Positions 1-64,000 are shown, counted from the stretch's first letter. The stretch is DNA of 64,000 nucleotides from Succinivibrionaceae bacterium UBA3769 (GCA_002372325.1 DFFT01000009.1:2334-66333); one strand, 5' to 3'. Program-made: numbers and translations. The notes: generated from the letters alone by a model not told the origin.

Positions 1-2115
<2,115 letters not shown>

Positions 2116-2271
2116 ACAAAAAACCTTTATCAATATATCGTCGCCCCCGCCCGAAACAGACCTGTCCCCGGCGAAAGGCACGGCTTCGGAAACCCTTGGG
2201 CTCCCGAAAAAATCCCTGAAATTATAGCATTATGAGGGGGCAAATTATAGTAAGGAGCACATAAAAGCCCG

Positions 2272-2796
2272 TTACCCATCCTCCCCGGAATCCCATTCGG
2301 ACATGCTGAGAGCCCGGAGACACTGTTCTCCGGAAAACCCCCGGCGGGCCAGAAAGGCCAGGGCTCTTCTTTTCTGCTTAAAATCCATCTCCGCAATGCT
2401 GCCGTATTTCCGCGCGGCGAGATCCCGGGCCCGGGCGATAAAATCCTCCGCGCTGAGATTCTGAACGGCCTCCTGCTCCTCCGGGTTAACCCCCCGTTTC
2501 CGAAGCTCCATCCGGATCCGCCCGGGGCCGTAGCCCTTCCCGGCATAGTGCCGCACGGCCGTTTCCGCAAAGCGGCTGTCGGAGAGATACCCCTGGGCAA
2601 TAAGCCTTGAAATCACCTCATCCAAAGCCGCGCGATTGGCAAATTTCCTGACAAGCTTGTCCCGGAGCTCCTTTTCCGAATGCTCCCGGAGAGCCAGCAT
2701 GTTAACGGCCGCGGCATACATGGCTCGCGCTAAAGCGGCGTCACTTCCGTTATCAGGCCCGTTATCAATATCCTTGTCATAAGCGGCATCTGTCAT
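2272..2796 (-). CDS. recX: Regulatory protein RecX
   Basis: REHSEKELRDKL, YLSDSRFAE, GYGPGRIRMELRKRG and FLARRGF motifs; directly downstream of recA. Confidence 0.93.
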   Translation of the reverse strand: MTDAAYDKDIDNGPDNGSDAALARAMYAAAVNMLALREHSEKELRDKLVRKFANRAALDEVISRLIAQGYLSDSRFAETAVRHYAGKGYGPGRIRMELRKRGVNPEEQEAVQNLSAEDFIARARDLAARKYGSIAEMDFKQKRRALAFLARRGFSGEQCLRALSMSEWDSGEDG

Positions 2797-2858
2797 AACT
2801 CCTCCCTCACTGACCGGAAAAACCCGCTTTTTCGCTTTTTATCACAATCCGGATACGG

Positions 2859-2886
2859 AAAAGGCACCAGAACGAATTCTGATGCC
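2859..2886 (-). terminator. Intrinsic terminator after recA
   Basis: Minus strand GGCATCAGAA-TTCG-TTCTGGTGCC followed by TTTT. Confidence 0.75.
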
Positions 2887-2926
2887 CTGCGTTTTCCGGT
2901 ATTATCCCGTAAAATCCCGGCCTATG

Positions 2927-4063
2927 CTACAGATCCTCGGGAATTTCCACCTTTTCAAACTCCGGAGCCACCTCGATGTCATCGGGCCCGGATCCGTCCT
3001 CGGAGAATACCTCGCCCCCCACATCGGCGGTGGCATTGTAATCATCCTTGTTGCTGTAGAACTCCCGGATCTTGGCCTCGATTTCATCGCTGACCTCAGG
3101 ATGCTCCGCCAGGTAGTCAATCACATTGCTCTTGCCCTGGCCGATCTTTTCGCCGTTATAGGAGAACCAGGCGCCGGACTTGACAATGGCCTTGATCTTA
3201 ACGCCCAGATCCACAATTTCGCTGCCCTTGCTGATGCCCTTGTTGTAAAGGATCTGGAATTCGGCTGCCTTGAAGGGAGGCGCTACCTTGTTCTTAACCA
3301 CCTTAACCTTGGTTTCATTCCCCAGAACATCGCCATCCTTGGTCTTGATAGGCGTCCCCTTTCTGATGTCCAGACGCACGGAGGCATAGTACTTAAGAGC
3401 ATTGCCGCCGGTGGTGGTTTCCGGATTGCCGAACATCACCCCGATCTTCATGCGGAGCTGGTTGATGAAGATGCACATGCAGTTAGCCTGCTGCAGATTG
3501 CCGGTGAGCTTGCGGAGCGCCTGGGACATGAGCCGGGCCTGGAGACCGACATGGGATTCACCCATATCACCCTCGATTTCGGCCTTGGGCACCAGCGCGG
3601 CTACCGAATCCACCACAATCACGTCCACGCCGCCGGATCTTACCAGCATGTCGCAGATTTCCAGAGCCTGCTCGCCGGTATCGGGCTGCGATACCAGAAG
3701 AGAATTCACATCCACTCCCAGACGGGCGGCATATACCGGATCCAGAGCGTGCTCGGCATCAATGAAGGCGCAGGTCTTGCCCTTCTTCTGAGCCTGGGCA
3801 ATCACCTCAAGAGTGAGAGTGGTCTTGCCGGAGGATTCCGGTCCGTAAATCTCCACGATTCTTCCCAGCGGAAGACCGCCGATGCCCAAAGCGATGTCAA
3901 GAGAAAGAGAGCCGGTGGAAATCGCTTCGATGTCGCTCATGTGCTTGTTCTCGCCCAGAAGCATGATCGCGCCCTTGCCAAACTGCTTTTCAATCTGATC
4001 CATCGCAGCCTGAAGTGCCTTTGCCTTACTGTTCTTCTCTTCGTCCTTTTCTTTAGCTGCCAT
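2927..4063 (-). CDS. recA: Recombinase RecA with long acidic C-terminal tail
   Basis: GPESSGKTT Walker [33 protein letters not shown]. Confidence 0.99.
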
Positions 4064-4300
4064 ACTTATTTCCTTACTTTATCTAGCTAAAAAACTTAAA
4101 ATTCACGGCCTTCAGTAAACCATCCGGTAAACCTGAACCTCTGAAATGCTCCGGCATTATAACACCCGGAGGCGCCGGTCTGACGCCGGAGAGCATTTGC
4201 CTGAGCTGTTCCATGCCTGATATCACAAAGATAACCCGCAAAATGCGGTTCTCTCCGAAAATCAAAGCATTAAACTTTGCGGAGATTATACATAATTTTG

Positions 4301-4840
4301 CTAAGCTTGCAAATTATTTTTATCTTTGTTTCTACAAAATTCCAAAATAACAGAAAGCGCTTTTATCACTGTCTGTTTTCTGACCGCTTCCCGATCCCCG
4401 GAAAACGCCGCCCGGAAGGTTTCAAAAACCTCTCCCCGAAAAGCCCAGGAAAGATAAACAGTGCCCACCGGCTTCTCCGGCGTGCCGCCGCCGGGACCGG
4501 CAATGCCGCTTACCGCCACCGCAATATCGCCCCGGGAATGCCGGAGCGCTCCCAGACTCATTTCCCGGACGGTTTCCTCGCTCACAGCTCCGCGCTCCCG
4601 CAAAGTATCCTCCCCCACTCCCAGCATTTCCGTTTTAGCCGCATTGCTGTAGGTGACAAAGGCCCGGTCAAACCACTCCGAGGATCCCGGAACTGCAGTA
4701 AAGGCCGCGCTGATAAGCCCGCCGGTGCAGGACTCCGCGGTGACCGCCAGAAGCCCCAGTCTTTTCAGTTCCGCTCCGGTAGCGGCGGCCAGCCGGAAAA
4801 CCCCGTCTTCGCCGATCCCGTCATTTTCAGAAAAAGTCAT
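4301..4840 (-). CDS. pncC: Nicotinamide mononucleotide deamidase (CinA C-terminal family)
   Basis: TAESCTGG, GAVSEE, SGIAGPGGG and KPVGTV motifs; upstream of recA. Confidence 0.93.
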   Translation of the reverse strand: MTFSENDGIGEDGVFRLAAATGAELKRLGLLAVTAESCTGGLISAAFTAVPGSSEWFDRAFVTYSNAAKTEMLGVGEDTLRERGAVSEETVREMSLGALRHSRGDIAVAVSGIAGPGGGTPEKPVGTVYLSWAFRGEVFETFRAAFSGDREAVRKQTVIKALSVILEFCRNKDKNNLQA

Positions 4841-4938
4841 TACTCCCCCTCCTATGCTCCCGCTTATGCTTTAACGGGCCAATATGATAAACTAAACCCC
4901 GTCTTATTAAACAGAAATCAGAATATCAGTATCAGAAA

Positions 4939-7518
4939 ATGGCAGAATCAGTCAATAACGGCATCACCCCGCTGATGCAGCAGTATCTTTCCTTCAAAAA
5001 ACAATACCCGGACACCCTGCTCTTCTACAGACTGGGGGACTTTTACGAAATGTTCTTTGATGATGCCAGAAGAGCCTCCGAGCTTCTGGACATCACCCTC
5101 ACCAAAAGAGGCTTCATGAACGGTCAGCCCATACCCATGGCCGGGGTGCCCTATCATGCCGTGGATTCCTACCTCGCCCGCCTGGTGGAAAAGGGAGAAA
5201 GCGCCGTTATCTGCGAGCAGATCGGCGATCCGGCCACCGCCAAGGGCCCGGTGGAAAGAAAGGTCACCAGAATTATCACCCCCGGCACCGTCACCGATGA
5301 AGCCCTCCTCAAGGAAAAGCAGGATAACGTCATCGCCTGTCTGGCCAGCGATCAGTTCGCCTTCGGACTAAGCTACCTCAATCTCTCCACCGGAGACTTC
5401 TGCTGCCTGGAAAGCGATGACATAAACGGCATTCTGGCCGTGCTGGAACGGCTGAAGCCGGCGGAGCTCCTGTATGCGGAGGACGTGCGCTCCCTGGATG
5501 CCATTTCCGAATTCAAGGGCCTCAGAAGACGTCCGGTGTGGGAATTTGACTTTGAAACCTGCCGCCGCATCCTGACCTCTCACTTTCATACCCGGGAGCT
5601 ATCGGGTTTCGGGCTGGACGGCGTCACCATCGGTCTCTGCCCCGCCGGAGCTCTCTTAAGCTACGTCCGGGAAACCCAGAAAACCGCCCTCCTCAATATC
5701 CGCTCTCTCCGTCTGGAAAGCAAAAGCACCCATCTGGTGCTGGATGCCTGCACCCAGAGAAATCTGGAGATTACCGAGAATCTTCAGGGCGGGCAGGAGC
5801 ATACCCTCCTGGCCGTGCTGGATCGCACCTCTACTCCCATGGGATCCCGGCTTCTGCAGCGCTCCCTGCTGAACCCGGTACGCTCCCGGGAAGAAGCAGA
5901 AAAAAAGCTGGATCTTATTTCCGAAATCCAGCAATTCTCTCAGGCCGATACGCTCCGGGACTATCTCCGGGAAATCGGCGATCTGGAAAGAGTGACCGCA
6001 AGACTGGCTCTCAGCAACGTCCGGCCCCGGGATCTCGCCAAGATCCGCACTGCTCTTCAGGTAACGCCCCATATCCGGGAGCTTCTGAACTCCGCCGGGG
6101 GCAAGCTGGGGAAATTTCAGGAAAAGCTCCCCCTCCTGCCGGATGTCCGGGATCTTCTGGAAAGAGCCGTCTGCGATATCCCGCCGGCGGTAATCAGAGA
6201 CGGCGGCGTCATCGCCTCCGGCTACTCTCCGGAATTGGACAAGCTCCGCAGCATGTCCTCCGGAGCTGATGATTATCTTAAGGAGGTGGAGAACCGGGAA
6301 AGAAGCCGCACCGGGATCAGCACCCTCAAGGTAGGCTACAACAAGGTTTCCGGTTACTATATTGAAATTTCCCGGGCTCAGGCCGGCCAGAACGCCCTGC
6401 CCTCAGATTACATCAGAAGGCAGACCCTGAAAAACAATGAACGCTACATCACTCAGGAGCTCAAGGAATTCGAGGAAACCGCGCTGACCGCCCAGAGCCG
6501 GGCTCTGGCTCTGGAAAAACAGCTTTATGATGAACTTATCGCCCTGCTTCTGCCCCATCTCATGGATCTTCAGGATCTCTCCTGCCATCTCTCCTATATC
6601 GACATGCTGGCGGGACTGGCGGAGGCGGCGCTGGAAAACGGCTATACCCGCCCGGAATTCACCTCCGCCCGGGAAATCTCCATTGTAAAGGGACGCCATC
6701 CGGTAATCGAACAGGTGAGCTCCTCCCGGTTCATTCCCAACGATATCTCCATTGCCGGAGATCATCAGCTTCTGCTCATTACCGGCCCTAACATGGGAGG
6801 CAAGTCCACTTATATGAGGCAATGCGCCATCATCGCGCTGATGGCCTGGTGCGGATCCTTCGTCCCGGCGGAAAAGGCGGTGATCCCCGACATCGACAGA
6901 ATATTCACCAGAATCGGAGCCAGCGATGATCTGGCCTCCGGCCGTTCCACCTTCATGGTGGAAATGACGGAAACCGCGAATATTCTCCATAATGCCACCA
7001 GAGACAGTCTGGTGCTCATGGATGAAATCGGCCGCGGCACCAGCACCTATGACGGCATGGCCCTGGCCTGGGCGGCGGCAGAGCAGCTGGCAGACGGCAA
7101 CCGCTCCTATACCATGTTTTCCACCCATTATTTTGAGCTTACCGAGCTTCCTGCGGAAATCAAAAATGTCCGGAACATGCACTTTTCCGCCGTGAAATCC
7201 GGCGAAACCGTGGTGTTCCTCCACAATGCGGAGCCCGGCCCGGCCACGAGCTCCTACGGCATTGAAGTCGCGCAGCTGGCCGGCATCCCCAAAAAGGTTA
7301 TCCAGACCGCCCGGAAGCGCATGAAAATGCTGGCTGGGAAGATCAAAGGCACGGCAGCGGCAGAACCGGAAAACGTTGCCGCGCCCGAAACTCCGACAAT
7401 TTCCGAGGAGTACCAGAAGATCATTGCCACCCTTAAAAAGGTAAAGCCGGACACCCTGACCGCCCGGGAAGCTCTGAACCTCATTTATGATCTTACGGAG
7501 GAAGTCTCTTACCTCTGA
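4939..7518 (+). CDS. mutS: DNA mismatch repair protein MutS
   Basis: [41 protein letters not shown]. Confidence 0.99.
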
Positions 7519-7551
7519 AGGCTCCCGGAGCTGACAGGAAATTAAGAAAGG

Positions 7552-7606
7552 AAAAAATCAGCGCCGTCAGAAACCGGTAAGCGGATTCCTGACGGCGCGC
7601 TGTTTT
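7552..7606. terminator. Probable bidirectional terminator between convergent mutS and nlpD
   Basis: GCGCCGTCAG...CTGACGGCGC stem with an A-run on the left and a T-run on the right. Confidence 0.65.
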
Positions 7607-7629
7607 CAGAACTGGGACGCTGCAGTCTG

Positions 7630-8724
7630 CTACTTCCGGCTCTGAGGCAGATACTTCATGGGATTTACCGTCTGTCCCCGGTAGCGGATCTCAAAATGCA
7701 ATCTCACGGACTTGGCCTCGGAATCCCCCATTTTGGCGATTACCTGCCCCCGGGACACCTGCTGCCCTTCCCGCACCAGAATAGAGTCGTTATGGGCATA
7801 GGCGGACAGAAAATCATCGTTATGGCTCAGGATTATCAGGTTCCCGTAGCCTCTGAGGGCATTTCCGGCATACACCACCTTGCCTCCGGAGGCGGCTTTG
7901 ATATCAGATCCCCGGGCTCCGGAAATGTCGATGCCCTTATTGCCATGCTCCGAATTGGAAAAGCCTTCGATAATGCGGCCCTGAACCGGCCACTTCCAGC
8001 TGACGCTGCCCCGGGCCTGGGCCGGAATCCGGACATCATCCACAGCCCGGGTGTTTTCCTTCTTATTACGGCTGCCGGAAACTGTCATATCCGGAGCATT
8101 GTCTCCCCGGGAAGCAGAAGCTGCAGAAGTATTTACGGGAGTTACCGGCTTCTGAGCGGGAGTGTTAACCCGGCCGGAATCCGTTTTTTGAGCAGTGCTT
8201 ATGACCGTGGGCGCGGTGCTCCGGGAAGATGCGCTGCCGCTTCCGGAAGCGGCAACCGGCACCGGATTTTTGCTTTTGCGGCTCACCGCCAGAAGCTGTC
8301 CCACCATAATCGTGTAATTGGAATCAATGTCGTTAATGCTGACCAGATCCTTCATGGGAATGCCGAATTTCCGGGAAAGTGCGTAAACCGTATCGTTTTT
8401 CTGCACCCTGTGGGTTCTCACTCCCACCCGGGCGGGATCCAGAATCAGCCTTTGCCCCTTGTTGATATTGTAGGGCTTCTTAATATCGTTGATATACGCC
8501 AGGAGCTTCAGGTCGATGTTATTGGCAAAGGCCACGGAATGCAGGGTATCCCCGGCGCGCACGGTATAGACGCCGTTCACCCCCCGGGCGGAACCGGCAG
8601 TGTCTCCGGTAAGATCCCCGGCTGAATAACCGGTGCCGGTATACGTGGTACAGGCCCCCAGGGACAATGCCATAAGTCCAGCCAGGAGTCCCGTCTTAAC
8701 CAAAAATACAGATTTGCGCAGCAT
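7630..8724 (-). CDS. nlpD: LysM/M23 lipoprotein, murein hydrolase activator NlpD
   Basis: Lipobox LGAC, two LysM-like repeats, degenerate M23 domain (NKGIDI, YGNLII, SAYAHN, LHFEIR); surE-yqaA-nlpD synteny. Confidence 0.9.
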   Translation of the reverse strand: MLRKSVFLVKTGLLAGLMALSLGACTTYTGTGYSAGDLTGDTAGSARGVNGVYTVRAGDTLHSVAFANNIDLKLLAYINDIKKPYNINKGQRLILDPARVGVRTHRVQKNDTVYALSRKFGIPMKDLVSINDIDSNYTIMVGQLLAVSRKSKNPVPVAASGSGSASSRSTAPTVISTAQKTDSGRVNTPAQKPVTPVNTSAASASRGDNAPDMTVSGSRNKKENTRAVDDVRIPAQARGSVSWKWPVQGRIIEGFSNSEHGNKGIDISGARGSDIKAASGGKVVYAGNALRGYGNLIILSHNDDFLSAYAHNDSILVREGQQVSRGQVIAKMGDSEAKSVRLHFEIRYRGQTVNPMKYLPQSRK

Positions 8725-8742
8725 TATTCAGTCCTTTGCAAT

Positions 8743-9366
8743 TCAGTCCTGCAGCATGTAATAGCCGAAAACCGCCGTCAGAATAACCAGAGTCACCCAG
8801 CCTATAATGTCAATGTAACGCCGGAGCTTCTGCTCCATTCTGGCGCCGCCGATTTTGATAACCGCGGCAATCAGAAAAAATCTCAGTCCCCGGCCCGCAA
8901 AGGATACCAGAATAAACGGTATCAGATGGAGCTGCCCGGCCCCCAGTCCCATGCTGACCTGCTGGGAGGCAATAAGACCGGCTGAGATGGCCACAATTTT
9001 GTAGGGGAGCGGCGTAAAGGAACCGATAACAATAAACGCCACGCCATAGCTTTGCAGATATCCGGAGGCCCGGCTGAAGGTCTCCTGATAATTAAAGCGC
9101 GCCACGAGATCCTGAATCCAGGGATCGTAAAGATAATATCCGATGCCGTACCCCAAAACCGCCCCCATAACGGAGGCCGCGGTGGCCAGAAAGGCATAGT
9201 GAAGAGCCCGCTCCGGCCGGGCCAGACACATGGGAGCCAGCATAATGTCCACGGGGATCGGCCAGAAAATGGATTCAATAAAGCTGTTTCCCGTCAGAAA
9301 AACCGGTGCCAGACGGTGCTTTGACAGGTTTATGCAATAATCATAGATACCGGTAAATAACTTCAT
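8743..9366 (-). CDS. yqaA: YqaA/DedA (VTT) family membrane protein
   Basis: SFIESIFWPIPVD, FTPLPYK and GRGLRFF motifs; start moved to MKLFTG. Confidence 0.85.
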   Translation of the reverse strand: MKLFTGIYDYCINLSKHRLAPVFLTGNSFIESIFWPIPVDIMLAPMCLARPERALHYAFLATAASVMGAVLGYGIGYYLYDPWIQDLVARFNYQETFSRASGYLQSYGVAFIVIGSFTPLPYKIVAISAGLIASQQVSMGLGAGQLHLIPFILVSFAGRGLRFFLIAAVIKIGGARMEQKLRRYIDIIGWVTLVILTAVFGYYMLQD

Positions 9367-9376
9367 AGGCCTCGTG

Positions 9377-10123
9377 TCATACCATATCAGCCCAGCCCGT
9401 GAGATCGTCAAGACTGTTGTACGCCGTTAAATCAATATGGAGGGGCGTTACCGAGACATAGCCATGCTCCACCGCCCAGAAATCTGTGTCCCGCTCCCTG
9501 TCCACCGGTTTTCCCTGCGGCCCCACCCAGTAAATGGGAACGCCGCGGAGATCCCGGGCTTCGATAATGCTCTCGGCATTCTGGCGGCGGCCCAGCCGGG
9601 TTACCATCATCCCCTTTATTTCAGACAGCGGCAAATCCGGAACGTTCACATTCAGGATCTGCTGTCCGGGAAGCGGAGTTTCCTCTATTTTACGGAGAAT
9701 CCTCATCACAAAGGCAGCTGCCGTATCGTAATGGCGGGAGCCGCAGAGAGAAACCGCCAGAGCCGGATACCGGCAGCCCCGGCCCTCCATGGCTGCGGCC
9801 ACGGTACCTGAATAGATGACGTCATCCCCCAGATTGGCCCCCTCGTTGATGCCGGAAACCACCACGTCCGGCCGGGGCTTCAGGAGAGAATTCAGGGCCA
9901 GGTAGACGCTGTCTGTGGGAGTGCCTCTTACCGCCGTGAAATTCTTTTTTAAAATTTCCTGCGTCCGGAGGGGATAGTCCAGAGTAAGGGAATGACTGGC
10001 AGCGCTCTGGTTCCGATCCGGAGCCACCACAAAGGTATCGGGGTATTCCGCGGAAACCGCGTCATAAAGCCGGGAAATTCCCTCTGCATAAACTCCGTCA
10101 TCATTGCTTATGAGAATTCTCAT
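9377..10123 (-). CDS. surE: 5'/3'-nucleotidase SurE
   Basis: [35 protein letters not shown]. Confidence 0.97.
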
Positions 10124-10142
10124 AACGTCCTGACTAAATCCT

Positions 10143-10622
10143 TTAATCCCTGTAAATGAGCGTCACGGCGGTAACGGCAATGCCTTCCTTTCTTCCGGTA
10201 AAGCCCAGCTTCTCGGTGGTGGTGGCCTTGACGTTCACAGCATCCATATCAAGGCCCAAATCCTGAGCGATATTGACCCGCATTTCATGCTCATAAGGGG
10301 CGATTTTCGGGGCCTGGGCCATAATAGTGATATCCGCGTTGCTGATTTTCCAGCCCAGATCCTGCACTCTTTTCCAGGCATCCCGGAGGAGAATTCTGCT
10401 GTCAATGTTCAAAAATCGGTCATCATTGTCCGGATAAAGCCGGCCGATGTCGCCAAGAGCAGCGGCTCCCAGAAGAGCATCCGTAAGGGCATGAAGAACC
10501 ACGTCGCCGTCTGAATGAGCGATAAGGCCCGTTTCATAAGGAATCTTTACTCCGCCCAGGGTAACCGGCCCCGCGCCGCCGAACTTATGCACATCAAAAC
10601 CATGTCCGACTCTGAATATCAT
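10143..10622 (-). CDS. ispF: 2-C-methyl-D-erythritol 2,4-cyclodiphosphate synthase
   Basis: [26 protein letters not shown]. Confidence 0.98.
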
Positions 10623-10634
10623 GCTGCTTCCCTC

Positions 10635-11312
10635 TTAATCCATTTCCCGGTAAAAAAGCGTCCCCAGGGCCAGATCCTGAGGCTCGGTAATCTTAATGTT
10701 AAGGCTGGAGCCCGGCACCAGCAAGGGGTGATAGCCCAGAAACTCCATGGCCGAAGCCTCATCCGTCAGCGTCATGCCCGAGGCGGCGGCCTTTTCATAA
10801 GCAGTTATCAGAAGATCTCTTTTAAAAAGCTGCGGGGTAAGAGCCCGCCAGAGTCCGGCCCGGGGCACGGTGCCCGTGATGCGGCTTTCACTGTCGCCGC
10901 GCTTTACCGTGTCGGGAATTCTTACCGCCAGAATGCCGCCGTTGTCATTCATGGCCAGATCCCGGAGTCTTTCCAGATCTGCCATCATAATGCACGGCCG
11001 CGCCGCATCGTGAACCATGACATATTCCGAGGCGGCTGCCCGAAGCCCGGAAAGCACGCTGTCCCCCCTCTCTTTTCCGCCGGGCACCGTTACAATGCGG
11101 GGATCGCCGTAAAGCCCGGTATCCTGAAAATACTGATCCTCAGGACTCAGAACCAGAATGACCCGGCCCAGCGCTGAAAACCGGAAAATGCGCTTCAGGG
11201 TTTCCTCCAGGATGGTGCTGGAGGCAAAGGGAAGATACTGCTTGGGACACCGGGACTGCATGCGCTTCCCAACACCGGCAGCGGGGATAACCACGTCAAT
11301 CATGTCAGACAT
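10635..11312 (-). CDS. ispD: 2-C-methyl-D-erythritol 4-phosphate cytidylyltransferase
   Basis: PAAGVGKRM..PKQY, VHDAARP, TPQLF, NIKIT. Confidence 0.97.
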   Translation of the reverse strand: MSDMIDVVIPAAGVGKRMQSRCPKQYLPFASSTILEETLKRIFRFSALGRVILVLSPEDQYFQDTGLYGDPRIVTVPGGKERGDSVLSGLRAAASEYVMVHDAARPCIMMADLERLRDLAMNDNGGILAVRIPDTVKRGDSESRITGTVPRAGLWRALTPQLFKRDLLITAYEKAAASGMTLTDEASAMEFLGYHPLLVPGSSLNIKITEPQDLALGTLFYREMD

Positions 11313-11615
11313 TTATTTTCCGGAGGCCTCCTGCCGGCTGGGAAAAATTACCCGGTAAAACACCTCACCTGACTTTATCATGCCCAGATTGGAGCGGGCC
11401 AGATTCTCAACCGTGGGGGAGCCGTCAGTTTTTTTAAGAGATTCAATGTCGACCTTCATCATGAGATTGCGCTCCTCCAGATTCCGGGTATATTCCTTAG
11501 CCTGACGAAGCTCGGCGGTTACCTCCTGGTAGCGTCTGAGACCATTTGGGCCGTGCACCAGCGTGTGTCCGAGATAGATAATAACCAGAATTAAAATGAC
11601 ATTAATGTAGCGCAT
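11313..11615 (-). CDS. ftsB: Cell division protein FtsB (DivIC family)
   Basis: N-terminal transmembrane segment, coiled coil, ENLARSNLGMIKSGE motif; eno-ftsB-ispD synteny. Confidence 0.88.
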   Translation of the reverse strand: MRYINVILILVIIYLGHTLVHGPNGLRRYQEVTAELRQAKEYTRNLEERNLMMKVDIESLKKTDGSPTVENLARSNLGMIKSGEVFYRVIFPSRQEASGK

Positions 11616-11724
11616 AGCATCACCCTGAAAGACCGGGGATATTATAATCCATGCCGCCCGGTTTGAACATTACGGGGGAGGAGATCCCGCAGATTCGCAC
11701 TCTGGTCATGAACCGGCAGGGCAC

Positions 11725-11750
11725 AAAAAAAGACGCCCGGAGGCGTCTTT
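11725..11750 (-). terminator. Intrinsic terminator after eno
   Basis: AAAGACGCC-loop-GGCGTCTTT hairpin with a T-run on the minus strand. Confidence 0.8.
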
Positions 11751-11791
11751 CTTATCTTTTAGCTTTTCTGAAAACTCAGCGTATCAGAGGA

Positions 11792-13228
<1,437 letters not shown>

Positions 13229-13304
13229 TTATAATGTCTCCATCCCTAAAAAACAACAAATTCGGGAATCAGACCGAAGTCCCCGGGTTCCGGCCCGCCC
13301 CGAT

Positions 13305-13328
13305 AAAAAACCGGGCTCAGGCACCCGG
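13305..13328 (-). terminator. Intrinsic terminator ending the sulfur/encapsulin operon
   Basis: Minus strand CCGGGT-GCCTGA-GCCCGG-TTTTTT. Confidence 0.75.
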
Positions 13329-13373
13329 CAAAATCGTCTTCTTCAGCGCGGCCGGGTCAGCCCAGGCGTCCCT

Positions 13374-13625
13374 TTAATCTCCGACCTTCTGAATAAAAAG
13401 CTCGAAGGTGCCATCGCCGTTTTCCCGGAAAGCCAGAATTTTATGGCCCTCCTCCTTCACGCTTCTGGGAACATTCTCGGCGGGTTCGCCGCTGTTAAGC
13501 CGCACCTCCAGAATCTGTCCGTCATCAAGCTCATCCAGAGCCACCTTGGTTTTTACAAAGGTAATGGGGCAGTTTACATCGGTGATGTCAATTTTGTCAT
13601 CCGCGGTAATGTTTGCATCAGTCAT
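13374..13625 (-). CDS. TusA/SirA-family sulfurtransferase
   Basis: IDITDVNCPITFVKTK (CPxP-like persulfide Cys) and GEPAENVPRS; start overlaps the upstream stop. Confidence 0.88.
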   Translation of the reverse strand: MTDANITADDKIDITDVNCPITFVKTKVALDELDDGQILEVRLNSGEPAENVPRSVKEEGHKILAFRENGDGTFELFIQKVGD

Positions 13626-14067
13626 GGTTTTTACTCTCCTCAAGAATAACAAGATCTTCCTTTCTTACGGTTCTGCTTCCCTGGGCCCCTTCAATATGGA
13701 ATCCGTTCAGCACCGGATGATCCTGCTCCGCCAGGGAAAGGATGAGATAGCTGGCCCGGGGATCATTGGCCAGTCTGATATCCTCCTCTGAAGGCCGGGA
13801 GGGACTTGCGGGATGGGAATGCCAGTTCCCCAAAGGGGCAAGTCCGGCTGCTCTCATGTCCTTAATGGCCGCAAGCTGCTCCCGGGGGTCAATGGAAAAA
13901 TGTTCCTCCGCATGATCCGTATTGGTCAGGAGATACACCTTTCTGATCTCCCGGACACCATCCGGACTATCAATGCCGGCCAGAAGCCCGCAGGCCTCCC
14001 GGGGACTTTCCGCGAGAGCATGCCGGTAAATCCTGTCAAAGTCGGCCCTAAGCATGGTTATCTTCAT
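13618..14067 (-). CDS. JAB/MPN+ (M67) metallopeptidase, HcyD/Mec+-like
   Basis: EACG...WHSHPASPSRPSEED JAMM motif (E-x(n)-HxH-x7-SxxD). Confidence 0.92.
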   Translation of the reverse strand: MKITMLRADFDRIYRHALAESPREACGLLAGIDSPDGVREIRKVYLLTNTDHAEEHFSIDPREQLAAIKDMRAAGLAPLGNWHSHPASPSRPSEEDIRLANDPRASYLILSLAEQDHPVLNGFHIEGAQGSRTVRKEDLVILEESKNHD

Positions 14068-14080
14068 ACGCCACCCGAAA

Positions 14081-14893
14081 TCAATGCTGCTTTAATTCGC
14101 AGACAGCCTGCTCATAATCATGAAGCTCGGTAATCACCGGATTCGCGGAGCAGACAGCGCAGCCGGCACCCCGGGACGGCAGCCTGATCTTATGAAACTC
14201 CATGGTGAGCGCGTCATAGGTCAGGAGATAACCGGTAAGAAGCTCCCCTACCCCGGTAATATACTTAATGGCCTCCATGGCCTGAAGGGATCCGATAACC
14301 CCGCCCATGGCCCCGATAACCCCCGCCTGCCGGCAGGTAGGCACCGCATCCTTGGGAGGCGGCTCCTTGAAGATGCAGCGATAGCAAGGGCTCTGTCCCG
14401 GGATCACCGTGGTGAGCTGCCCCTTGAATCTGATAATGCCGGCATGGCTGAAGGGCTTTTTGGCCATGACGCAGGCATCGTTTATCAGGAACTTGGCCGG
14501 AAAATTGTCCGTGCCGTCAATGACGAAGTCATAGTCCTTGATGAGATCCAGAATATTGGAGCTGTTCACAAAGGTGTAATAGGTATTAACCTTAACGTCC
14601 GGATTTATGGCCCTCATAGTCTCAGCCGCAGATTCTGCCTTCTTTTTGCCCACATCGGCCGTGGTATGAATTACCTGCCGCTGCAGATTGGAGAGATCCA
14701 CCGTATCAGCGTCAGCAATGCCGATAGTGCCCACGCCGGCCGCTGCAAGATAGAGAGCGGCAGGAGAGCCTAAACCCCCGGCGCCGATAATCAGCACCTT
14801 CGCTCCCAGAAGCTTCTTCTGGCCCTTGGCGCCGATCTCCCTGAGAATAATGTGCCGGGAATAACGCTCCAGCTGTTCATTTGTAAAGGCCAT
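14081..14893 (-). CDS. ThiF/MoeB E1-like adenylyltransferase (HcyF-like)
   Basis: RYSRHI, GAGGLGS, DTVDLSNLQRQ, DGTDNF, and CYRC/CAVC zinc sites. Confidence 0.93.
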   Translation of the reverse strand: MAFTNEQLERYSRHIILREIGAKGQKKLLGAKVLIIGAGGLGSPAALYLAAAGVGTIGIADADTVDLSNLQRQVIHTTADVGKKKAESAAETMRAINPDVKVNTYYTFVNSSNILDLIKDYDFVIDGTDNFPAKFLINDACVMAKKPFSHAGIIRFKGQLTTVIPGQSPCYRCIFKEPPPKDAVPTCRQAGVIGAMGGVIGSLQAMEAIKYITGVGELLTGYLLTYDALTMEFHKIRLPSRGAGCAVCSANPVITELHDYEQAVCELKQH

Positions 14894-15099
14894 TACTGTC
14901 CGCCTCCCATGAAATACAGAAATTCCACCTCATCCCCTTCATTAAGCACATGAGAGTCAAAGGTATCAGACTTGATAAACTCGCCGTTTACCGACACGGT
15001 CACATACTGCGGGGTTTCCACATTTTCAATTTTAATGAGTTCTGCCACGGTAGTTCCCGCAGCCACTTCCTTTCTTTTTCCGGCAACAGTTATTATCAT
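14893..15099 (-). CDS. ThiS-family sulfur carrier with masked C-terminus (GGG-Q), HcyS-like
   Basis: 68 aa with a beta-grasp-type pattern, ending GDEVEFLYFMGGGQ. Confidence 0.92.
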   Translation of the reverse strand: MIITVAGKRKEVAAGTTVAELIKIENVETPQYVTVSVNGEFIKSDTFDSHVLNEGDEVEFLYFMGGGQ

Positions 15100-15149
15100 T
15101 TGCGTTTTTCCTTACATACAAATCACTGACATCAAAAGTAACAATAAAG

Positions 15150-16109
15150 CTAAATCACATAGCACCACTCATCCCCGGGCTTTACCTCCTCCTTCCGACG
15201 GCGGCTGTCCTGAGAGCGGTATTCCATTTCAGGATTCTTTACTGTAACCCGGGTATTGGCCGGCACCGAGGAGGTAATGAAGGTATTCCCGCCGATAATG
15301 GAGCTCTCGCCGATTACCGTTTCCCCGCCCAGAATGGATGCGCCGGCATAAATGGTCACATTGTCGCCGATGGTGGGATGCCTCTTTTTTCCCGAAAGCT
15401 TCTGCCCGCCCCGGGTGGAAATAGCTCCCAGGGTAACCCCCTGATAGATCTTCACATTCTGGCCGATTATCGCTGTTTCCCCGATAACAATACCAGTGCC
15501 GTGATCAATAAAAAAGCTTCTCCCGATAACAGCTCCCGGATGAATATCAATACCGGTTTCGGCATGCGCGTACTCCGTCATGAGCCGGGGCAGCACCGGA
15601 ACCCTCAGAAGATAAAGCTCATGAGCCAGGCGGTATACGGTGCTGGCCATAAGTCCGGGATAGGCCAGAATAATCTCCTCCAGGCACCCGGCCGCCGGAT
15701 CCCCGTCATAGGCGGCCAGAAGATCCGTTTCCGCCAGACGGCGTATGGCGGGAAGGCGTCTCATAAATTCCCGGGTAATGCGGTAAGCTTCCCGGGCCCG
15801 CTCCTCCCCGGTCATAACGCCCCGAAGCCGGCAAAAATCCAAAGCCTGCGCCACCTGCTTGTTAAGATGGTAAAAAACGTCCTCCAGAATTACGGCAAAG
15901 CCATGCTCCGGATTGTAAATCTTGAAGGAGCGATCCCTGAAATAGCCGGGATAAACAATGCGGAAAAGGTTATCGATGATTTCCCTTACCTCTGCTTTGT
16001 CCGGCTTATGAAAAAAATCGATATCGTCAATATTCTTGGTGCCGTCGATATCGGCAATGATCCCCTGCACCAGCTTCCGGATCTCATCCACGTTGTATTC
16101 GGTCTTCAT
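15150..16109 (-). CDS. Serine O-acetyltransferase (EpsC/SrpH-type CysE)
   Basis: GDPAA, GIDIHPGA, FIDHGTG, YQGVTLGA and KRHPTIG hexapeptide-repeat motifs; C-terminal Ile. Confidence 0.93.
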   Translation of the reverse strand: MKTEYNVDEIRKLVQGIIADIDGTKNIDDIDFFHKPDKAEVREIIDNLFRIVYPGYFRDRSFKIYNPEHGFAVILEDVFYHLNKQVAQALDFCRLRGVMTGEERAREAYRITREFMRRLPAIRRLAETDLLAAYDGDPAAGCLEEIILAYPGLMASTVYRLAHELYLLRVPVLPRLMTEYAHAETGIDIHPGAVIGRSFFIDHGTGIVIGETAIIGQNVKIYQGVTLGAISTRGGQKLSGKKRHPTIGDNVTIYAGASILGGETVIGESSIIGGNTFITSSVPANTRVTVKNPEMEYRSQDSRRRKEEVKPGDEWCYVI

Positions 16110-16166
16110 GTCATCTTACCTGAAAGCCCCTGAAAACCCCGGACGGCATGCCGTCCGGAGCCTCTG

Positions 16167-17765
16167 TCAGGCGAAAGACCTCAGCGCTCTGACCAGAGCA
16201 TCAATATCCTCCGGAGAGTTATAGATGCCCAGTGTCGGTCTCACCGCGCTCTCATAGCCGAATCTCCTGAGCACCGGCTGGGCGCAGTGATGTCCGGTAC
16301 GCACGGCAATGCCGAAGCTGTCCAGTCTCCGCCCCACCTCGTCATCGGAATAGCCATTAAGCTTGAAGGCCAGAGCAGAAGCCTTGTCCCGGGCCGTGCC
16401 TACCAGAGTAAGTCCCGGCACCGTGCGGAGCTCCTTAAGAGCATACTGCAGGAGATCATGCTCCCAGCGGTGCACGCAGGGCATTCCGATGGACGACAGA
16501 TAGGAAAGCGCGGCTCCCAGCCCTACCGCATCGGCAATGCTGCCGGTGCCGGCCTCAAACTTATTGGGCACGTCATTGTAGAGCGTCCGTTCAAAGGTAA
16601 CATCGGCGATCATGTTGCCGCCTCCGTGATAGGGCTCGGCGCTTCTTAAAAGCTCCTTCTTCCCGTAAACCACCCCGATGCCGGTAGGACCGTAGATCTT
16701 ATGTCCAGAGAACACAAAGAAATCCGCATCCAAAGCCGAGACATTAACCGGGATATGAGCCACGGACTGCGCTCCGTCTATCAGGATTCTCACCCCGTGC
16801 CGATGCGCTCCGGCAATAAGCTCAGCCACCGGAGTAACAGTGCCCAGCACGTTGGATACATGGGTTACTGCCACAAACTTTGTCCGGCTGGTAAAGAGCT
16901 TCTCGTACTCCGACATAATAAGCTGACCGGTTTCATCACAGGGGATAACCCGGAGCACCGCACCGGTTTTCTGAGCGATAAGCTGCCACGGAACAATGTT
17001 GGCGTGATGCTCCAGAATGGAAACAATGATCTCGTCTCCGGGCTTCAAAGTCGGTTTTACATAGGCATTGGCCACCAGGTTTATGGCCTCGGTGGTGCCC
17101 CGCACAAACACAATTTCGCTGGAGGAGCCTGCCCCGATAAAATCCCGTACAATGTCCCGGGCGTTTTCATAAGCATCCGTGGATCTGGCTGCCAGAGTAT
17201 GAGCTCCGCGGTGCACATTGGAGTTCTCATGCTGGTAATAATAGGAGATCCGGTCTATTACCTGCTGCGGTCTCTGAGTGGTAGCGCCGTTATCCAGCCA
17301 TACCAGACTATTTCCGTTTACCTTTTCCCCCAGAATCGGAAAATCGCCGCGGATCTCTGCCAGGGTCTTGCTGCCGATGCGAATGGAGTCATTGCTGCCC
17401 CGGGGCGTGACGACGCTGGGAGCCGCTGTCTGCTCCGGAACCTTCCCTGATGCCGCATCGCTGGCAGACAGCACCACGGGAGCGTAGCCGGGGGCAAGCT
17501 TCTCGGTCTCTGTTCCTGAAGGCGCTGCAGCAAAGGGATGCTCCCAGTCAAAGGACTTTCCTGCAGGGATACCGTACCCGACGGCGGGAACCTCGGGCAC
17601 TGCTGCCGGAGCCTCTGCCGGCGCGGCCGGAACTGTCCCGGAGGGAACCGCCGCCTCCCCGATTAAATCAGGGAAGAGCTGATTCGCCAGGGCCTCCAGC
17701 TCCGCCGCGGCAGGAACTCCGTACAGAGCCTCCGGGGAACCTGCGGCATTAATCGTTGTAGTCAT
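16167..17765 (-). CDS. SufS-type cysteine desulfurase with N-terminal disordered encapsulin cargo-loading domain
   Basis: LDNGATTQ, SGHKIYGPTG (PLP Lys), RTGHHCA (catalytic Cys); ~130-aa Pro/Ala-rich N-terminal extension containing LEALANQLF; ATG overlaps the end of the encapsulin gene. Confidence 0.93.
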   Translation of the reverse strand: MTTTINAAGSPEALYGVPAAAELEALANQLFPDLIGEAAVPSGTVPAAPAEAPAAVPEVPAVGYGIPAGKSFDWEHPFAAAPSGTETEKLAPGYAPVVLSASDAASGKVPEQTAAPSVVTPRGSNDSIRIGSKTLAEIRGDFPILGEKVNGNSLVWLDNGATTQRPQQVIDRISYYYQHENSNVHRGAHTLAARSTDAYENARDIVRDFIGAGSSSEIVFVRGTTEAINLVANAYVKPTLKPGDEIIVSILEHHANIVPWQLIAQKTGAVLRVIPCDETGQLIMSEYEKLFTSRTKFVAVTHVSNVLGTVTPVAELIAGAHRHGVRILIDGAQSVAHIPVNVSALDADFFVFSGHKIYGPTGIGVVYGKKELLRSAEPYHGGGNMIADVTFERTLYNDVPNKFEAGTGSIADAVGLGAALSYLSSIGMPCVHRWEHDLLQYALKELRTVPGLTLVGTARDKASALAFKLNGYSDDEVGRRLDSFGIAVRTGHHCAQPVLRRFGYESAVRPTLGIYNSPEDIDALVRALRSFA

Positions 17766-18708
17766 GGTATTCGCCAACCTCTACATCCTCAAGAACAGCC
17801 AGAGCATCATCAGCAAGAACGGCAGCGGAGCAGTAAAGAGACAGCAGATAGGAAGCAACGCCCTTGTTATCAATGCCGCGGAACCGTACCGAAAGGCCTC
17901 TGGAATGCTCGTTCTTGAGACCGGCCTGGAAGAGACCGATAACGCCTCTCCTGGCCTCGCCGGTTCTGACCAAAAGTATATTGGTCTTGCCGCTCTGAGA
18001 TACCGGATTCTTAAGACCGTCCACCAGAAGCTTGTCTGTGGGGATCAGGGGAATGCCGCGCCAGGTTACAAAGGTGCCGCCGGCCTGATTGATAACCACC
18101 GGAGGAACACCGCGCTTGGTGCATTCTCTTTCAAATGCGGCAATAGCTCTCGGGTGAGCCAGGAAAAACGACGGTTCCTTCCACACCTTGGTAATGAGCT
18201 CATCCAGGTCATCAGGGGTGGGAGCTCCGTTTCTGGTCTGAATTCTCTGAGAATCAGCCACATTCTTAAGGAGGCCGTAGTCATCATTGTTTATAAGCTG
18301 GCTCTCCTGACGCTCTCTCAGCGAATCAACAGCAAGGGAAAGCTGCTCCTGCACCTGATCATAGGGCGAACTGTACACATCCTCAATGGCGGTATTGACA
18401 TTGATAATGGTGGAAATGGAGTTAAGCCGGTACTCCCGAGGCTGAGTCTCATACTCTACATAGCCCTCAGGAATAGTGTCAGACTTCTTGGTCTGGCTGC
18501 ACAGCACATCCAGAGGAGTATCGCCCTCAACTACGCGGTTCACCCGGAAAATCCCGGTTTCCAGCCCCTTGAACTCCAGAAATCTGGTGAGCCACTTGGG
18601 AGTAAGGGAGCCGAACTGCGGTCTGGTCTTGGTAACGTTGGCCAAATTGTAGGCCGCCTGAGCACCCAGGGCATTAATCCCGTTGCTGTTTACATTTTCT
18701 GCTGACAT
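17749..18708 (-). CDS. Family 2A encapsulin shell protein (SrpI / major-membrane-protein-I-like)
   Basis: 319 aa with TPKWLTRFL, GIFRVN, PREYRL, LINNDDYGLL, PTPDDLDEL, FLAHPRAIAAF, TWRGIPL and GLSVRFRGI motifs recalled for SrpI-type shells; directly upstream of a desulfurase with an extended N-terminus. Confidence 0.93.
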   Translation of the reverse strand: MSAENVNSNGINALGAQAAYNLANVTKTRPQFGSLTPKWLTRFLEFKGLETGIFRVNRVVEGDTPLDVLCSQTKKSDTIPEGYVEYETQPREYRLNSISTIINVNTAIEDVYSSPYDQVQEQLSLAVDSLRERQESQLINNDDYGLLKNVADSQRIQTRNGAPTPDDLDELITKVWKEPSFFLAHPRAIAAFERECTKRGVPPVVINQAGGTFVTWRGIPLIPTDKLLVDGLKNPVSQSGKTNILLVRTGEARRGVIGLFQAGLKNEHSRGLSVRFRGIDNKGVASYLLSLYCSAAVLADDALAVLEDVEVGEYHDYND

Positions 18709-18771
18709 TTCATTCTCCTAAAAAAATCAGAAAATTGCTTCTCATAACTCATTCCCTCCAAATCTGCCGGC

Positions 18772-20229
18772 CTAGATCCAGCCGCCTTCATTGGACAGAA
18801 TAATATCCTTCATAGCATCCAGTCCTCCTCTGAGACTGTATGCCGATCCCGCATAGCCGGCCTCCCGCAGGGTCTTCACCGCCAGGATGCTCCGCTTGCC
18901 CTCTTTGCAGATAAACACGGTATCGTGCTCCGGATTAAGCTCGCGCTGTCTCCGGGCCAGCTGACCTATCGGAATGACTATAGCCCCCGAGAAGCGCAGA
19001 ATTGAGCGCTCGTGCGGCTCTCTGACATCAACAATGGTCAGAGGCTCTCCGTTCTCGATGCGCCGGGCCAGATCCTCCGGAGCGATAGTGGCCACCGGCT
19101 CCTCCGCAGGATCCTCTCTGAGGCCGCAGAGCTCTTCATAGTCGTAGTTCTTAGGTTCTCTGATAGCGGGAGCGCTGCCGCAAACCTCACAGTCATCCCG
19201 GTGTCTTACCTCCAGCACCTCAGATCTGAGTCCCATGGTATCCACCCGGAGGAGTTTCCCGGAAAGATGCTCGCCAATGCCTATAATGAGCTTCAGCGCT
19301 TCTGTGGCCTGAATGCTCCCGATAATGCCGGAAAGCGGGCTTATGGTGCCGCCCTCGGCGCAGGTGGGTACCAGCCCCGGCTCCGGCGGCTCCGGAAAGA
19401 GACACCTCAGGCACGGGCCGCCCTGATAGTTAAAAATGCTGACCCAGCCTTCATATTGGTAAACAGCGCCGTATACCAGAGGGATCCCGCAAATGACGCA
19501 GGCATCGTTAAGGATGTAGCGCGCCTGATAGTTGTCGGTGCAGTCAATCACGAGATCAAAACCGTCGATGACTGACAGAACATTGCCGGCGTCAACCTTT
19601 ATATTCTCGGCAATTACCTCTGTTCTGCGGTTAATGGCCCTGACCTTATCACGGGCCGAAGCCGCCTTGGGACGCCGAATATCCCGAAAACCATGGATCA
19701 CCTGACTCTGCAGGTTGGGAACAGCCACCGTGTCGAAATCCACAATCTTGAGAGTGCCCACCCCGGCTGCGGCCAGGTACTGCAGCACCGGCCCGCCCAG
19801 GGCACCGGCTCCGATAACCGCTACTCGGGCAGCCTTTATTTTTTTCTGCCCCTTGACGCCGATCTCCCGGAGCAGAAGATGCCGGCTGAATTGATCTACC
19901 TCAGCATTGTCCAGAGATACCTGTTTTCTCCGAACTTCGGAAATTATCCCCTCCTCCGGAGCGCCGCCGGCAATAAGGGGAAGGAGGAGGAGCGAGCTTC
20001 CTGAAGGCACCGGGGTGTCATGCATGTTCTTGTCTGTCCAGTCGTTTTTCCCGGCAAAAATTCTGATAAAGCTCCGGAGTTCGCCCTTTTCATCCCAAAG
20101 TCCCTGTCTGGCCTCGGGAAAACGATCACTCAGCTCCTTTAAAGCTTCATTTACTGTATTGCCCTGCGCCTCCTCGGTGGTACTTCGACCGAAAAACGAA
20201 CGCAGTGTCGCTGAAATAAAAACCTTCAC
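18772..20229 (-). CDS. Ubl(MoaD/CysO)-MoeB(E1)-rhodanese fusion protein (MoeZ-like)
   Basis: aa 1-89 are MoaD-like and end LPLIAGG; then FSRHL, GAGALG, DCTDN, CLRC/CEVC; C-terminal rhodanese with DVRE and CKEGKRS. Confidence 0.9.
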   Translation of the reverse strand: MKVFISATLRSFFGRSTTEEAQGNTVNEALKELSDRFPEARQGLWDEKGELRSFIRIFAGKNDWTDKNMHDTPVPSGSSLLLLPLIAGGAPEEGIISEVRRKQVSLDNAEVDQFSRHLLLREIGVKGQKKIKAARVAVIGAGALGGPVLQYLAAAGVGTLKIVDFDTVAVPNLQSQVIHGFRDIRRPKAASARDKVRAINRRTEVIAENIKVDAGNVLSVIDGFDLVIDCTDNYQARYILNDACVICGIPLVYGAVYQYEGWVSIFNYQGGPCLRCLFPEPPEPGLVPTCAEGGTISPLSGIIGSIQATEALKLIIGIGEHLSGKLLRVDTMGLRSEVLEVRHRDDCEVCGSAPAIREPKNYDYEELCGLREDPAEEPVATIAPEDLARRIENGEPLTIVDVREPHERSILRFSGAIVIPIGQLARRQRELNPEHDTVFICKEGKRSILAVKTLREAGYAGSAYSLRGGLDAMKDIILSNEGGWI

Positions 20230-20705
20230 AGTCCTGTCTCCTTAAATAATTCCAGCTTCAGTTCAGAAGGCCTGTCTGCTACTGAAGGCTTCATCCATAA
20301 TCTGATATCAGAAATATCCTGTAATTCATGACCATATACGGAAATCACCGCATATACGCATCCGGGCACCATGCCCTCCATGTCCCGTCTGGACAGCGCG
20401 GCAGCTGCTCCGGGATGGGAATGATAAAAACCAATCACTGTAAAGCCCTGGCTGCCGCATTCCCGCTCAAGCTCCAGAAGCTCCCGGGGATCCGTCCGGT
20501 AGCTTCGCTGCCTGCTGTCCCAGGCGCCGGGCTTTCCGGACGCCAGGTTTCTCAGGGGCCGAAAGCCGGCAATAACAACGGAACCATCCTCTCCGGGCAC
20601 TCCCCAAAGCGCCCCGCAGCATTCCTCCGGATAGGCTGTACCGGCATGCTGCGTGATTCCGGCCCAGACGCTGTCCGCCATCAAAGCTCTTACTGCGGCT
20701 GTCAT
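20226..20705 (-). CDS. Second JAB/MPN+ (M67) metallopeptidase, Mec+-like
   Basis: YPEECCG...GFYHSHPGAAAALSRRD JAMM motif; stop overlaps the start of the Ubl-E1 fusion. Confidence 0.88.
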   Translation of the reverse strand: MTAAVRALMADSVWAGITQHAGTAYPEECCGALWGVPGEDGSVVIAGFRPLRNLASGKPGAWDSRQRSYRTDPRELLELERECGSQGFTVIGFYHSHPGAAAALSRRDMEGMVPGCVYAVISVYGHELQDISDIRLWMKPSVADRPSELKLELFKETGL

Positions 20706-20757
20706 TTCTGCTAAGGCCCTTTTTTGTTAATCACTTTTTCTTTAAGCCCTGTTTCTG

Positions 20758-22008
20758 TTAATCCCTTGCGTCTCTGCTGACCGCCACCGCCTGAAGAAAA
20801 TCCTGAATCAGATCCTCCGGATCCTCAATCCCTACGCTGATGCGGATGGTGTCCTCAAAGACTCCGGCCTTTTCCGCCTCGGCTTTACTGGTTCTGACAT
20901 AGAGCGTGGAGGCCGGATGGATAACCAGAGTCCTGAGATCTCCCAGGTTGCTGGCGATCCGGGCATACTTCAGGGAATTTATTACCCTGAAGGCTCTCTC
21001 TTTGCTTCCGGCTCTCAGGGTCAGAATGCCGCCCCCCAGGCCCCCGAGCTCCCGTTCCGCAAATTCATGGTACGGATGATCAGGAAGAGTAAGGTAGTTC
21101 ACCGTAATATCGGGCTCCTCGGCGAGACGCCGGGCCAGAGCATCGGCAGTCCGGCAAATCCTGTCCATTCTGAGACCCAGGGTATCTGCTCCGATATATG
21201 TCAGATAGGCATTCATGGGACTCTGGCAGGTGCCGAGATTGGCAAAAATATCTGCTCTCAGTCTGGCCAGAAAGGCCAGCTTCCCATACTGTCTGAAGCC
21301 GGAAAGCGCCTGATGCTGCTCAAAATTCCAGCTGAAGGAGCCCCCGGACACAATAATGCCGCCCACGGAGTTTCCGCCGCCGTTGATATACTTGGAGGTG
21401 GAATGGATGACCGCATCCGCTCCCAGACTAAGAGGCCTTGCCAGATACGGCGTTGCCGTGGTGGAATCCACAAAAAGCGGAAGCCCCAGTTCATGAGCTG
21501 CTTTTGCCAGGGCCGGAACATCCAGCACCGCCAGAGACGGATTGCTGATAAGCTCCCCGAAAACCAGTCTGGTTTTGTCGGTCGCGAGGCTCCTGACCGC
21601 ATCAGCATCCAGCCTGTCGGCATACACGGTATGAATGCCAAGCTTTTCCAGATCATGAAAGAGATCAATTGTCCCGCCGTACAGTCCGGCCCCGGCAATA
21701 ATCTCATCGCCGCTTTCGCACACTGCCAGGATAGCGGTGACTATAGCCGCCATCCCGCTCCCCGTGGCGACGGCGCCAAAACCGCCCTCCAGCTCATTAA
21801 TCCTGTTTTCAAAAGCGGAAACTGTGGGATTGCCGATTCTGGTATAGGCAAAACCGGGACTCTTATGAGCAAAAACCCTTTCCAGATCCTCCATGCTTTC
21901 ATACTGAAAGGCTGTTACCTGAGAAATCGGAGGGAGTATGGCCCCCTGGGGATAACTCCGGGAGTTTTTTCCATGGAGAAGCAACGTAGTAAAACCGCAA
22001 TCTTTCAT
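20758..22008 (-). CDS. PLP-dependent O-acetylhomoserine/O-acetylserine sulfhydrylase (MetY/MetZ-like)
   Basis: YTRIGNPT, SGMAAI, VDSTTATP, HSTSKY (PLP Lys), SNLGD, IRISVGIED; start uncertain (22008 or 22080). Confidence 0.88.
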   Translation of the reverse strand: MKDCGFTTLLLHGKNSRSYPQGAILPPISQVTAFQYESMEDLERVFAHKSPGFAYTRIGNPTVSAFENRINELEGGFGAVATGSGMAAIVTAILAVCESGDEIIAGAGLYGGTIDLFHDLEKLGIHTVYADRLDADAVRSLATDKTRLVFGELISNPSLAVLDVPALAKAAHELGLPLFVDSTTATPYLARPLSLGADAVIHSTSKYINGGGNSVGGIIVSGGSFSWNFEQHQALSGFRQYGKLAFLARLRADIFANLGTCQSPMNAYLTYIGADTLGLRMDRICRTADALARRLAEEPDITVNYLTLPDHPYHEFAERELGGLGGGILTLRAGSKERAFRVINSLKYARIASNLGDLRTLVIHPASTLYVRTSKAEAEKAGVFEDTIRISVGIEDPEDLIQDFLQAVAVSRDARD

Positions 22009-22108
22009 AAAACCGCACTCACAACTCTCATATCGCCCTTCAGAAGACTCATATTTCCTGCCGGCCGCTCTCTCCGGCATTTTACAGCCCCGATCCCGAC
22101 CTTGCTCA

Positions 22109-22142
22109 AATATAAACATAGTCACCTAGTATGTCAATAGGT
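22109..22142 (-). promoter_or_regulatory. Sigma70 promoter of the sulfur operon with an overlapping palindromic operator
   Basis: Minus strand TTGACA-17 bp-TATATT; ACCTA-N9-TAGGT (22124-22142) straddles the -35. Confidence 0.75.
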
Positions 22143-22297
22143 TTTTAAGATCTGAGAATGCAAGTAATGGAAATCACTGAAATACAGGAGCCCTCTCGGA
22201 CTCCTGCTGAGGCAGGGACTACCGGAAAACCCATGAAATAATAACGATATGATGTGAAAGATGAGAGCAGATACAAGGAAGCTACGGGGGCGAGAAT

Positions 22298-22332
22298 AAA
22301 AAAAACGGACAATCCCCGGGAACCGTCCGTTT
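22298..22332 (-). terminator. Intrinsic terminator after pyrG
   Basis: Minus strand AAACGGACGG...TTGTCCGTTTTTTTT. Confidence 0.75.
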
Positions 22333-22373
22333 CTCAAAAGACTCCGGAAGCGGAGTCTCTCTGTCTGCTGTTA

Positions 22374-24086
<1,713 letters not shown>

Positions 24087-24189
24087 CTATGCTGCCAGGG
24101 AATTTAAAACAGGCTCTATTTTAACAAATGCTCGGGCATTCAACAACCAGGATTCGGATTAAGCCATAAAAACACAACCTGCTATCTGA

Positions 24190-24471
24190 TTAAAGGCAAT
24201 TAATGGCAGAAAGCCGTTCTTTCTTCATATAGTCAACCAGATCCAGATCATTGCTTAACGCATCCGTGGCATAAAGATTCACTTCGGCCCTGCATTTCGC
24301 ATTGCTGCCACACTGCTTGCAGGAATTCTTCACTCCCTCCTGAAGGGTTATATATTTTGTACAGAGAGGAGTTACATCACGGTGCCCTCTGGTGCAGTAG
24401 GCATTGACCCCGGAAAAGCCCAGGAAGAAAAACACTGAAACAGCGGCAATGGTCATGGTTAAATATTTCAT
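24190..24471 (-). CDS. Small exported Cys-rich hypothetical protein
   Basis: Signal-peptide-like N-terminus (MKYLTMTIAAVSVFFFLGFSGVNA) and six Cys; family not recognised. Confidence 0.6.
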   Translation of the reverse strand: MKYLTMTIAAVSVFFFLGFSGVNAYCTRGHRDVTPLCTKYITLQEGVKNSCKQCGSNAKCRAEVNLYATDALSNDLDLVDYMKKERLSAINCL

Positions 24472-24870
24472 ATAAACCACTGATACACAATTAATAAAAA
24501 TATTTTCAGGTTAATTACAAAAACTATTATCGAAAAATGATTACACACTAAAACTACCTGTCCGGACAGCTATCATGAAATCAAGGCAGGCCGAAGAGAG
24601 GGGGCACCTTCTTCAATAGAACAGTCTGCTGACTTGCAGCGCTCATCGCATCCGCGCGGCACCAGCGTAAAATGACATATTCATCACACTTATGATGAAC
24701 GATTGTCGCGTTATCAGGTTACAGCCAGATCAAATACTGCGGAAAAATGACGAAAACCGAACATACTGACGAAAGATAAAACCGGCGGTTTCTGATAAAA
24801 TATGCAGCTTTAAACAAAAATGCCCTGAAAACAGCTTCTCGGCATCAACCTAAAGCGGGAGGATCAGACA

Positions 24871-26082
24871 ATGCCAGAAAAAGAAATATTCACCTGTCAC
24901 CTTGATATGACCGCCATGCTGGGAATAGCCACCATACTTCTTCTGGCCGGAAGCGGTGTAAAATGGCTCCTGCCAGTCCTGAAACGATTCTACATCCCAT
25001 CTCCGGTTATCGGCGGGATACTGTTTTCGATAGTGACGCTGCTCCTTTATGAATTCCGGATCTGTCATTTTACCTATGACGGGCAGCTTAAGGATCTTTT
25101 CATGATGGCCTTTTTCACCAGCATCGGCTTCATGGCTTCCGCCAAAATGCTGATTCATGGAGGCATCGGCGTTTTCCTGTTTCTTATATGCTCCACTCTG
25201 CTGATACTCTGTCAGAATGCGGCTGGCGTTTCCATTGCCGCTCTGTGCGGCGAACATCCCATGCTGGGCGTGGCAGCCGGATCCATATCCCTTTCCGGGG
25301 GACACGGCACCTCCGCAGCCTTCGGCCCGGAACTGGAAAAATACGGTCTTTCCGGAGGTCTTTCCGTATCCGTGGCCTGCGCTACCTTCGGTCTCGTGGC
25401 GGGATCCGTTATCGGAGGCCCCATAGGGAAACTCCTCATGGCAAAACATCATGTTGTGTACAAAGAAGAGAAATCTGACGTATCCTTTAAGGACAAACGC
25501 CATGAAGAAAAAAACTGCCATCTGACAGACCGCTCTCTCCTCCGGGGAGCACTGCTCATGACTGTTTCCATAGCCATCGGAGGCCTCGTTATTAGCTGGC
25601 TTAACAGCATGGATATCATTATTCCGGCCTATCTGGGACCTATGGTGATTGCCTCGGTTATCCGCAACATTTCAGATCTCACCAAGCACAGCATTCCCAT
25701 TACTTCCATTTACACTATCGGCAGCATTTCTCTGGAATTCTTCCTGGCCATGGCTCTTATGACCATGTGTCTCTGGGAACTTAAAGATCTGGCCCTGCCG
25801 CTTATTTCCATTCTGGGCGCCCAATGCGTCATTATGGCCCTGTTTGCCTATTTCATAACCTTCCGCATCATGGGAAAGGACTACGATGCCGCAGTTATTG
25901 CCTGCGGTCAGTGCGGCTTCGGTATGGGAGCAACCCCCAATGCCATGGCCAATATGAGCACCTTCACCTTAGCCAACGGCACCTCTCCGAAGGCGTTTTT
26001 CGTGGTGCCCATGGTGGGAGCTCTCTTTATTGACTTTGTTAATGCCTTTGTGGTGACCGGCTTTATTAAAGCCCTGTCCTGA
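24871..26082 (+). CDS. gltS: Sodium:glutamate symporter
   Basis: IPSPVIGG, FFTSIG, GGHGT, ATFGLVAGSVIGGP, GMGATPNAMANM. Confidence 0.93.
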   Translation: MPEKEIFTCHLDMTAMLGIATILLLAGSGVKWLLPVLKRFYIPSPVIGGILFSIVTLLLYEFRICHFTYDGQLKDLFMMAFFTSIGFMASAKMLIHGGIGVFLFLICSTLLILCQNAAGVSIAALCGEHPMLGVAAGSISLSGGHGTSAAFGPELEKYGLSGGLSVSVACATFGLVAGSVIGGPIGKLLMAKHHVVYKEEKSDVSFKDKRHEEKNCHLTDRSLLRGALLMTVSIAIGGLVISWLNSMDIIIPAYLGPMVIASVIRNISDLTKHSIPITSIYTIGSISLEFFLAMALMTMCLWELKDLALPLISILGAQCVIMALFAYFITFRIMGKDYDAAVIACGQCGFGMGATPNAMANMSTFTLANGTSPKAFFVVPMVGALFIDFVNAFVVTGFIKALS

Positions 26083-26138
26083 AAAGCATAAAGGAGCTCC
26101 TGAAAGCTCCTTCACTTCAGTCCTGCTCTCTTCAAGCC

Positions 26139-28382
26139 CTACTCTCTCCGGGCCGACAGCACATCCGGCATCTGATTGAGGCGGGACAGGGTTCGCGTGA
26201 GATCGTTAATGTTGTAAACCTCCATCCTAATGACGATTTTGGCCAGCTGCATTTTGGTGTTGGAGCTGGAGGATACCCCTAGCACATTGATTCTTTCGTT
26301 GGCAATAATGGTAGTAATGTCCCTTAAAAGACCGGATCTGTCATTAGCTTCAATAACTATGGTCACCGCATAGCCCTGGGAATAATTTTCGCCCCATTCG
26401 GCCTCCACCAGCCGCTCCGGACTTTTCTGGGCCATGTGCTTCAGCTGCTCGCAGCCCCGGCGGTGGATGGTGATGCCGCTGTGGGTGATAAAGCCCACAA
26501 TGTCATCCCCCCGCACCGGATGACAGCACCGGGCCATATGGGTGAGAAGATTGCCCACGCCGTTAACCATCACCTGACTCTTGCCCTTGGCCTGTCTGGC
26601 ACTGTTAAGCCACTGCTGCTGATTCTGCTCGATGGTTTTCTGGAGCTCTTCGGTATTGTCAGGCTCTTCGTACTTCTCCTTGAACTTCTCCTCAAGGAAG
26701 TTCATAAGCTGGTTGATTCTGATGTCCCCGGATCCCAGCTTGGCATAGATATCCTTATGATCCCGGGCGTTGTACTTGTTAAGAACCTCATCAAGAAGTC
26801 CGGGAATTTCACCGCGCTCCAGCTTAATGCCATGCTGATCCATGGTTTTCTGGAGGAGAGCCCGGCCTTCTTCAATATTTTTATCCCGATCCTGCTTCTT
26901 AAACCAGGCCGCAATTTTATTACGGGCCTTGCTGGTGGCAATGTAGCCGTAGGCCGGATTCATCCAGTCTCTGCTGGGATTTTCCTCCTTCTGGGTGATG
27001 ATCTCCACCTGATCGCCCGTTTGAAGCTTGTAGGTAAAGGGCACGATGCTGCCGCCCACCTTGGCGCCGGTGCAGCGGTGTCCGAGAGCGGTATGGATCT
27101 GGTAGGCCATATCCAAAGGAGTGGCTCCGGCCGGCAAATCCACCACATCGCCCTTGGGAGTAAACACATACACCCGATCCTCGAAAACCTGATTCTTGAA
27201 ATCCTCCACAATGGCTCCGGTCTCCATCATGTTTTCCTGCCAGGAGAGGATCTTGCGGAGCCAGGCAATGCGCTTTTCGTACTCGGAATTGATGCCGGGA
27301 GTATCGCCTTCCTTGTATTTCCAATGAGCTGCCACGCCCAGTTCGGCATTCTTGTGCATGCTTTCGGAACGGATCTGGATCTCCACGGCCTTGCCCTCGG
27401 GCCCCAGAACCACGGTATGAATGGACTGATAGCCGTTAGGCTTGGGGTTCGCGATATAGTCGTCGAATTCCCGCTGGATGAGATGGTAACGGGTATGCAC
27501 AATGCCCAAAGCGGCATAGCAATCCCGGACGTGCTTTACAATAATCCGCACTGCTCTCACATCGTAAAGCTGGGAAAACGCGAGGTGCTTTTTCTGCATT
27601 TTGCGCCAGATGCTGTAGATATGCTTGGGCCGGCCGTATACAGAGGCTTCGATGCCGGCTCTTTTCAGGGCCTGGGAGAGCTCTGCCACGAAATTATTGA
27701 TGTAGTTTTCCCGGTCAATTCTCTTTTCATCCAGAAGCCGGGCAATCTGCTTGTAGGTATCCGGCTGGAGATATCTGAAGGAGAGATCCTCAAGCTCCCA
27801 TTTGAGCTGACCGATGCCGAGACGATTGGCCAGAGGAGCGTAGATATTGGCGCTTTCCTTGGCCAGGAGCACCTTTACCTCCTCGTCCATGTTTTTGCTT
27901 TCCCGCAGCACGGCAATTCTCTCGGAAAGCTTGATTACCACTGCTCTCACGTCCTCGATCATGGCGATGAGCATGCGTCTGATGGTGTCCACCTGCTCAT
28001 TGGAAACCATAGCTCCCGAGGACAGATTATGCATGAAGTTAATGGCCTCCATGTCCTTCACGCCATGGAGAATGCGGGAAATGCGCGGCCCGAAATCTCT
28101 GTTGGCCTCCTCCAGAGTAAAGAAATGCTCCTCAAGATGGGGATAGAGAATTGCGGACTTGTAGGTATCAAGATCCATGTGGAGAGTAAGAAGGATGCCC
28201 ACTATTTCGGCCGCTCTTCTGGTGAGCTTCTCTTCCTCGGCCAGGGTTTCTGGCATGTGATCGCGGCAGTAGGCGAACACCTTAAGAATTTCTTCGCGAT
28301 CCGAGTCTTTTACATGAAGGCCGCGGGCCCAGACCTTAAGATTGAAGTCCTGACCGACGTGATTGGTTCTTACGGCTACCAT
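26139..28382 (-). CDS. relA: GTP pyrophosphokinase RelA
   Basis: YAPLANRLGIGQLKWELED, GRPKHIYSI, GYQSIHT, EIQIR, TGS and ACT domains. Confidence 0.97.
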   Translation of the reverse strand: MVAVRTNHVGQDFNLKVWARGLHVKDSDREEILKVFAYCRDHMPETLAEEEKLTRRAAEIVGILLTLHMDLDTYKSAILYPHLEEHFFTLEEANRDFGPRISRILHGVKDMEAINFMHNLSSGAMVSNEQVDTIRRMLIAMIEDVRAVVIKLSERIAVLRESKNMDEEVKVLLAKESANIYAPLANRLGIGQLKWELEDLSFRYLQPDTYKQIARLLDEKRIDRENYINNFVAELSQALKRAGIEASVYGRPKHIYSIWRKMQKKHLAFSQLYDVRAVRIIVKHVRDCYAALGIVHTRYHLIQREFDDYIANPKPNGYQSIHTVVLGPEGKAVEIQIRSESMHKNAELGVAAHWKYKEGDTPGINSEYEKRIAWLRKILSWQENMMETGAIVEDFKNQVFEDRVYVFTPKGDVVDLPAGATPLDMAYQIHTALGHRCTGAKVGGSIVPFTYKLQTGDQVEIITQKEENPSRDWMNPAYGYIATSKARNKIAAWFKKQDRDKNIEEGRALLQKTMDQHGIKLERGEIPGLLDEVLNKYNARDHKDIYAKLGSGDIRINQLMNFLEEKFKEKYEEPDNTEELQKTIEQNQQQWLNSARQAKGKSQVMVNGVGNLLTHMARCCHPVRGDDIVGFITHSGITIHRRGCEQLKHMAQKSPERLVEAEWGENYSQGYAVTIVIEANDRSGLLRDITTIIANERINVLGVSSSSNTKMQLAKIVIRMEVYNINDLTRTLSRLNQMPDVLSARRE

Positions 28383-28652
28383 GGACGCTCCCTTTTTGTA
28401 CCTCTTTAGGCCCCTGAATCTGCAATCCGAAAAGCCCCGGAAAAGCTCGTGACACTGATTCTATTATATTTTTGCCGGTAAAACCCCGATACGGCCTGTG
28501 TTTTTGCAACATTTTTCTGTGATCCTGAAAAAAACGCTCCGGGAAAGAAAAAAAGCCCCACCCGGAAAGGCTTCAAAATACCGCCGGAAGAAAACACCGG
28601 CCCTCCATTCAGTTTTAATCAGGCTCTGACATTCTCCCTCTGCCTGTTCAGA

Positions 28653-29207
28653 TTACCGGCTTTCCCTGGCCCATTTTTTGACTTCGGCAGTGTTCACGCT
28701 GCTGGAAAAGCCCTTCCCCGGCTTCCAGGCACCGGCTCCGGCCTTTGCTGCCAAATGCTCGGAGCTCTGACCATGGCCGCTGCTTCCGGAGGTGGAGAAG
28801 GTAATAACGGTCTTGCCGGAAAAGTCATGCTTCTCGGCAAAGGTGTACACAATATTGGGAGCCTCCCCCCACCAGATGGGGTAGCCGATGTAGACGGTGC
28901 CGTACTTATTCCAGTCCGCCACGTCCCCGATGTATTCCGGCTTTATGGACGGATCCTGATGCTCCTTGGAGGAGCGGCTCTCAGGATCCCGGTAATCCAG
29001 ATCCTTCACGGAATACGGAACCGCGGGATTCAGGGCAAAGGTATCCGCCTTGAGCTCTGCGGCAATGGCCTCTGCCGCCACCTCGGTTCTCCCCGTGGCG
29101 GAAAAGTACACCACCAGAGTATCGGTTTCCGCCGCCAGAGCAGTTGATCCGCCGAGGGAAAGACCGGATAACAGGCCGGCAGCAAGAATTTTACGCAGTG
29201 TGTTCAT
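28653..29207 (-). CDS. Exported flavodoxin-like protein
   Basis: Signal peptide followed by VVYFSATGRT, GYPIWWG and FSTSGSS. Confidence 0.85.
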   Translation of the reverse strand: MNTLRKILAAGLLSGLSLGGSTALAAETDTLVVYFSATGRTEVAAEAIAAELKADTFALNPAVPYSVKDLDYRDPESRSSKEHQDPSIKPEYIGDVADWNKYGTVYIGYPIWWGEAPNIVYTFAEKHDFSGKTVITFSTSGSSGHGQSSEHLAAKAGAGAWKPGKGFSSSVNTAEVKKWARESR

Positions 29208-29279
29208 AAATCCTCCGAAAAATTGTCCGAAATCAGGCAGGCAAAATCATCTAGACGAAACCGCCGCATGATTCCGCGC

Positions 29280-29804
29280 TTATGAATCGTAGAAATGCTG
29301 CCCGTCCTCAGTTACGAGGCGTTCAGTCTTGGGATACTCAAATATGGTGCTGTTATCGGCATTTCCTTCCAAATAAGCGGCAAACTCATTGGCATACCAT
29401 TTAGCCATCTCCAGGTTATGCATGCGGCAGTAACCGCAGTTTTCGGGAGCGGTTCCGGGCACCTCCTTCACGTCATTTACGGACTTGAAGGCGCTCAGCA
29501 TGAGTTCATAAAGCTCCCGGGAAGAACGGCTGCCCTTGAGGATGAGATAAAAGCCGGTAAGGCAGCCCATGGGGCCCCAGTAAATAACCTCGTTTTTCCA
29601 GTCCGGATCGTTGCGAAGGTAAGTGGCAATGATATGTTCCAGAGAATGCATGGCCGCCACGTCAATGACAGGCTCCCGGTTCGGTCTTTTAAGCCTGATA
29701 TCATAGGTGGTAACCGAATACTCTCCCAGATGATCGACTCTGCTGGTGAAAATACCAGGCACAATGCGGGTATGGTCTACCGAGAAGCTTTGTATAAGTT
29801 CCAT
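29280..29804 (-). CDS. luxS: S-ribosylhomocysteine lyase
   Basis: SFSVDH, HSLEH, GPMGCLTGFY; start moved to MELIQSF. Confidence 0.93.
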   Translation of the reverse strand: MELIQSFSVDHTRIVPGIFTSRVDHLGEYSVTTYDIRLKRPNREPVIDVAAMHSLEHIIATYLRNDPDWKNEVIYWGPMGCLTGFYLILKGSRSSRELYELMLSAFKSVNDVKEVPGTAPENCGYCRMHNLEMAKWYANEFAAYLEGNADNSTIFEYPKTERLVTEDGQHFYDS

Positions 29805-30090
29805 GTCGTTTCTCCTGACGCTGCAACTGTTATTAACTGATATTAGCCTTGCCATAATCTTATCACAAGAGATCCTTTTGTTCCGGTTTCGGCGGTTTTT
29901 TTCAGTAACATCTGCGCAGAGTTTCGGGTTACAGCTTTCTGCTTGCCGGGGAACCGAACTTTTCCGAAATCAGGCTTTTCCGGCAGGTTCATCATTCCTG
30001 AGTGCAAAAAGAGTTGTCTTCGGCAAAAGGAGTTGTAGTAGCTGCAGGAATTACTGTCTTCCGAAATGAACTTTGTGCACACTTCCTGCG

Positions 30091-30157
30091 TTATTTGGCA
30101 GTTAAGGGGGTAAATTTTGCAAAAAGTTCAAAAGATGCCGCCTTAACCCCAAAATAA
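30091..30157. repeat. Long imperfect inverted repeat upstream of the AAA ATPase gene
   Basis: TTATTTGGCAGTTAAGGGGG versus the reverse complement of the right arm, TTATTTTGGGGTTAAGGCGG. Confidence 0.65.
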
Positions 30158-30215
30158 CTCTGACTCCTAACATATAATTGTCTGACCATACCAGATCTCC
30201 TGACAGGATAAAGCC

Positions 30216-31313
30216 ATGAAACTCTACCGACGGGAAAACTACCTCAGGAAAATGCGGTGATTTTTTCATGATACCGGCATTATCAAGGTGATCACCGGAG
30301 TGCGCCGGTGCGGGAAGTCATGCCTGATGCAGACTATTGCCGAAGAACTACATCTTTCCGGGATTCCGGAAGAAAATATCATCTTCCTGAATCTGGACAA
30401 ACGGGGATACCGCAGCATAAAAACCCCGGAAGCTCTGGATACGCTTATAGCAGCCAAATCTTCCGGAGCCGGCGTTAAGTATCTCTTCATTGACGAGGTG
30501 CAAAACGTTGCCGGGTTTGAAGAGGTCATCAACGGATTCCGGGAAGAGGAAGAGTACTCGATTTTCATCACCGGTTCCGCTTCATGCCTATTGGGCGGTG
30601 AACTGGGCACCAAACTGACCGGACGCTATCTGGAGTTTGAGCTCTTCACCTTAAGCTTTGCGGAGTATCTGGAAATGAAAGCCTTTCTGGGTAAAACGGC
30701 AGAGCCGGATCTCACCAGGGAGTTTGATTCCTACATTTCCGAAGGCGGCTTCCCAAAAGCTCTGGAGTATGAAGGATCTGACAAGGAGAGCTACATACGC
30801 GGCATCATAACGGAAATATTCCAAAAGGATATCCGCAGCCGGGCCAAAATCCGCAATGTGCCGTCATTCGAAACGGCGCAGCGTTACATTATCAGCAATT
30901 TTGGCGTCACCATGAGCCTCACCGGCATTCTGCAGGATCTGAAGAAAAACGGCTGTCCGGTGCGACGGGAGACTCTGAAACGCTATCTCGCAATCCTGGA
31001 GGAGGCTAAAATTATTCACCCCTGCGCTCGCTTCGATCTGAAGTCCCGAAAATCAATAGCCGGAGAACAAAAGTACTATCTTGCTGACCTGGGATTCTAC
31101 TTCGCCATGAATACAGACAAACGCATCAATTACGGACCCGCTCTGGAAAACATCGTTTACGTTTATGCCAGATCAAAGGGCTATAACGTCAGCATCGGAC
31201 GCATTGGGAAACTGGAATGCGATTTTATAATGTCCCGCGGCAATGCTGATTACGCCTATGCGCAGGTGGCCATGACCATTATGAATGACATCCGCACGGA
31301 AGAATCACTGTAA
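30216..31313 (+). pseudogene. AAA ATPase (AAA_14/DUF4143-type) with an in-frame stop and truncated C-terminus
   Basis: MKLYRRENYLRKMR*FFHDTGIIKVITGVRRCGKS with TGA at 30258-30260; FIDEVQN, GGFP, KYYLADLG and LECDF motifs; ends abruptly at RTEESL. Confidence 0.8.
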
Positions 31314-31552
31314 ATGAAGATAAAAATAATGAATGCACTTATCTTATTGAATTAAAGTATGCTGCAAAGACAGATGCCTCGGAATCAAGAATTCAGAGTC
31401 TGATAAAGGAAGCTTCGGATCAGGTTCTTAAATACAAGTCTGCTCTGGAGTTCAGGAACAGACAGGTCAAGGCATATTCCATGGTCTTTGCAGGATCAAA
31501 TTGCGTACACTGCCAGTTGCAGAACCAGCAATCATTCCCGCAACACCTTTGA
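31304..31552 (+). pseudogene. C-terminal remnant of a PD-(D/E)XK nuclease domain of the kind fused to AAA ATPases
   Basis: Start-less frame ITVNEDKNNECTYLIELKY...EASDQVLKY...AYSMVFAG, i.e. ExK plus EA..Q..Y pattern. Confidence 0.6.
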
Positions 31553-31681
31553 TTTCAAGGGCTTTCAGAGCCGGTTCTGTTTTGCCCGTGCCAGTACGAT
31601 CTCAGCGTGTTCCGTGCGGAATCATATTGGAAAGGTAAACCAACCGAGGTACCTCGGAATCCTGTGGCTTTGCCGATCAAA

Positions 31682-32668
31682 TTATTTTTTCAGCCTGTAT
31701 TTCTGATTCCTGCTATTAGGCTTATCAGGGATCGTCATTTCTATAACGCCGTGCCTTAGTGCCGGGTTCAGATAATTCTGTCTGAACGTTGGCCTGTGAG
31801 ATAATCCCAGCCGTTTCATTATTCCCGCAGCGGAAAGGACATCTTTTCCTATAGCCTTTCGCAGCTTATCAATCAAAGGATCTGTTTGTTCCTCCACCCC
31901 ATTTCCGACAACAGCTGTATTTTGCAAAGTATCCAGAATCACCTGCAATAAAAATGCTGCAAAAGCGCTGCTGTCGGCATCGCTGTCCGATTTACCCAGA
32001 GCTTCATAATATTCGTTTTGCCGTGATCTTATAAGCTCTTCTACGGGCAGCCAGTAGAATATCTCATTCCAATGGCCCAGCAGCAGGCTGTGCCACAGCC
32101 TTCCCATGCGCCCGTTTCCATCAGCAAACGGATGAATAAATTCAAACTCATAATGAAAGATGGCGCTTCTTATGAGGGGATGGATTTCAGATGTCTTGTA
32201 CCAAGTGAATAAATCCTGCATCTGACCGGGAACCATATTTGCCGGCGGAGCCATGTGAACAAGATCTTTGCCGTTAAAAACTCCAACCCCGCCGCTTCGG
32301 AATCTGCCATTTTCAGAAATCAGTTCATTCATCATCGCTTTATGAGCCTTTAACAGATCATCAACAGAATAAGGATCTAAGGTCAGCATCATCTCATAAG
32401 CTGTGTAGGCATTTTTAACTTCCCTGATTTCCACAGGATTGCCGAGAATTCTCTTACCCTCAAGAATAGCAGTAACCTGTTCTGACGAGAGAGAATTATG
32501 TTCAATGGCCAATGAGGAATAAATTGTTCTTATACGGTTCTCTTTTCTGAGATGAGGAGTAATGCTGCCTTTGGACAAAATTTTGATCTGCCCTAACTGC
32601 TCACTGATAGCAGCGGTCAAATTAATTATTTTGTCCGTCATGTGAAACGGCGGCTGGTACTTGCTCAC
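31682..32668 (-). CDS. Fic-domain protein with N-terminal autoinhibitory-type helix and C-terminal HTH-like segment
   Basis: HPFADGNGRMGR and SSLAIEHN; GTG start preceded by a GAGGAG ribosome-binding site. Confidence 0.92.
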   Translation of the reverse strand: MSKYQPPFHMTDKIINLTAAISEQLGQIKILSKGSITPHLRKENRIRTIYSSLAIEHNSLSSEQVTAILEGKRILGNPVEIREVKNAYTAYEMMLTLDPYSVDDLLKAHKAMMNELISENGRFRSGGVGVFNGKDLVHMAPPANMVPGQMQDLFTWYKTSEIHPLIRSAIFHYEFEFIHPFADGNGRMGRLWHSLLLGHWNEIFYWLPVEELIRSRQNEYYEALGKSDSDADSSAFAAFLLQVILDTLQNTAVVGNGVEEQTDPLIDKLRKAIGKDVLSAAGIMKRLGLSHRPTFRQNYLNPALRHGVIEMTIPDKPNSRNQKYRLKK

Positions 32669-32844
32669 TTTTTGCTCCTCATACTGAGCCCTCTCCGGTA
32701 TCAGGATATTTAGCGAATGGGCCGTTAACGATTGCGGCATTGATTTCTGATAATATCTCTTCACAGGACAGTTTACCCTGCCATGTAAATTGATTATCCC
32801 TTGTTAATCAATGCTCTTTCCGAAAACGGCCGTCCCCCGTGATA

Positions 32845-35800
32845 TCAGAACCTGCGGTCTTTCTGAGCCTTCTCCTTCTCGGCTTCTTCTGTTGAGAAAG
32901 CGAAGATTTCCTCTATCTGACGGTTGGACAGATCTCCAATCCACTTTTCACCGACATTTATGGCAATATCTGCCAGATCCTTCTTGGATTTGATAATATC
33001 GTTGATCTTCTCCTCAAAGGTATTGGCGCAGATCAGCCGGTAGACCTGAACATTTTCCTTCTGTCCGATGCGGTAAGCCCGGTCGGTTGCCTGATCCTCC
33101 ACAGCCGGATTCCACCACAGATCATAGTGGATTACTGCTGATGCCGCCGTCAGTGTAAGTCCTGTTCCGGCAGCCTTCAAAGACAGAATCATGCATCTTT
33201 CATCGCGGCGATTCTGGAACTTGTCAACCATTGCGGCCCGTTCGGAAGCCGAGAGTCCTCCGTGAATAAACTCGGGACGGAAACCGGTTCTCTCCTCGAT
33301 CCATTTCTGCAGCAGATCTCCCATTACCTTGAACTGGGTGAATATCAGACATTTCTTGTTGTTCTCAAACATGTCGTCCAAAAGATCAAACAGCACCTCC
33401 ATCTTCCCTGAATATCTGGCATCCTGATGCGAATCCTCCTGAGAATAATGAGCCGGAGCATTGCAGATCATTTTGAGACTGCGGATCAGATTGAGCACCA
33501 CCGAACTGCGCTGCAATGAATCAAGCTCCTCCATGACAAGCATGGAATGATTTACCTTCTCCTGATAGAGAGCCACCTGCTCCGGAGTAAGCGTACAGTA
33601 CTTGTCGATCACTATCTTGTCCGGCAAATCGCTGATAATGGACTTGTCAGACTTGAGACGTCTCATGATAAACGGAGCCGTTATCAGCTTGAAGCTCTTC
33701 ACGGCAGCCGGATCCCTGGTACGCTCAATCGGGTTGGCAAATTCGCGTTTGAAGGCCTCCGCAGAACCCAGAAGTCCCGGATTGGCAAAATCCATAATCG
33801 ACCAGTACTCAAGAAGCCTGTTTTCAACCGGGGTGCCGGACATGGCAATCATGGAATCCGCCTTGATGGAACGTACCACCTTGAAAATCTGCGACCGGGT
33901 GTTCTTGATATTCTGAGCCTCGTCAATAACGATAAGACGCAGCTTCAGCTTCTGAAAGAGCTTGTTTTCAGATCGGAGAACGCCGTAGGAAGTCAGCACG
34001 ACATCGGCGGGCTTCGAAAGATCCCGTTCGGTATAGAAGGTATTGACCCTGAGCTCAGGAGCAAACTTGGCAAGCTCCTTGTCCCAGCTTACCAGAAGCG
34101 AAACCGGCACCGCCACCAGAACCTGCTTGTCCCGCAATTCTCCGTCATAGCGCAGCTTTTCTATGGCGGCAATGACCTGAACGGTCTTGCCCAGTCCCAT
34201 ATCGTCGGCCAGAATAGAACCCATCATGGTCCGCAGATTCTTGGTAAGCCAACTATACCCTCTGAGCTGGTATGGTCTGAGCTGCGCCTTAAAGGTGGGA
34301 GGAACCTCAATGCTCTTTTCAGAAAGAATATTCTGAAGGCAGTCCCGAAGCTCCTTTGTAATTGCCACATTGTCTTCGCCGAAACGTCCGGTGAGCGCGG
34401 CGGCCATGAGCCGCTGCTTGCCGGGAGCCTGAGAGCCGCCGGCAAGCTTTTTGGCAATACGGGAAGTAAGAGCGGGGTCGACATAAACGAAAGACTCGCC
34501 GAATCTGACAACCTTACCCTCATGAAGCCGGAGATCCGCAAACTCCTCCGGGGAAATAGAGCGATCCCCCAGAGCAATACTCCAGTCGAAATCCAGAAGA
34601 TCGGTAATCCCGGTGAACCCCGTGCCGTCGTCCCATCTGTCTCTCATGGACACTGTCATGGAAGACTTCGGATAAATGACCGACTTCAGAGCCTTCGGCA
34701 CAATCAGTCTGACGCCAAGGATTTTCATAGCCGGAATGGTAGACTGGATGATAGGAGCCAGATCATCAAGAGCAATAATCCCCACTCCGCCCCGGTTTTC
34801 CAGAAGTTCGGTGAGGGGCGGACATACAGAACTCAGGCGGGCCACTGTTCTCAGACACTCAAAGCGGATTTTCTGATACTCCCGGTTTTCAATAATCTCA
34901 GACAGCGGAATGAAGGTGTCCTCGGGAGTTCCCTGCTGATCCAGACGATTAAAGCCCATGGAAATCTGAATTCCGGCAGTATTGTCAAAAAGGCCCTTTC
35001 TATGGCCTTTTTTGGCTTCCGTCAGGTCTTCCTCATCAGCTTCCGGAGCAGTAACCACCTCCCCTCTGTCAGCCTGATAAACCGGAGATGATTCAAGGTC
35101 GATATCGGCATCCCCGTCGCTTTCGGTTTCGTAAACAGTTCTGGCTTCATTGATCACTTCCGCCAAGGCCGCGGCGGACTGATCCTCGAGAATAATAACC
35201 GGCTGCACCTTGAGATTCTGGAGATAAATCGGAGCAATCCAGGACTCCAGACGCTTCTTGACGCTCTCTCTGGCATGGAAGCCCTCCTCCAGATCCACCA
35301 GTTTGCCCAGGAATATGCTCTGACATTCCAGGGGAAGATCCTCGCTGGCATAATCATCATGGAGCTCGATAAATGCTTTGGTGATATAGCTCCCGAGATA
35401 CATGCTCAGAATCATTTCGCCCAGAACATAGGGGTTCATGTTCTCGGGCCGGCGGGCCACGCTGATCACGGTGTTGTCGATGGTCATAAAGAAACGCCCC
35501 ACCGCCGTTACAATATCCCGCACCTCTTTCGACATCACCGCCGGAATCCAGCGCACGGCAAAGAAATCATCCACCGGCTCATAAATCTGCGGTATCAGAG
35601 CGCCGCTCTTCACCAGCTTGGCGGCCAGAACCCAGGCATTGTACAAAGCCTCGATTTCGACCGGAGCAATTTCCAGAGCCTTCTGATTAATGGCTCCGGA
35701 AAACATTTCATAATAAGCCGCGCCGTCATATTTTTCCTTCCAGACGGCAAACGGATAAACCGAGGCCTCCCTGCCGCTGTTTTCCATGGAATAGGTTTTC

Positions 35801-36675
35801 CAGGAAAAACTCTCGTTAAGCCTGATCCGGCCCCAGGAATCAAAAGTCAGAATCGGTTTTTGGGTATCGTAGGACGGCAGATCCCGATCCTCGTTATCCT
35901 TAAGCTGAGCATCTGCAAGCTTGGCGGCGCGCTGCATGCATTCCTTCATCACGTCCCGGAGATTGGCCTGTATGTAACCTGCAGGAGACGGCTTGAAAAG
36001 TCCCACTATGGAATCGGTAAGCTCCGGAACTTCCTTAAAGGTGGCCTTTCTGAACTCGTCCATGGAGCTTGGCTGAAGTCCGGAATTCCGGGAGGAAATT
36101 ATTTCCGCCCAGGTGGGCATCTCGGATTCCTCTACCTGACCAATATTGACATCGCGCTTGGCAAGCTCGGCCACCAGATCCAGCCCCTTTAATTCAAAAA
36201 TAACAAACGGGTTGGCGTCAATCACCTGACTGAATTTATAGATTACCGCTGCAATATGCTTGCAGGGCACTGCGGTATCCGGACAGGAGCATGATGCCTT
36301 AAGATCGCTCCACTTTTCGGGAAAAATGTTTATCCCCTGCTCCTGAGCCAGAGTGTCAATCTCCGGCGCCAGTTCCCGCGCCGACAGACGCGCCAGAATC
36401 ACCGGGTTTTCGGCAATAGCATCCAGAAGACGCGTCTTTTCCTCCTCGGTGAATTTCGGGAGCCGGATTTTTACAGAATAGAACGGATCATACTGACCTT
36501 CAACCCGGGCCTTGATCATGTTCTGATCCGGATCCAGGTTCGGAGAATTAACCCTTCCTTCATTAGCGTAGGCAAAGCCGCGGGGAATGCGGTTTTCGTA
36601 ATCGATACCGGTAAGGGCATTAAGCCATCTTTCACCCCACCAAGTTGTGCCGTATTCATTTTTTGCAAGCGTCAT
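32845..36675 (-). CDS. SWIM zinc finger - SNF2/SWI2 helicase fusion
   Basis: N-terminal TWWG and CSCPD..PCKH SWIM motif; LADDMGLGKT, DEAQNIKN, SGTPVEN, WWNPAVEDQATDRAYRIGQ. Confidence 0.92.
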   Translation of the reverse strand: MTLAKNEYGTTWWGERWLNALTGIDYENRIPRGFAYANEGRVNSPNLDPDQNMIKARVEGQYDPFYSVKIRLPKFTEEEKTRLLDAIAENPVILARLSARELAPEIDTLAQEQGINIFPEKWSDLKASCSCPDTAVPCKHIAAVIYKFSQVIDANPFVIFELKGLDLVAELAKRDVNIGQVEESEMPTWAEIISSRNSGLQPSSMDEFRKATFKEVPELTDSIVGLFKPSPAGYIQANLRDVMKECMQRAAKLADAQLKDNEDRDLPSYDTQKPILTFDSWGRIRLNESFSWKTYSMENSGREASVYPFAVWKEKYDGAAYYEMFSGAINQKALEIAPVEIEALYNAWVLAAKLVKSGALIPQIYEPVDDFFAVRWIPAVMSKEVRDIVTAVGRFFMTIDNTVISVARRPENMNPYVLGEMILSMYLGSYITKAFIELHDDYASEDLPLECQSIFLGKLVDLEEGFHARESVKKRLESWIAPIYLQNLKVQPVIILEDQSAAALAEVINEARTVYETESDGDADIDLESSPVYQADRGEVVTAPEADEEDLTEAKKGHRKGLFDNTAGIQISMGFNRLDQQGTPEDTFIPLSEIIENREYQKIRFECLRTVARLSSVCPPLTELLENRGGVGIIALDDLAPIIQSTIPAMKILGVRLIVPKALKSVIYPKSSMTVSMRDRWDDGTGFTGITDLLDFDWSIALGDRSISPEEFADLRLHEGKVVRFGESFVYVDPALTSRIAKKLAGGSQAPGKQRLMAAALTGRFGEDNVAITKELRDCLQNILSEKSIEVPPTFKAQLRPYQLRGYSWLTKNLRTMMGSILADDMGLGKTVQVIAAIEKLRYDGELRDKQVLVAVPVSLLVSWDKELAKFAPELRVNTFYTERDLSKPADVVLTSYGVLRSENKLFQKLKLRLIVIDEAQNIKNTRSQIFKVVRSIKADSMIAMSGTPVENRLLEYWSIMDFANPGLLGSAEAFKREFANPIERTRDPAAVKSFKLITAPFIMRRLKSDKSIISDLPDKIVIDKYCTLTPEQVALYQEKVNHSMLVMEELDSLQRSSVVLNLIRSLKMICNAPAHYSQEDSHQDARYSGKMEVLFDLLDDMFENNKKCLIFTQFKVMGDLLQKWIEERTGFRPEFIHGGLSASERAAMVDKFQNRRDERCMILSLKAAGTGLTLTAASAVIHYDLWWNPAVEDQATDRAYRIGQKENVQVYRLICANTFEEKINDIIKSKKDLADIAINVGEKWIGDLSNRQIEEIFAFSTEEAEKEKAQKDRRF

Positions 36676-37006
36676 TTTGTAAAAATTCCATAAACTCTCA
36701 AATCAGTATGATCCGTTCACATCCCTCGCAGCACCATGCCGCTATAACTTCGGGGGGCCAAAACTTCGGACGACCAAATACCAGTGAAAGCGCAAATATT
36801 GCGGGATGTGAAAGCAGGGACGGGTAATTTTATCCCATATTGAGACATCAAAAAAGGGGACTGTTCCCGAAATGAAATGAACACATTTTTCCGATGTTTT
36901 GCCTGGCAGCGCTTTTCCGGACTCTGGGGATTGAAAGAAAGGCATCAGTTCTAAAGTCGGCGCTATTGGCCTTTACAAAATTCCATGGCATTGCCTGCTC
37001 ATGAAT

Positions 37007-37129
37007 GAGTCTGGTACAAAAAGTGAAAACAGGCCATTTTGCGATAACACGAATAGTTAAAACAAAGGCTTCGCTCCTTTGATTTACTCCTTTAAATTTT
37101 ATTCAAAACCGACTTTTTGCACCGCGCTC
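37007..37129. mobile_element. Putative 123-bp MITE or internally deleted IS remnant
   Basis: Imperfect terminal inverted repeats GAGTCTGGTACAAAAAGTG / GAGCGCGGTGCAAAAAGTC (14 of 19 match); no ORF inside. Confidence 0.45.
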
Positions 37130-37169
37130 CTAAATGAATTTAGGGTAACTCAATGTAATCACTATCATG

Positions 37170-37928
37170 CTAATAAACTTTCTTCAGCAACTCAAACTGT
37201 TCACACACCTGACAATTTTCCCATGGAACAGCTTTAACCAGAGAATCCAGAGTTCCAAAAGCTCTATCAGGATAAATCACAGAGATCACAACTCCCAGTT
37301 TGGCCTTAATCTTCTCTCTTGTCTTTTGCAAATAACATTCTGATTCAAGCTCATCAATGAAGGTTCCTGACTGCTTAACAACCGATTCGTTATCCTTGCT
37401 CTGCTTTGCAATTTCATCAACAAGAAACGTTTCTAAAGTTCCAAAGCTATCCCGGGGGATCAGCAGATATGCCATCTGTACTTTTACAGCGGTGGCAAAA
37501 TCACTGTTAAATTCAACCATAGACCATTGATTGGCGGTCAGAGATTCAGAGAGTAACCGTTCACCCAAAACTGAACCGATGGCATTCTTAATTCCGCTTA
37601 ATCTATCGTCGGCCGCTGATGCATCATCATAATCAGTCAGAACAATCACATTGTCGATTAAATGTTCTCTTGTTTCTCTGTCAAAGATGCGGGAAATTGC
37701 TTTAACAAAATTATCGCATCCTCTGACCTGCCAGATCCCCCTGTATTCATTTTGCGCATTCTCATACCATGATATACTATTACCAGCAAACGCAAATGGG
37801 TTGTTCTTTTTAAAAAAGACTTTATTTGTTTCCGGACTAAGCGGGCTCCATAAGGCAACTTTTTCAAGATAATTGCCAAGCAGGCTTTGATCAGTTTTAC
37901 CTTCACAAAGAATAATGCTCATACCCAT
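37170..37928 (-). CDS. TOPRIM-like (DUF3226-type) protein, partner of the upstream ATPase
   Basis: IILCEGKTD and VLTDYDD (TOPRIM Glu and DxD), GTLETFL; start lies 1 nt after the ATPase stop; AT-rich. Confidence 0.65.
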   Translation of the reverse strand: MGMSIILCEGKTDQSLLGNYLEKVALWSPLSPETNKVFFKKNNPFAFAGNSISWYENAQNEYRGIWQVRGCDNFVKAISRIFDRETREHLIDNVIVLTDYDDASAADDRLSGIKNAIGSVLGERLLSESLTANQWSMVEFNSDFATAVKVQMAYLLIPRDSFGTLETFLVDEIAKQSKDNESVVKQSGTFIDELESECYLQKTREKIKAKLGVVISVIYPDRAFGTLDSLVKAVPWENCQVCEQFELLKKVY

Positions 37929-37929
37929 A

Positions 37930-39036
37930 TTACCGCAACTCCAGATTATAATTTCCCCTGACCTCGACAGCTTCACGTGCATTCATGGTTCGTGACGTAA
38001 TTCCATCTACAGTATCTTTAAGAGTTATAACCCTTATTTTATCCATCTTATCATTTCGTTTATCATTGACCGCATCAAGAAATGCATCAACAAATTCAAT
38101 GTTATGGGTTGTTACAAAAAGCTGAACCCCGTTCTTCAAAGCATAATCTACAAGATTTACCGAAAACTCGGCCTGTGCCTTATAATGGAGGCCTGTATCA
38201 ATTTCATCTATGCAGATTATTGAATTCTTATACAGTATCATTATACCTAATATATAAAACCATCTTTGAACACCGTCTCCGCATGCATATAACGGTAATA
38301 CTTTATCACCACTCATTATTACCGAAACAGGTGCCGTAGAACCGTCAGGATATGGAATCATGTCAAATCCCAAAATATCAGGAAACACCTTTTTTAACTC
38401 GTCAGTAAATTTCTGTAATTTTTGTTCTCTCTTAAGGGCCGAATAGATTTGCTGGTTATCTAATATTATAGTATGCGACCATAAATCAATAAATTTCACC
38501 GGTCGATAGAATTTTGATGCAATTAGATTTGCAGGAATCGTAATATCAGTGATGACTGATTGTTCCCCTTGTGTAATCTGCCATTTAGCAATCAATTTTG
38601 TCTGATTGCTGTTCATTTGATTTGAGTTCACTGTCAGTTCTGAAGAAAGTAATGAATTTTGATTATTATATTGATATGAAGAATTATATACTCCAAGCAA
38701 ATCTGACGGCCAGATAGCGTGTTCAAAGCAAACCTGTTCTCCGTCAAACTGCCCTTCAAATGACATTTTCATCGGGACATTTTGAGCATCATTCACTGCA
38801 GATAGAAGTTCCTCCATGACCCAGAACGGTTGCTGAATGAAACCATATCTGCCTCTTGAAAGCGGGATATTAACAAAAGAACCAGCATTGCAACCGCAAC
38901 ACCATACATAAACAGCTTCTAAAAATGAGGTCTTACCCACATTATTATCACCAAGCACAATATTGATATTTGCTAAATCAAAGACAGTAAAATCATTGTA
39001 CTTTCTAAAACCTTTCACATTTAATTTTTCTAGCAT
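37930..39036 (-). CDS. ABC-type AAA_15/AAA_21 ATPase
   Basis: GDNNVGKTS Walker A, CGDG signature, ICIDEIDTGLH Walker B/D-loop, FVTTHN; start moved to MLEKLNV. Confidence 0.88.
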   Translation of the reverse strand: MLEKLNVKGFRKYNDFTVFDLANINIVLGDNNVGKTSFLEAVYVWCCGCNAGSFVNIPLSRGRYGFIQQPFWVMEELLSAVNDAQNVPMKMSFEGQFDGEQVCFEHAIWPSDLLGVYNSSYQYNNQNSLLSSELTVNSNQMNSNQTKLIAKWQITQGEQSVITDITIPANLIASKFYRPVKFIDLWSHTIILDNQQIYSALKREQKLQKFTDELKKVFPDILGFDMIPYPDGSTAPVSVIMSGDKVLPLYACGDGVQRWFYILGIMILYKNSIICIDEIDTGLHYKAQAEFSVNLVDYALKNGVQLFVTTHNIEFVDAFLDAVNDKRNDKMDKIRVITLKDTVDGITSRTMNAREAVEVRGNYNLELR

Positions 39037-39173
39037 AGTTAAACTCACCCTCTCAAGGTTCAATAACCGGCTCCTGTCTATCCTGCGATCCCGGTTTGCC
39101 ATTAACTTATCAGCCAAAAGCAGCTTTTTCAGCCATGCTAAAAAAAGCTCTGCCCTTTGATTTCAAGTTATTT

Positions 39174-40529
39174 TCACCTTGATAGCAGAACTACCGTCTC
39201 AACATGTTCCGTGTTCGGAAACATATTGAAAGCGCTCCATTTCTCAAAAACATACCCGTTTTCCAGAAGAGGCTTCAAATCCCGGATCATGGTCAGGGGA
39301 TTGCACGAAACATAAACCACCCGGGGCACCTTCTTTCTGATAAGATGCTGCATAACCTTGTCGGCGCCCTGCCTGCCAGGATCCAAAAGCACCTTGTTCA
39401 CCTGACTTTTGGCCCAGACGGTCTTCTCAAAATCATCGGAAAGATCCTGGAGGATAAACTCCGCATTGGAAATCCCTAAAGCCTCGGCATTCATCCGAGC
39501 TTCCTGAACCATGTTTTTTACCACCTCAATGCCGTATACATGCTTCACCTTCCCGGCCAGTGCCAATGCAAAATTTCCGCCTCCTGAAAACAGATCCCAA
39601 ATCTCATCATCGGGAGAGGGATCCAGATATTCCGTCACCGCAGCCACCATCCGGGCATTCATTTCGCCGTTAACCTGGATGAAATCCCCGGGAGTGAATG
39701 ACACCTTTACCCCGGCATCGTCATACCAGAGCCGCTCTCCCCCGAAAATCTCCGGATTAAGAAACTTGAGCTCTTCCCTCTGCACAAGGTCTTCCCGGCC
39801 CTTTTCATGACGGATCTGGAGGTACACGGCCGTTTTCTCCCGGTTCCCGAATTCCCGGAAAAGCTCCTCATCGCATTCCGGAAGCACGTTGATGGTTCTT
39901 ACCAAAACTGCTGTGCCATTGTTGCCGGAAACCAGCTCCAGATGCCCGATAAGCTTGTAGTTGGAAAGCTTAAGAAGAGTCTCCCGGAGGGGAGTGATCA
40001 AATGCGAAAGCTCCTCCTTCAGCACCGGACACTCGGTGATTTCAACGATTTTGCTGTTCTTCTCCTGACGGAAGCCCAGGTGAATTTCCCGGCGATCCCC
40101 CTGAACAGACAGCCTCAGGGATCTCCGATAGCCGTAACGGGCGCCGGTTTCCGCTCTGTCCGGTTCCGGAATTTCCAGCCGAAACACCTTGTTCATCAGT
40201 CTCCTGATGCCGTTAACCTTGCAGAGAAGCTCCTCCCTTTCCGACATATGCTGGAGACTGCATCCGCCGCATTTCCCGAAATACCGGCAGACCGGCTCCT
40301 GTCTTTCCGGAGAACGCTTAAGAACATTGATAAGCTCCGCCTCGCCCACATTGCCCTTCCGGGAAAGCTCCCTGACCACCACCTCCTCCCCTGGCAGAGC
40401 CCCGGACACAAACCAGGTGACGTCCTCCCTTTTGCCCAGCCCCTTTCCTTTGATATCGGCATCGGTAATCACCACCGAAAAATGCTTGGGAGATGCTTTT
40501 TTTGCTTCAGGCTTATAAAACTTGACCAT
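39174..40529 (-). CDS. rlmD: 23S rRNA m5U1939 methyltransferase
   Basis: TRAM-like N-terminus, C..FGKCGGC Fe-S motif, FIQVN, LDPGRQG, YVSCNP, FPNTEHVE; divergent from barA. Confidence 0.93.
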   Translation of the reverse strand: MVKFYKPEAKKASPKHFSVVITDADIKGKGLGKREDVTWFVSGALPGEEVVVRELSRKGNVGEAELINVLKRSPERQEPVCRYFGKCGGCSLQHMSEREELLCKVNGIRRLMNKVFRLEIPEPDRAETGARYGYRRSLRLSVQGDRREIHLGFRQEKNSKIVEITECPVLKEELSHLITPLRETLLKLSNYKLIGHLELVSGNNGTAVLVRTINVLPECDEELFREFGNREKTAVYLQIRHEKGREDLVQREELKFLNPEIFGGERLWYDDAGVKVSFTPGDFIQVNGEMNARMVAAVTEYLDPSPDDEIWDLFSGGGNFALALAGKVKHVYGIEVVKNMVQEARMNAEALGISNAEFILQDLSDDFEKTVWAKSQVNKVLLDPGRQGADKVMQHLIRKKVPRVVYVSCNPLTMIRDLKPLLENGYVFEKWSAFNMFPNTEHVETVVLLSR

Positions 40530-40721
40530 AAACGGAGACCTTATGACTTTACAGAGCAGCGGGGAGAGAACCGAAGAACGCAAACCCGCCCGTTGTTTTT
40601 GCTTTAATAAATGGTTTAATCAAGGCTATTCTTGTTAAAATTGCACTAAGCTTTTGACAGATTATACCGTAAAAACCCCCGGGGCTGCCCCTGCTGCGTT
40701 TTTCCCAAGCTGAAGGTTCCC

Positions 40722-43697
40722 ATGAACAGACACGGCCTCCGCACAAGAATTCTGCTGTTTTCCATACTGCCGGTATTTCTGGTAGGCGTCGGACTCGCCA
40801 CCTTCTTTACCATTACCAGCTATCTGAACATCAATAACCGCCTTGTCCATGAAGGAGAGCAGATCATCTATCCCCTGAGCACCAATCTGAGCTTTGCCAT
40901 CCAGCAAAAAAAACAGGCCATGGTACAGGGGCTCATCAACGAGGCCTTCCGTCAGAACAGCGCCAAAATCCTCGCCATCGCGGTCTATGATCGCCACAAC
41001 AAAATGATGGCCACCTCCAACATTTCCCCGGAAATGAACTATCTGGATCTTGAGAGCGCTGAAAAGCCCTTCATCTCCAGCATGAACACCGTGGAATACC
41101 GCAATGACGGCTTTATCATGAGAATGCCCATATACGCCTATGACGAAGCCAGTCTCATGACTCTTTATGACACCGAGTTATCACAGGACAGCAAGGAAAG
41201 CAATAAAGCCGCTGAAATAGCCGATCCCCAGATAAATTATCCCCGGCCCCTGGCGGGATATGTCAGCATTTATATCCTGTCCGAAAGCGCCATCATAAAA
41301 TCCCATACTGACCTTATTATCACCCTCTGTCTGATACTCACCGGCATTCTGGTGGCCCTGCTGTTCGGCATTAACCTCAACAGCGTGATTGTGGATCCCA
41401 TAAACAAGCTCAGCGCTACCATTTATGCCATAAGAGAGGGCAATGTTAACGTCAAGGTTGACGGCACCATGCTGGGAGAGCTGGAAAGGCTGCGCTCCTA
41501 TATCAACACCATGACCAGCGCCATGCAGGAGTTCAGAAACGAAATGCAGTACAGCGTGGATACGGCCACCAACGACCTCCGCAAGACGCTGGATCGCTTC
41601 GAGGAGCAGAACGAAGCCCTTAAAAAGGCAAATTCCGATGCCACCATGGCCACTCGGGCAAAATCTGAATTCCTGGCCAATATGTCTCATGAGCTCAGAA
41701 CCCCGCTGAACGGCATTATCGGCTTCGCCAAGCAGCTGAAAAAGCAGGCGGCCACCAGCACCCAGACAGAGTATCTGACCACCATTGAGGGCTGCGCCCG
41801 GAATCTCCTCAGCATTGTGAACAACATTTTGGACTATACCAAACTGGAATCCGGCAAGCTGACTCTGGAGGATATCCCCATCTCCATTAAGAAAATCTCC
41901 TACGAGGTGATCCGCATCCTGACTCCGGCAGCCCACGAGGCCGGACTGGAGCTTACGGCTACCATCGACAAGTCGGTACCGGAAAATCTCATGGGAGATC
42001 CTCTCAGAATCGGCCAGATCCTGACCAACCTCATTGGCAATGCCGTAAAATTCACCAAAACCGGCAACGTAGCCCTGATAATCGAACCGGATCCTTCCAG
42101 AAAAAGCACCCTGAACTCCTGCTGGATCAGATGTGAGGTGCGGGATACCGGTATCGGCATTACCGAGGCGCAGCAGATGAAGCTCTTCTCGGCATTCAAC
42201 CAGGCAGATGCCTCCATCGCCAGAAAGTACGGCGGCACCGGCCTCGGCCTGGTTATCACCAAGCACCTTATTGAAGAAATGCACGGACAGATCAGCGTCT
42301 CCTCCTCCAAGGGCAAAGGAACCACCTTTGCCTTCAACCTGGAGCTCAAGAAGGGAGAGCTTTCCAGGCTCCCGGTGCCGAAAGAGCTGGACAGCCTGAC
42401 CCACCGCCAGATCGTCCTAGTGGAAGCCAATACCTGGGTCAGGGAATCTCTTAAGAAAATGCTGGAGGACTGGCATCTCAACGTTATCCCCCTGTCCCAG
42501 CTGGCTCCGGTGGCATCCCTCCCGGATCGTGATGAATGCCGCTACCTCATTATCGGGCTCAGCAAGAATTTTGATTACAACCACTTCTATGCCGACTTTA
42601 CAAACCTTTCCCTGAAAAAGCTTGACCGGGTGGTGATTGCGGTAAACACCATGGACGAGATGGTAAAACAGAAGCTTAGCAGGCTCTCCCCCAAAGTCTC
42701 GGTGATTTCAAAGCCCGTAATTCCTGAAAACCTCCTGGATGCCCTGACAGGAATTACGGAGGAGAATGCCTTAGAGGAAGCTCCGGCCGGCGTTTACACC
42801 ATTAAAAACGGCTCGACCGATTATTCCCGGATTCTGGAAACCGCCGCCCCGGCGCCTGATGCCGGCATCAGCATCGCCGACCGGCACCGGCTTCTTCCGG
42901 CTACTGTTCTCGCCGTGGACGACAACCGGGCCAACCTTCTCCTTATAAAAACCCTGCTTTCGGAAATGGCCTCCAATATCTACACCGCGGAAAGCGGCGA
43001 GGAAGCGGTGGAGCTTTGTCTCCATACGGAATTTGACCTTATCTTTATGGATATCCAAATGCCGCGGATGGACGGTCTGGAGACCATGAAGAATATCCGG
43101 GAGTCCACCCAGAATCAAAACACACCGGTGGTGGCTGTTACCGCTCTGGCGGTGCCTGAGGAGCAGGAGCGTTTTATCAAGGAAGGCATGAGCGATGTGC
43201 TGTCAAAACCGCTGGATGAGAGCGCTCTCCGGAATCTGGTGCATAAATACTGCGGCGCCAAAGGAGCGGCTCTGGCTCAGAATACCGGCTCATTTCCGGC
43301 AGAAAATGATCGGCCGGAGCCTGAGACCTCCGGGAGCGCAGAAGATGCCAACGCCATCTGGACTCTGACTGCGGCCCTGAAGGTTTCCGCTAACAAGAAG
43401 GATCTGGCTCGGGAAATGCTGACCATGCTCCTGGACTCCCTGCCGGAATTCCGGGAAAATCTGTCCCGCCGGGAAGATATTCCCTCTTTGGAGCTGGCTA
43501 AGATCATTCATAAATTCGCCGGTTCTGCCGTATACAGCGGCATGCCCGGCATTAAGAAGCTGTGTAACACCATTGAATCAATTCTCCGGGAAACCCAGAG
43601 CCAGGAGGAATGCGAACCCGAGCTTCTGGAGCTGGAGGATAACCTGGATCGCATTGAAAAGGAAAGTCCGGCATGGCTGAAACTGCTGGAGTCATAG
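40722..43697 (+). CDS. barA: Hybrid sensor kinase BarA/GacS
   Basis: Two transmembrane segments, HAMP, FLANMSHELRTPLN, G-boxes, receiver (MDIQMP), HPt (HKFAGS); synteny with rlmD. Confidence 0.9.
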   Translation: MNRHGLRTRILLFSILPVFLVGVGLATFFTITSYLNINNRLVHEGEQIIYPLSTNLSFAIQQKKQAMVQGLINEAFRQNSAKILAIAVYDRHNKMMATSNISPEMNYLDLESAEKPFISSMNTVEYRNDGFIMRMPIYAYDEASLMTLYDTELSQDSKESNKAAEIADPQINYPRPLAGYVSIYILSESAIIKSHTDLIITLCLILTGILVALLFGINLNSVIVDPINKLSATIYAIREGNVNVKVDGTMLGELERLRSYINTMTSAMQEFRNEMQYSVDTATNDLRKTLDRFEEQNEALKKANSDATMATRAKSEFLANMSHELRTPLNGIIGFAKQLKKQAATSTQTEYLTTIEGCARNLLSIVNNILDYTKLESGKLTLEDIPISIKKISYEVIRILTPAAHEAGLELTATIDKSVPENLMGDPLRIGQILTNLIGNAVKFTKTGNVALIIEPDPSRKSTLNSCWIRCEVRDTGIGITEAQQMKLFSAFNQADASIARKYGGTGLGLVITKHLIEEMHGQISVSSSKGKGTTFAFNLELKKGELSRLPVPKELDSLTHRQIVLVEANTWVRESLKKMLEDWHLNVIPLSQLAPVASLPDRDECRYLIIGLSKNFDYNHFYADFTNLSLKKLDRVVIAVNTMDEMVKQKLSRLSPKVSVISKPVIPENLLDALTGITEENALEEAPAGVYTIKNGSTDYSRILETAAPAPDAGISIADRHRLLPATVLAVDDNRANLLLIKTLLSEMASNIYTAESGEEAVELCLHTEFDLIFMDIQMPRMDGLETMKNIRESTQNQNTPVVAVTALAVPEEQERFIKEGMSDVLSKPLDESALRNLVHKYCGAKGAALAQNTGSFPAENDRPEPETSGSAEDANAIWTLTAALKVSANKKDLAREMLTMLLDSLPEFRENLSRREDIPSLELAKIIHKFAGSAVYSGMPGIKKLCNTIESILRETQSQEECEPELLELEDNLDRIEKESPAWLKLLES

Positions 43698-43720
43698 CAT
43701 TTCACCGGTAAAAGCCCGAT

Positions 43721-43773
43721 AAAAAGAAAACGGAGAAGAACCAGCAGTCTCGTGCCTCTTCTCCGTCTTGTTT
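43721..43773. terminator. Probable bidirectional terminator between barA and recO
   Basis: ACGGAGAAGA...TCTTCTCCGT stem with flanking A- and T-rich runs. Confidence 0.6.
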
Positions 43774-43821
43774 GCGTCAGATCCCCGCTGGCTTTGCTGT
43801 CAGCTCTGCAGCGGAAATTAT

Positions 43822-44931
43822 TCAGAGATCAAAGTTTATGTCCCGATCCTGAGATGTTTCTTCTGACTGGCTTTCTGATTCGCACCCGGAAGGATTTTCC
43901 GGAGATGCATTTTCACAAGGAACATTGTCAGGCTCAGCCTCAGCTTCGGAGCATTCCGGACTGGCCGGAGGATCGCTTTCCCCTGACTCCGGAGAAACCT
44001 CGGGAGCTTCCGGAGGAACATCTGCCTGAACTTGGTTAACGTTCTCCTGGAGAGATTCCGGACAGCTGGCAGCCGTAAGCGCAGCGGCCTCCGTTTCCGT
44101 TCCGGCGGAATTTTCAGATTCAGCATCAGCTTCCGGTTCCGCAGACTTGCTGCTGTCTGTCTTCTGATTACGGGGCACGGCCAAAGCGCCTTTTCCCACA
44201 TTGAGATAATCCCGGTAAAGCTCTCTGCTGTAAAGCACCTTCCCGTCCAGCAAAGTGTCCAGATTCTTCTTGATAAGATTCTTCATGGACTGCATGGCGT
44301 GAGGGGATAGATTCTCCCCGGTTCTGAGAGCAATGATATCGGCGCCGTTATAGGCATCGCACATGGAAATGCTGCCAATCATCTCCGGCATGATTTCCCG
44401 GAATCCGGTGCCGCTCTGATAGAGATACCACTTTCTGGGCATAATAGGAGCGCCGGAATCAGCTTCCGAACTCAGATCGATGCCGTAGCCCAGCTCCTCC
44501 AGAAGAGCCAGCTCAAACTGCCGGAGCGTCCAGGATTCGGGATAGCCCTCCTCCAGACGCGTTAAAGCATCAAGATAGGCGGCAAAAAGAATCTGACTGC
44601 TGTCCTCGATTTTATAAAGGGCTGCCAGAAGCTCATTAACATACAGAGCGGAAAACAGCACCGGGGGAAGATACTGAAACTGCCGGCCGCTGACCTCGCA
44701 GCGGGCCAGTGTTTTCAGGGACTTATCCGTGCCGCTCAGGGTCAGCTTCAGAGGCACAAAAACCTGCAAAGCCGCCTTCAGGCTGCTTCTCTTGCTTTTA
44801 GCGCCCCGGGCGACAAACGATATTCTCCCGAAATCAGCGGTAATGGCATCCACCAGAAGTGAATTCTCCTGATACGGTACGGCATGGAGGACGAACCCCA
44901 CAGTATTTTTTTGATTTGCTTTACTGTACAT
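43822..44931 (-). CDS. recO: DNA repair protein RecO with an acidic C-terminal extension
   Basis: GFVLH..PYQENSL, LYVNELL, LRQFELALLEELGYG; follows era. Confidence 0.92.
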   Translation of the reverse strand: MYSKANQKNTVGFVLHAVPYQENSLLVDAITADFGRISFVARGAKSKRSSLKAALQVFVPLKLTLSGTDKSLKTLARCEVSGRQFQYLPPVLFSALYVNELLAALYKIEDSSQILFAAYLDALTRLEEGYPESWTLRQFELALLEELGYGIDLSSEADSGAPIMPRKWYLYQSGTGFREIMPEMIGSISMCDAYNGADIIALRTGENLSPHAMQSMKNLIKKNLDTLLDGKVLYSRELYRDYLNVGKGALAVPRNQKTDSSKSAEPEADAESENSAGTETEAAALTAASCPESLQENVNQVQADVPPEAPEVSPESGESDPPASPECSEAEAEPDNVPCENASPENPSGCESESQSEETSQDRDINFDL

Positions 44932-44936
44932 TTAAA

Positions 44937-45854
44937 CTAACTTTCAAAATCCATATAACCCAGGGAACGAAGGGCTCTGGCATCATCAGACCATCCGCTC
45001 CTGACCTTAACCCACAGCCCGAGATACACCTTATTCTCAAGCATTTTTTCTAAATCCTTTCTGGCTTCCGTGCCGATGGTTTTCAGCTTCTGTCCTTCGG
45101 TTCCGATAATCATTTTCTTCTGGCCTTCTCTTTCCACCAGAATCACCGCGGAAATGGAAACCCGGCCGCTCTCTTCAACAGTGTATTCCTCGATCTCCAC
45201 AGCCACGCTGTACGGGAGCTCCTGTCCGGTAAAACGCATCAGCTTTTCCCGGATCACCTCTGCCGCAATAAAACGCATGGAACGGTCGGTGACATAATCC
45301 TCCGGGAAGCAGAATTCTCCCTCCGGGAGATGCGCCCGGGCAATTTTCCTGAGCTCGTCCACATTGGTGCCCTGCTTGGCGGACACGGGAATAACGTCCT
45401 TGAAGGGCATGAGCGCTGACAGCTTTTCGATTACCGGCAACAGCTCCGCCTTGTCATGAATTTCGTCAATTTTGTTGATCACCAGAATAACGGGAACGGA
45501 CAGCTTTTTCAGCTTTTCCAGCACCATTTCGTCATCCCGGGTCCATCTGGTGCAATCGGTCACAAAAAACACCAGCTCCACATCCCGGAGGGAGCTCTCC
45601 GCCGCCCGGTTCATGAGAGCATTGATGGCCCGCTTTTCCTCGATGTGCAGTCCCGGAGTGTCAACGTAAACGGTCTGATAATTTCCGGCGGTATCAATTC
45701 CCAGAATTCTGTTTCTGGTAGTCTGGGGCTTCCGGGAAGTAATCGAAACCTTCTGCCCCAGAATATGATTCATCAGTGTGGACTTGCCGGCATTGGGACG
45801 CCCCACAATGGCCACAAAACCGAAATGCTTCGCAGATCCGCTGTTGTCTGTCAT
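44937..45854 (-). CDS. era: GTPase Era
   Basis: [19 protein letters not shown] domain. Confidence 0.98.
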
Positions 45855-45866
45855 ATAAAATTCCTG

Positions 45867-46598
45867 TTAATCCTTAGCTCCGGCCCTGCGCGCGTGAATA
45901 AGGTCAAGAGCCTTCTGAGCGGCGTTCTGTTCGGCGCCTCTTCTGGTGGAACCGTAACCCACCAGAGTCTCCTTGATAAACGTGCATTCCAGATTCACGG
46001 TAAACTGCTGATTGTGATCCTCGCCGGTAATGCTGACCACCCGGTAAACCGGAAGGGATTGATGCCGGCCCTGGAGATATTCCTGAAGCTGGGTCTTGGG
46101 ATCCTTCTGATCAAATCCGGGGTGCACCGTCCTGAGCTTTTCGGAAAACCAAGTCTGCACCAGCTCCCGCGCCTTCTCAAAATTCCGTCCGGAATCGAGA
46201 TAAACAGCAGCCAGAGTCGCCTCCACCACATCAGCAAGTATGGACTCCCGGCGGAATCCGCCGCTTTTAAGCTCTCCGGGCCCCATAATCAGATATTCGC
46301 TGAGATTAAAGCCCCGGGCAATTTCCGCTAAGGTGGATTCCCGCACCAGAGTGGAACGCATTCTGGTGAGATCCCCCTCGCCGACCTTGGTAAAACGATG
46401 GTAAAGCTCGTCTGCAATTATAACCCCGAGAATGGAATCTCCAAGAAATTCCAGCCTCTCATAATGCACCGGACTTGCGCTTCTGTGAGTCAGCGCCTGT
46501 ATCAGGTAATCGCGATTTATAAAGGTATACCCGATGGTTTTCTCGTAGGCGCCCAGTTTGTCTGCAGAGTTGCTGCCTGTCATGCCAGATGCTTTCAT
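45867..46598 (-). CDS. rnc: Ribonuclease III
   Basis: ERLEFLGDS and dsRBD (DPKTQLQEYLQ...AEQNAA). Confidence 0.98.
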   Translation of the reverse strand: MKASGMTGSNSADKLGAYEKTIGYTFINRDYLIQALTHRSASPVHYERLEFLGDSILGVIIADELYHRFTKVGEGDLTRMRSTLVRESTLAEIARGFNLSEYLIMGPGELKSGGFRRESILADVVEATLAAVYLDSGRNFEKARELVQTWFSEKLRTVHPGFDQKDPKTQLQEYLQGRHQSLPVYRVVSITGEDHNQQFTVNLECTFIKETLVGYGSTRRGAEQNAAQKALDLIHARRAGAKD

Positions 46599-46601
46599 TT
46601 T

Positions 46602-47498
46602 TTAATTTATGCCGCCTATTCTGTCAATTTTTATTCCGCCGTCCATAGTGCAGCTGAACCAGACTGCCACGGCCCGTCCCAGCAGGTAATCATCCGGAAC
46701 AAAGCCCCAGTAACGGCTGTCCCTGCTGTGCTCGCGGTTATCCCCCATGGCAAAGTAATGCCCCTCCGGAACCACCCAGTCCCCGTGAATATTGCCGATA
46801 ACATTGGAGCTGCCGTCGTCAAAGAAGGTTTCGGGAGTAACAACGCCGCGATCTCTCATAATTTCATGGGACACACCCAGAAGATCCTCGTTTTCCATAA
46901 TGCCGCTCTCGCTGGGATACGCCGGATTTCTTTCCAGATAAAGCTGCAGAGATTCCGGAAGTTCCCTGGCGGTGATATGCTTAAGTTCATGAGAGCCCTT
47001 CTCCTGAATATGGAGCTCCCCCTTGCTTACCACAATGCGATCCCCCGGAAGGCCGACAATTCTCTTGATGTAGTCAATGGAAGGATCCTCGGGATATTTG
47101 AATACCACCACATCGCCCCGCTGCGGAGTTCCGGTGGCATAGAGCACTTTATTGGTGAAGGGGTTTCTCAGGCCGTAACGAAACTTTTCAATAAGAATAA
47201 AGTCTCCCCGGGTCAGAGTCGGCATCATGGAGGCGGAAGGTATTCTGAAGGGCTCGTAGACAAAGGAACGCACCAGAAGCACTGCCAGAAGCACCGGAAA
47301 ACAGCTCACCAGATTGCCCCAGAGACCGCCGGCCTCCAGAATTTCGCTCTTCTCCTTGCGGGTCAGAGGCACCCGGGCCTCCTCCTCGGCCTTACGGAGC
47401 TCTTCCTTTCGCTGCTTTCTGAAACAGAACACGTCAAAGAGCCACATGATTCCGGTAAGAGCCGTGGAACCTATCAGAACAAGAGTAATCGTATTCAT
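46602..47498 (-). CDS. lepB: Signal peptidase I
   Basis: IPSASMMPTL, YIKRIVGLPGD, GDNREHSRDSRYWG. Confidence 0.97.
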   Translation of the reverse strand: MNTITLVLIGSTALTGIMWLFDVFCFRKQRKEELRKAEEEARVPLTRKEKSEILEAGGLWGNLVSCFPVLLAVLLVRSFVYEPFRIPSASMMPTLTRGDFILIEKFRYGLRNPFTNKVLYATGTPQRGDVVVFKYPEDPSIDYIKRIVGLPGDRIVVSKGELHIQEKGSHELKHITARELPESLQLYLERNPAYPSESGIMENEDLLGVSHEIMRDRGVVTPETFFDDGSSNVIGNIHGDWVVPEGHYFAMGDNREHSRDSRYWGFVPDDYLLGRAVAVWFSCTMDGGIKIDRIGGIN

Positions 47499-47516
47499 AA
47501 TTTTCTCCCGGAATCC

Positions 47517-49310
47517 CTAGTCGCTGCCCACCTGCAGAATCGCCAGGAAGGCTGACTGCGGCACCTGCACCCGGCCGATGGCCTTCATGCGCTTTTTGCC
47601 CTCTTTCTGCTTTTCCAGAAGCTTTCTCTTTCTCGTAATATCCCCGCCGTAGCACTTAGCCAGCACATCCTTTCTCAGAGCCTTTACCGTGCTTCTGGCG
47701 ATAATCTGATTCCCGATGGCGGCCTGAATGGCGATATCAAACATCTGTCTGGGAATCAGCTCCTTCATCTTATCCACCAGGAGTTTGCCCCGGTTCATGG
47801 CATTGGACTTGTGGGTAATCACCGCCAGAGCGTCAACACGCTCTCCCGCGATAAGAATGTCCATGCGCACCATGTCAGCGGCCTGAAACCTCTTGAAGCC
47901 GTAGTCCAGGGAAGCGTAGCCCCGGGATACCGACTTCATCCTGTCAAAGAAATCCAGCACCACTTCACCCATGGGAATTTCATAGGTGAGAGCCACCTGC
48001 GCGCCATGATAAACAAGGCCGGTCTGAATGCCGCGCTTCTCCTGACAGAGCTGCATGACATCGCCGAGACACTGCTGCGGCATCAGCATACGGCATTCCG
48101 CAATGGGCTCGCGAATTTCGGAAATGGAATTAACCGCCGGAAGATTTGCCGGAGAATCCACCATTTGAATGGATCCGTCGGTCATCACCACCTCATAGAT
48201 TACCGTAGGAGCGGTGGTGATAAGATCCAGATTGTATTCCCGCTCCAGACGCTCCTGAATGATTTCCATATGGAGCATGCCCAGAAAGCCGCAACGGAAG
48301 CCGAAGCCCAAAGCCTTGGACTTTTCCGGCTCAAAAAACAGGGAAGCATCATTAAGGGACAGCTTGTCCAGGGCATCCCGGAAATTTTCATAATCATCGG
48401 TGGATACCGGGAACAGTCCCGCATAAACCTGCGGCTTGACTTTTTTAAAGCCCGGAAGAGGCTCCGGAGCCCCGTCCTTGGCATTGGTTATGGTATCCCC
48501 CACCGGGGCTCCGTGAATGGTCTTGATACCGCAGACCACCCAGCCTACTTCGCCGGCGGTGAGCTCCTTGCGATCCACCCTCTTTGGGGTATAAATACCG
48601 ACCCTGTCCACATTCCAGGATACCCCGGTGGTCATAATCTTTATCTTATCGCCCACTTTAACGGAGCCGTCCACCACTCTGACCAGGGAAACCACTCCCA
48701 TATAATCATCAAAGTAGGAATCAATAATAAGAGCCTTAAGAGGGCCGTCCGGATTACCTTTGGGGGCCGGAATTTTGGAAACGATCTCCTCCAGCACCTG
48801 CTCTACGCCGACTCCGGTTTTAGCGGAGCATCTTACGGCATCAACGGCATCGATCCCCACGATGTCTTCTATTTCATCGCAGACTCTTTCCGGGTCAGCG
48901 GTGGGCAGATCGATCTTGTTAAGCACCGGCAGCACCTCAAGACTGAGATCCACGGCCTGGTAGCAGTTAGCCAGCGTCTGAGCCTCCACCCCCTGGGTGG
49001 CATCCACCACCAGAAGAGCGCCTTCGCAGGCCGCCAGAGAGCGGGACACCTCGTAGGAAAAATCCACATGTCCCGGAGTGTCAATAAAGTTGAGCTCGTA
49101 ATCCTGACCGTCAGAAGCCCGGTAATTCAGCGTGACCGCCTGAGCCTTGATGGTAATGCCCCGTTCCCTTTCAATATCCATGGAGTCCAGCACCTGTTCC
49201 TGCATTTCCCGGACAGTCAGACCGCCGCATATCTGAATTAAACGGTCGGAAAGGGTTGATTTGCCATGATCAATATGGGCAATTATTGAAAAGTTTCTAA
49301 TATTCTTCAT
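47517..49310 (-). CDS. lepA: Elongation factor 4
   Basis: [33 protein letters not shown]. Confidence 0.99.
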
Positions 49311-49401
49311 AGGTATTCAGGAACAGCTCCGGCGCAAACACACTTTGCTTGTCAAAACAAAAGAGGATTATAACAGATAAGAGCCGGAACATTTGAGGAT
49401 C

Positions 49402-49863
49402 TTACGACTTTACATCAGATTTGCATCCCGGAACCGCCGGCAAAATGCCGACCATCCGCGGAGCCCAGATGGTTTTTACAAAGATTCGGGAAAGAAAAAC
49501 GGCGAGACAGAAGCCCAGAGTCAGGCCGGCAAAGGCTCCGGCAATACCGGCAAGATCATTCTGAAATATGAGTTCAGCGGCCAGAGCTCCCGCCAGAAGT
49601 CCCAAAAGTGGCACCAGATAGGCAATAACGGCGCTTACCATAACGGAACTTTCCGGAACTCCGATGCGCGCCACATCGCCGACTTTGGCATTAAGAGAAT
49701 TCGGAACGCTGAAGATCACCGGCTTTTTAGAGGTGTCGGAATTGTCCTCGGGACACGATGCGGTTCTGTCAGAGCAGGATCCGCAGATCCCCCGCACTCC
49801 CTGCTCGCATACCGCCAGGCCATCCCCGGAGATGCTTCTGACAACAGCCAGAGTTTCGGTCAT
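49402..49863 (-). CDS. rseC: RseC/MucC family protein
   Basis: CGSC Cys motif, two transmembrane segments, position after rseB; start uncertain. Confidence 0.8.
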   Translation of the reverse strand: MTETLAVVRSISGDGLAVCEQGVRGICGSCSDRTASCPEDNSDTSKKPVIFSVPNSLNAKVGDVARIGVPESSVMVSAVIAYLVPLLGLLAGALAAELIFQNDLAGIAGAFAGLTLGFCLAVFLSRIFVKTIWAPRMVGILPAVPGCKSDVKS

Positions 49864-49879
49864 ATGCTTCTGAGACAAA

Positions 49880-50875
49880 TCAACCTCCCCGGTAGGATTC
49901 GGCGATCCTCTTTTCAGCCTCAAGAGGCAAATCACCCACGGCAACTATCTCATAGGGAGGCGCCTGATGACGGTAAAGATTGGTTCTGCCCTGCCGCACC
50001 ACCGGAAAATCCATATTTCCGATAAGGGGAATCCGGTAGATGGAAAAGTCCGCAATGCCATCGGAATAAACAATGTGCTCCACGGTATCCAGCCCATCTC
50101 CCAAAGCATAGCGCTGCGAAAACACCGGCTCAAATCCCGGGGGCAGCTCCTTCAATGACCAGGAAAACTTTTCCAGCGGCTCGGCGTTGTCTGCCGGATT
50201 GGGGAAGGATTCGCTGGCATTCTCCACATTGAGCACCTTGGCATTGGGAGTGTCAGACACCGCGAGATTTACGGCATTGAAGCTTTCCATCAGGCTGTCA
50301 TTGCCCATGCCGGGATTGTGATGCACCACCTCGGCGCCAAGAAGAATGCCGGTTTTGGAGTCCACATGAAGAATGTAGCTGTAACGGTAATTATCCATGG
50401 CAGTAAGGCGGATTTCCCGGGCCAGCCGTCCGGCAATGCGCTTCTCTCCCAGCAGTATGGGAGTGTACGATTTAAGAATTTTTTCAGCCGGCACCTGCAT
50501 CAGTCTGACAAAAACAGACGGCAGGAGAGCATTCTTCACCGCAAAAGGCTCCGTGCCGTAAGCGAAGTAGACGATAAGCCCGCCCTTGGTGAAATATCCG
50601 GAGGGTTCTCCGTTGAGAAAAAGCCAGTGAGAAATGCTGCCGGCTTCAGTAAGTCCGTGGGAAAATGACACCGGCTCTATCTGACCGGCGCTGACTCTGG
50701 TAAAGAGAAGTTCGTAATTTTTGGAGGTGGACGCCTTCTGCATATCAGCAAAAAGCCCCCGGGCCTCATCGCTGTCAGCAGACATATCATAATCTTCTGC
50801 CTGGGCCAGCGCTGCCATCCCGGCCAGAAGAGGAACCATCAAATACCTTAAAAATGTCCGCATCTGTAACCGCAT
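49880..50875 (-). CDS. rseB: Periplasmic anti-sigma-E regulator RseB
   Basis: Signal peptide, RIAGR, YRYSY, YSDG, VGDLP; operon position. Confidence 0.85.
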   Translation of the reverse strand: MRLQMRTFLRYLMVPLLAGMAALAQAEDYDMSADSDEARGLFADMQKASTSKNYELLFTRVSAGQIEPVSFSHGLTEAGSISHWLFLNGEPSGYFTKGGLIVYFAYGTEPFAVKNALLPSVFVRLMQVPAEKILKSYTPILLGEKRIAGRLAREIRLTAMDNYRYSYILHVDSKTGILLGAEVVHHNPGMGNDSLMESFNAVNLAVSDTPNAKVLNVENASESFPNPADNAEPLEKFSWSLKELPPGFEPVFSQRYALGDGLDTVEHIVYSDGIADFSIYRIPLIGNMDFPVVRQGRTNLYRHQAPPYEIVAVGDLPLEAEKRIAESYRGG

Positions 50876-50884
50876 CCTGTCTTC

Positions 50885-51550
50885 TTACATACCGACAGTT
50901 CTTAACACCCTCTCGTGATCATTAAGGATCGCATCCAGAGTTGTGAGCTCCCGGTTCTTCCTGGCCGCTTTGATTTTTTCCAGTTCGCCGGCTTCGCGGG
51001 AATGCCGGGCAGTGTCATTATAACCGCCGTAGAGCTTGTCGGAACCGTCCGGTATTGCCGTTACCACCGGAGCCACGCTGGTGTTGGTCACCGGAGAAGC
51101 CATCACAGCCTGGTGTCCGCCCAGATAGCTCTGTTCCGCAAATTTTCCTGCAGTATCGCTTTGGCCGTTCCAGAGTGAGGCTCCGAACACGCAAAGACAG
51201 GCCACGCCGGCTGCCACGGCAATCTGGCCCATATCATGCCACATTCCGCTGAAGCCGCTGAAGCGCTTTTTCTGAGCCCTGGCAGCTTCGGATGACGGCA
51301 CGGCATCCTCATCGTTTGCCGCTCTCGGCTGCAGCGCCGGTTCCCGGGAAACCTCAAGAGCCACAGCATCTGACAGGGCCGCAAAGTCGATTCCTTCCGG
51401 AATTTCGTCTCTGAGGCCGGCGCGGATTTCAGACATGGCTGCAAATTCCTTCATGACTTCTTCATCGTCAAGAAGGGATTCCAGCGTCCTGTCATCAATG
51501 GCGGCGCCGTCAAAATAAGCTGAAAGAAGTTCTTGCTGTTCTTTAGTCAT
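50885..51550 (-). CDS. rseA: Anti-sigma factor RseA
   Basis: ELLSAYFDG N-terminus and single transmembrane QIAVAAGV segment; follows rpoE. Confidence 0.82.
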   Translation of the reverse strand: MTKEQQELLSAYFDGAAIDDRTLESLLDDEEVMKEFAAMSEIRAGLRDEIPEGIDFAALSDAVALEVSREPALQPRAANDEDAVPSSEAARAQKKRFSGFSGMWHDMGQIAVAAGVACLCVFGASLWNGQSDTAGKFAEQSYLGGHQAVMASPVTNTSVAPVVTAIPDGSDKLYGGYNDTARHSREAGELEKIKAARKNRELTTLDAILNDHERVLRTVGM

Positions 51551-51560
51551 AAACACACCC

Positions 51561-52154
51561 TTAAGCCTTGCTGTTCAGCCTTTCTCCGGACTCGGTAAGC
51601 TTTCTGTTGATGATTTCGCGGGCCCTGGAAATACGGGATTTGACCGTACCCACAGGACAACCCATCACATCAGCAATCTCATCATAAGACATGTCGTCTA
51701 TTTCTCTGAGAGTAATCGCCTGCCTGAGATCATCCGGAAGAGACTGAAGAGCTTCCTTAATTACGCGCTTAACATCAGAGCTTTCCAGAATATTTTCCGG
51801 ATTGTCTCCCTGATGCAACCTTTCCGAACCGTCGTAAGCCTCAATGTCAGGAGTATCCACATCAACGGATATCCCTCTGCCGGCATTCTTTACAACGAAA
51901 TTCTTTGCTGTATTGACAGTTATGCGGTAGAGCCAGGTGTAAAAGGCGCTTTCCCCGCGGAAGCTCTCCATGGCCCGATAGGCCTTGATGAAGCTTTCCT
52001 GCGCAATGTCCTGCGCATCAGCAGGATTTGCCGCAAATCTCTGAGCTATCCCGGCAACCTTGTACTGATATTTTTTCACCAGCAAATCAAAGGCATGCCT
52101 GTTCCCGCGCTGCACCAGTCTTACCAACTGTAAATCAGCATCCTGCTCACTCAT
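51561..52154 (-). CDS. rpoE: ECF sigma factor sigma-E
   Basis: AFDLLVKKYQ, FRGESAFYTWLYRI, GCPVGTVKSRISRAR. Confidence 0.97.
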   Translation of the reverse strand: MSEQDADLQLVRLVQRGNRHAFDLLVKKYQYKVAGIAQRFAANPADAQDIAQESFIKAYRAMESFRGESAFYTWLYRITVNTAKNFVVKNAGRGISVDVDTPDIEAYDGSERLHQGDNPENILESSDVKRVIKEALQSLPDDLRQAITLREIDDMSYDEIADVMGCPVGTVKSRISRAREIINRKLTESGERLNSKA

Positions 52155-52197
52155 GAAATATGGTTCCCATAACTGTCTGGAACTCAGCTACACACAG

Positions 52198-52224
52198 TTA
52201 GACGCGTGTATACGTAAAAAGTTC
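52198..52224 (-). promoter_or_regulatory. Sigma-E-dependent autoregulatory promoter of rpoE
   Basis: Minus strand GAACTT-16 bp-TCTAA, matching the sigma-E consensus. Confidence 0.85.
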
Positions 52225-52513
52225 AATACCAGGTAAAAATAAAGGTGAATGTCAACGTTCCGGGGCCGGTTCTGTCAGGGAACAAGCCCTTGCTGTCAGC
52301 CATTCTGCCCAGATTCAGATCACGCCGCGCTCCTGAAAACCGCCTCCGAAAAACCGCACTATTCTAGCATATTAATGCTGACTCCTCTTTCCAATTGCAA
52401 CTTTGCTCAAAAATTAACTGCTTTATCCGGCGGCAATTTTTCATAAAAAAGCATTTCAAGTAGAATACTGACATGTTTTGAGAGAGGCAAAAAACGAGAC
52501 CGGGGGACGAAAA

Positions 52514-54394
52514 ATGAGTGATGCAGAGGATCTGAAAAACAGCAAAAATTTCGAAAAATCCGCCAAAACCGGAGCATCAGCTAAGCCCGGGAGACTGGCG
52601 GAAACCGTCAAGGCTCTGGCCGGAATCATCTTCTGTCTTTATTTTTTTGCGGTGATGCACCTGGACATTGCGGCCCAGGCTCCCGGTCTGGGCAGCCCGG
52701 GGAACCTGCTGACCCTGGCCTTCGGATCCCTTATTACCGGACTCGGTCTCATCTATCCTCTGGCCCGGAGGCAGAAGGAAATTTATTTTTCCAGACTGCT
52801 CCTGCCCCTCGTCTTTGGCGCTCTGGCATTTCTGGCCGCCTCCCTCATGCATTTCTGGCAGAAGGGTCTCGTGAACTTTGAACCGGCCATCTGGGGCTCC
52901 CTCATTACCCTGTTTGTTTTTGCCCTGGGGCAGTTCCGCCTCTCCCCGGCAGGCATCCGGGCCATTCTGAGCATCATCGCCGTTTCAGGCATCATCGAGG
53001 CGGTTATCGGCATCTGGCAGGGCATGCATGGCACTGTTCCCCGGGGCTGCTTTCCCTCTCCGTGGACCCTGGGGATTTTTCTGAACACCGCCATGGCTGC
53101 GGCTCTCTGGGTGCTTATCACCTCGGAAAGAGTAACCTTTCTGCGGCTCCTCATCACCGTTATCACTCTGGGCGCCTCTCTTGCGGCCATGACATATATT
53201 CACGACATTACCCTCTTCAACATAGCCGTGCTTACCGCCATGCTGGGGTTTCTGGCCTTTTCCAAGTCGGAAAACTCTCTGATCTCCCGGGACAAGGCCC
53301 TGATTTACATCACGATGACGCTGACCTTTACCGGCATTATCGCGTCCATATTTTTATCAAAATTCGAGCACATCGGCGTGGCTGTCGAAAATGACTTTGT
53401 CCATCGGATGATCAAGGACGCTCCCTTTGCCGGACACGGCTTCGGAACCTTTGTCAGGACGCATGCCGAATGGCTGTTTCAGAATATCCCGACTCTCCCC
53501 TACGCCCCGCCCGCAGAAGGCAATCTTCTGCGCATTCTCGCCATCGAAGGAGGCGTGCCGGCCATTATCGGCATTGTGTTCTTTGCCTATGCCATCGTAC
53601 GCTCGGCTCTCTGCAAGGAAAGAAGGCTGTATGCCAGTCTGGGCATTCTGACCCTGTCCCTGCCCGTTATTTCCGCAGTGATAATTAACTCCTGCCTGGA
53701 GGAGGCCTATATCCTCCCCCTCTGTCTTGGTATTTTTGCCGTTCTGGCCGATCCCCCGTACTCCGGCAAAACAGCGAAGTTCCGGAGCGTGGAAGCATTT
53801 GCCTTAGGCGGCGCTGCCATCCCCGTCGCAACTCTGGCCTTTGTGATTACCGGCCTTATGAGCCTTCCGGAGTTAAACAGCATGATCGCAGCGAACACTT
53901 TCCGGCTTACCGCGAAAAACAGAATACTGAATCCTATTCCCCGGCTGGGAGATTTTGTGAGGGGGCGGGACACCGAAGCCACCGCAAATGCTCTTAACAC
54001 GGGCATTGCCGGACTGATACTGGAATCCCGGATGAATCTGGAAAACTCCCTCCCGTACACCGTAAGCTGCAGCTCCCTCAAGGCTGCCCGGGACGCCGAT
54101 GAAGAGCTGGCCCGGGAAAAATCGTTCCTCAAAAAAGCGGCCCCCGATTTCAGGCTTCCGGAACCGGATTTATCCAATGCCTTCATAACCTATATCTGCG
54201 GCGACACGGACAAGTACCTCTCACCGGAGCAGCGGGCCCGCAATTCATATTTCTACTACAGAACCAGGCTTATGAATTCCGAAAAGGAAAACGGCATTGC
54301 CGGCATCCCGGCGATAGTCACCAGCCCTGTTCACTATATCCTGTTCAAGGCCGCGGAGCATTATGCGGGAGAGAAGAAGGAGAAGAAGGAATAA
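52514..54394 (+). CDS. PglL/O-antigen-ligase (Wzy_C)-like polytopic membrane protein, apparently degenerate
   Basis: Many transmembrane segments; PRGCFPSPWTLGIFL resembles the PglL_A motif; GHGFGTF and LAIEGG resemble Wzy_C. Confidence 0.6.
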   Translation: MSDAEDLKNSKNFEKSAKTGASAKPGRLAETVKALAGIIFCLYFFAVMHLDIAAQAPGLGSPGNLLTLAFGSLITGLGLIYPLARRQKEIYFSRLLLPLVFGALAFLAASLMHFWQKGLVNFEPAIWGSLITLFVFALGQFRLSPAGIRAILSIIAVSGIIEAVIGIWQGMHGTVPRGCFPSPWTLGIFLNTAMAAALWVLITSERVTFLRLLITVITLGASLAAMTYIHDITLFNIAVLTAMLGFLAFSKSENSLISRDKALIYITMTLTFTGIIASIFLSKFEHIGVAVENDFVHRMIKDAPFAGHGFGTFVRTHAEWLFQNIPTLPYAPPAEGNLLRILAIEGGVPAIIGIVFFAYAIVRSALCKERRLYASLGILTLSLPVISAVIINSCLEEAYILPLCLGIFAVLADPPYSGKTAKFRSVEAFALGGAAIPVATLAFVITGLMSLPELNSMIAANTFRLTAKNRILNPIPRLGDFVRGRDTEATANALNTGIAGLILESRMNLENSLPYTVSCSSLKAARDADEELAREKSFLKKAAPDFRLPEPDLSNAFITYICGDTDKYLSPEQRARNSYFYYRTRLMNSEKENGIAGIPAIVTSPVHYILFKAAEHYAGEKKEKKE

Positions 54395-54689
54395 AGAGAA
54401 AGCCGCAGAGAAATGAGAAACAGGACAGTCTGAAGAGACAGAGCTTGCCGAAATGGCCTTTGTCCTCTTTTCAGGCAAAGCGGGGATGGCTTCTGGCATT
54501 ATCTCTGAGTGTCTCCCCGCCATTTATGCCCCTTTCACCCCTGACAAGTGAATCTTTCGGTGTCAGCTTCTGATTTCCAGCTTCGGACGCAGGCTCAGCG
54601 GAGCTCCTTTAGCAAAGACCGGCATTCCTCCCATTTGTAAAAAATCCTTCAATGTTGCATAATCATCGTCTCAAGGAGAACACACAGTC

Positions 54690-55331
54690 ATGGATTCAGA
54701 ATTTGAGACACTGCCCGCCGGAACAGAAAATGCCGTTATCGTGGAGGAAACAGAGTCTGCCCAGCTTCCCACACCCTTTGGCATCTTCACCATCAAAGCC
54801 TTCCGGGATTCCCAGCGCAAGGAGCACGCCGCCATCTACATGGGAGATCCGGCCGCCCCGGAGCCGGTGCTGGCCAGAATTCATTCGGAATGTCTCACCG
54901 GAGACACGCTTTTCAGTCTTAAGTGCGACTGCGGTTTTCAGCTGGAGGCCGCCATGCAGAAAATCGCCGCGGAAAAGCGCGGCGTTATCCTTTATGTCCG
55001 GCAGGAGGGCCGGGGCATCGGGCTTTTTAACAAGATCCGGGCCTACCATCTGGAGGACAAGGGCCTTGACACCGTGGATGCCAATGTCAGGCTGGGTTTT
55101 CCGCCGGATGCCAGACGCTACGAGATCTGCGCCGATATGTTTGCAAGACTGGGGGTGAAGGCGGTGAAGCTCCTGACCAACAATCCCTCCAAAATCGCGG
55201 AAATGCAGAAGTACCACATAAACGTAGTGGAACGGGTTCCTCTGGAGGTCGGCCGCAACAAATACAACAACGACTACCTTAACACCAAGGAAACCCGCAT
55301 GGGACATCTTCTGGGACATCAGCCGGACTGA
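54690..55331 (+). CDS. ribA: GTP cyclohydrolase II
   Basis: [28 protein letters not shown]. Confidence 0.97.
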
Positions 55332-55519
55332 CCGGAGATCCCCCGCCCCGGATCCCGGAAAACCGGGAGCCTCCGGGGCTGTGCCTGACTTTTGCCCGGC
55401 TCTCCCCGCCCGAACGCTCTTCTTCTCTCCCCAAAAATCCCCTCCCCCGCTCCAAAAGTCACGCCAAGGCCACGTCACAGTTGTAAAATAACAGCATCGC
55501 AACTACCGGGACATTTATC

Positions 55520-57157
55520 ATGGACGAAAATACTGCAAACAGACATGTGGTTCGCCACACTGACGTACTTATTATTGGCAGCGGCGCCGCCGGTCTTTCT
55601 CTGGCGCTCTGTCTGGCCAAAAAGGCCGGCGTTACGGTTCTTTCCAAAGCCACCGCCAATGCCGGTTCGACCAATTATGCTCAGGGCGGCATAGCGGGAG
55701 TTTACAATACCTGCGATGATGACGATTCGGTGGAGGAACATATCGAGGATACCATGATAGCCGGAGGCGGGATCTGCGATCGCAGCGCCGTGGAGTTCAC
55801 CCTCAGAAACGCCCATGACAGCATTGAATGGCTCATCAAAGAAGGCGTGCCCTTTGATGAAAAGGAAGAACCCAAAACCGAGGAACAGTCTCCCTACCAC
55901 CTGCACCGTGAAGGCGGACACTCCCACCGGAGGATTTTCCATGCGCAGGATCATACCGGACATACCATTCAGGACACCCTGCTAAATCAGGCTTCCCAGA
56001 ATCCGAACATTACCCTGCTGGATCATTACAACGCCATCGACCTCATCACCACCAAGAAGCTGGGACTGGCCGGAAACCGGGTGCTGGGAGCTTATGTATT
56101 CAACATCAAAACCAACCAGGTGGAAACCATTCTGGCCAAGTTTGTCGCTCTCTGCACCGGCGGCGCTTCCAAGGTTTATCAGTACACCTGCAATCCCGAG
56201 GTTTCTTCCGGAGACGGCATCGCCATTGCCTGGCGGGCCGGCTGCCGGGTGGCCAATATGGAATTCAACCAGTTCCACCCCACCACTCTTTACAATCCCA
56301 ATGATCGGAACTTCCTGCTCACCGAAGCCCTCCGGGGAGAGGGAGCTCTTCTGAAGAGACCTGACGGCACCCGCTTTATGCCGGACTATGATGAAAGAGG
56401 CGAACTTGCGCCCCGGGATATTGTGGCCCGAGCCATTGACCATGAAATGAAAAAGCTGGGGGCGGACTGCATGTTCCTGGATATCAGCCACAAACCGGCA
56501 GATTTCATCATGAAGCATTTCCCCACCATCTACGAGCGCTGTCTCAAGGCCGGGGTTGACATGACGAAGGAACCGATTCCGGTAGTTCCCGCTGCCCACT
56601 TTACCTGCGGCGGCGTCATGGTGGACAGACGCGGCAGAACGGACATTGAATGCCTCTATGCCGTTGGCGAGGTATCCTATACCGGACTTCACGGCGCCAA
56701 CCGTCTGGCTTCAAACTCTCTTCTGGAATGCGTGGTATACGGGAGAGCCGCCGCCGAGGATATTCTGGCCCGGCTTCCTATTGCCATTGAGCCTCCGGAG
56801 GTGCCCGACTGGGATGAAAGCCAGGTAACCGATGCCGATGAGGAGGTGGTTATTCACCATAACTGGCATGAGCTCCGGCTCATGATGTGGGACTATGTGG
56901 GCATTGTGCGCACCGATAAAAGACTGGAAAGAGCTTTGCACAGAATTAAGCTTCTGGAAAGCGAGGTCAATGAGTTCTACTCCAATTTCCGGGTAACCAG
57001 CAACCTTCTGGAGCTTAGAAATCTGCTTCAGGTGGCTGACCTCATTGTCCGTTCCGCCATGAAGCGGAAGAACTCCGTGGGGCTCCACTACAACGTGGAT
57101 CATCCCGAGGCGCCCAAGGACTGCAGACCCACAATTCTCAGCCCATATGAGATGTAA
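55520..57157 (+). CDS. nadB: L-aspartate oxidase
   Basis: [42 protein letters not shown]. Confidence 0.97.
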
Positions 57158-57178
57158 TCCCCGGCCGGAATAACCCGG

Positions 57179-57215
57179 AAAACGGCGTCTTTCCGCAGGA
57201 AGGATGCCGTTCTTT
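57179..57215 (+). terminator. Intrinsic terminator after nadB
   Basis: AACGGCGTCTTTCC-GCA-GGAAGGATGCCGTT followed by CTTT. Confidence 0.7.
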
Positions 57216-57255
57216 ATGCCGGAAGGAACCACTGTCGCTATTTCCCGGCTTTGCT

Positions 57256-57323
57256 TGTTGATAACTCTGTTGATATCTCTGGGTATTACTTGTGCATAAA
57301 ATTGCTGACAAATCTGTGCAGCA
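57256..57323 (-). repeat. Phased array of six DnaA-box-like 9-mers (intergenic)
   Basis: TGTTGATAA 57256, TGTTGATAT 57268, TGGGTATTA 57280, TGTGCATAA 57291, TGCTGACAA 57303, TGTGCAGCA 57315; 11-12 bp period. Confidence 0.6.
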
Positions 57324-57393
57324 CTGGATGTCTTATGCAGCCTATAAAGAAAAAGCTCTCGAATGGAGATTGATAAAAAGCTTATGAATATTC

Positions 57394-57837
57394 ATGACTA
57401 TCTGGTTTATTCCGCTCACCCCGGAGGAAAGCGGCTTCTATTATGTTGCGGTTAATCATGTGCCGTTTTCCGAAGAAATACTCGTTTGCCAGGAATGGAA
57501 CACCCAGGGGGAAGATCAGGAGGATGCTGTGGATATGGCAAAGGATTTGATTATCACCCTTGCCGAATGCTTTATTGAGGAAAAAGCGGTGTTTCCGGCC
57601 GCCGTTCCTCTTAAGCAGGGACAGTTTGAGGTTAAGCTCCCGTATCACGTGGCATTAAAAATCATGCTCAGAAACCTCATGATAACTGAACAGTGCCGCA
57701 TTACGGATCTTGCTCTGTACTCCGGGGTCTCAAAACAAAAAGTAAGAAAACAGCTTGATTTGCGAAGGAAAACCCATATAGATACTCTGGCGCAGTTCTT
57801 TAAGGCTCTGGGACATCCTTTAAAAATCGAGTGCTGA
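57394..57837 (+). CDS. hicB: HicB-family antitoxin with C-terminal HTH (no adjacent hicA)
   Basis: TQGEDQEDAVDMAKD, KIMLRNLM, LDLRRKTHIDTL..ALG, resembling E. coli-type HicB. Confidence 0.75.
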   Translation: MTIWFIPLTPEESGFYYVAVNHVPFSEEILVCQEWNTQGEDQEDAVDMAKDLIITLAECFIEEKAVFPAAVPLKQGQFEVKLPYHVALKIMLRNLMITEQCRITDLALYSGVSKQKVRKQLDLRRKTHIDTLAQFFKALGHPLKIEC

Positions 57838-57858
57838 TTATAGCTGCGCATTCCCGAA

Positions 57859-58812
57859 CTATGCCAAACTCCCCAGAAGCTCGCTGAATACCGGATAGCG
57901 GATTCCGGTATCGCTTACCCGGATCTCCGCCGGGGTGGCGTAGATACCCTCCAAAATCCCGGCGGTAAGCTCCCGGGCCGGAAACTCCCGAAATTCGCCG
58001 TTCCTTAAAAAGGCCCCGATAAACCCCGGATAATCCCCAAGGTTAAGAGCAAACAGGGGATCGTGGGTTACAAACACTATGCCCGGCAAGGATTCCTTTC
58101 CCTTATCAGCATTCTTATCAACAATATTATTCACAGGTTTTACGGTATTATCAACAGAATTCTCCCCGTCATCATCAACATATTCACAAATTTGTCCACA
58201 ACCACGGTCAGTCCTCATCAGCCCTCTGATAAGCCGGTAAAACTCTGCCTTTTTGCTGACATCAAGATTGGCCTCCGGTTCATCAAGTACCAGAAACCGG
58301 CCGCCCTGCATCAGAGCCCGGGCCAGGGAAACCAAAGCCAGCTCCCCGCCGGATATTCTGTCGGTATAGGAATCCCGGAGATGCCAGATGCCCAGCCTTT
58401 TTAAAATACTGTCAACATCATTTTCAGCGCAGGCATCGCCGGAGGATCCTCCGGCAGCCCTCGCATTACTCCTCTCGGAATGTCCTCGTCTCCCAAAAAC
58501 CCCCCGGGCGCGTCCCAGAATGACGGTTTCCCGCACGGTTAACGGAAACCCCGTCTGAAAGCTCTGGGGCACATAGGAAAAGAGTCCGACCAGTCCCGCC
58601 TTCCTTCTTTTCAGGAGCGCTTCAGAAAGCGGCGCTCCGTCCAGCATGACGGAGCCGGAACGGGCCGGAATAAGCCCGGCGAGGGTCTTCAGGAAGAGAG
58701 ATTTTCCGGAGCCGTTCCGGCCCAGAATAATAAGAAACTCCCCTTCGGAAATCCCGCCCCGGATGCGGACTCCGTTAATGAGCTCGAGAGCATTAAATTC
58801 CAGTCTGGACAT
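57859..58812 (-). CDS. ABC transporter ATPase (iron-chelate/cobalamin type) with two insertions
   Basis: GRNGSGKS, YVPQ, ISGGE, LVLDEP, VTHD. Confidence 0.88.
   Translation of the reverse strand: MSRLEFNALELINGVRIRGGISEGEFLIILGRNGSGKSLFLKTLAGLIPARSGSVMLDGAPLSEALLKRRKAGLVGLFSYVPQSFQTGFPLTVRETVILGRARGVFGRRGHSERSNARAAGGSSGDACAENDVDSILKRLGIWHLRDSYTDRISGGELALVSLARALMQGGRFLVLDEPEANLDVSKKAEFYRLIRGLMRTDRGCGQICEYVDDDGENSVDNTVKPVNNIVDKNADKGKESLPGIVFVTHDPLFALNLGDYPGFIGAFLRNGEFREFPARELTAGILEGIYATPAEIRVSDTGIRYPVFSELLGSLA
58103..58200 (+). repeat. Array of seven DnaA-box-like 9-mers inside the ABC ATPase coding sequence
   Basis: TTATCAGCA 58103, TTATCAACA 58115, TTATTCACA 58127, TTATCAACA 58148, TCATCAACA 58172, ATATTCACA 58180, TTGTCCACA 58192. 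Confidence 0.65.
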
Positions 58813-59830
58813 ACTTCCTCCGGGTGAGATACAAAAGTCCCAGAAAAACGGGAGCCCCGATGATGCTGGTCATAATGCCGATGGGGATTTCGTGCGGAAT
58901 GAGAGCGCGGGACAGGAGATCGCAGAGCATCAGAAAAGCAGCTCCGGTAACAAAGGAACAGGGGAGCAGAAATACATGACTCCTTCCGAAAGCAAAACGC
59001 AATATGCCGGGGACAATAAGAGACACCCAGGCAATGATCCCGCCCACCGCCACCGTAGCCGAGGAAGCCATGGTAGCCAGAAAAAGAATTATGAATATCA
59101 GGGGCTTTACCCGCACTCCCTGAGTTTCCAGCACCTCATGAGGAAGGGACAGCACATCCAGGGAACGGGCCAGAAACCACAGGATAAGCGACGGAATAAG
59201 ACCAAACGCCAAAAGAAGCAGAATATCCTCCCGGCTCGCCCCGCTTAGGGCTCCCATCATGTAGTAGGAGGCCCCGAAGATGGAGCTTTCATTAGGGAGA
59301 AAGTATCTTAAAAAATTAAGCCCGGCCGAAAACAGCGCCGATGTCACCACCCCCACCAGGATGAGCAGCACTACGGAAAACCCCCCTCTTCTGGTCATCA
59401 GAAACGCCACGAACAGCACCAGCAGCATAGCCAGCATGCCGGTTACGAATGAAATCACCGGCAGAAGCCAGAAGCCCGCTCCGAAGATCAGTCCCAGCAT
59501 GATCCCAATTACCGAACCAGCCGAGGAGCCCAGAAGATCCGGAGATACCAGAGGATTCTGAAACACCCCCTGATAGGCGGCTCCGGCCACTGCCAGAATC
59601 CCGCCGGAAAGAAAAGCCGCCAAAACCCGCGGTAAGCGGATATTCCAGAGGATCGTCTCCTGAGCTTCCGTGAGATCCCAGGGGAGAAGGAATCCCGCGC
59701 TCCCGAGAGAAAGGGACAGCATGAAGAGACCGCAAAGTCCGATAAGGGCCAAAAGCCAGAAACCGGAAATAACGCCGCCCCTGCTCCCGGGCATTTGCCC
59801 TTCCCCGTCCCGCCTGTTATCATCTCTCAT
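58793..59830 (-). CDS. FecCD/BtuC-family ABC permease
   Basis: IRLPRV, QGVFQNPLVSPDLLG, EIPIGIMTSIIGAPVF. Confidence 0.92.
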   Translation of the reverse strand: MRDDNRRDGEGQMPGSRGGVISGFWLLALIGLCGLFMLSLSLGSAGFLLPWDLTEAQETILWNIRLPRVLAAFLSGGILAVAGAAYQGVFQNPLVSPDLLGSSAGSVIGIMLGLIFGAGFWLLPVISFVTGMLAMLLVLFVAFLMTRRGGFSVVLLILVGVVTSALFSAGLNFLRYFLPNESSIFGASYYMMGALSGASREDILLLLAFGLIPSLILWFLARSLDVLSLPHEVLETQGVRVKPLIFIILFLATMASSATVAVGGIIAWVSLIVPGILRFAFGRSHVFLLPCSFVTGAAFLMLCDLLSRALIPHEIPIGIMTSIIGAPVFLGLLYLTRRKYVQTGI

Positions 59831-59912
59831 GTTGCCACGGCTTCCTCTAAATATATCCCTTCAGAAATTCCCCGCTTCAGGAATTCCCCGGTTTCCTAAT
59901 CCTTCGCAGCTC

Positions 59913-59951
59913 AAAAACAAAAAGGGGAAAGACCCCGAGTCCTCCCCTTTT
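59913..59951 (-). terminator. Intrinsic terminator after pilU
   Basis: Minus strand AAAAGGGGAGGAC-TCGGG-GTCTTTCCCCTTTTTGTTTTT. Confidence 0.75.
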
Positions 59952-60006
59952 ATAACCTGTCCGTATGCGAATGCCAGGATATCAGTTCCGCAAAACCTTC
60001 CCGCTG

Positions 60007-61128
60007 CTATTCGAATACCACATTCGACATCACATCGGATTCCTTGACGCCGCCGGCCAGCTTGATCATGAGGCGTACCTCGTTCTCAGAGTCAGCGTAG
60101 TGGAGAGCATCGCTGTAGCTGATGATACCCTGCTGATAGAGATGGTAGAGACTCTGGTCGAAGGTGGTCATACCGGCTTCCGGAGACTTCTGCATGATTT
60201 CCTTCAGCTTGAAGAGCTCATTCTTCTGGAGACAGTCTGCCACCGTCGGCGTGTTCACCAGAATATCGAATGCCGCGCGGCGTCCGCCGGTGGTAGTTTC
60301 AATAAGCTGCTGCGCGATAATGGCTCTCATGTTCACCGAAAGGTCAAACAGCATCTGTCTCTGAGCGCTCTCCGGCACCAAATGGAGGATACGGTCAATC
60401 GCCTGGTTAGCGTTGTTGGCGTGGAGGGTTGCCAGCACCAGGTGACCGGTTTCAGCGAATGACAGGGCAAACTCCATGGTTTCCCGGGAACGGATTTCGC
60501 CGATAAGAATAACGTCCGGAGCCTGACGGAGAGCTGATTTCAGCGCCGAGTCAAAGCTTATGGTATCAGTGCCTACCTCACGCTGAGTAATAAGCGATCT
60601 CTTGTGGTGATGCACATATTCGATAGGGTCTTCAATGGTGAGGATATGACCGTCGGAATTCATGTTGCGATAACCGATCATGGCTGCCTGAGTGGTGGAC
60701 TTACCGGCGCCGGTAGCGCCCACGAACAGGAGAAGTCCGCGGTCTTCCATTACCCACTTGGTAAAGGTGGGGGGCAGGTGCAGCTCCTCGGTGGTGGGAA
60801 TTCTCTCCACAATGCGGCGGAATACCACGCCCGGCATGGTCAGCTGCCAGAAGCAGCTTACACGGTAACGCCCCAGATCCGGCCGCTGAATAGCAAAGTT
60901 TGCTTCCCGCTGCTCGTTGAATTCCTTAAGCAAATCCGCGCGATCAGACATGGTTTCTCTGACAAATTCGGCAACCTGAGCCTGAGTGAGCTTGCCCTGC
61001 TCAATGGGAGTCAGGTGTCCGTCAAGCTTAACAGCCGGCTCCAGCCCCACAGTCAGAAAAAGGTCTGAAGCGTTGTTATCATTCATGAATCGCAGATAAC
61101 GGTCAATCTTCAATGTATCCTGAATCAT
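60007..61128 (-). CDS. pilU: Type IV pilus retraction ATPase PilU
   Basis: GATGAGKST, TIEDPIE, LRQAPD, TLHANNANQAIDRI. Confidence 0.95.
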   Translation of the reverse strand: MIQDTLKIDRYLRFMNDNNASDLFLTVGLEPAVKLDGHLTPIEQGKLTQAQVAEFVRETMSDRADLLKEFNEQREANFAIQRPDLGRYRVSCFWQLTMPGVVFRRIVERIPTTEELHLPPTFTKWVMEDRGLLLFVGATGAGKSTTQAAMIGYRNMNSDGHILTIEDPIEYVHHHKRSLITQREVGTDTISFDSALKSALRQAPDVILIGEIRSRETMEFALSFAETGHLVLATLHANNANQAIDRILHLVPESAQRQMLFDLSVNMRAIIAQQLIETTTGGRRAAFDILVNTPTVADCLQKNELFKLKEIMQKSPEAGMTTFDQSLYHLYQQGIISYSDALHYADSENEVRLMIKLAGGVKESDVMSNVVFE

Positions 61129-61141
61129 AAACCATTCCTCT

Positions 61142-62233
61142 TTAGAAACCGCCCATGGAGCTGGCTACGATGGCATTAGGATCGTGAGCCTTGCTGCGAG
61201 CCTCGGCGATGCTGATGATGCCGCGGGACACCAGCTTGCTTAAGGCGCTGTCCAGAGTGCTCATGCCATGGCTGGCTCCGGTCTGGATGATGGAGTACAT
61301 CTGAGCAACCTTGTCTTCGCGGATGAGGTTTCTGATGGCCGGAATGCCGATCATGATTTCGTGGGCCGCAACTCGGCCGCCGCCGTTCTTCTTAAGCAGG
61401 GTCTGAGAAATAACCGCATTCAGGGATTCTGACAGCATGGAACGCACCATGCCCTTTTCAGCGCCCGGGAACACGTCGATAATACGGTCGATGGTCTTGG
61501 CTGCAGAGCTGGTATGCAGAGTGCCGAACACCAGGTGGCCGGTTTCTGCGGCAGTCAGCGCCAGACGAACGGTCTCCAGGTCGCGGAGCTCGCCTACCAG
61601 AATGATGTCAGGGTCTTCACGGAGGGCAGAACGCAGAGCGTTGGAGAAGGACATGGTATCACGGTGCACTTCGCGCTGGTTAACCATGCAGAGCTTGTTG
61701 TGATGCACAAACTCGATAGGATCCTCAATGGTAATAATGTGGTCGTGCCGGGTGGAATTCACATAGTCCACCATGGCGGCCAGAGTGGTGGATTTGCCGG
61801 AGCCGGTAGGTCCGGTAACGAGAACCAGGCCGCGGGGCGCGGAGGCAATCTTTTCAAAAACCTTCGGACAATTGAGCTGCTCCAGAGTGATAACCTTGGA
61901 AGGAATGGTACGGAACACTACCGCCATGCCGCGATCCTGATTGAACACATTAACACGGAAACGGGCCAGATTCGGCACTTCAAAGGAGAAGTCGCACTCC
62001 AGGGTCTCTTCGAACTCCTTTCTCTGATGGTCATTCATAATATCGTACACAAGGTTATGAACCGTGGTCTTGTCCAAAGGTTCCATATCCCTGACTTCCA
62101 TGGTCAGCTTATCGGTAGTCTTAAGCTTGCGCATATCGCCATCGACGCGGATCATCGGGGGCACACCAGCTGAAAGGTGCAAGTCTGAAGCGTTGTTCTT
62201 TACACCGTAAAGTAGTAAATCTAGAATATCCAT
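61142..62233 (-). CDS. pilT: Type IV pilus retraction ATPase PilT
   Basis: ASDLHL, GPTGSGKSTT, LREDPD, AIRNLIRE; start moved to MDILDLL. Confidence 0.97.
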   Translation of the reverse strand: MDILDLLLYGVKNNASDLHLSAGVPPMIRVDGDMRKLKTTDKLTMEVRDMEPLDKTTVHNLVYDIMNDHQRKEFEETLECDFSFEVPNLARFRVNVFNQDRGMAVVFRTIPSKVITLEQLNCPKVFEKIASAPRGLVLVTGPTGSGKSTTLAAMVDYVNSTRHDHIITIEDPIEFVHHNKLCMVNQREVHRDTMSFSNALRSALREDPDIILVGELRDLETVRLALTAAETGHLVFGTLHTSSAAKTIDRIIDVFPGAEKGMVRSMLSESLNAVISQTLLKKNGGGRVAAHEIMIGIPAIRNLIREDKVAQMYSIIQTGASHGMSTLDSALSKLVSRGIISIAEARSKAHDPNAIVASSMGGF

Positions 62234-62290
62234 GGTTAATTCTCTGTCATCCAAAAAAGATAGTACGCCAAAATAACGGTACCGTTGCCT

Positions 62291-62995
62291 ATGCTAAAGA
62301 TACAAGAAAATCTTTCAAACGTAAAAGAAGAAATTATCAATTTTGCTATCTCTGTTAAACGCGACCCCGCAAAAATCGCCCTTTTGGCAGTAAGCAAAAC
62401 CAAACCTGCCAGCGCTGTGCTGGAAGCCTATCAGGCGGGGCAGCGGCTTTTCGGGGAATCCTACGCCCAGGAAGCCGCCGAGAAGATTCAGGAAATCCGG
62501 TCTCAGGGCATCCGGGACATTGAGTGGCATTTCATAGGTCCGGTGCAGGCTAATAAAACCCGGATCATTGCCGAGCACTTTGACGTGGTGGAAAGTCTGG
62601 ATCGATCCCGGATCGCCAGGAGGCTTAATGACCAGAGACCGTCCCTGATGCCGGATCTCCGGGTGCTTATTCAGGTGAACATCAGCCGGGAGCCCCAGAA
62701 GTCCGGCATAGCCTTTGAGGAACTGCCGGATCTTCTGGAGTATATTGACTCCTCATGCCCCAGGCTTCAGGTCACGGGACTCATGGGCATAGCCGAAAAC
62801 GTCCGGGACAAGAGCGAAATTCTGCCGCAGTTTCAGGCCCTTAAGGATGCCTTTGACGAGCTCTGCCGCAAGGGACGCCCGCTCACGGTGCTCTCCATGG
62901 GCATGAGCGATGACATGGCCGAAGCCATTTCCGCGGGAAGCACGGAGGTCAGAATCGGCACCGCGATTTTCGGAGCCAGACAGTATCACGTCTGA
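62291..62995 (+). CDS. yggS: PLP homeostasis protein YggS
   Basis: LLAVSKTKP, WHFIG, LSMGMSDD, VRIGTAIFGAR; divergent from pilT. Confidence 0.96.
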   Translation: MLKIQENLSNVKEEIINFAISVKRDPAKIALLAVSKTKPASAVLEAYQAGQRLFGESYAQEAAEKIQEIRSQGIRDIEWHFIGPVQANKTRIIAEHFDVVESLDRSRIARRLNDQRPSLMPDLRVLIQVNISREPQKSGIAFEELPDLLEYIDSSCPRLQVTGLMGIAENVRDKSEILPQFQALKDAFDELCRKGRPLTVLSMGMSDDMAEAISAGSTEVRIGTAIFGARQYHV

Positions 62996-63067
62996 CGTGT
63001 AATTTTTCTTGCTGTCCGGCCGGGAGAAGCCGGATCTCAGTTTATGTCATGCATTGAGGAAAATATA

Positions 63068-63895
63068 ATGAATAAAGATAAAAAAATCGCCTTCATCGGC
63101 GGCGGAAACATGGCCGGAAGCCTGATCCAGGGACTCTGCCAGAGCGGTTATCCCGCAAAGAACATCACTGTTTCGGATCCCGTTACGGAAAAGGTTAACG
63201 CCCTCAGGGACAAATTCGGCATCAATGGCGGCTCTGACAATGCCAGGGCCGCCCGGGATGCCGATGTCATCCTCTTTGCGGTTAAGCCCCAGATGATGGC
63301 CGAGGTTCTTTCCGGAATTGCCGCAGAAATTTCCGACTTCAAAGACAAGCTTCTGATTTCCATTATGGCCGGAGTAACCATTTCCCGCATCAGCGGCATT
63401 CTGCACGGCGCTCCGCGAATTGTCCGGGTAATGCCCAACACCCCTGCTCTTATCGGCATGGGCATGGCCGGGCTTTTTGCTTCAGAGGGAGCCCTGCCTG
63501 AGGATCGGGATTTTTCCAGGGACGTGCTGGCATCCGTAGGCAAAGCGGTATTTGTAAAAACCGAAGCCGGCATCGATGAGATCACCGCCCTTTCCGGCAG
63601 CGCCCCGGCATACTTTTTCTACTTCATGGAATGCATGGCGGAAAAGGCCAAAGCCTACGGATATTCCGAAGAGGATGCCCGCATTATTCTGGAACAGGTG
63701 GCTAAGGGTTCTGCCGAAATGGTCATCAGAAATCAGGATAAAACCCTGGCAGAGCTCCGGGCTGCGGTAACCTCCAAGGGCGGCACCACCTATGAAGCCA
63801 TTAAGGTCATGCAGGAAAGAAATCTTGCCGAAATTATCAGCGCTGCCCTGGATGCCTGCAAAAACCGGGCGGAGGAGATGGGAAAGCAGTTTTAG
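63068..63895 (+). CDS. proC: Pyrroline-5-carboxylate reductase
   Basis: IGGGNMA, AVKPQ, RVMPNTP, SGSAPAY, VTSKGGTT. Confidence 0.97.
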   Translation: MNKDKKIAFIGGGNMAGSLIQGLCQSGYPAKNITVSDPVTEKVNALRDKFGINGGSDNARAARDADVILFAVKPQMMAEVLSGIAAEISDFKDKLLISIMAGVTISRISGILHGAPRIVRVMPNTPALIGMGMAGLFASEGALPEDRDFSRDVLASVGKAVFVKTEAGIDEITALSGSAPAYFFYFMECMAEKAKAYGYSEEDARIILEQVAKGSAEMVIRNQDKTLAELRAAVTSKGGTTYEAIKVMQERNLAEIISAALDACKNRAEEMGKQF

Positions 63896-63949
63896 GCTGC
63901 CGTCTTCCGTAACATAAATAAGCAGTTTGGCGACAGAGCCGGTTAAAGC

Positions 63950-63982
63950 AGAGGTCTGAACACTTTCAGGCCTCTTTTTTTT
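63950..63982 (+). terminator. Intrinsic terminator after proC
   Basis: AGAGGTCTGAA-CAC-TTTCAGGCCTCT followed by a T-run. Confidence 0.8.
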
Positions 63983-64000
63983 CAGAAGCGATTTTTTTGG

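Follow-up and report, generated by a model that had tools for sequence, protein, structure and literature searches.

Published operons of family 2A encapsulins fall into four types, made up only of R, AT, Enc and CD (PMC10836720), and the top neighbours listed in supplement 2 of PMC8049743 do not include ThiF, ThiS, JAB or TusA. The shells were shown to be induced under sulfur starvation (PMC10836720, PMC8049743) and to bar protein and small-thiol reductants (PMC10836720), and in two papers from 2024 the remobilisation of sulfur from desulfurase encapsulins is left unexplained, with a lone rhodanese offered as a guess (PMC10836720, PMC11284452). The gene string CysM-JAB-Ubl-E1-rhodanese has been described separately as the layout of the thiocarboxylate pathway to cysteine (PMC1779556, row 4c).

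In the window, the 64,000-nucleotide stretch of DNA that was analysed as a whole, a family 2A shell and its desulfurase stand in one ten-gene run with two sulfur carriers and their partner enzymes. The earlier note knew of no characterised operon with this full combination, and none was found in the literature searched. We put at about 0.5 the probability that the operon is a unit for storing and releasing sulfur, in which the shell takes up sulfur from cysteine, and this sulfur then moves by way of carrier thiocarboxylates to homocysteine.

The ten-gene operon and its products

The predicted operon consists of ten co-oriented minus-strand genes (13374..22142) flanked by pyrG and eno, and the Pfam and NCBIfam profiles return the names already given to them in the earlier note: MetY, JAB1, Ubl-E1-rhodanese, family 2A encapsulin, cysteine desulfurase, CysE, ThiS, ThiF, JAB2 and TusA. 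The genes are as tightly packed as had been described, with four of the nine junctions overlapping (by 4, 29, 1 and 8 bases) and five gaps of 13–63 bases, and the catalytic residues are intact in alignments with relatives. A single promoter and terminator had been proposed, and a sigma-70-type promoter with an 11/12 match to the consensus (22109..22137, minus strand) and a terminator-like hairpin 3′ of tusA, which is a consensus match only (13310..13329, minus strand), are indeed present; the promoter scan of the window alone is no better than shuffles (6 promoter-like sites against 8.4), so the promoter call is based on the conserved palindrome ACCTA-N9-TAGGT lying over the −35 box (22124..22142), the −35 hexamer being conserved within the operator consensus. 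The palindrome is a putative operator, likely the site of an Rrf2 (CymR/IscR-like) regulator. The most likely MetY start is the ATG at 22008, giving 416 aa, which corrects the GTG at 22125, disfavoured because it lies inside the promoter. RNA contigs from run X4 cover the region flatly, including the opposite-strand genes, and look like DNA, while those from runs X7 and X12 are scattered short pieces only, and contig depth cannot rank the genes.

The shell protein of 319 aa (17749..18708, minus strand) scores 487 bits with NF041162 (cut-off 380), and its best PDB match is 8T6R (E 2e-116). It lacks the cNMP-binding insertion, matching PF19307 only, and the 2B profile NF041163 reaches 383 against a cut-off of 400, so by its sequence the shell is assigned to family 2A and not 2B. 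Shells of this type are known sulfur stores, and by analogy with its homologues this one would be expected to assemble, pack cargo and store sulfur as well. The SufS-type desulfurase (16167..17777, minus strand) passes TIGR01979, scores 769 with the cargo profile NF041166, just under the cut-off of 800, and retains the catalytic Cys in 78 of 79 sequences; its Ala/Pro-rich N-terminal region of ~135 aa carries a conserved cargo-loading-type motif similar to that in PMC8049743. The next gene (15150..16109, minus strand) codes for serine O-acetyltransferase CysE, recognised by profiles and alignment, with a TIGR01172 score of 166 (under the cut-off of 211) and a conserved W-x-Y/F-x-I tail.

The 485-aa fusion protein (18772..20229, minus strand; ThiS, ThiF and Rhodanese domains) comprises an Ubl at residues 1–89 ending in Gly-Gly, an E1 with Cys290 and a rhodanese with Cys441, and each of these three features is conserved in 79/79. 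JAB1, a JAMM metalloprotease (20226..20705, minus strand; Prok-JAB), keeps the residues E, H, H, S and D in 68–69 of 69 sequences and is predicted to free the fused carrier by cutting after Gly-Gly, which falls in a low-confidence linker in the structure model of the fusion. The top fold match of the fusion is Uba4, which would also suit a SAMP/Urm1-type protein modifier, attached by the E1-rhodanese to lysines of the shell, the cargo or other proteins and removed by JAB1. The best NCBIfam matches do include SAMP1 (42, cut-off 60), desampylase (51 and 72, cut-off 130) and UbaA (298 and 325, cut-off 450), all of them under the cut-off, and operons of the window type have no CysM acceptor. Nevertheless, relatives carry the same carrier in the CysM-JAB-Ubl-E1-rhodanese string, and the conserved neighbours are all sulfur amino-acid genes, and a modifier role is regarded by us as highly improbable.

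The remaining genes form a second carrier module. It includes a ThiS/HcyS-like carrier of 68 aa assigned by profile and alignment (14893..15099, minus strand), whose Gly-Gly is masked by a short tail (GGG-Q), a ThiF/HcyF-like E1 adenylyltransferase without rhodanese assigned by profiles (14081..14893, minus strand), 76–83% identical to E1s of sulfite-reductase-linked operons of Lachnospiraceae, a JAB2/HcyD-like JAMM protease (13618..14067, minus strand; Prok-JAB; motif in 69/69) and a TusA/SirA sulfurtransferase with Cys19 assigned by profile and alignment (13374..13625, minus strand; Cys in 60/60). TusA had been proposed, along with the rhodanese, as a possible relay from the encapsulated desulfurase to the carriers; it is standard in the sulfite-reductase-linked module and not specific to the shell. 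The MetY-like O-acetylhomoserine sulfhydrylase (20758..22008, minus strand; Cys_Met_Meta_PP; PLP lysine 206) is placed by a tree in the carrier-module clade, where its neighbours are the MetYs encoded in ThiS-ThiF-JAB-sulfite reductase operons and not the canonical paralogues (FastTree, 81 rows, 99), whereas the PDB search does not separate carrier-dependent from sulfide-using MetY, with the Wolinella enzyme 3RI6 ranking third, close to sulfide-using MetYs. Other roles of the carrier genes were rejected: ThiG of the thiamine ThiS/ThiF/ThiG system is found in 13 of 43 genomes and MoaE of the Moco MoaD/MoeB/MoaE system in 2 of 43, neither of them ever in the conserved neighbourhood, and a TtuA-type sink passes the cut-off in 0/5 genomes.

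Conservation, shared operator and acceptor enzymes

The complete set of ten genes was found again in 36 of 80 related loci, which come from five phyla and are in many cases truncated. The linkage that a neighbourhood survey had been expected to reveal is conserved, since the fusion gene is present in 79 of these 80 close loci and lies directly 5′ of the shell gene in 78. None of the 12 shell loci in the host family lacks it, and in a 351-genome sample of one family E1 matches in fusion-size reading frames occur only in shell-bearing genomes.

The palindromic operator stands 5′ of the first operon gene in 47 of the 64 loci with enough upstream DNA, compared to 1/64 for a reversed-pattern control, although the bare palindrome in the window alone (1 site, 0.47 expected) is not above chance. 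Genome-wide statements on the organism of the window rest on its nearest genome, G001 (93.8% DNA identity over 21 kb), where the three operator matches belong to the ten-gene operon, metY-cysK and a sulfate-reduction operon; elsewhere the operator also heads iscS-nifU, genes for amino-acid ABC binding proteins and Rhd-TusA-DsrE genes. Exact matches are found in 0/40 shell-less module loci and 1/80 distant metagenome loci, and the operator is therefore a feature of the clade and not of all such systems.

This shared control is evidence for the main alternative, a co-regulated sulfur-starvation island, in which the shell alone would store or detoxify cysteine sulfur and the carriers would receive theirs from cytosolic IscS/SufS, from the sulfide of a sulfite reductase encoded elsewhere, or from sulfide, thiosulfate or polysulfide present in the gut, with the common operator and joint movement explaining the clustering. 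The trees (quick and FastTree ones plus one careful MetY tree) show that the unit has moved between phyla, which fits such an island. On the other hand, most of the gene order is shuffled among loci, yet Ubl-E1-rhodanese keeps its place by the shell gene, and free sulfide would need no carrier because canonical MetY and CysK are present. An island of this kind is, in our opinion, quite possible, if not the reading we prefer.

The fused carrier corresponds to a cysteine-type relay in that Ubl, E1-rhodanese and JAB are intact; the CysM of such a relay is missing from the operon, as the earlier note had stated. A CysM-type cysteine synthase occurs in 4 of 50 genomes, none of them of the window type, and beside the shell in 21 of 163 shell loci. 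In distant relatives the shell is paired with the CysM-JAB-Ubl-E1-rhodanese string instead. Of the 163 shell loci, 21 have the CysM-like enzyme and 57 a module-type MetY, but none has both, which looks like the substitution of one acceptor for another; 55 loci have no relay gene, many of these being short contigs.

Cysteine synthases accompany the shell together with CysE in the 80 distant loci (CysK in 44, CysM-like in 17), which fits the supply of cargo substrate and thus a flow in the reverse direction, where scarce sulfane sulfur or sulfide would enter homocysteine and cysteine through the relays, with CysE helping to make cysteine and the shell serving as an end store that is emptied by an unrelated route. 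However, the sole acceptor in an operon of the window type is MetY, and homocysteine is no desulfurase substrate; besides, the published shells are induced by sulfur starvation, when a dead-end store makes little sense. Such a flow is considered improbable.

Sulfite reductase and the source of sulfur

As was claimed in the earlier note, genes for sulfite reductase, sulfate activation and cysteine synthase are missing from the operon, which had been taken as an argument for sulfur from the shell. Locally the argument fails, since G001 possesses on another contig, under the same operator, the genes cysK-sbp-cysTWA-aprAB-cysDN-sulfite reductase-siroheme, and operon-level absence therefore says little about the sulfur source of this organism. 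Sulfide from this operon is likely a second input in the lineage.

Across relatives the argument holds. Of the 31 shell-less loci, 28 have sulfite reductase next to the ThiS-ThiF-JAB module, compared with only 7 of the 46 shell-linked ones, and at the genome level a PF01077 protein is encoded by 36 of the 37 genomes that have the module without a shell and by 3 of the 7 that bear a shell (p 0.001; 3/6, p 0.006 without the chosen centre genome). Free desulfurases are to be expected in the shell-less gut relatives too, and their retention of the PF01077 protein thus speaks against the island. Of the 39 shell-linked modules that have no sulfite reductase beside them, 15 are in genomes that encode a PF01077 protein elsewhere. 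In 24 shell-linked genomes, three isolates among them, no sulfite reductase was found although the catalytic residues of the carrier module are all kept, and a second Succinivibrionaceae lineage adds two more shell-linked genomes of this kind. The completeness control LepA is present in 24/24 of the sulfite-reductase-negative genomes; enolase, found in only 11/24, speaks against full completeness, but this result is discounted because one isolate genome lacks enolase too and enolase loss is known in rumen bacteria.

The tree-corrected comparison leaves more room for the island, as the independent-pairs test on the E1 tree (5 pairs) is not significant, with a mean of 2 pairs the same way and 0 opposite for local loss and 1 and 0 for genome loss; most losses are in one clade (47 rows), which leaves few pairs. 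Furthermore, each of the five genomes tested has 3–5 other genes of the desulfurase family (PF00266), as well as paralogues of MetY and CysK that use sulfide. The proposal that the encapsulated desulfurase is the sulfur source is partly supported, by the linkage and by intact carriers in genomes where no sulfite reductase was found, and is weakened by the other desulfurases, which could charge the carriers without the shell. Storage followed by release is a reading of the gene content, the intact catalytic residues, the conservation, the operator shared with cysteine and methionine operons and the observation that the shell-linked module has often lost its sulfite reductase.

Proposed path of sulfur and comparison with known systems

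By reference to known families, in such a storing and releasing unit the desulfurase would be packed via its disordered N-terminus and deposit sulfane or elemental sulfur. JAB1 would cut the fusion after Gly89 to give a free carrier and a Uba4/MoeZ-like E1-rhodanese, JAB2 would trim ThiS and ThiF would adenylate it, MetY would use the thiocarboxylate with O-acylhomoserine supplied by MetA from elsewhere in the genome, and CysE would feed cysteine synthases in trans. Because the published shells exclude protein and small-thiol reductants (PMC10836720), direct access of the rhodanese is hard to picture; rhodanese Cys441 and TusA Cys19 may receive the sulfur of the shell through a small molecule, a polysulfide or persulfide, or may draw on desulfurase that is not packed. 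Where CysM has been lost, the fused carrier may also serve MetY or hand its sulfur to the second relay. A more specific suggestion, offered tentatively and rather unlikely in our judgement, is that the fusion is a dedicated exit port drawing sulfur from the loaded shell to make a protein thiocarboxylate, so that gut anaerobes from five phyla would use the shell in place of sulfite reductase as the sulfur source of a Ubl pathway to cysteine and homocysteine.

With the rhodanese fused to E1 and carrier and an acceptor enzyme in the same operon, the products expected on release can be named (a thiocarboxylate, +16 Da, and labelled homocysteine), and sulfur release from shells becomes directly testable with one cloned operon. 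If this reading is true, the operon would give rumen bacteria without sulfate reduction a means of buffering sulfur and of methionine synthesis, and its fused carrier would be one that is excised from its own activating enzyme.

With regard to control, the locus resembles the CymR regulon in the palindrome over the promoter of cysteine and methionine operons and in the Rrf2 gene adjoining the operon in 24 of 80 loci; it differs in that the Rrf2 protein scores below the cut-offs of both the CymR (NF047409, 69 against 195) and the IscR (72 against 208) profiles. CymR is an Rrf2 repressor that senses O-acetylserine through CysK.

With the family 2A desulfurase encapsulins (Synechococcus SrpI/CyD, Acinetobacter rhodanese-AT-Enc-CD and mycobacterial Mmp1/Enc-CD) the operon shares an NF041162 shell followed by a desulfurase with a long disordered N-terminus, as well as a serine acetyltransferase and a rhodanese domain. 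Unlike in those systems, the rhodanese forms the last domain of a Ubl-E1-rhodanese fusion in place of the published lone rhodanese (PMC10836720), the operon also encodes two JAB proteases, a second carrier, TusA and MetY, and the hosts are gut anaerobes. The CysO/MoeZ/Mec/CysM pathway (types 4b/4c, Iyer et al. 2006; PMC1779556) has the same Ubl with a masked Gly-Gly, E1-rhodanese with both cysteines and JAB, and in distant relatives all genes of the string, that of a CysM-like enzyme included, adjoin the shell gene, whereas here the carrier is fused to its own E1 and MetY takes the place of CysM. The Wolinella HcyS/HcyF/HcyD/Sir/MetY pathway (type 4e, Iyer et al. 2006) is matched in the masked ThiS, the rhodanese-less E1, JAB, SirA/TusA and the O-acetylhomoserine sulfhydrylase; sulfite reductase and the sulfate uptake and activation genes are gone from the operon described here, and the shell and desulfurase are present.

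Operon layout and conservation

All ten genes lie co-oriented on the minus strand of the window sequence (22008 to 13374). Neighbouring genes overlap at four junctions and are 13-63 bases apart at the other five, and family scans agree with the gene identities first described in the earlier note. The operon is flanked by pyrG and eno, which are only 374 bases apart in G002, a genome of the same family as the host, so the ten-gene block is an insertion. A lower-GC stretch at 28653-39117, where GC falls to 0.38 and ORFs of flavodoxin-like, LuxS-like, ATPase, Fic-like and SNF2-like type were recognized by eye, is probably a further insertion.

The shell protein (family 2A encapsulin) has 554 relatives in GTDB genomes. 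The best 80 of these 554, many with loci cut by contig ends, come mostly from Lachnospiraceae, with others from Succinivibrionaceae, Fibrobacter, Treponema, Bacteroides and Oscillospiraceae. In these 80 loci the Ubl-E1-rhodanese fusion is present in 79, and in 78 it adjoins the shell gene on the upstream side; the others are the desulfurase (77), JAB1 (66), CysE (64), ThiS (59), ThiF (57), JAB2 and module-type MetY (55 each) and TusA (47). The neighbourhood survey proposed earlier finds the shell together with ThiS, JAB, E1 and MetY genes, the complete set of ten being present in 36/80 loci. Fusion, shell and desulfurase form the constant run, and the remaining gene order is shuffled. The shell occurs in 12/97 genomes of the host family, adjoined by the fusion in 12/12. 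The closest match among the 80 is locus L001 of the Succinimonas MAG G001 (93.8% identity over 21 kb, same flanks), a stand-in whose gene content outside the locus carries over to the window's organism only by inference. In genome G036 the shell operon and the carrier module each occur twice (L036, L096, L097), with sulfite reductase at both modules.

The window proteins nest among Lachnospiraceae on the MetY, E1 and ThiF trees, which fits acquisition by transfer from Bacillota.

Conserved residues, putative operator and expression

In alignments of the relatives, the Gly-Gly, E1 Cys290 and rhodanese Cys441 of the fusion are each kept in 79/79 sequences, the JAMM residues in 68-69/69 (JAB1) and 69/69 (JAB2), and the TusA Cys, MetY Lys and desulfurase Cys in 60/60, 61/61 and 78/79, respectively. 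The AlphaFold model of the fusion (mean pLDDT 82), with Uba4 as its best fold match, comprises carrier, E1 and rhodanese domains, the Gly-Gly lying within a low-confidence linker. JAB1 (20226-20705) shares 26-40% identity among relatives versus 83-91% for the shell, its metal site being kept nonetheless; it was not detected beside the fusion in a second Succinivibrionaceae lineage (L227, L229-L232), where it may be too diverged or both carriers may be served by JAB2. JAB2-TusA fusions, which tie persulfide transfer to carrier trimming, were seen in L005 (15094-15804), L009 (12699-13496) and L015 (9555-10283), the first two Pfam-confirmed. The C-terminal end of CysE (15150-15170) bears a conserved W-x-Y/F-x-I tail of the CysK-binding type, in an operon without CysK.

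The -35 box is overlapped by a palindrome (22124-22142), which recurs ahead of the operon's first gene in 47 of the 64 loci with enough upstream DNA (16 of the best 80 being too short), versus 1/64 for a reversed-pattern control. Its three matches in G001 are at the shell operon, metY-cysK and the sulfate-reduction operon. Copies were noted at L081 18112 and 16598 and in L211. Two other genomes have it before ABC binding-protein genes as well, and one of four matches in G004 is not at an evident sulfur gene. The putative operator, which would work across phyla after transfer, was also seen at Rhd-TusA-DsrE genes and at iscS-nifU, and an Rrf2 gene is often close by. A Rhodanese-TusA-DsrE2 triple fusion adjoins the operon in 10 of the best 80 of 554 loci (L022 13705-14781, L030 3104-4285, L057 8442-9620 and seven others), often with its own operator copy. 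Rrf2 genes, present in 24 of those 80 loci, score below the CymR and IscR cut-offs; CymR is a cysteine-responsive repressor with sites similar to those of IscR, according to PMC3828012.

Parts of the window are present in fourteen ruminant-gut RNA runs. Run X6 covers 13468 to 22151 and neither flank, while X2 has a single 5.8-kb contig (13057-18845) at depth 92, the adjoining upstream contigs being near 5. This hints weakly at expression with a step at the shell gene, as contigs prove neither one transcript nor a gene ranking; the step, at 18708-18845, may reflect RNA processing or an additional promoter.

Source and fate of the sulfur

The earlier note took the encapsulated desulfurase, or the sulfur it stores, as the sulfur source, a claim that is partly supported. 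Against it, G001 has a sulfite reductase in trans: another contig carries cysK, sbp, cysTWA, aprAB, cysDN, a 294-aa sulfite reductase and siroheme genes without a carrier module, as if an ancestral operon had been split in two. This operon (L081, 243-17739, G001:C95) is of a Clostridia type with AprAB and the small reductase, in a gammaproteobacterium. In its favour, among loci uncut near the module (11 shell-linked and 8 shell-less loci being left out as cut), sulfite reductase adjoins the module in 28/31 shell-less versus 7/46 shell-linked loci; one shell-less locus belongs to a genome that has a shell at another site. For the other 39 shell-linked loci, the sulfite reductase family PF01077, at any protein size, was detected elsewhere in 15 genomes and not found in 24, three isolates included; CysD was not found in the four of these 24 tested. 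LepA is present in 24/24, enolase in only 11/24, all with LepA. Of 351 genomes sampled evenly from one family, 44 have the module E1, with PF01077 in 36/37 shell-less versus 3/7 shell-bearing genomes (background 176/351; p 0.001, rising to 0.006 when the centre genome is dropped, both values ignoring kinship). Most losses fall in a single clade of 47 rows on the E1 tree, others in Fibrobacteraceae and Roseburia; five independent pairs, none clearly opposite, are not significant. In the second Succinivibrionaceae lineage MetY adjoins TusA directly, at the usual place of sulfite reductase, and PF01077 was not found in 2/3 genomes.

The reading we favor, at about even odds, is a store-and-release unit: shell-linked sulfur would charge the carriers, MetY would produce homocysteine, and sulfide from sulfite reductase would be a second input where present. 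Sulfur would pass from the shell to rhodanese or TusA, the carriers would be cleaved and adenylated as in MoeZ/CysO (PMC3227635), and MetY would act like Wolinella MetY (PMC8191291). Published shells keep reductants out (PMC10836720), which counts against the transfer step; a shell that is an end store is improbable in our estimate. MetA is present in 5/5 genomes tested. So are canonical paralogues of MetY and CysK and 3-5 further genes of the desulfurase family, which make a shell-free sulfur supply possible; a co-regulated island, its carriers charged independently of the shell, is a tenable, less probable reading. Alternative carrier sinks are scarce (ThiG in 13/43 and MoaE in 2/43 genomes, no TtuA-type sink above cut-off in five), and protein conjugation appears least probable. 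The operon makes the published open question of sulfur release from shells testable.

Comparison with known systems

Further details of HcyS, HcyD and HcyF underlie the proposed carrier chemistry. The ThiS-ThiF-JAB2-TusA-MetY set is a Wolinella-type module, found in shell-less Lachnospiraceae inside sulfate-assimilation operons with sulfite reductase (type 4e in PMC1779556); the JAB1-Ubl-E1-rhodanese set descends from type 4c of the same source. In 80 more distant metagenome loci, CysK was detected in 44, E1-rhodanese, its carrier fused or separate and masked, in 21, a CysM-like enzyme in 17, JAB in 16 and ThiS-ThiF in only 2. The CysM-like enzyme, closer by score to CysM than to CysK and below both cut-offs, occurs in 4/50 genomes, none of window type. 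Across 163 shell loci it (21) and module MetY (57) are never together, which amounts to about one event, as the exclusion matches a split of the E1 tree. An unfused form with CysM-like enzyme, JAB, separate carrier (masked Gly-Gly), E1-rhodanese, shell and desulfurase (L085 9776-13894; L127, L161, L168, L170, L172) is the simplest system for testing cysteine recovery.

No operon with both shell and carrier modules was found in full-text searches, which largely leave out subscription journals; supplements may list such operons. The operon is real, conserved and intact, a variant of the family 2A desulfurase encapsulin systems, each module of which is already known.
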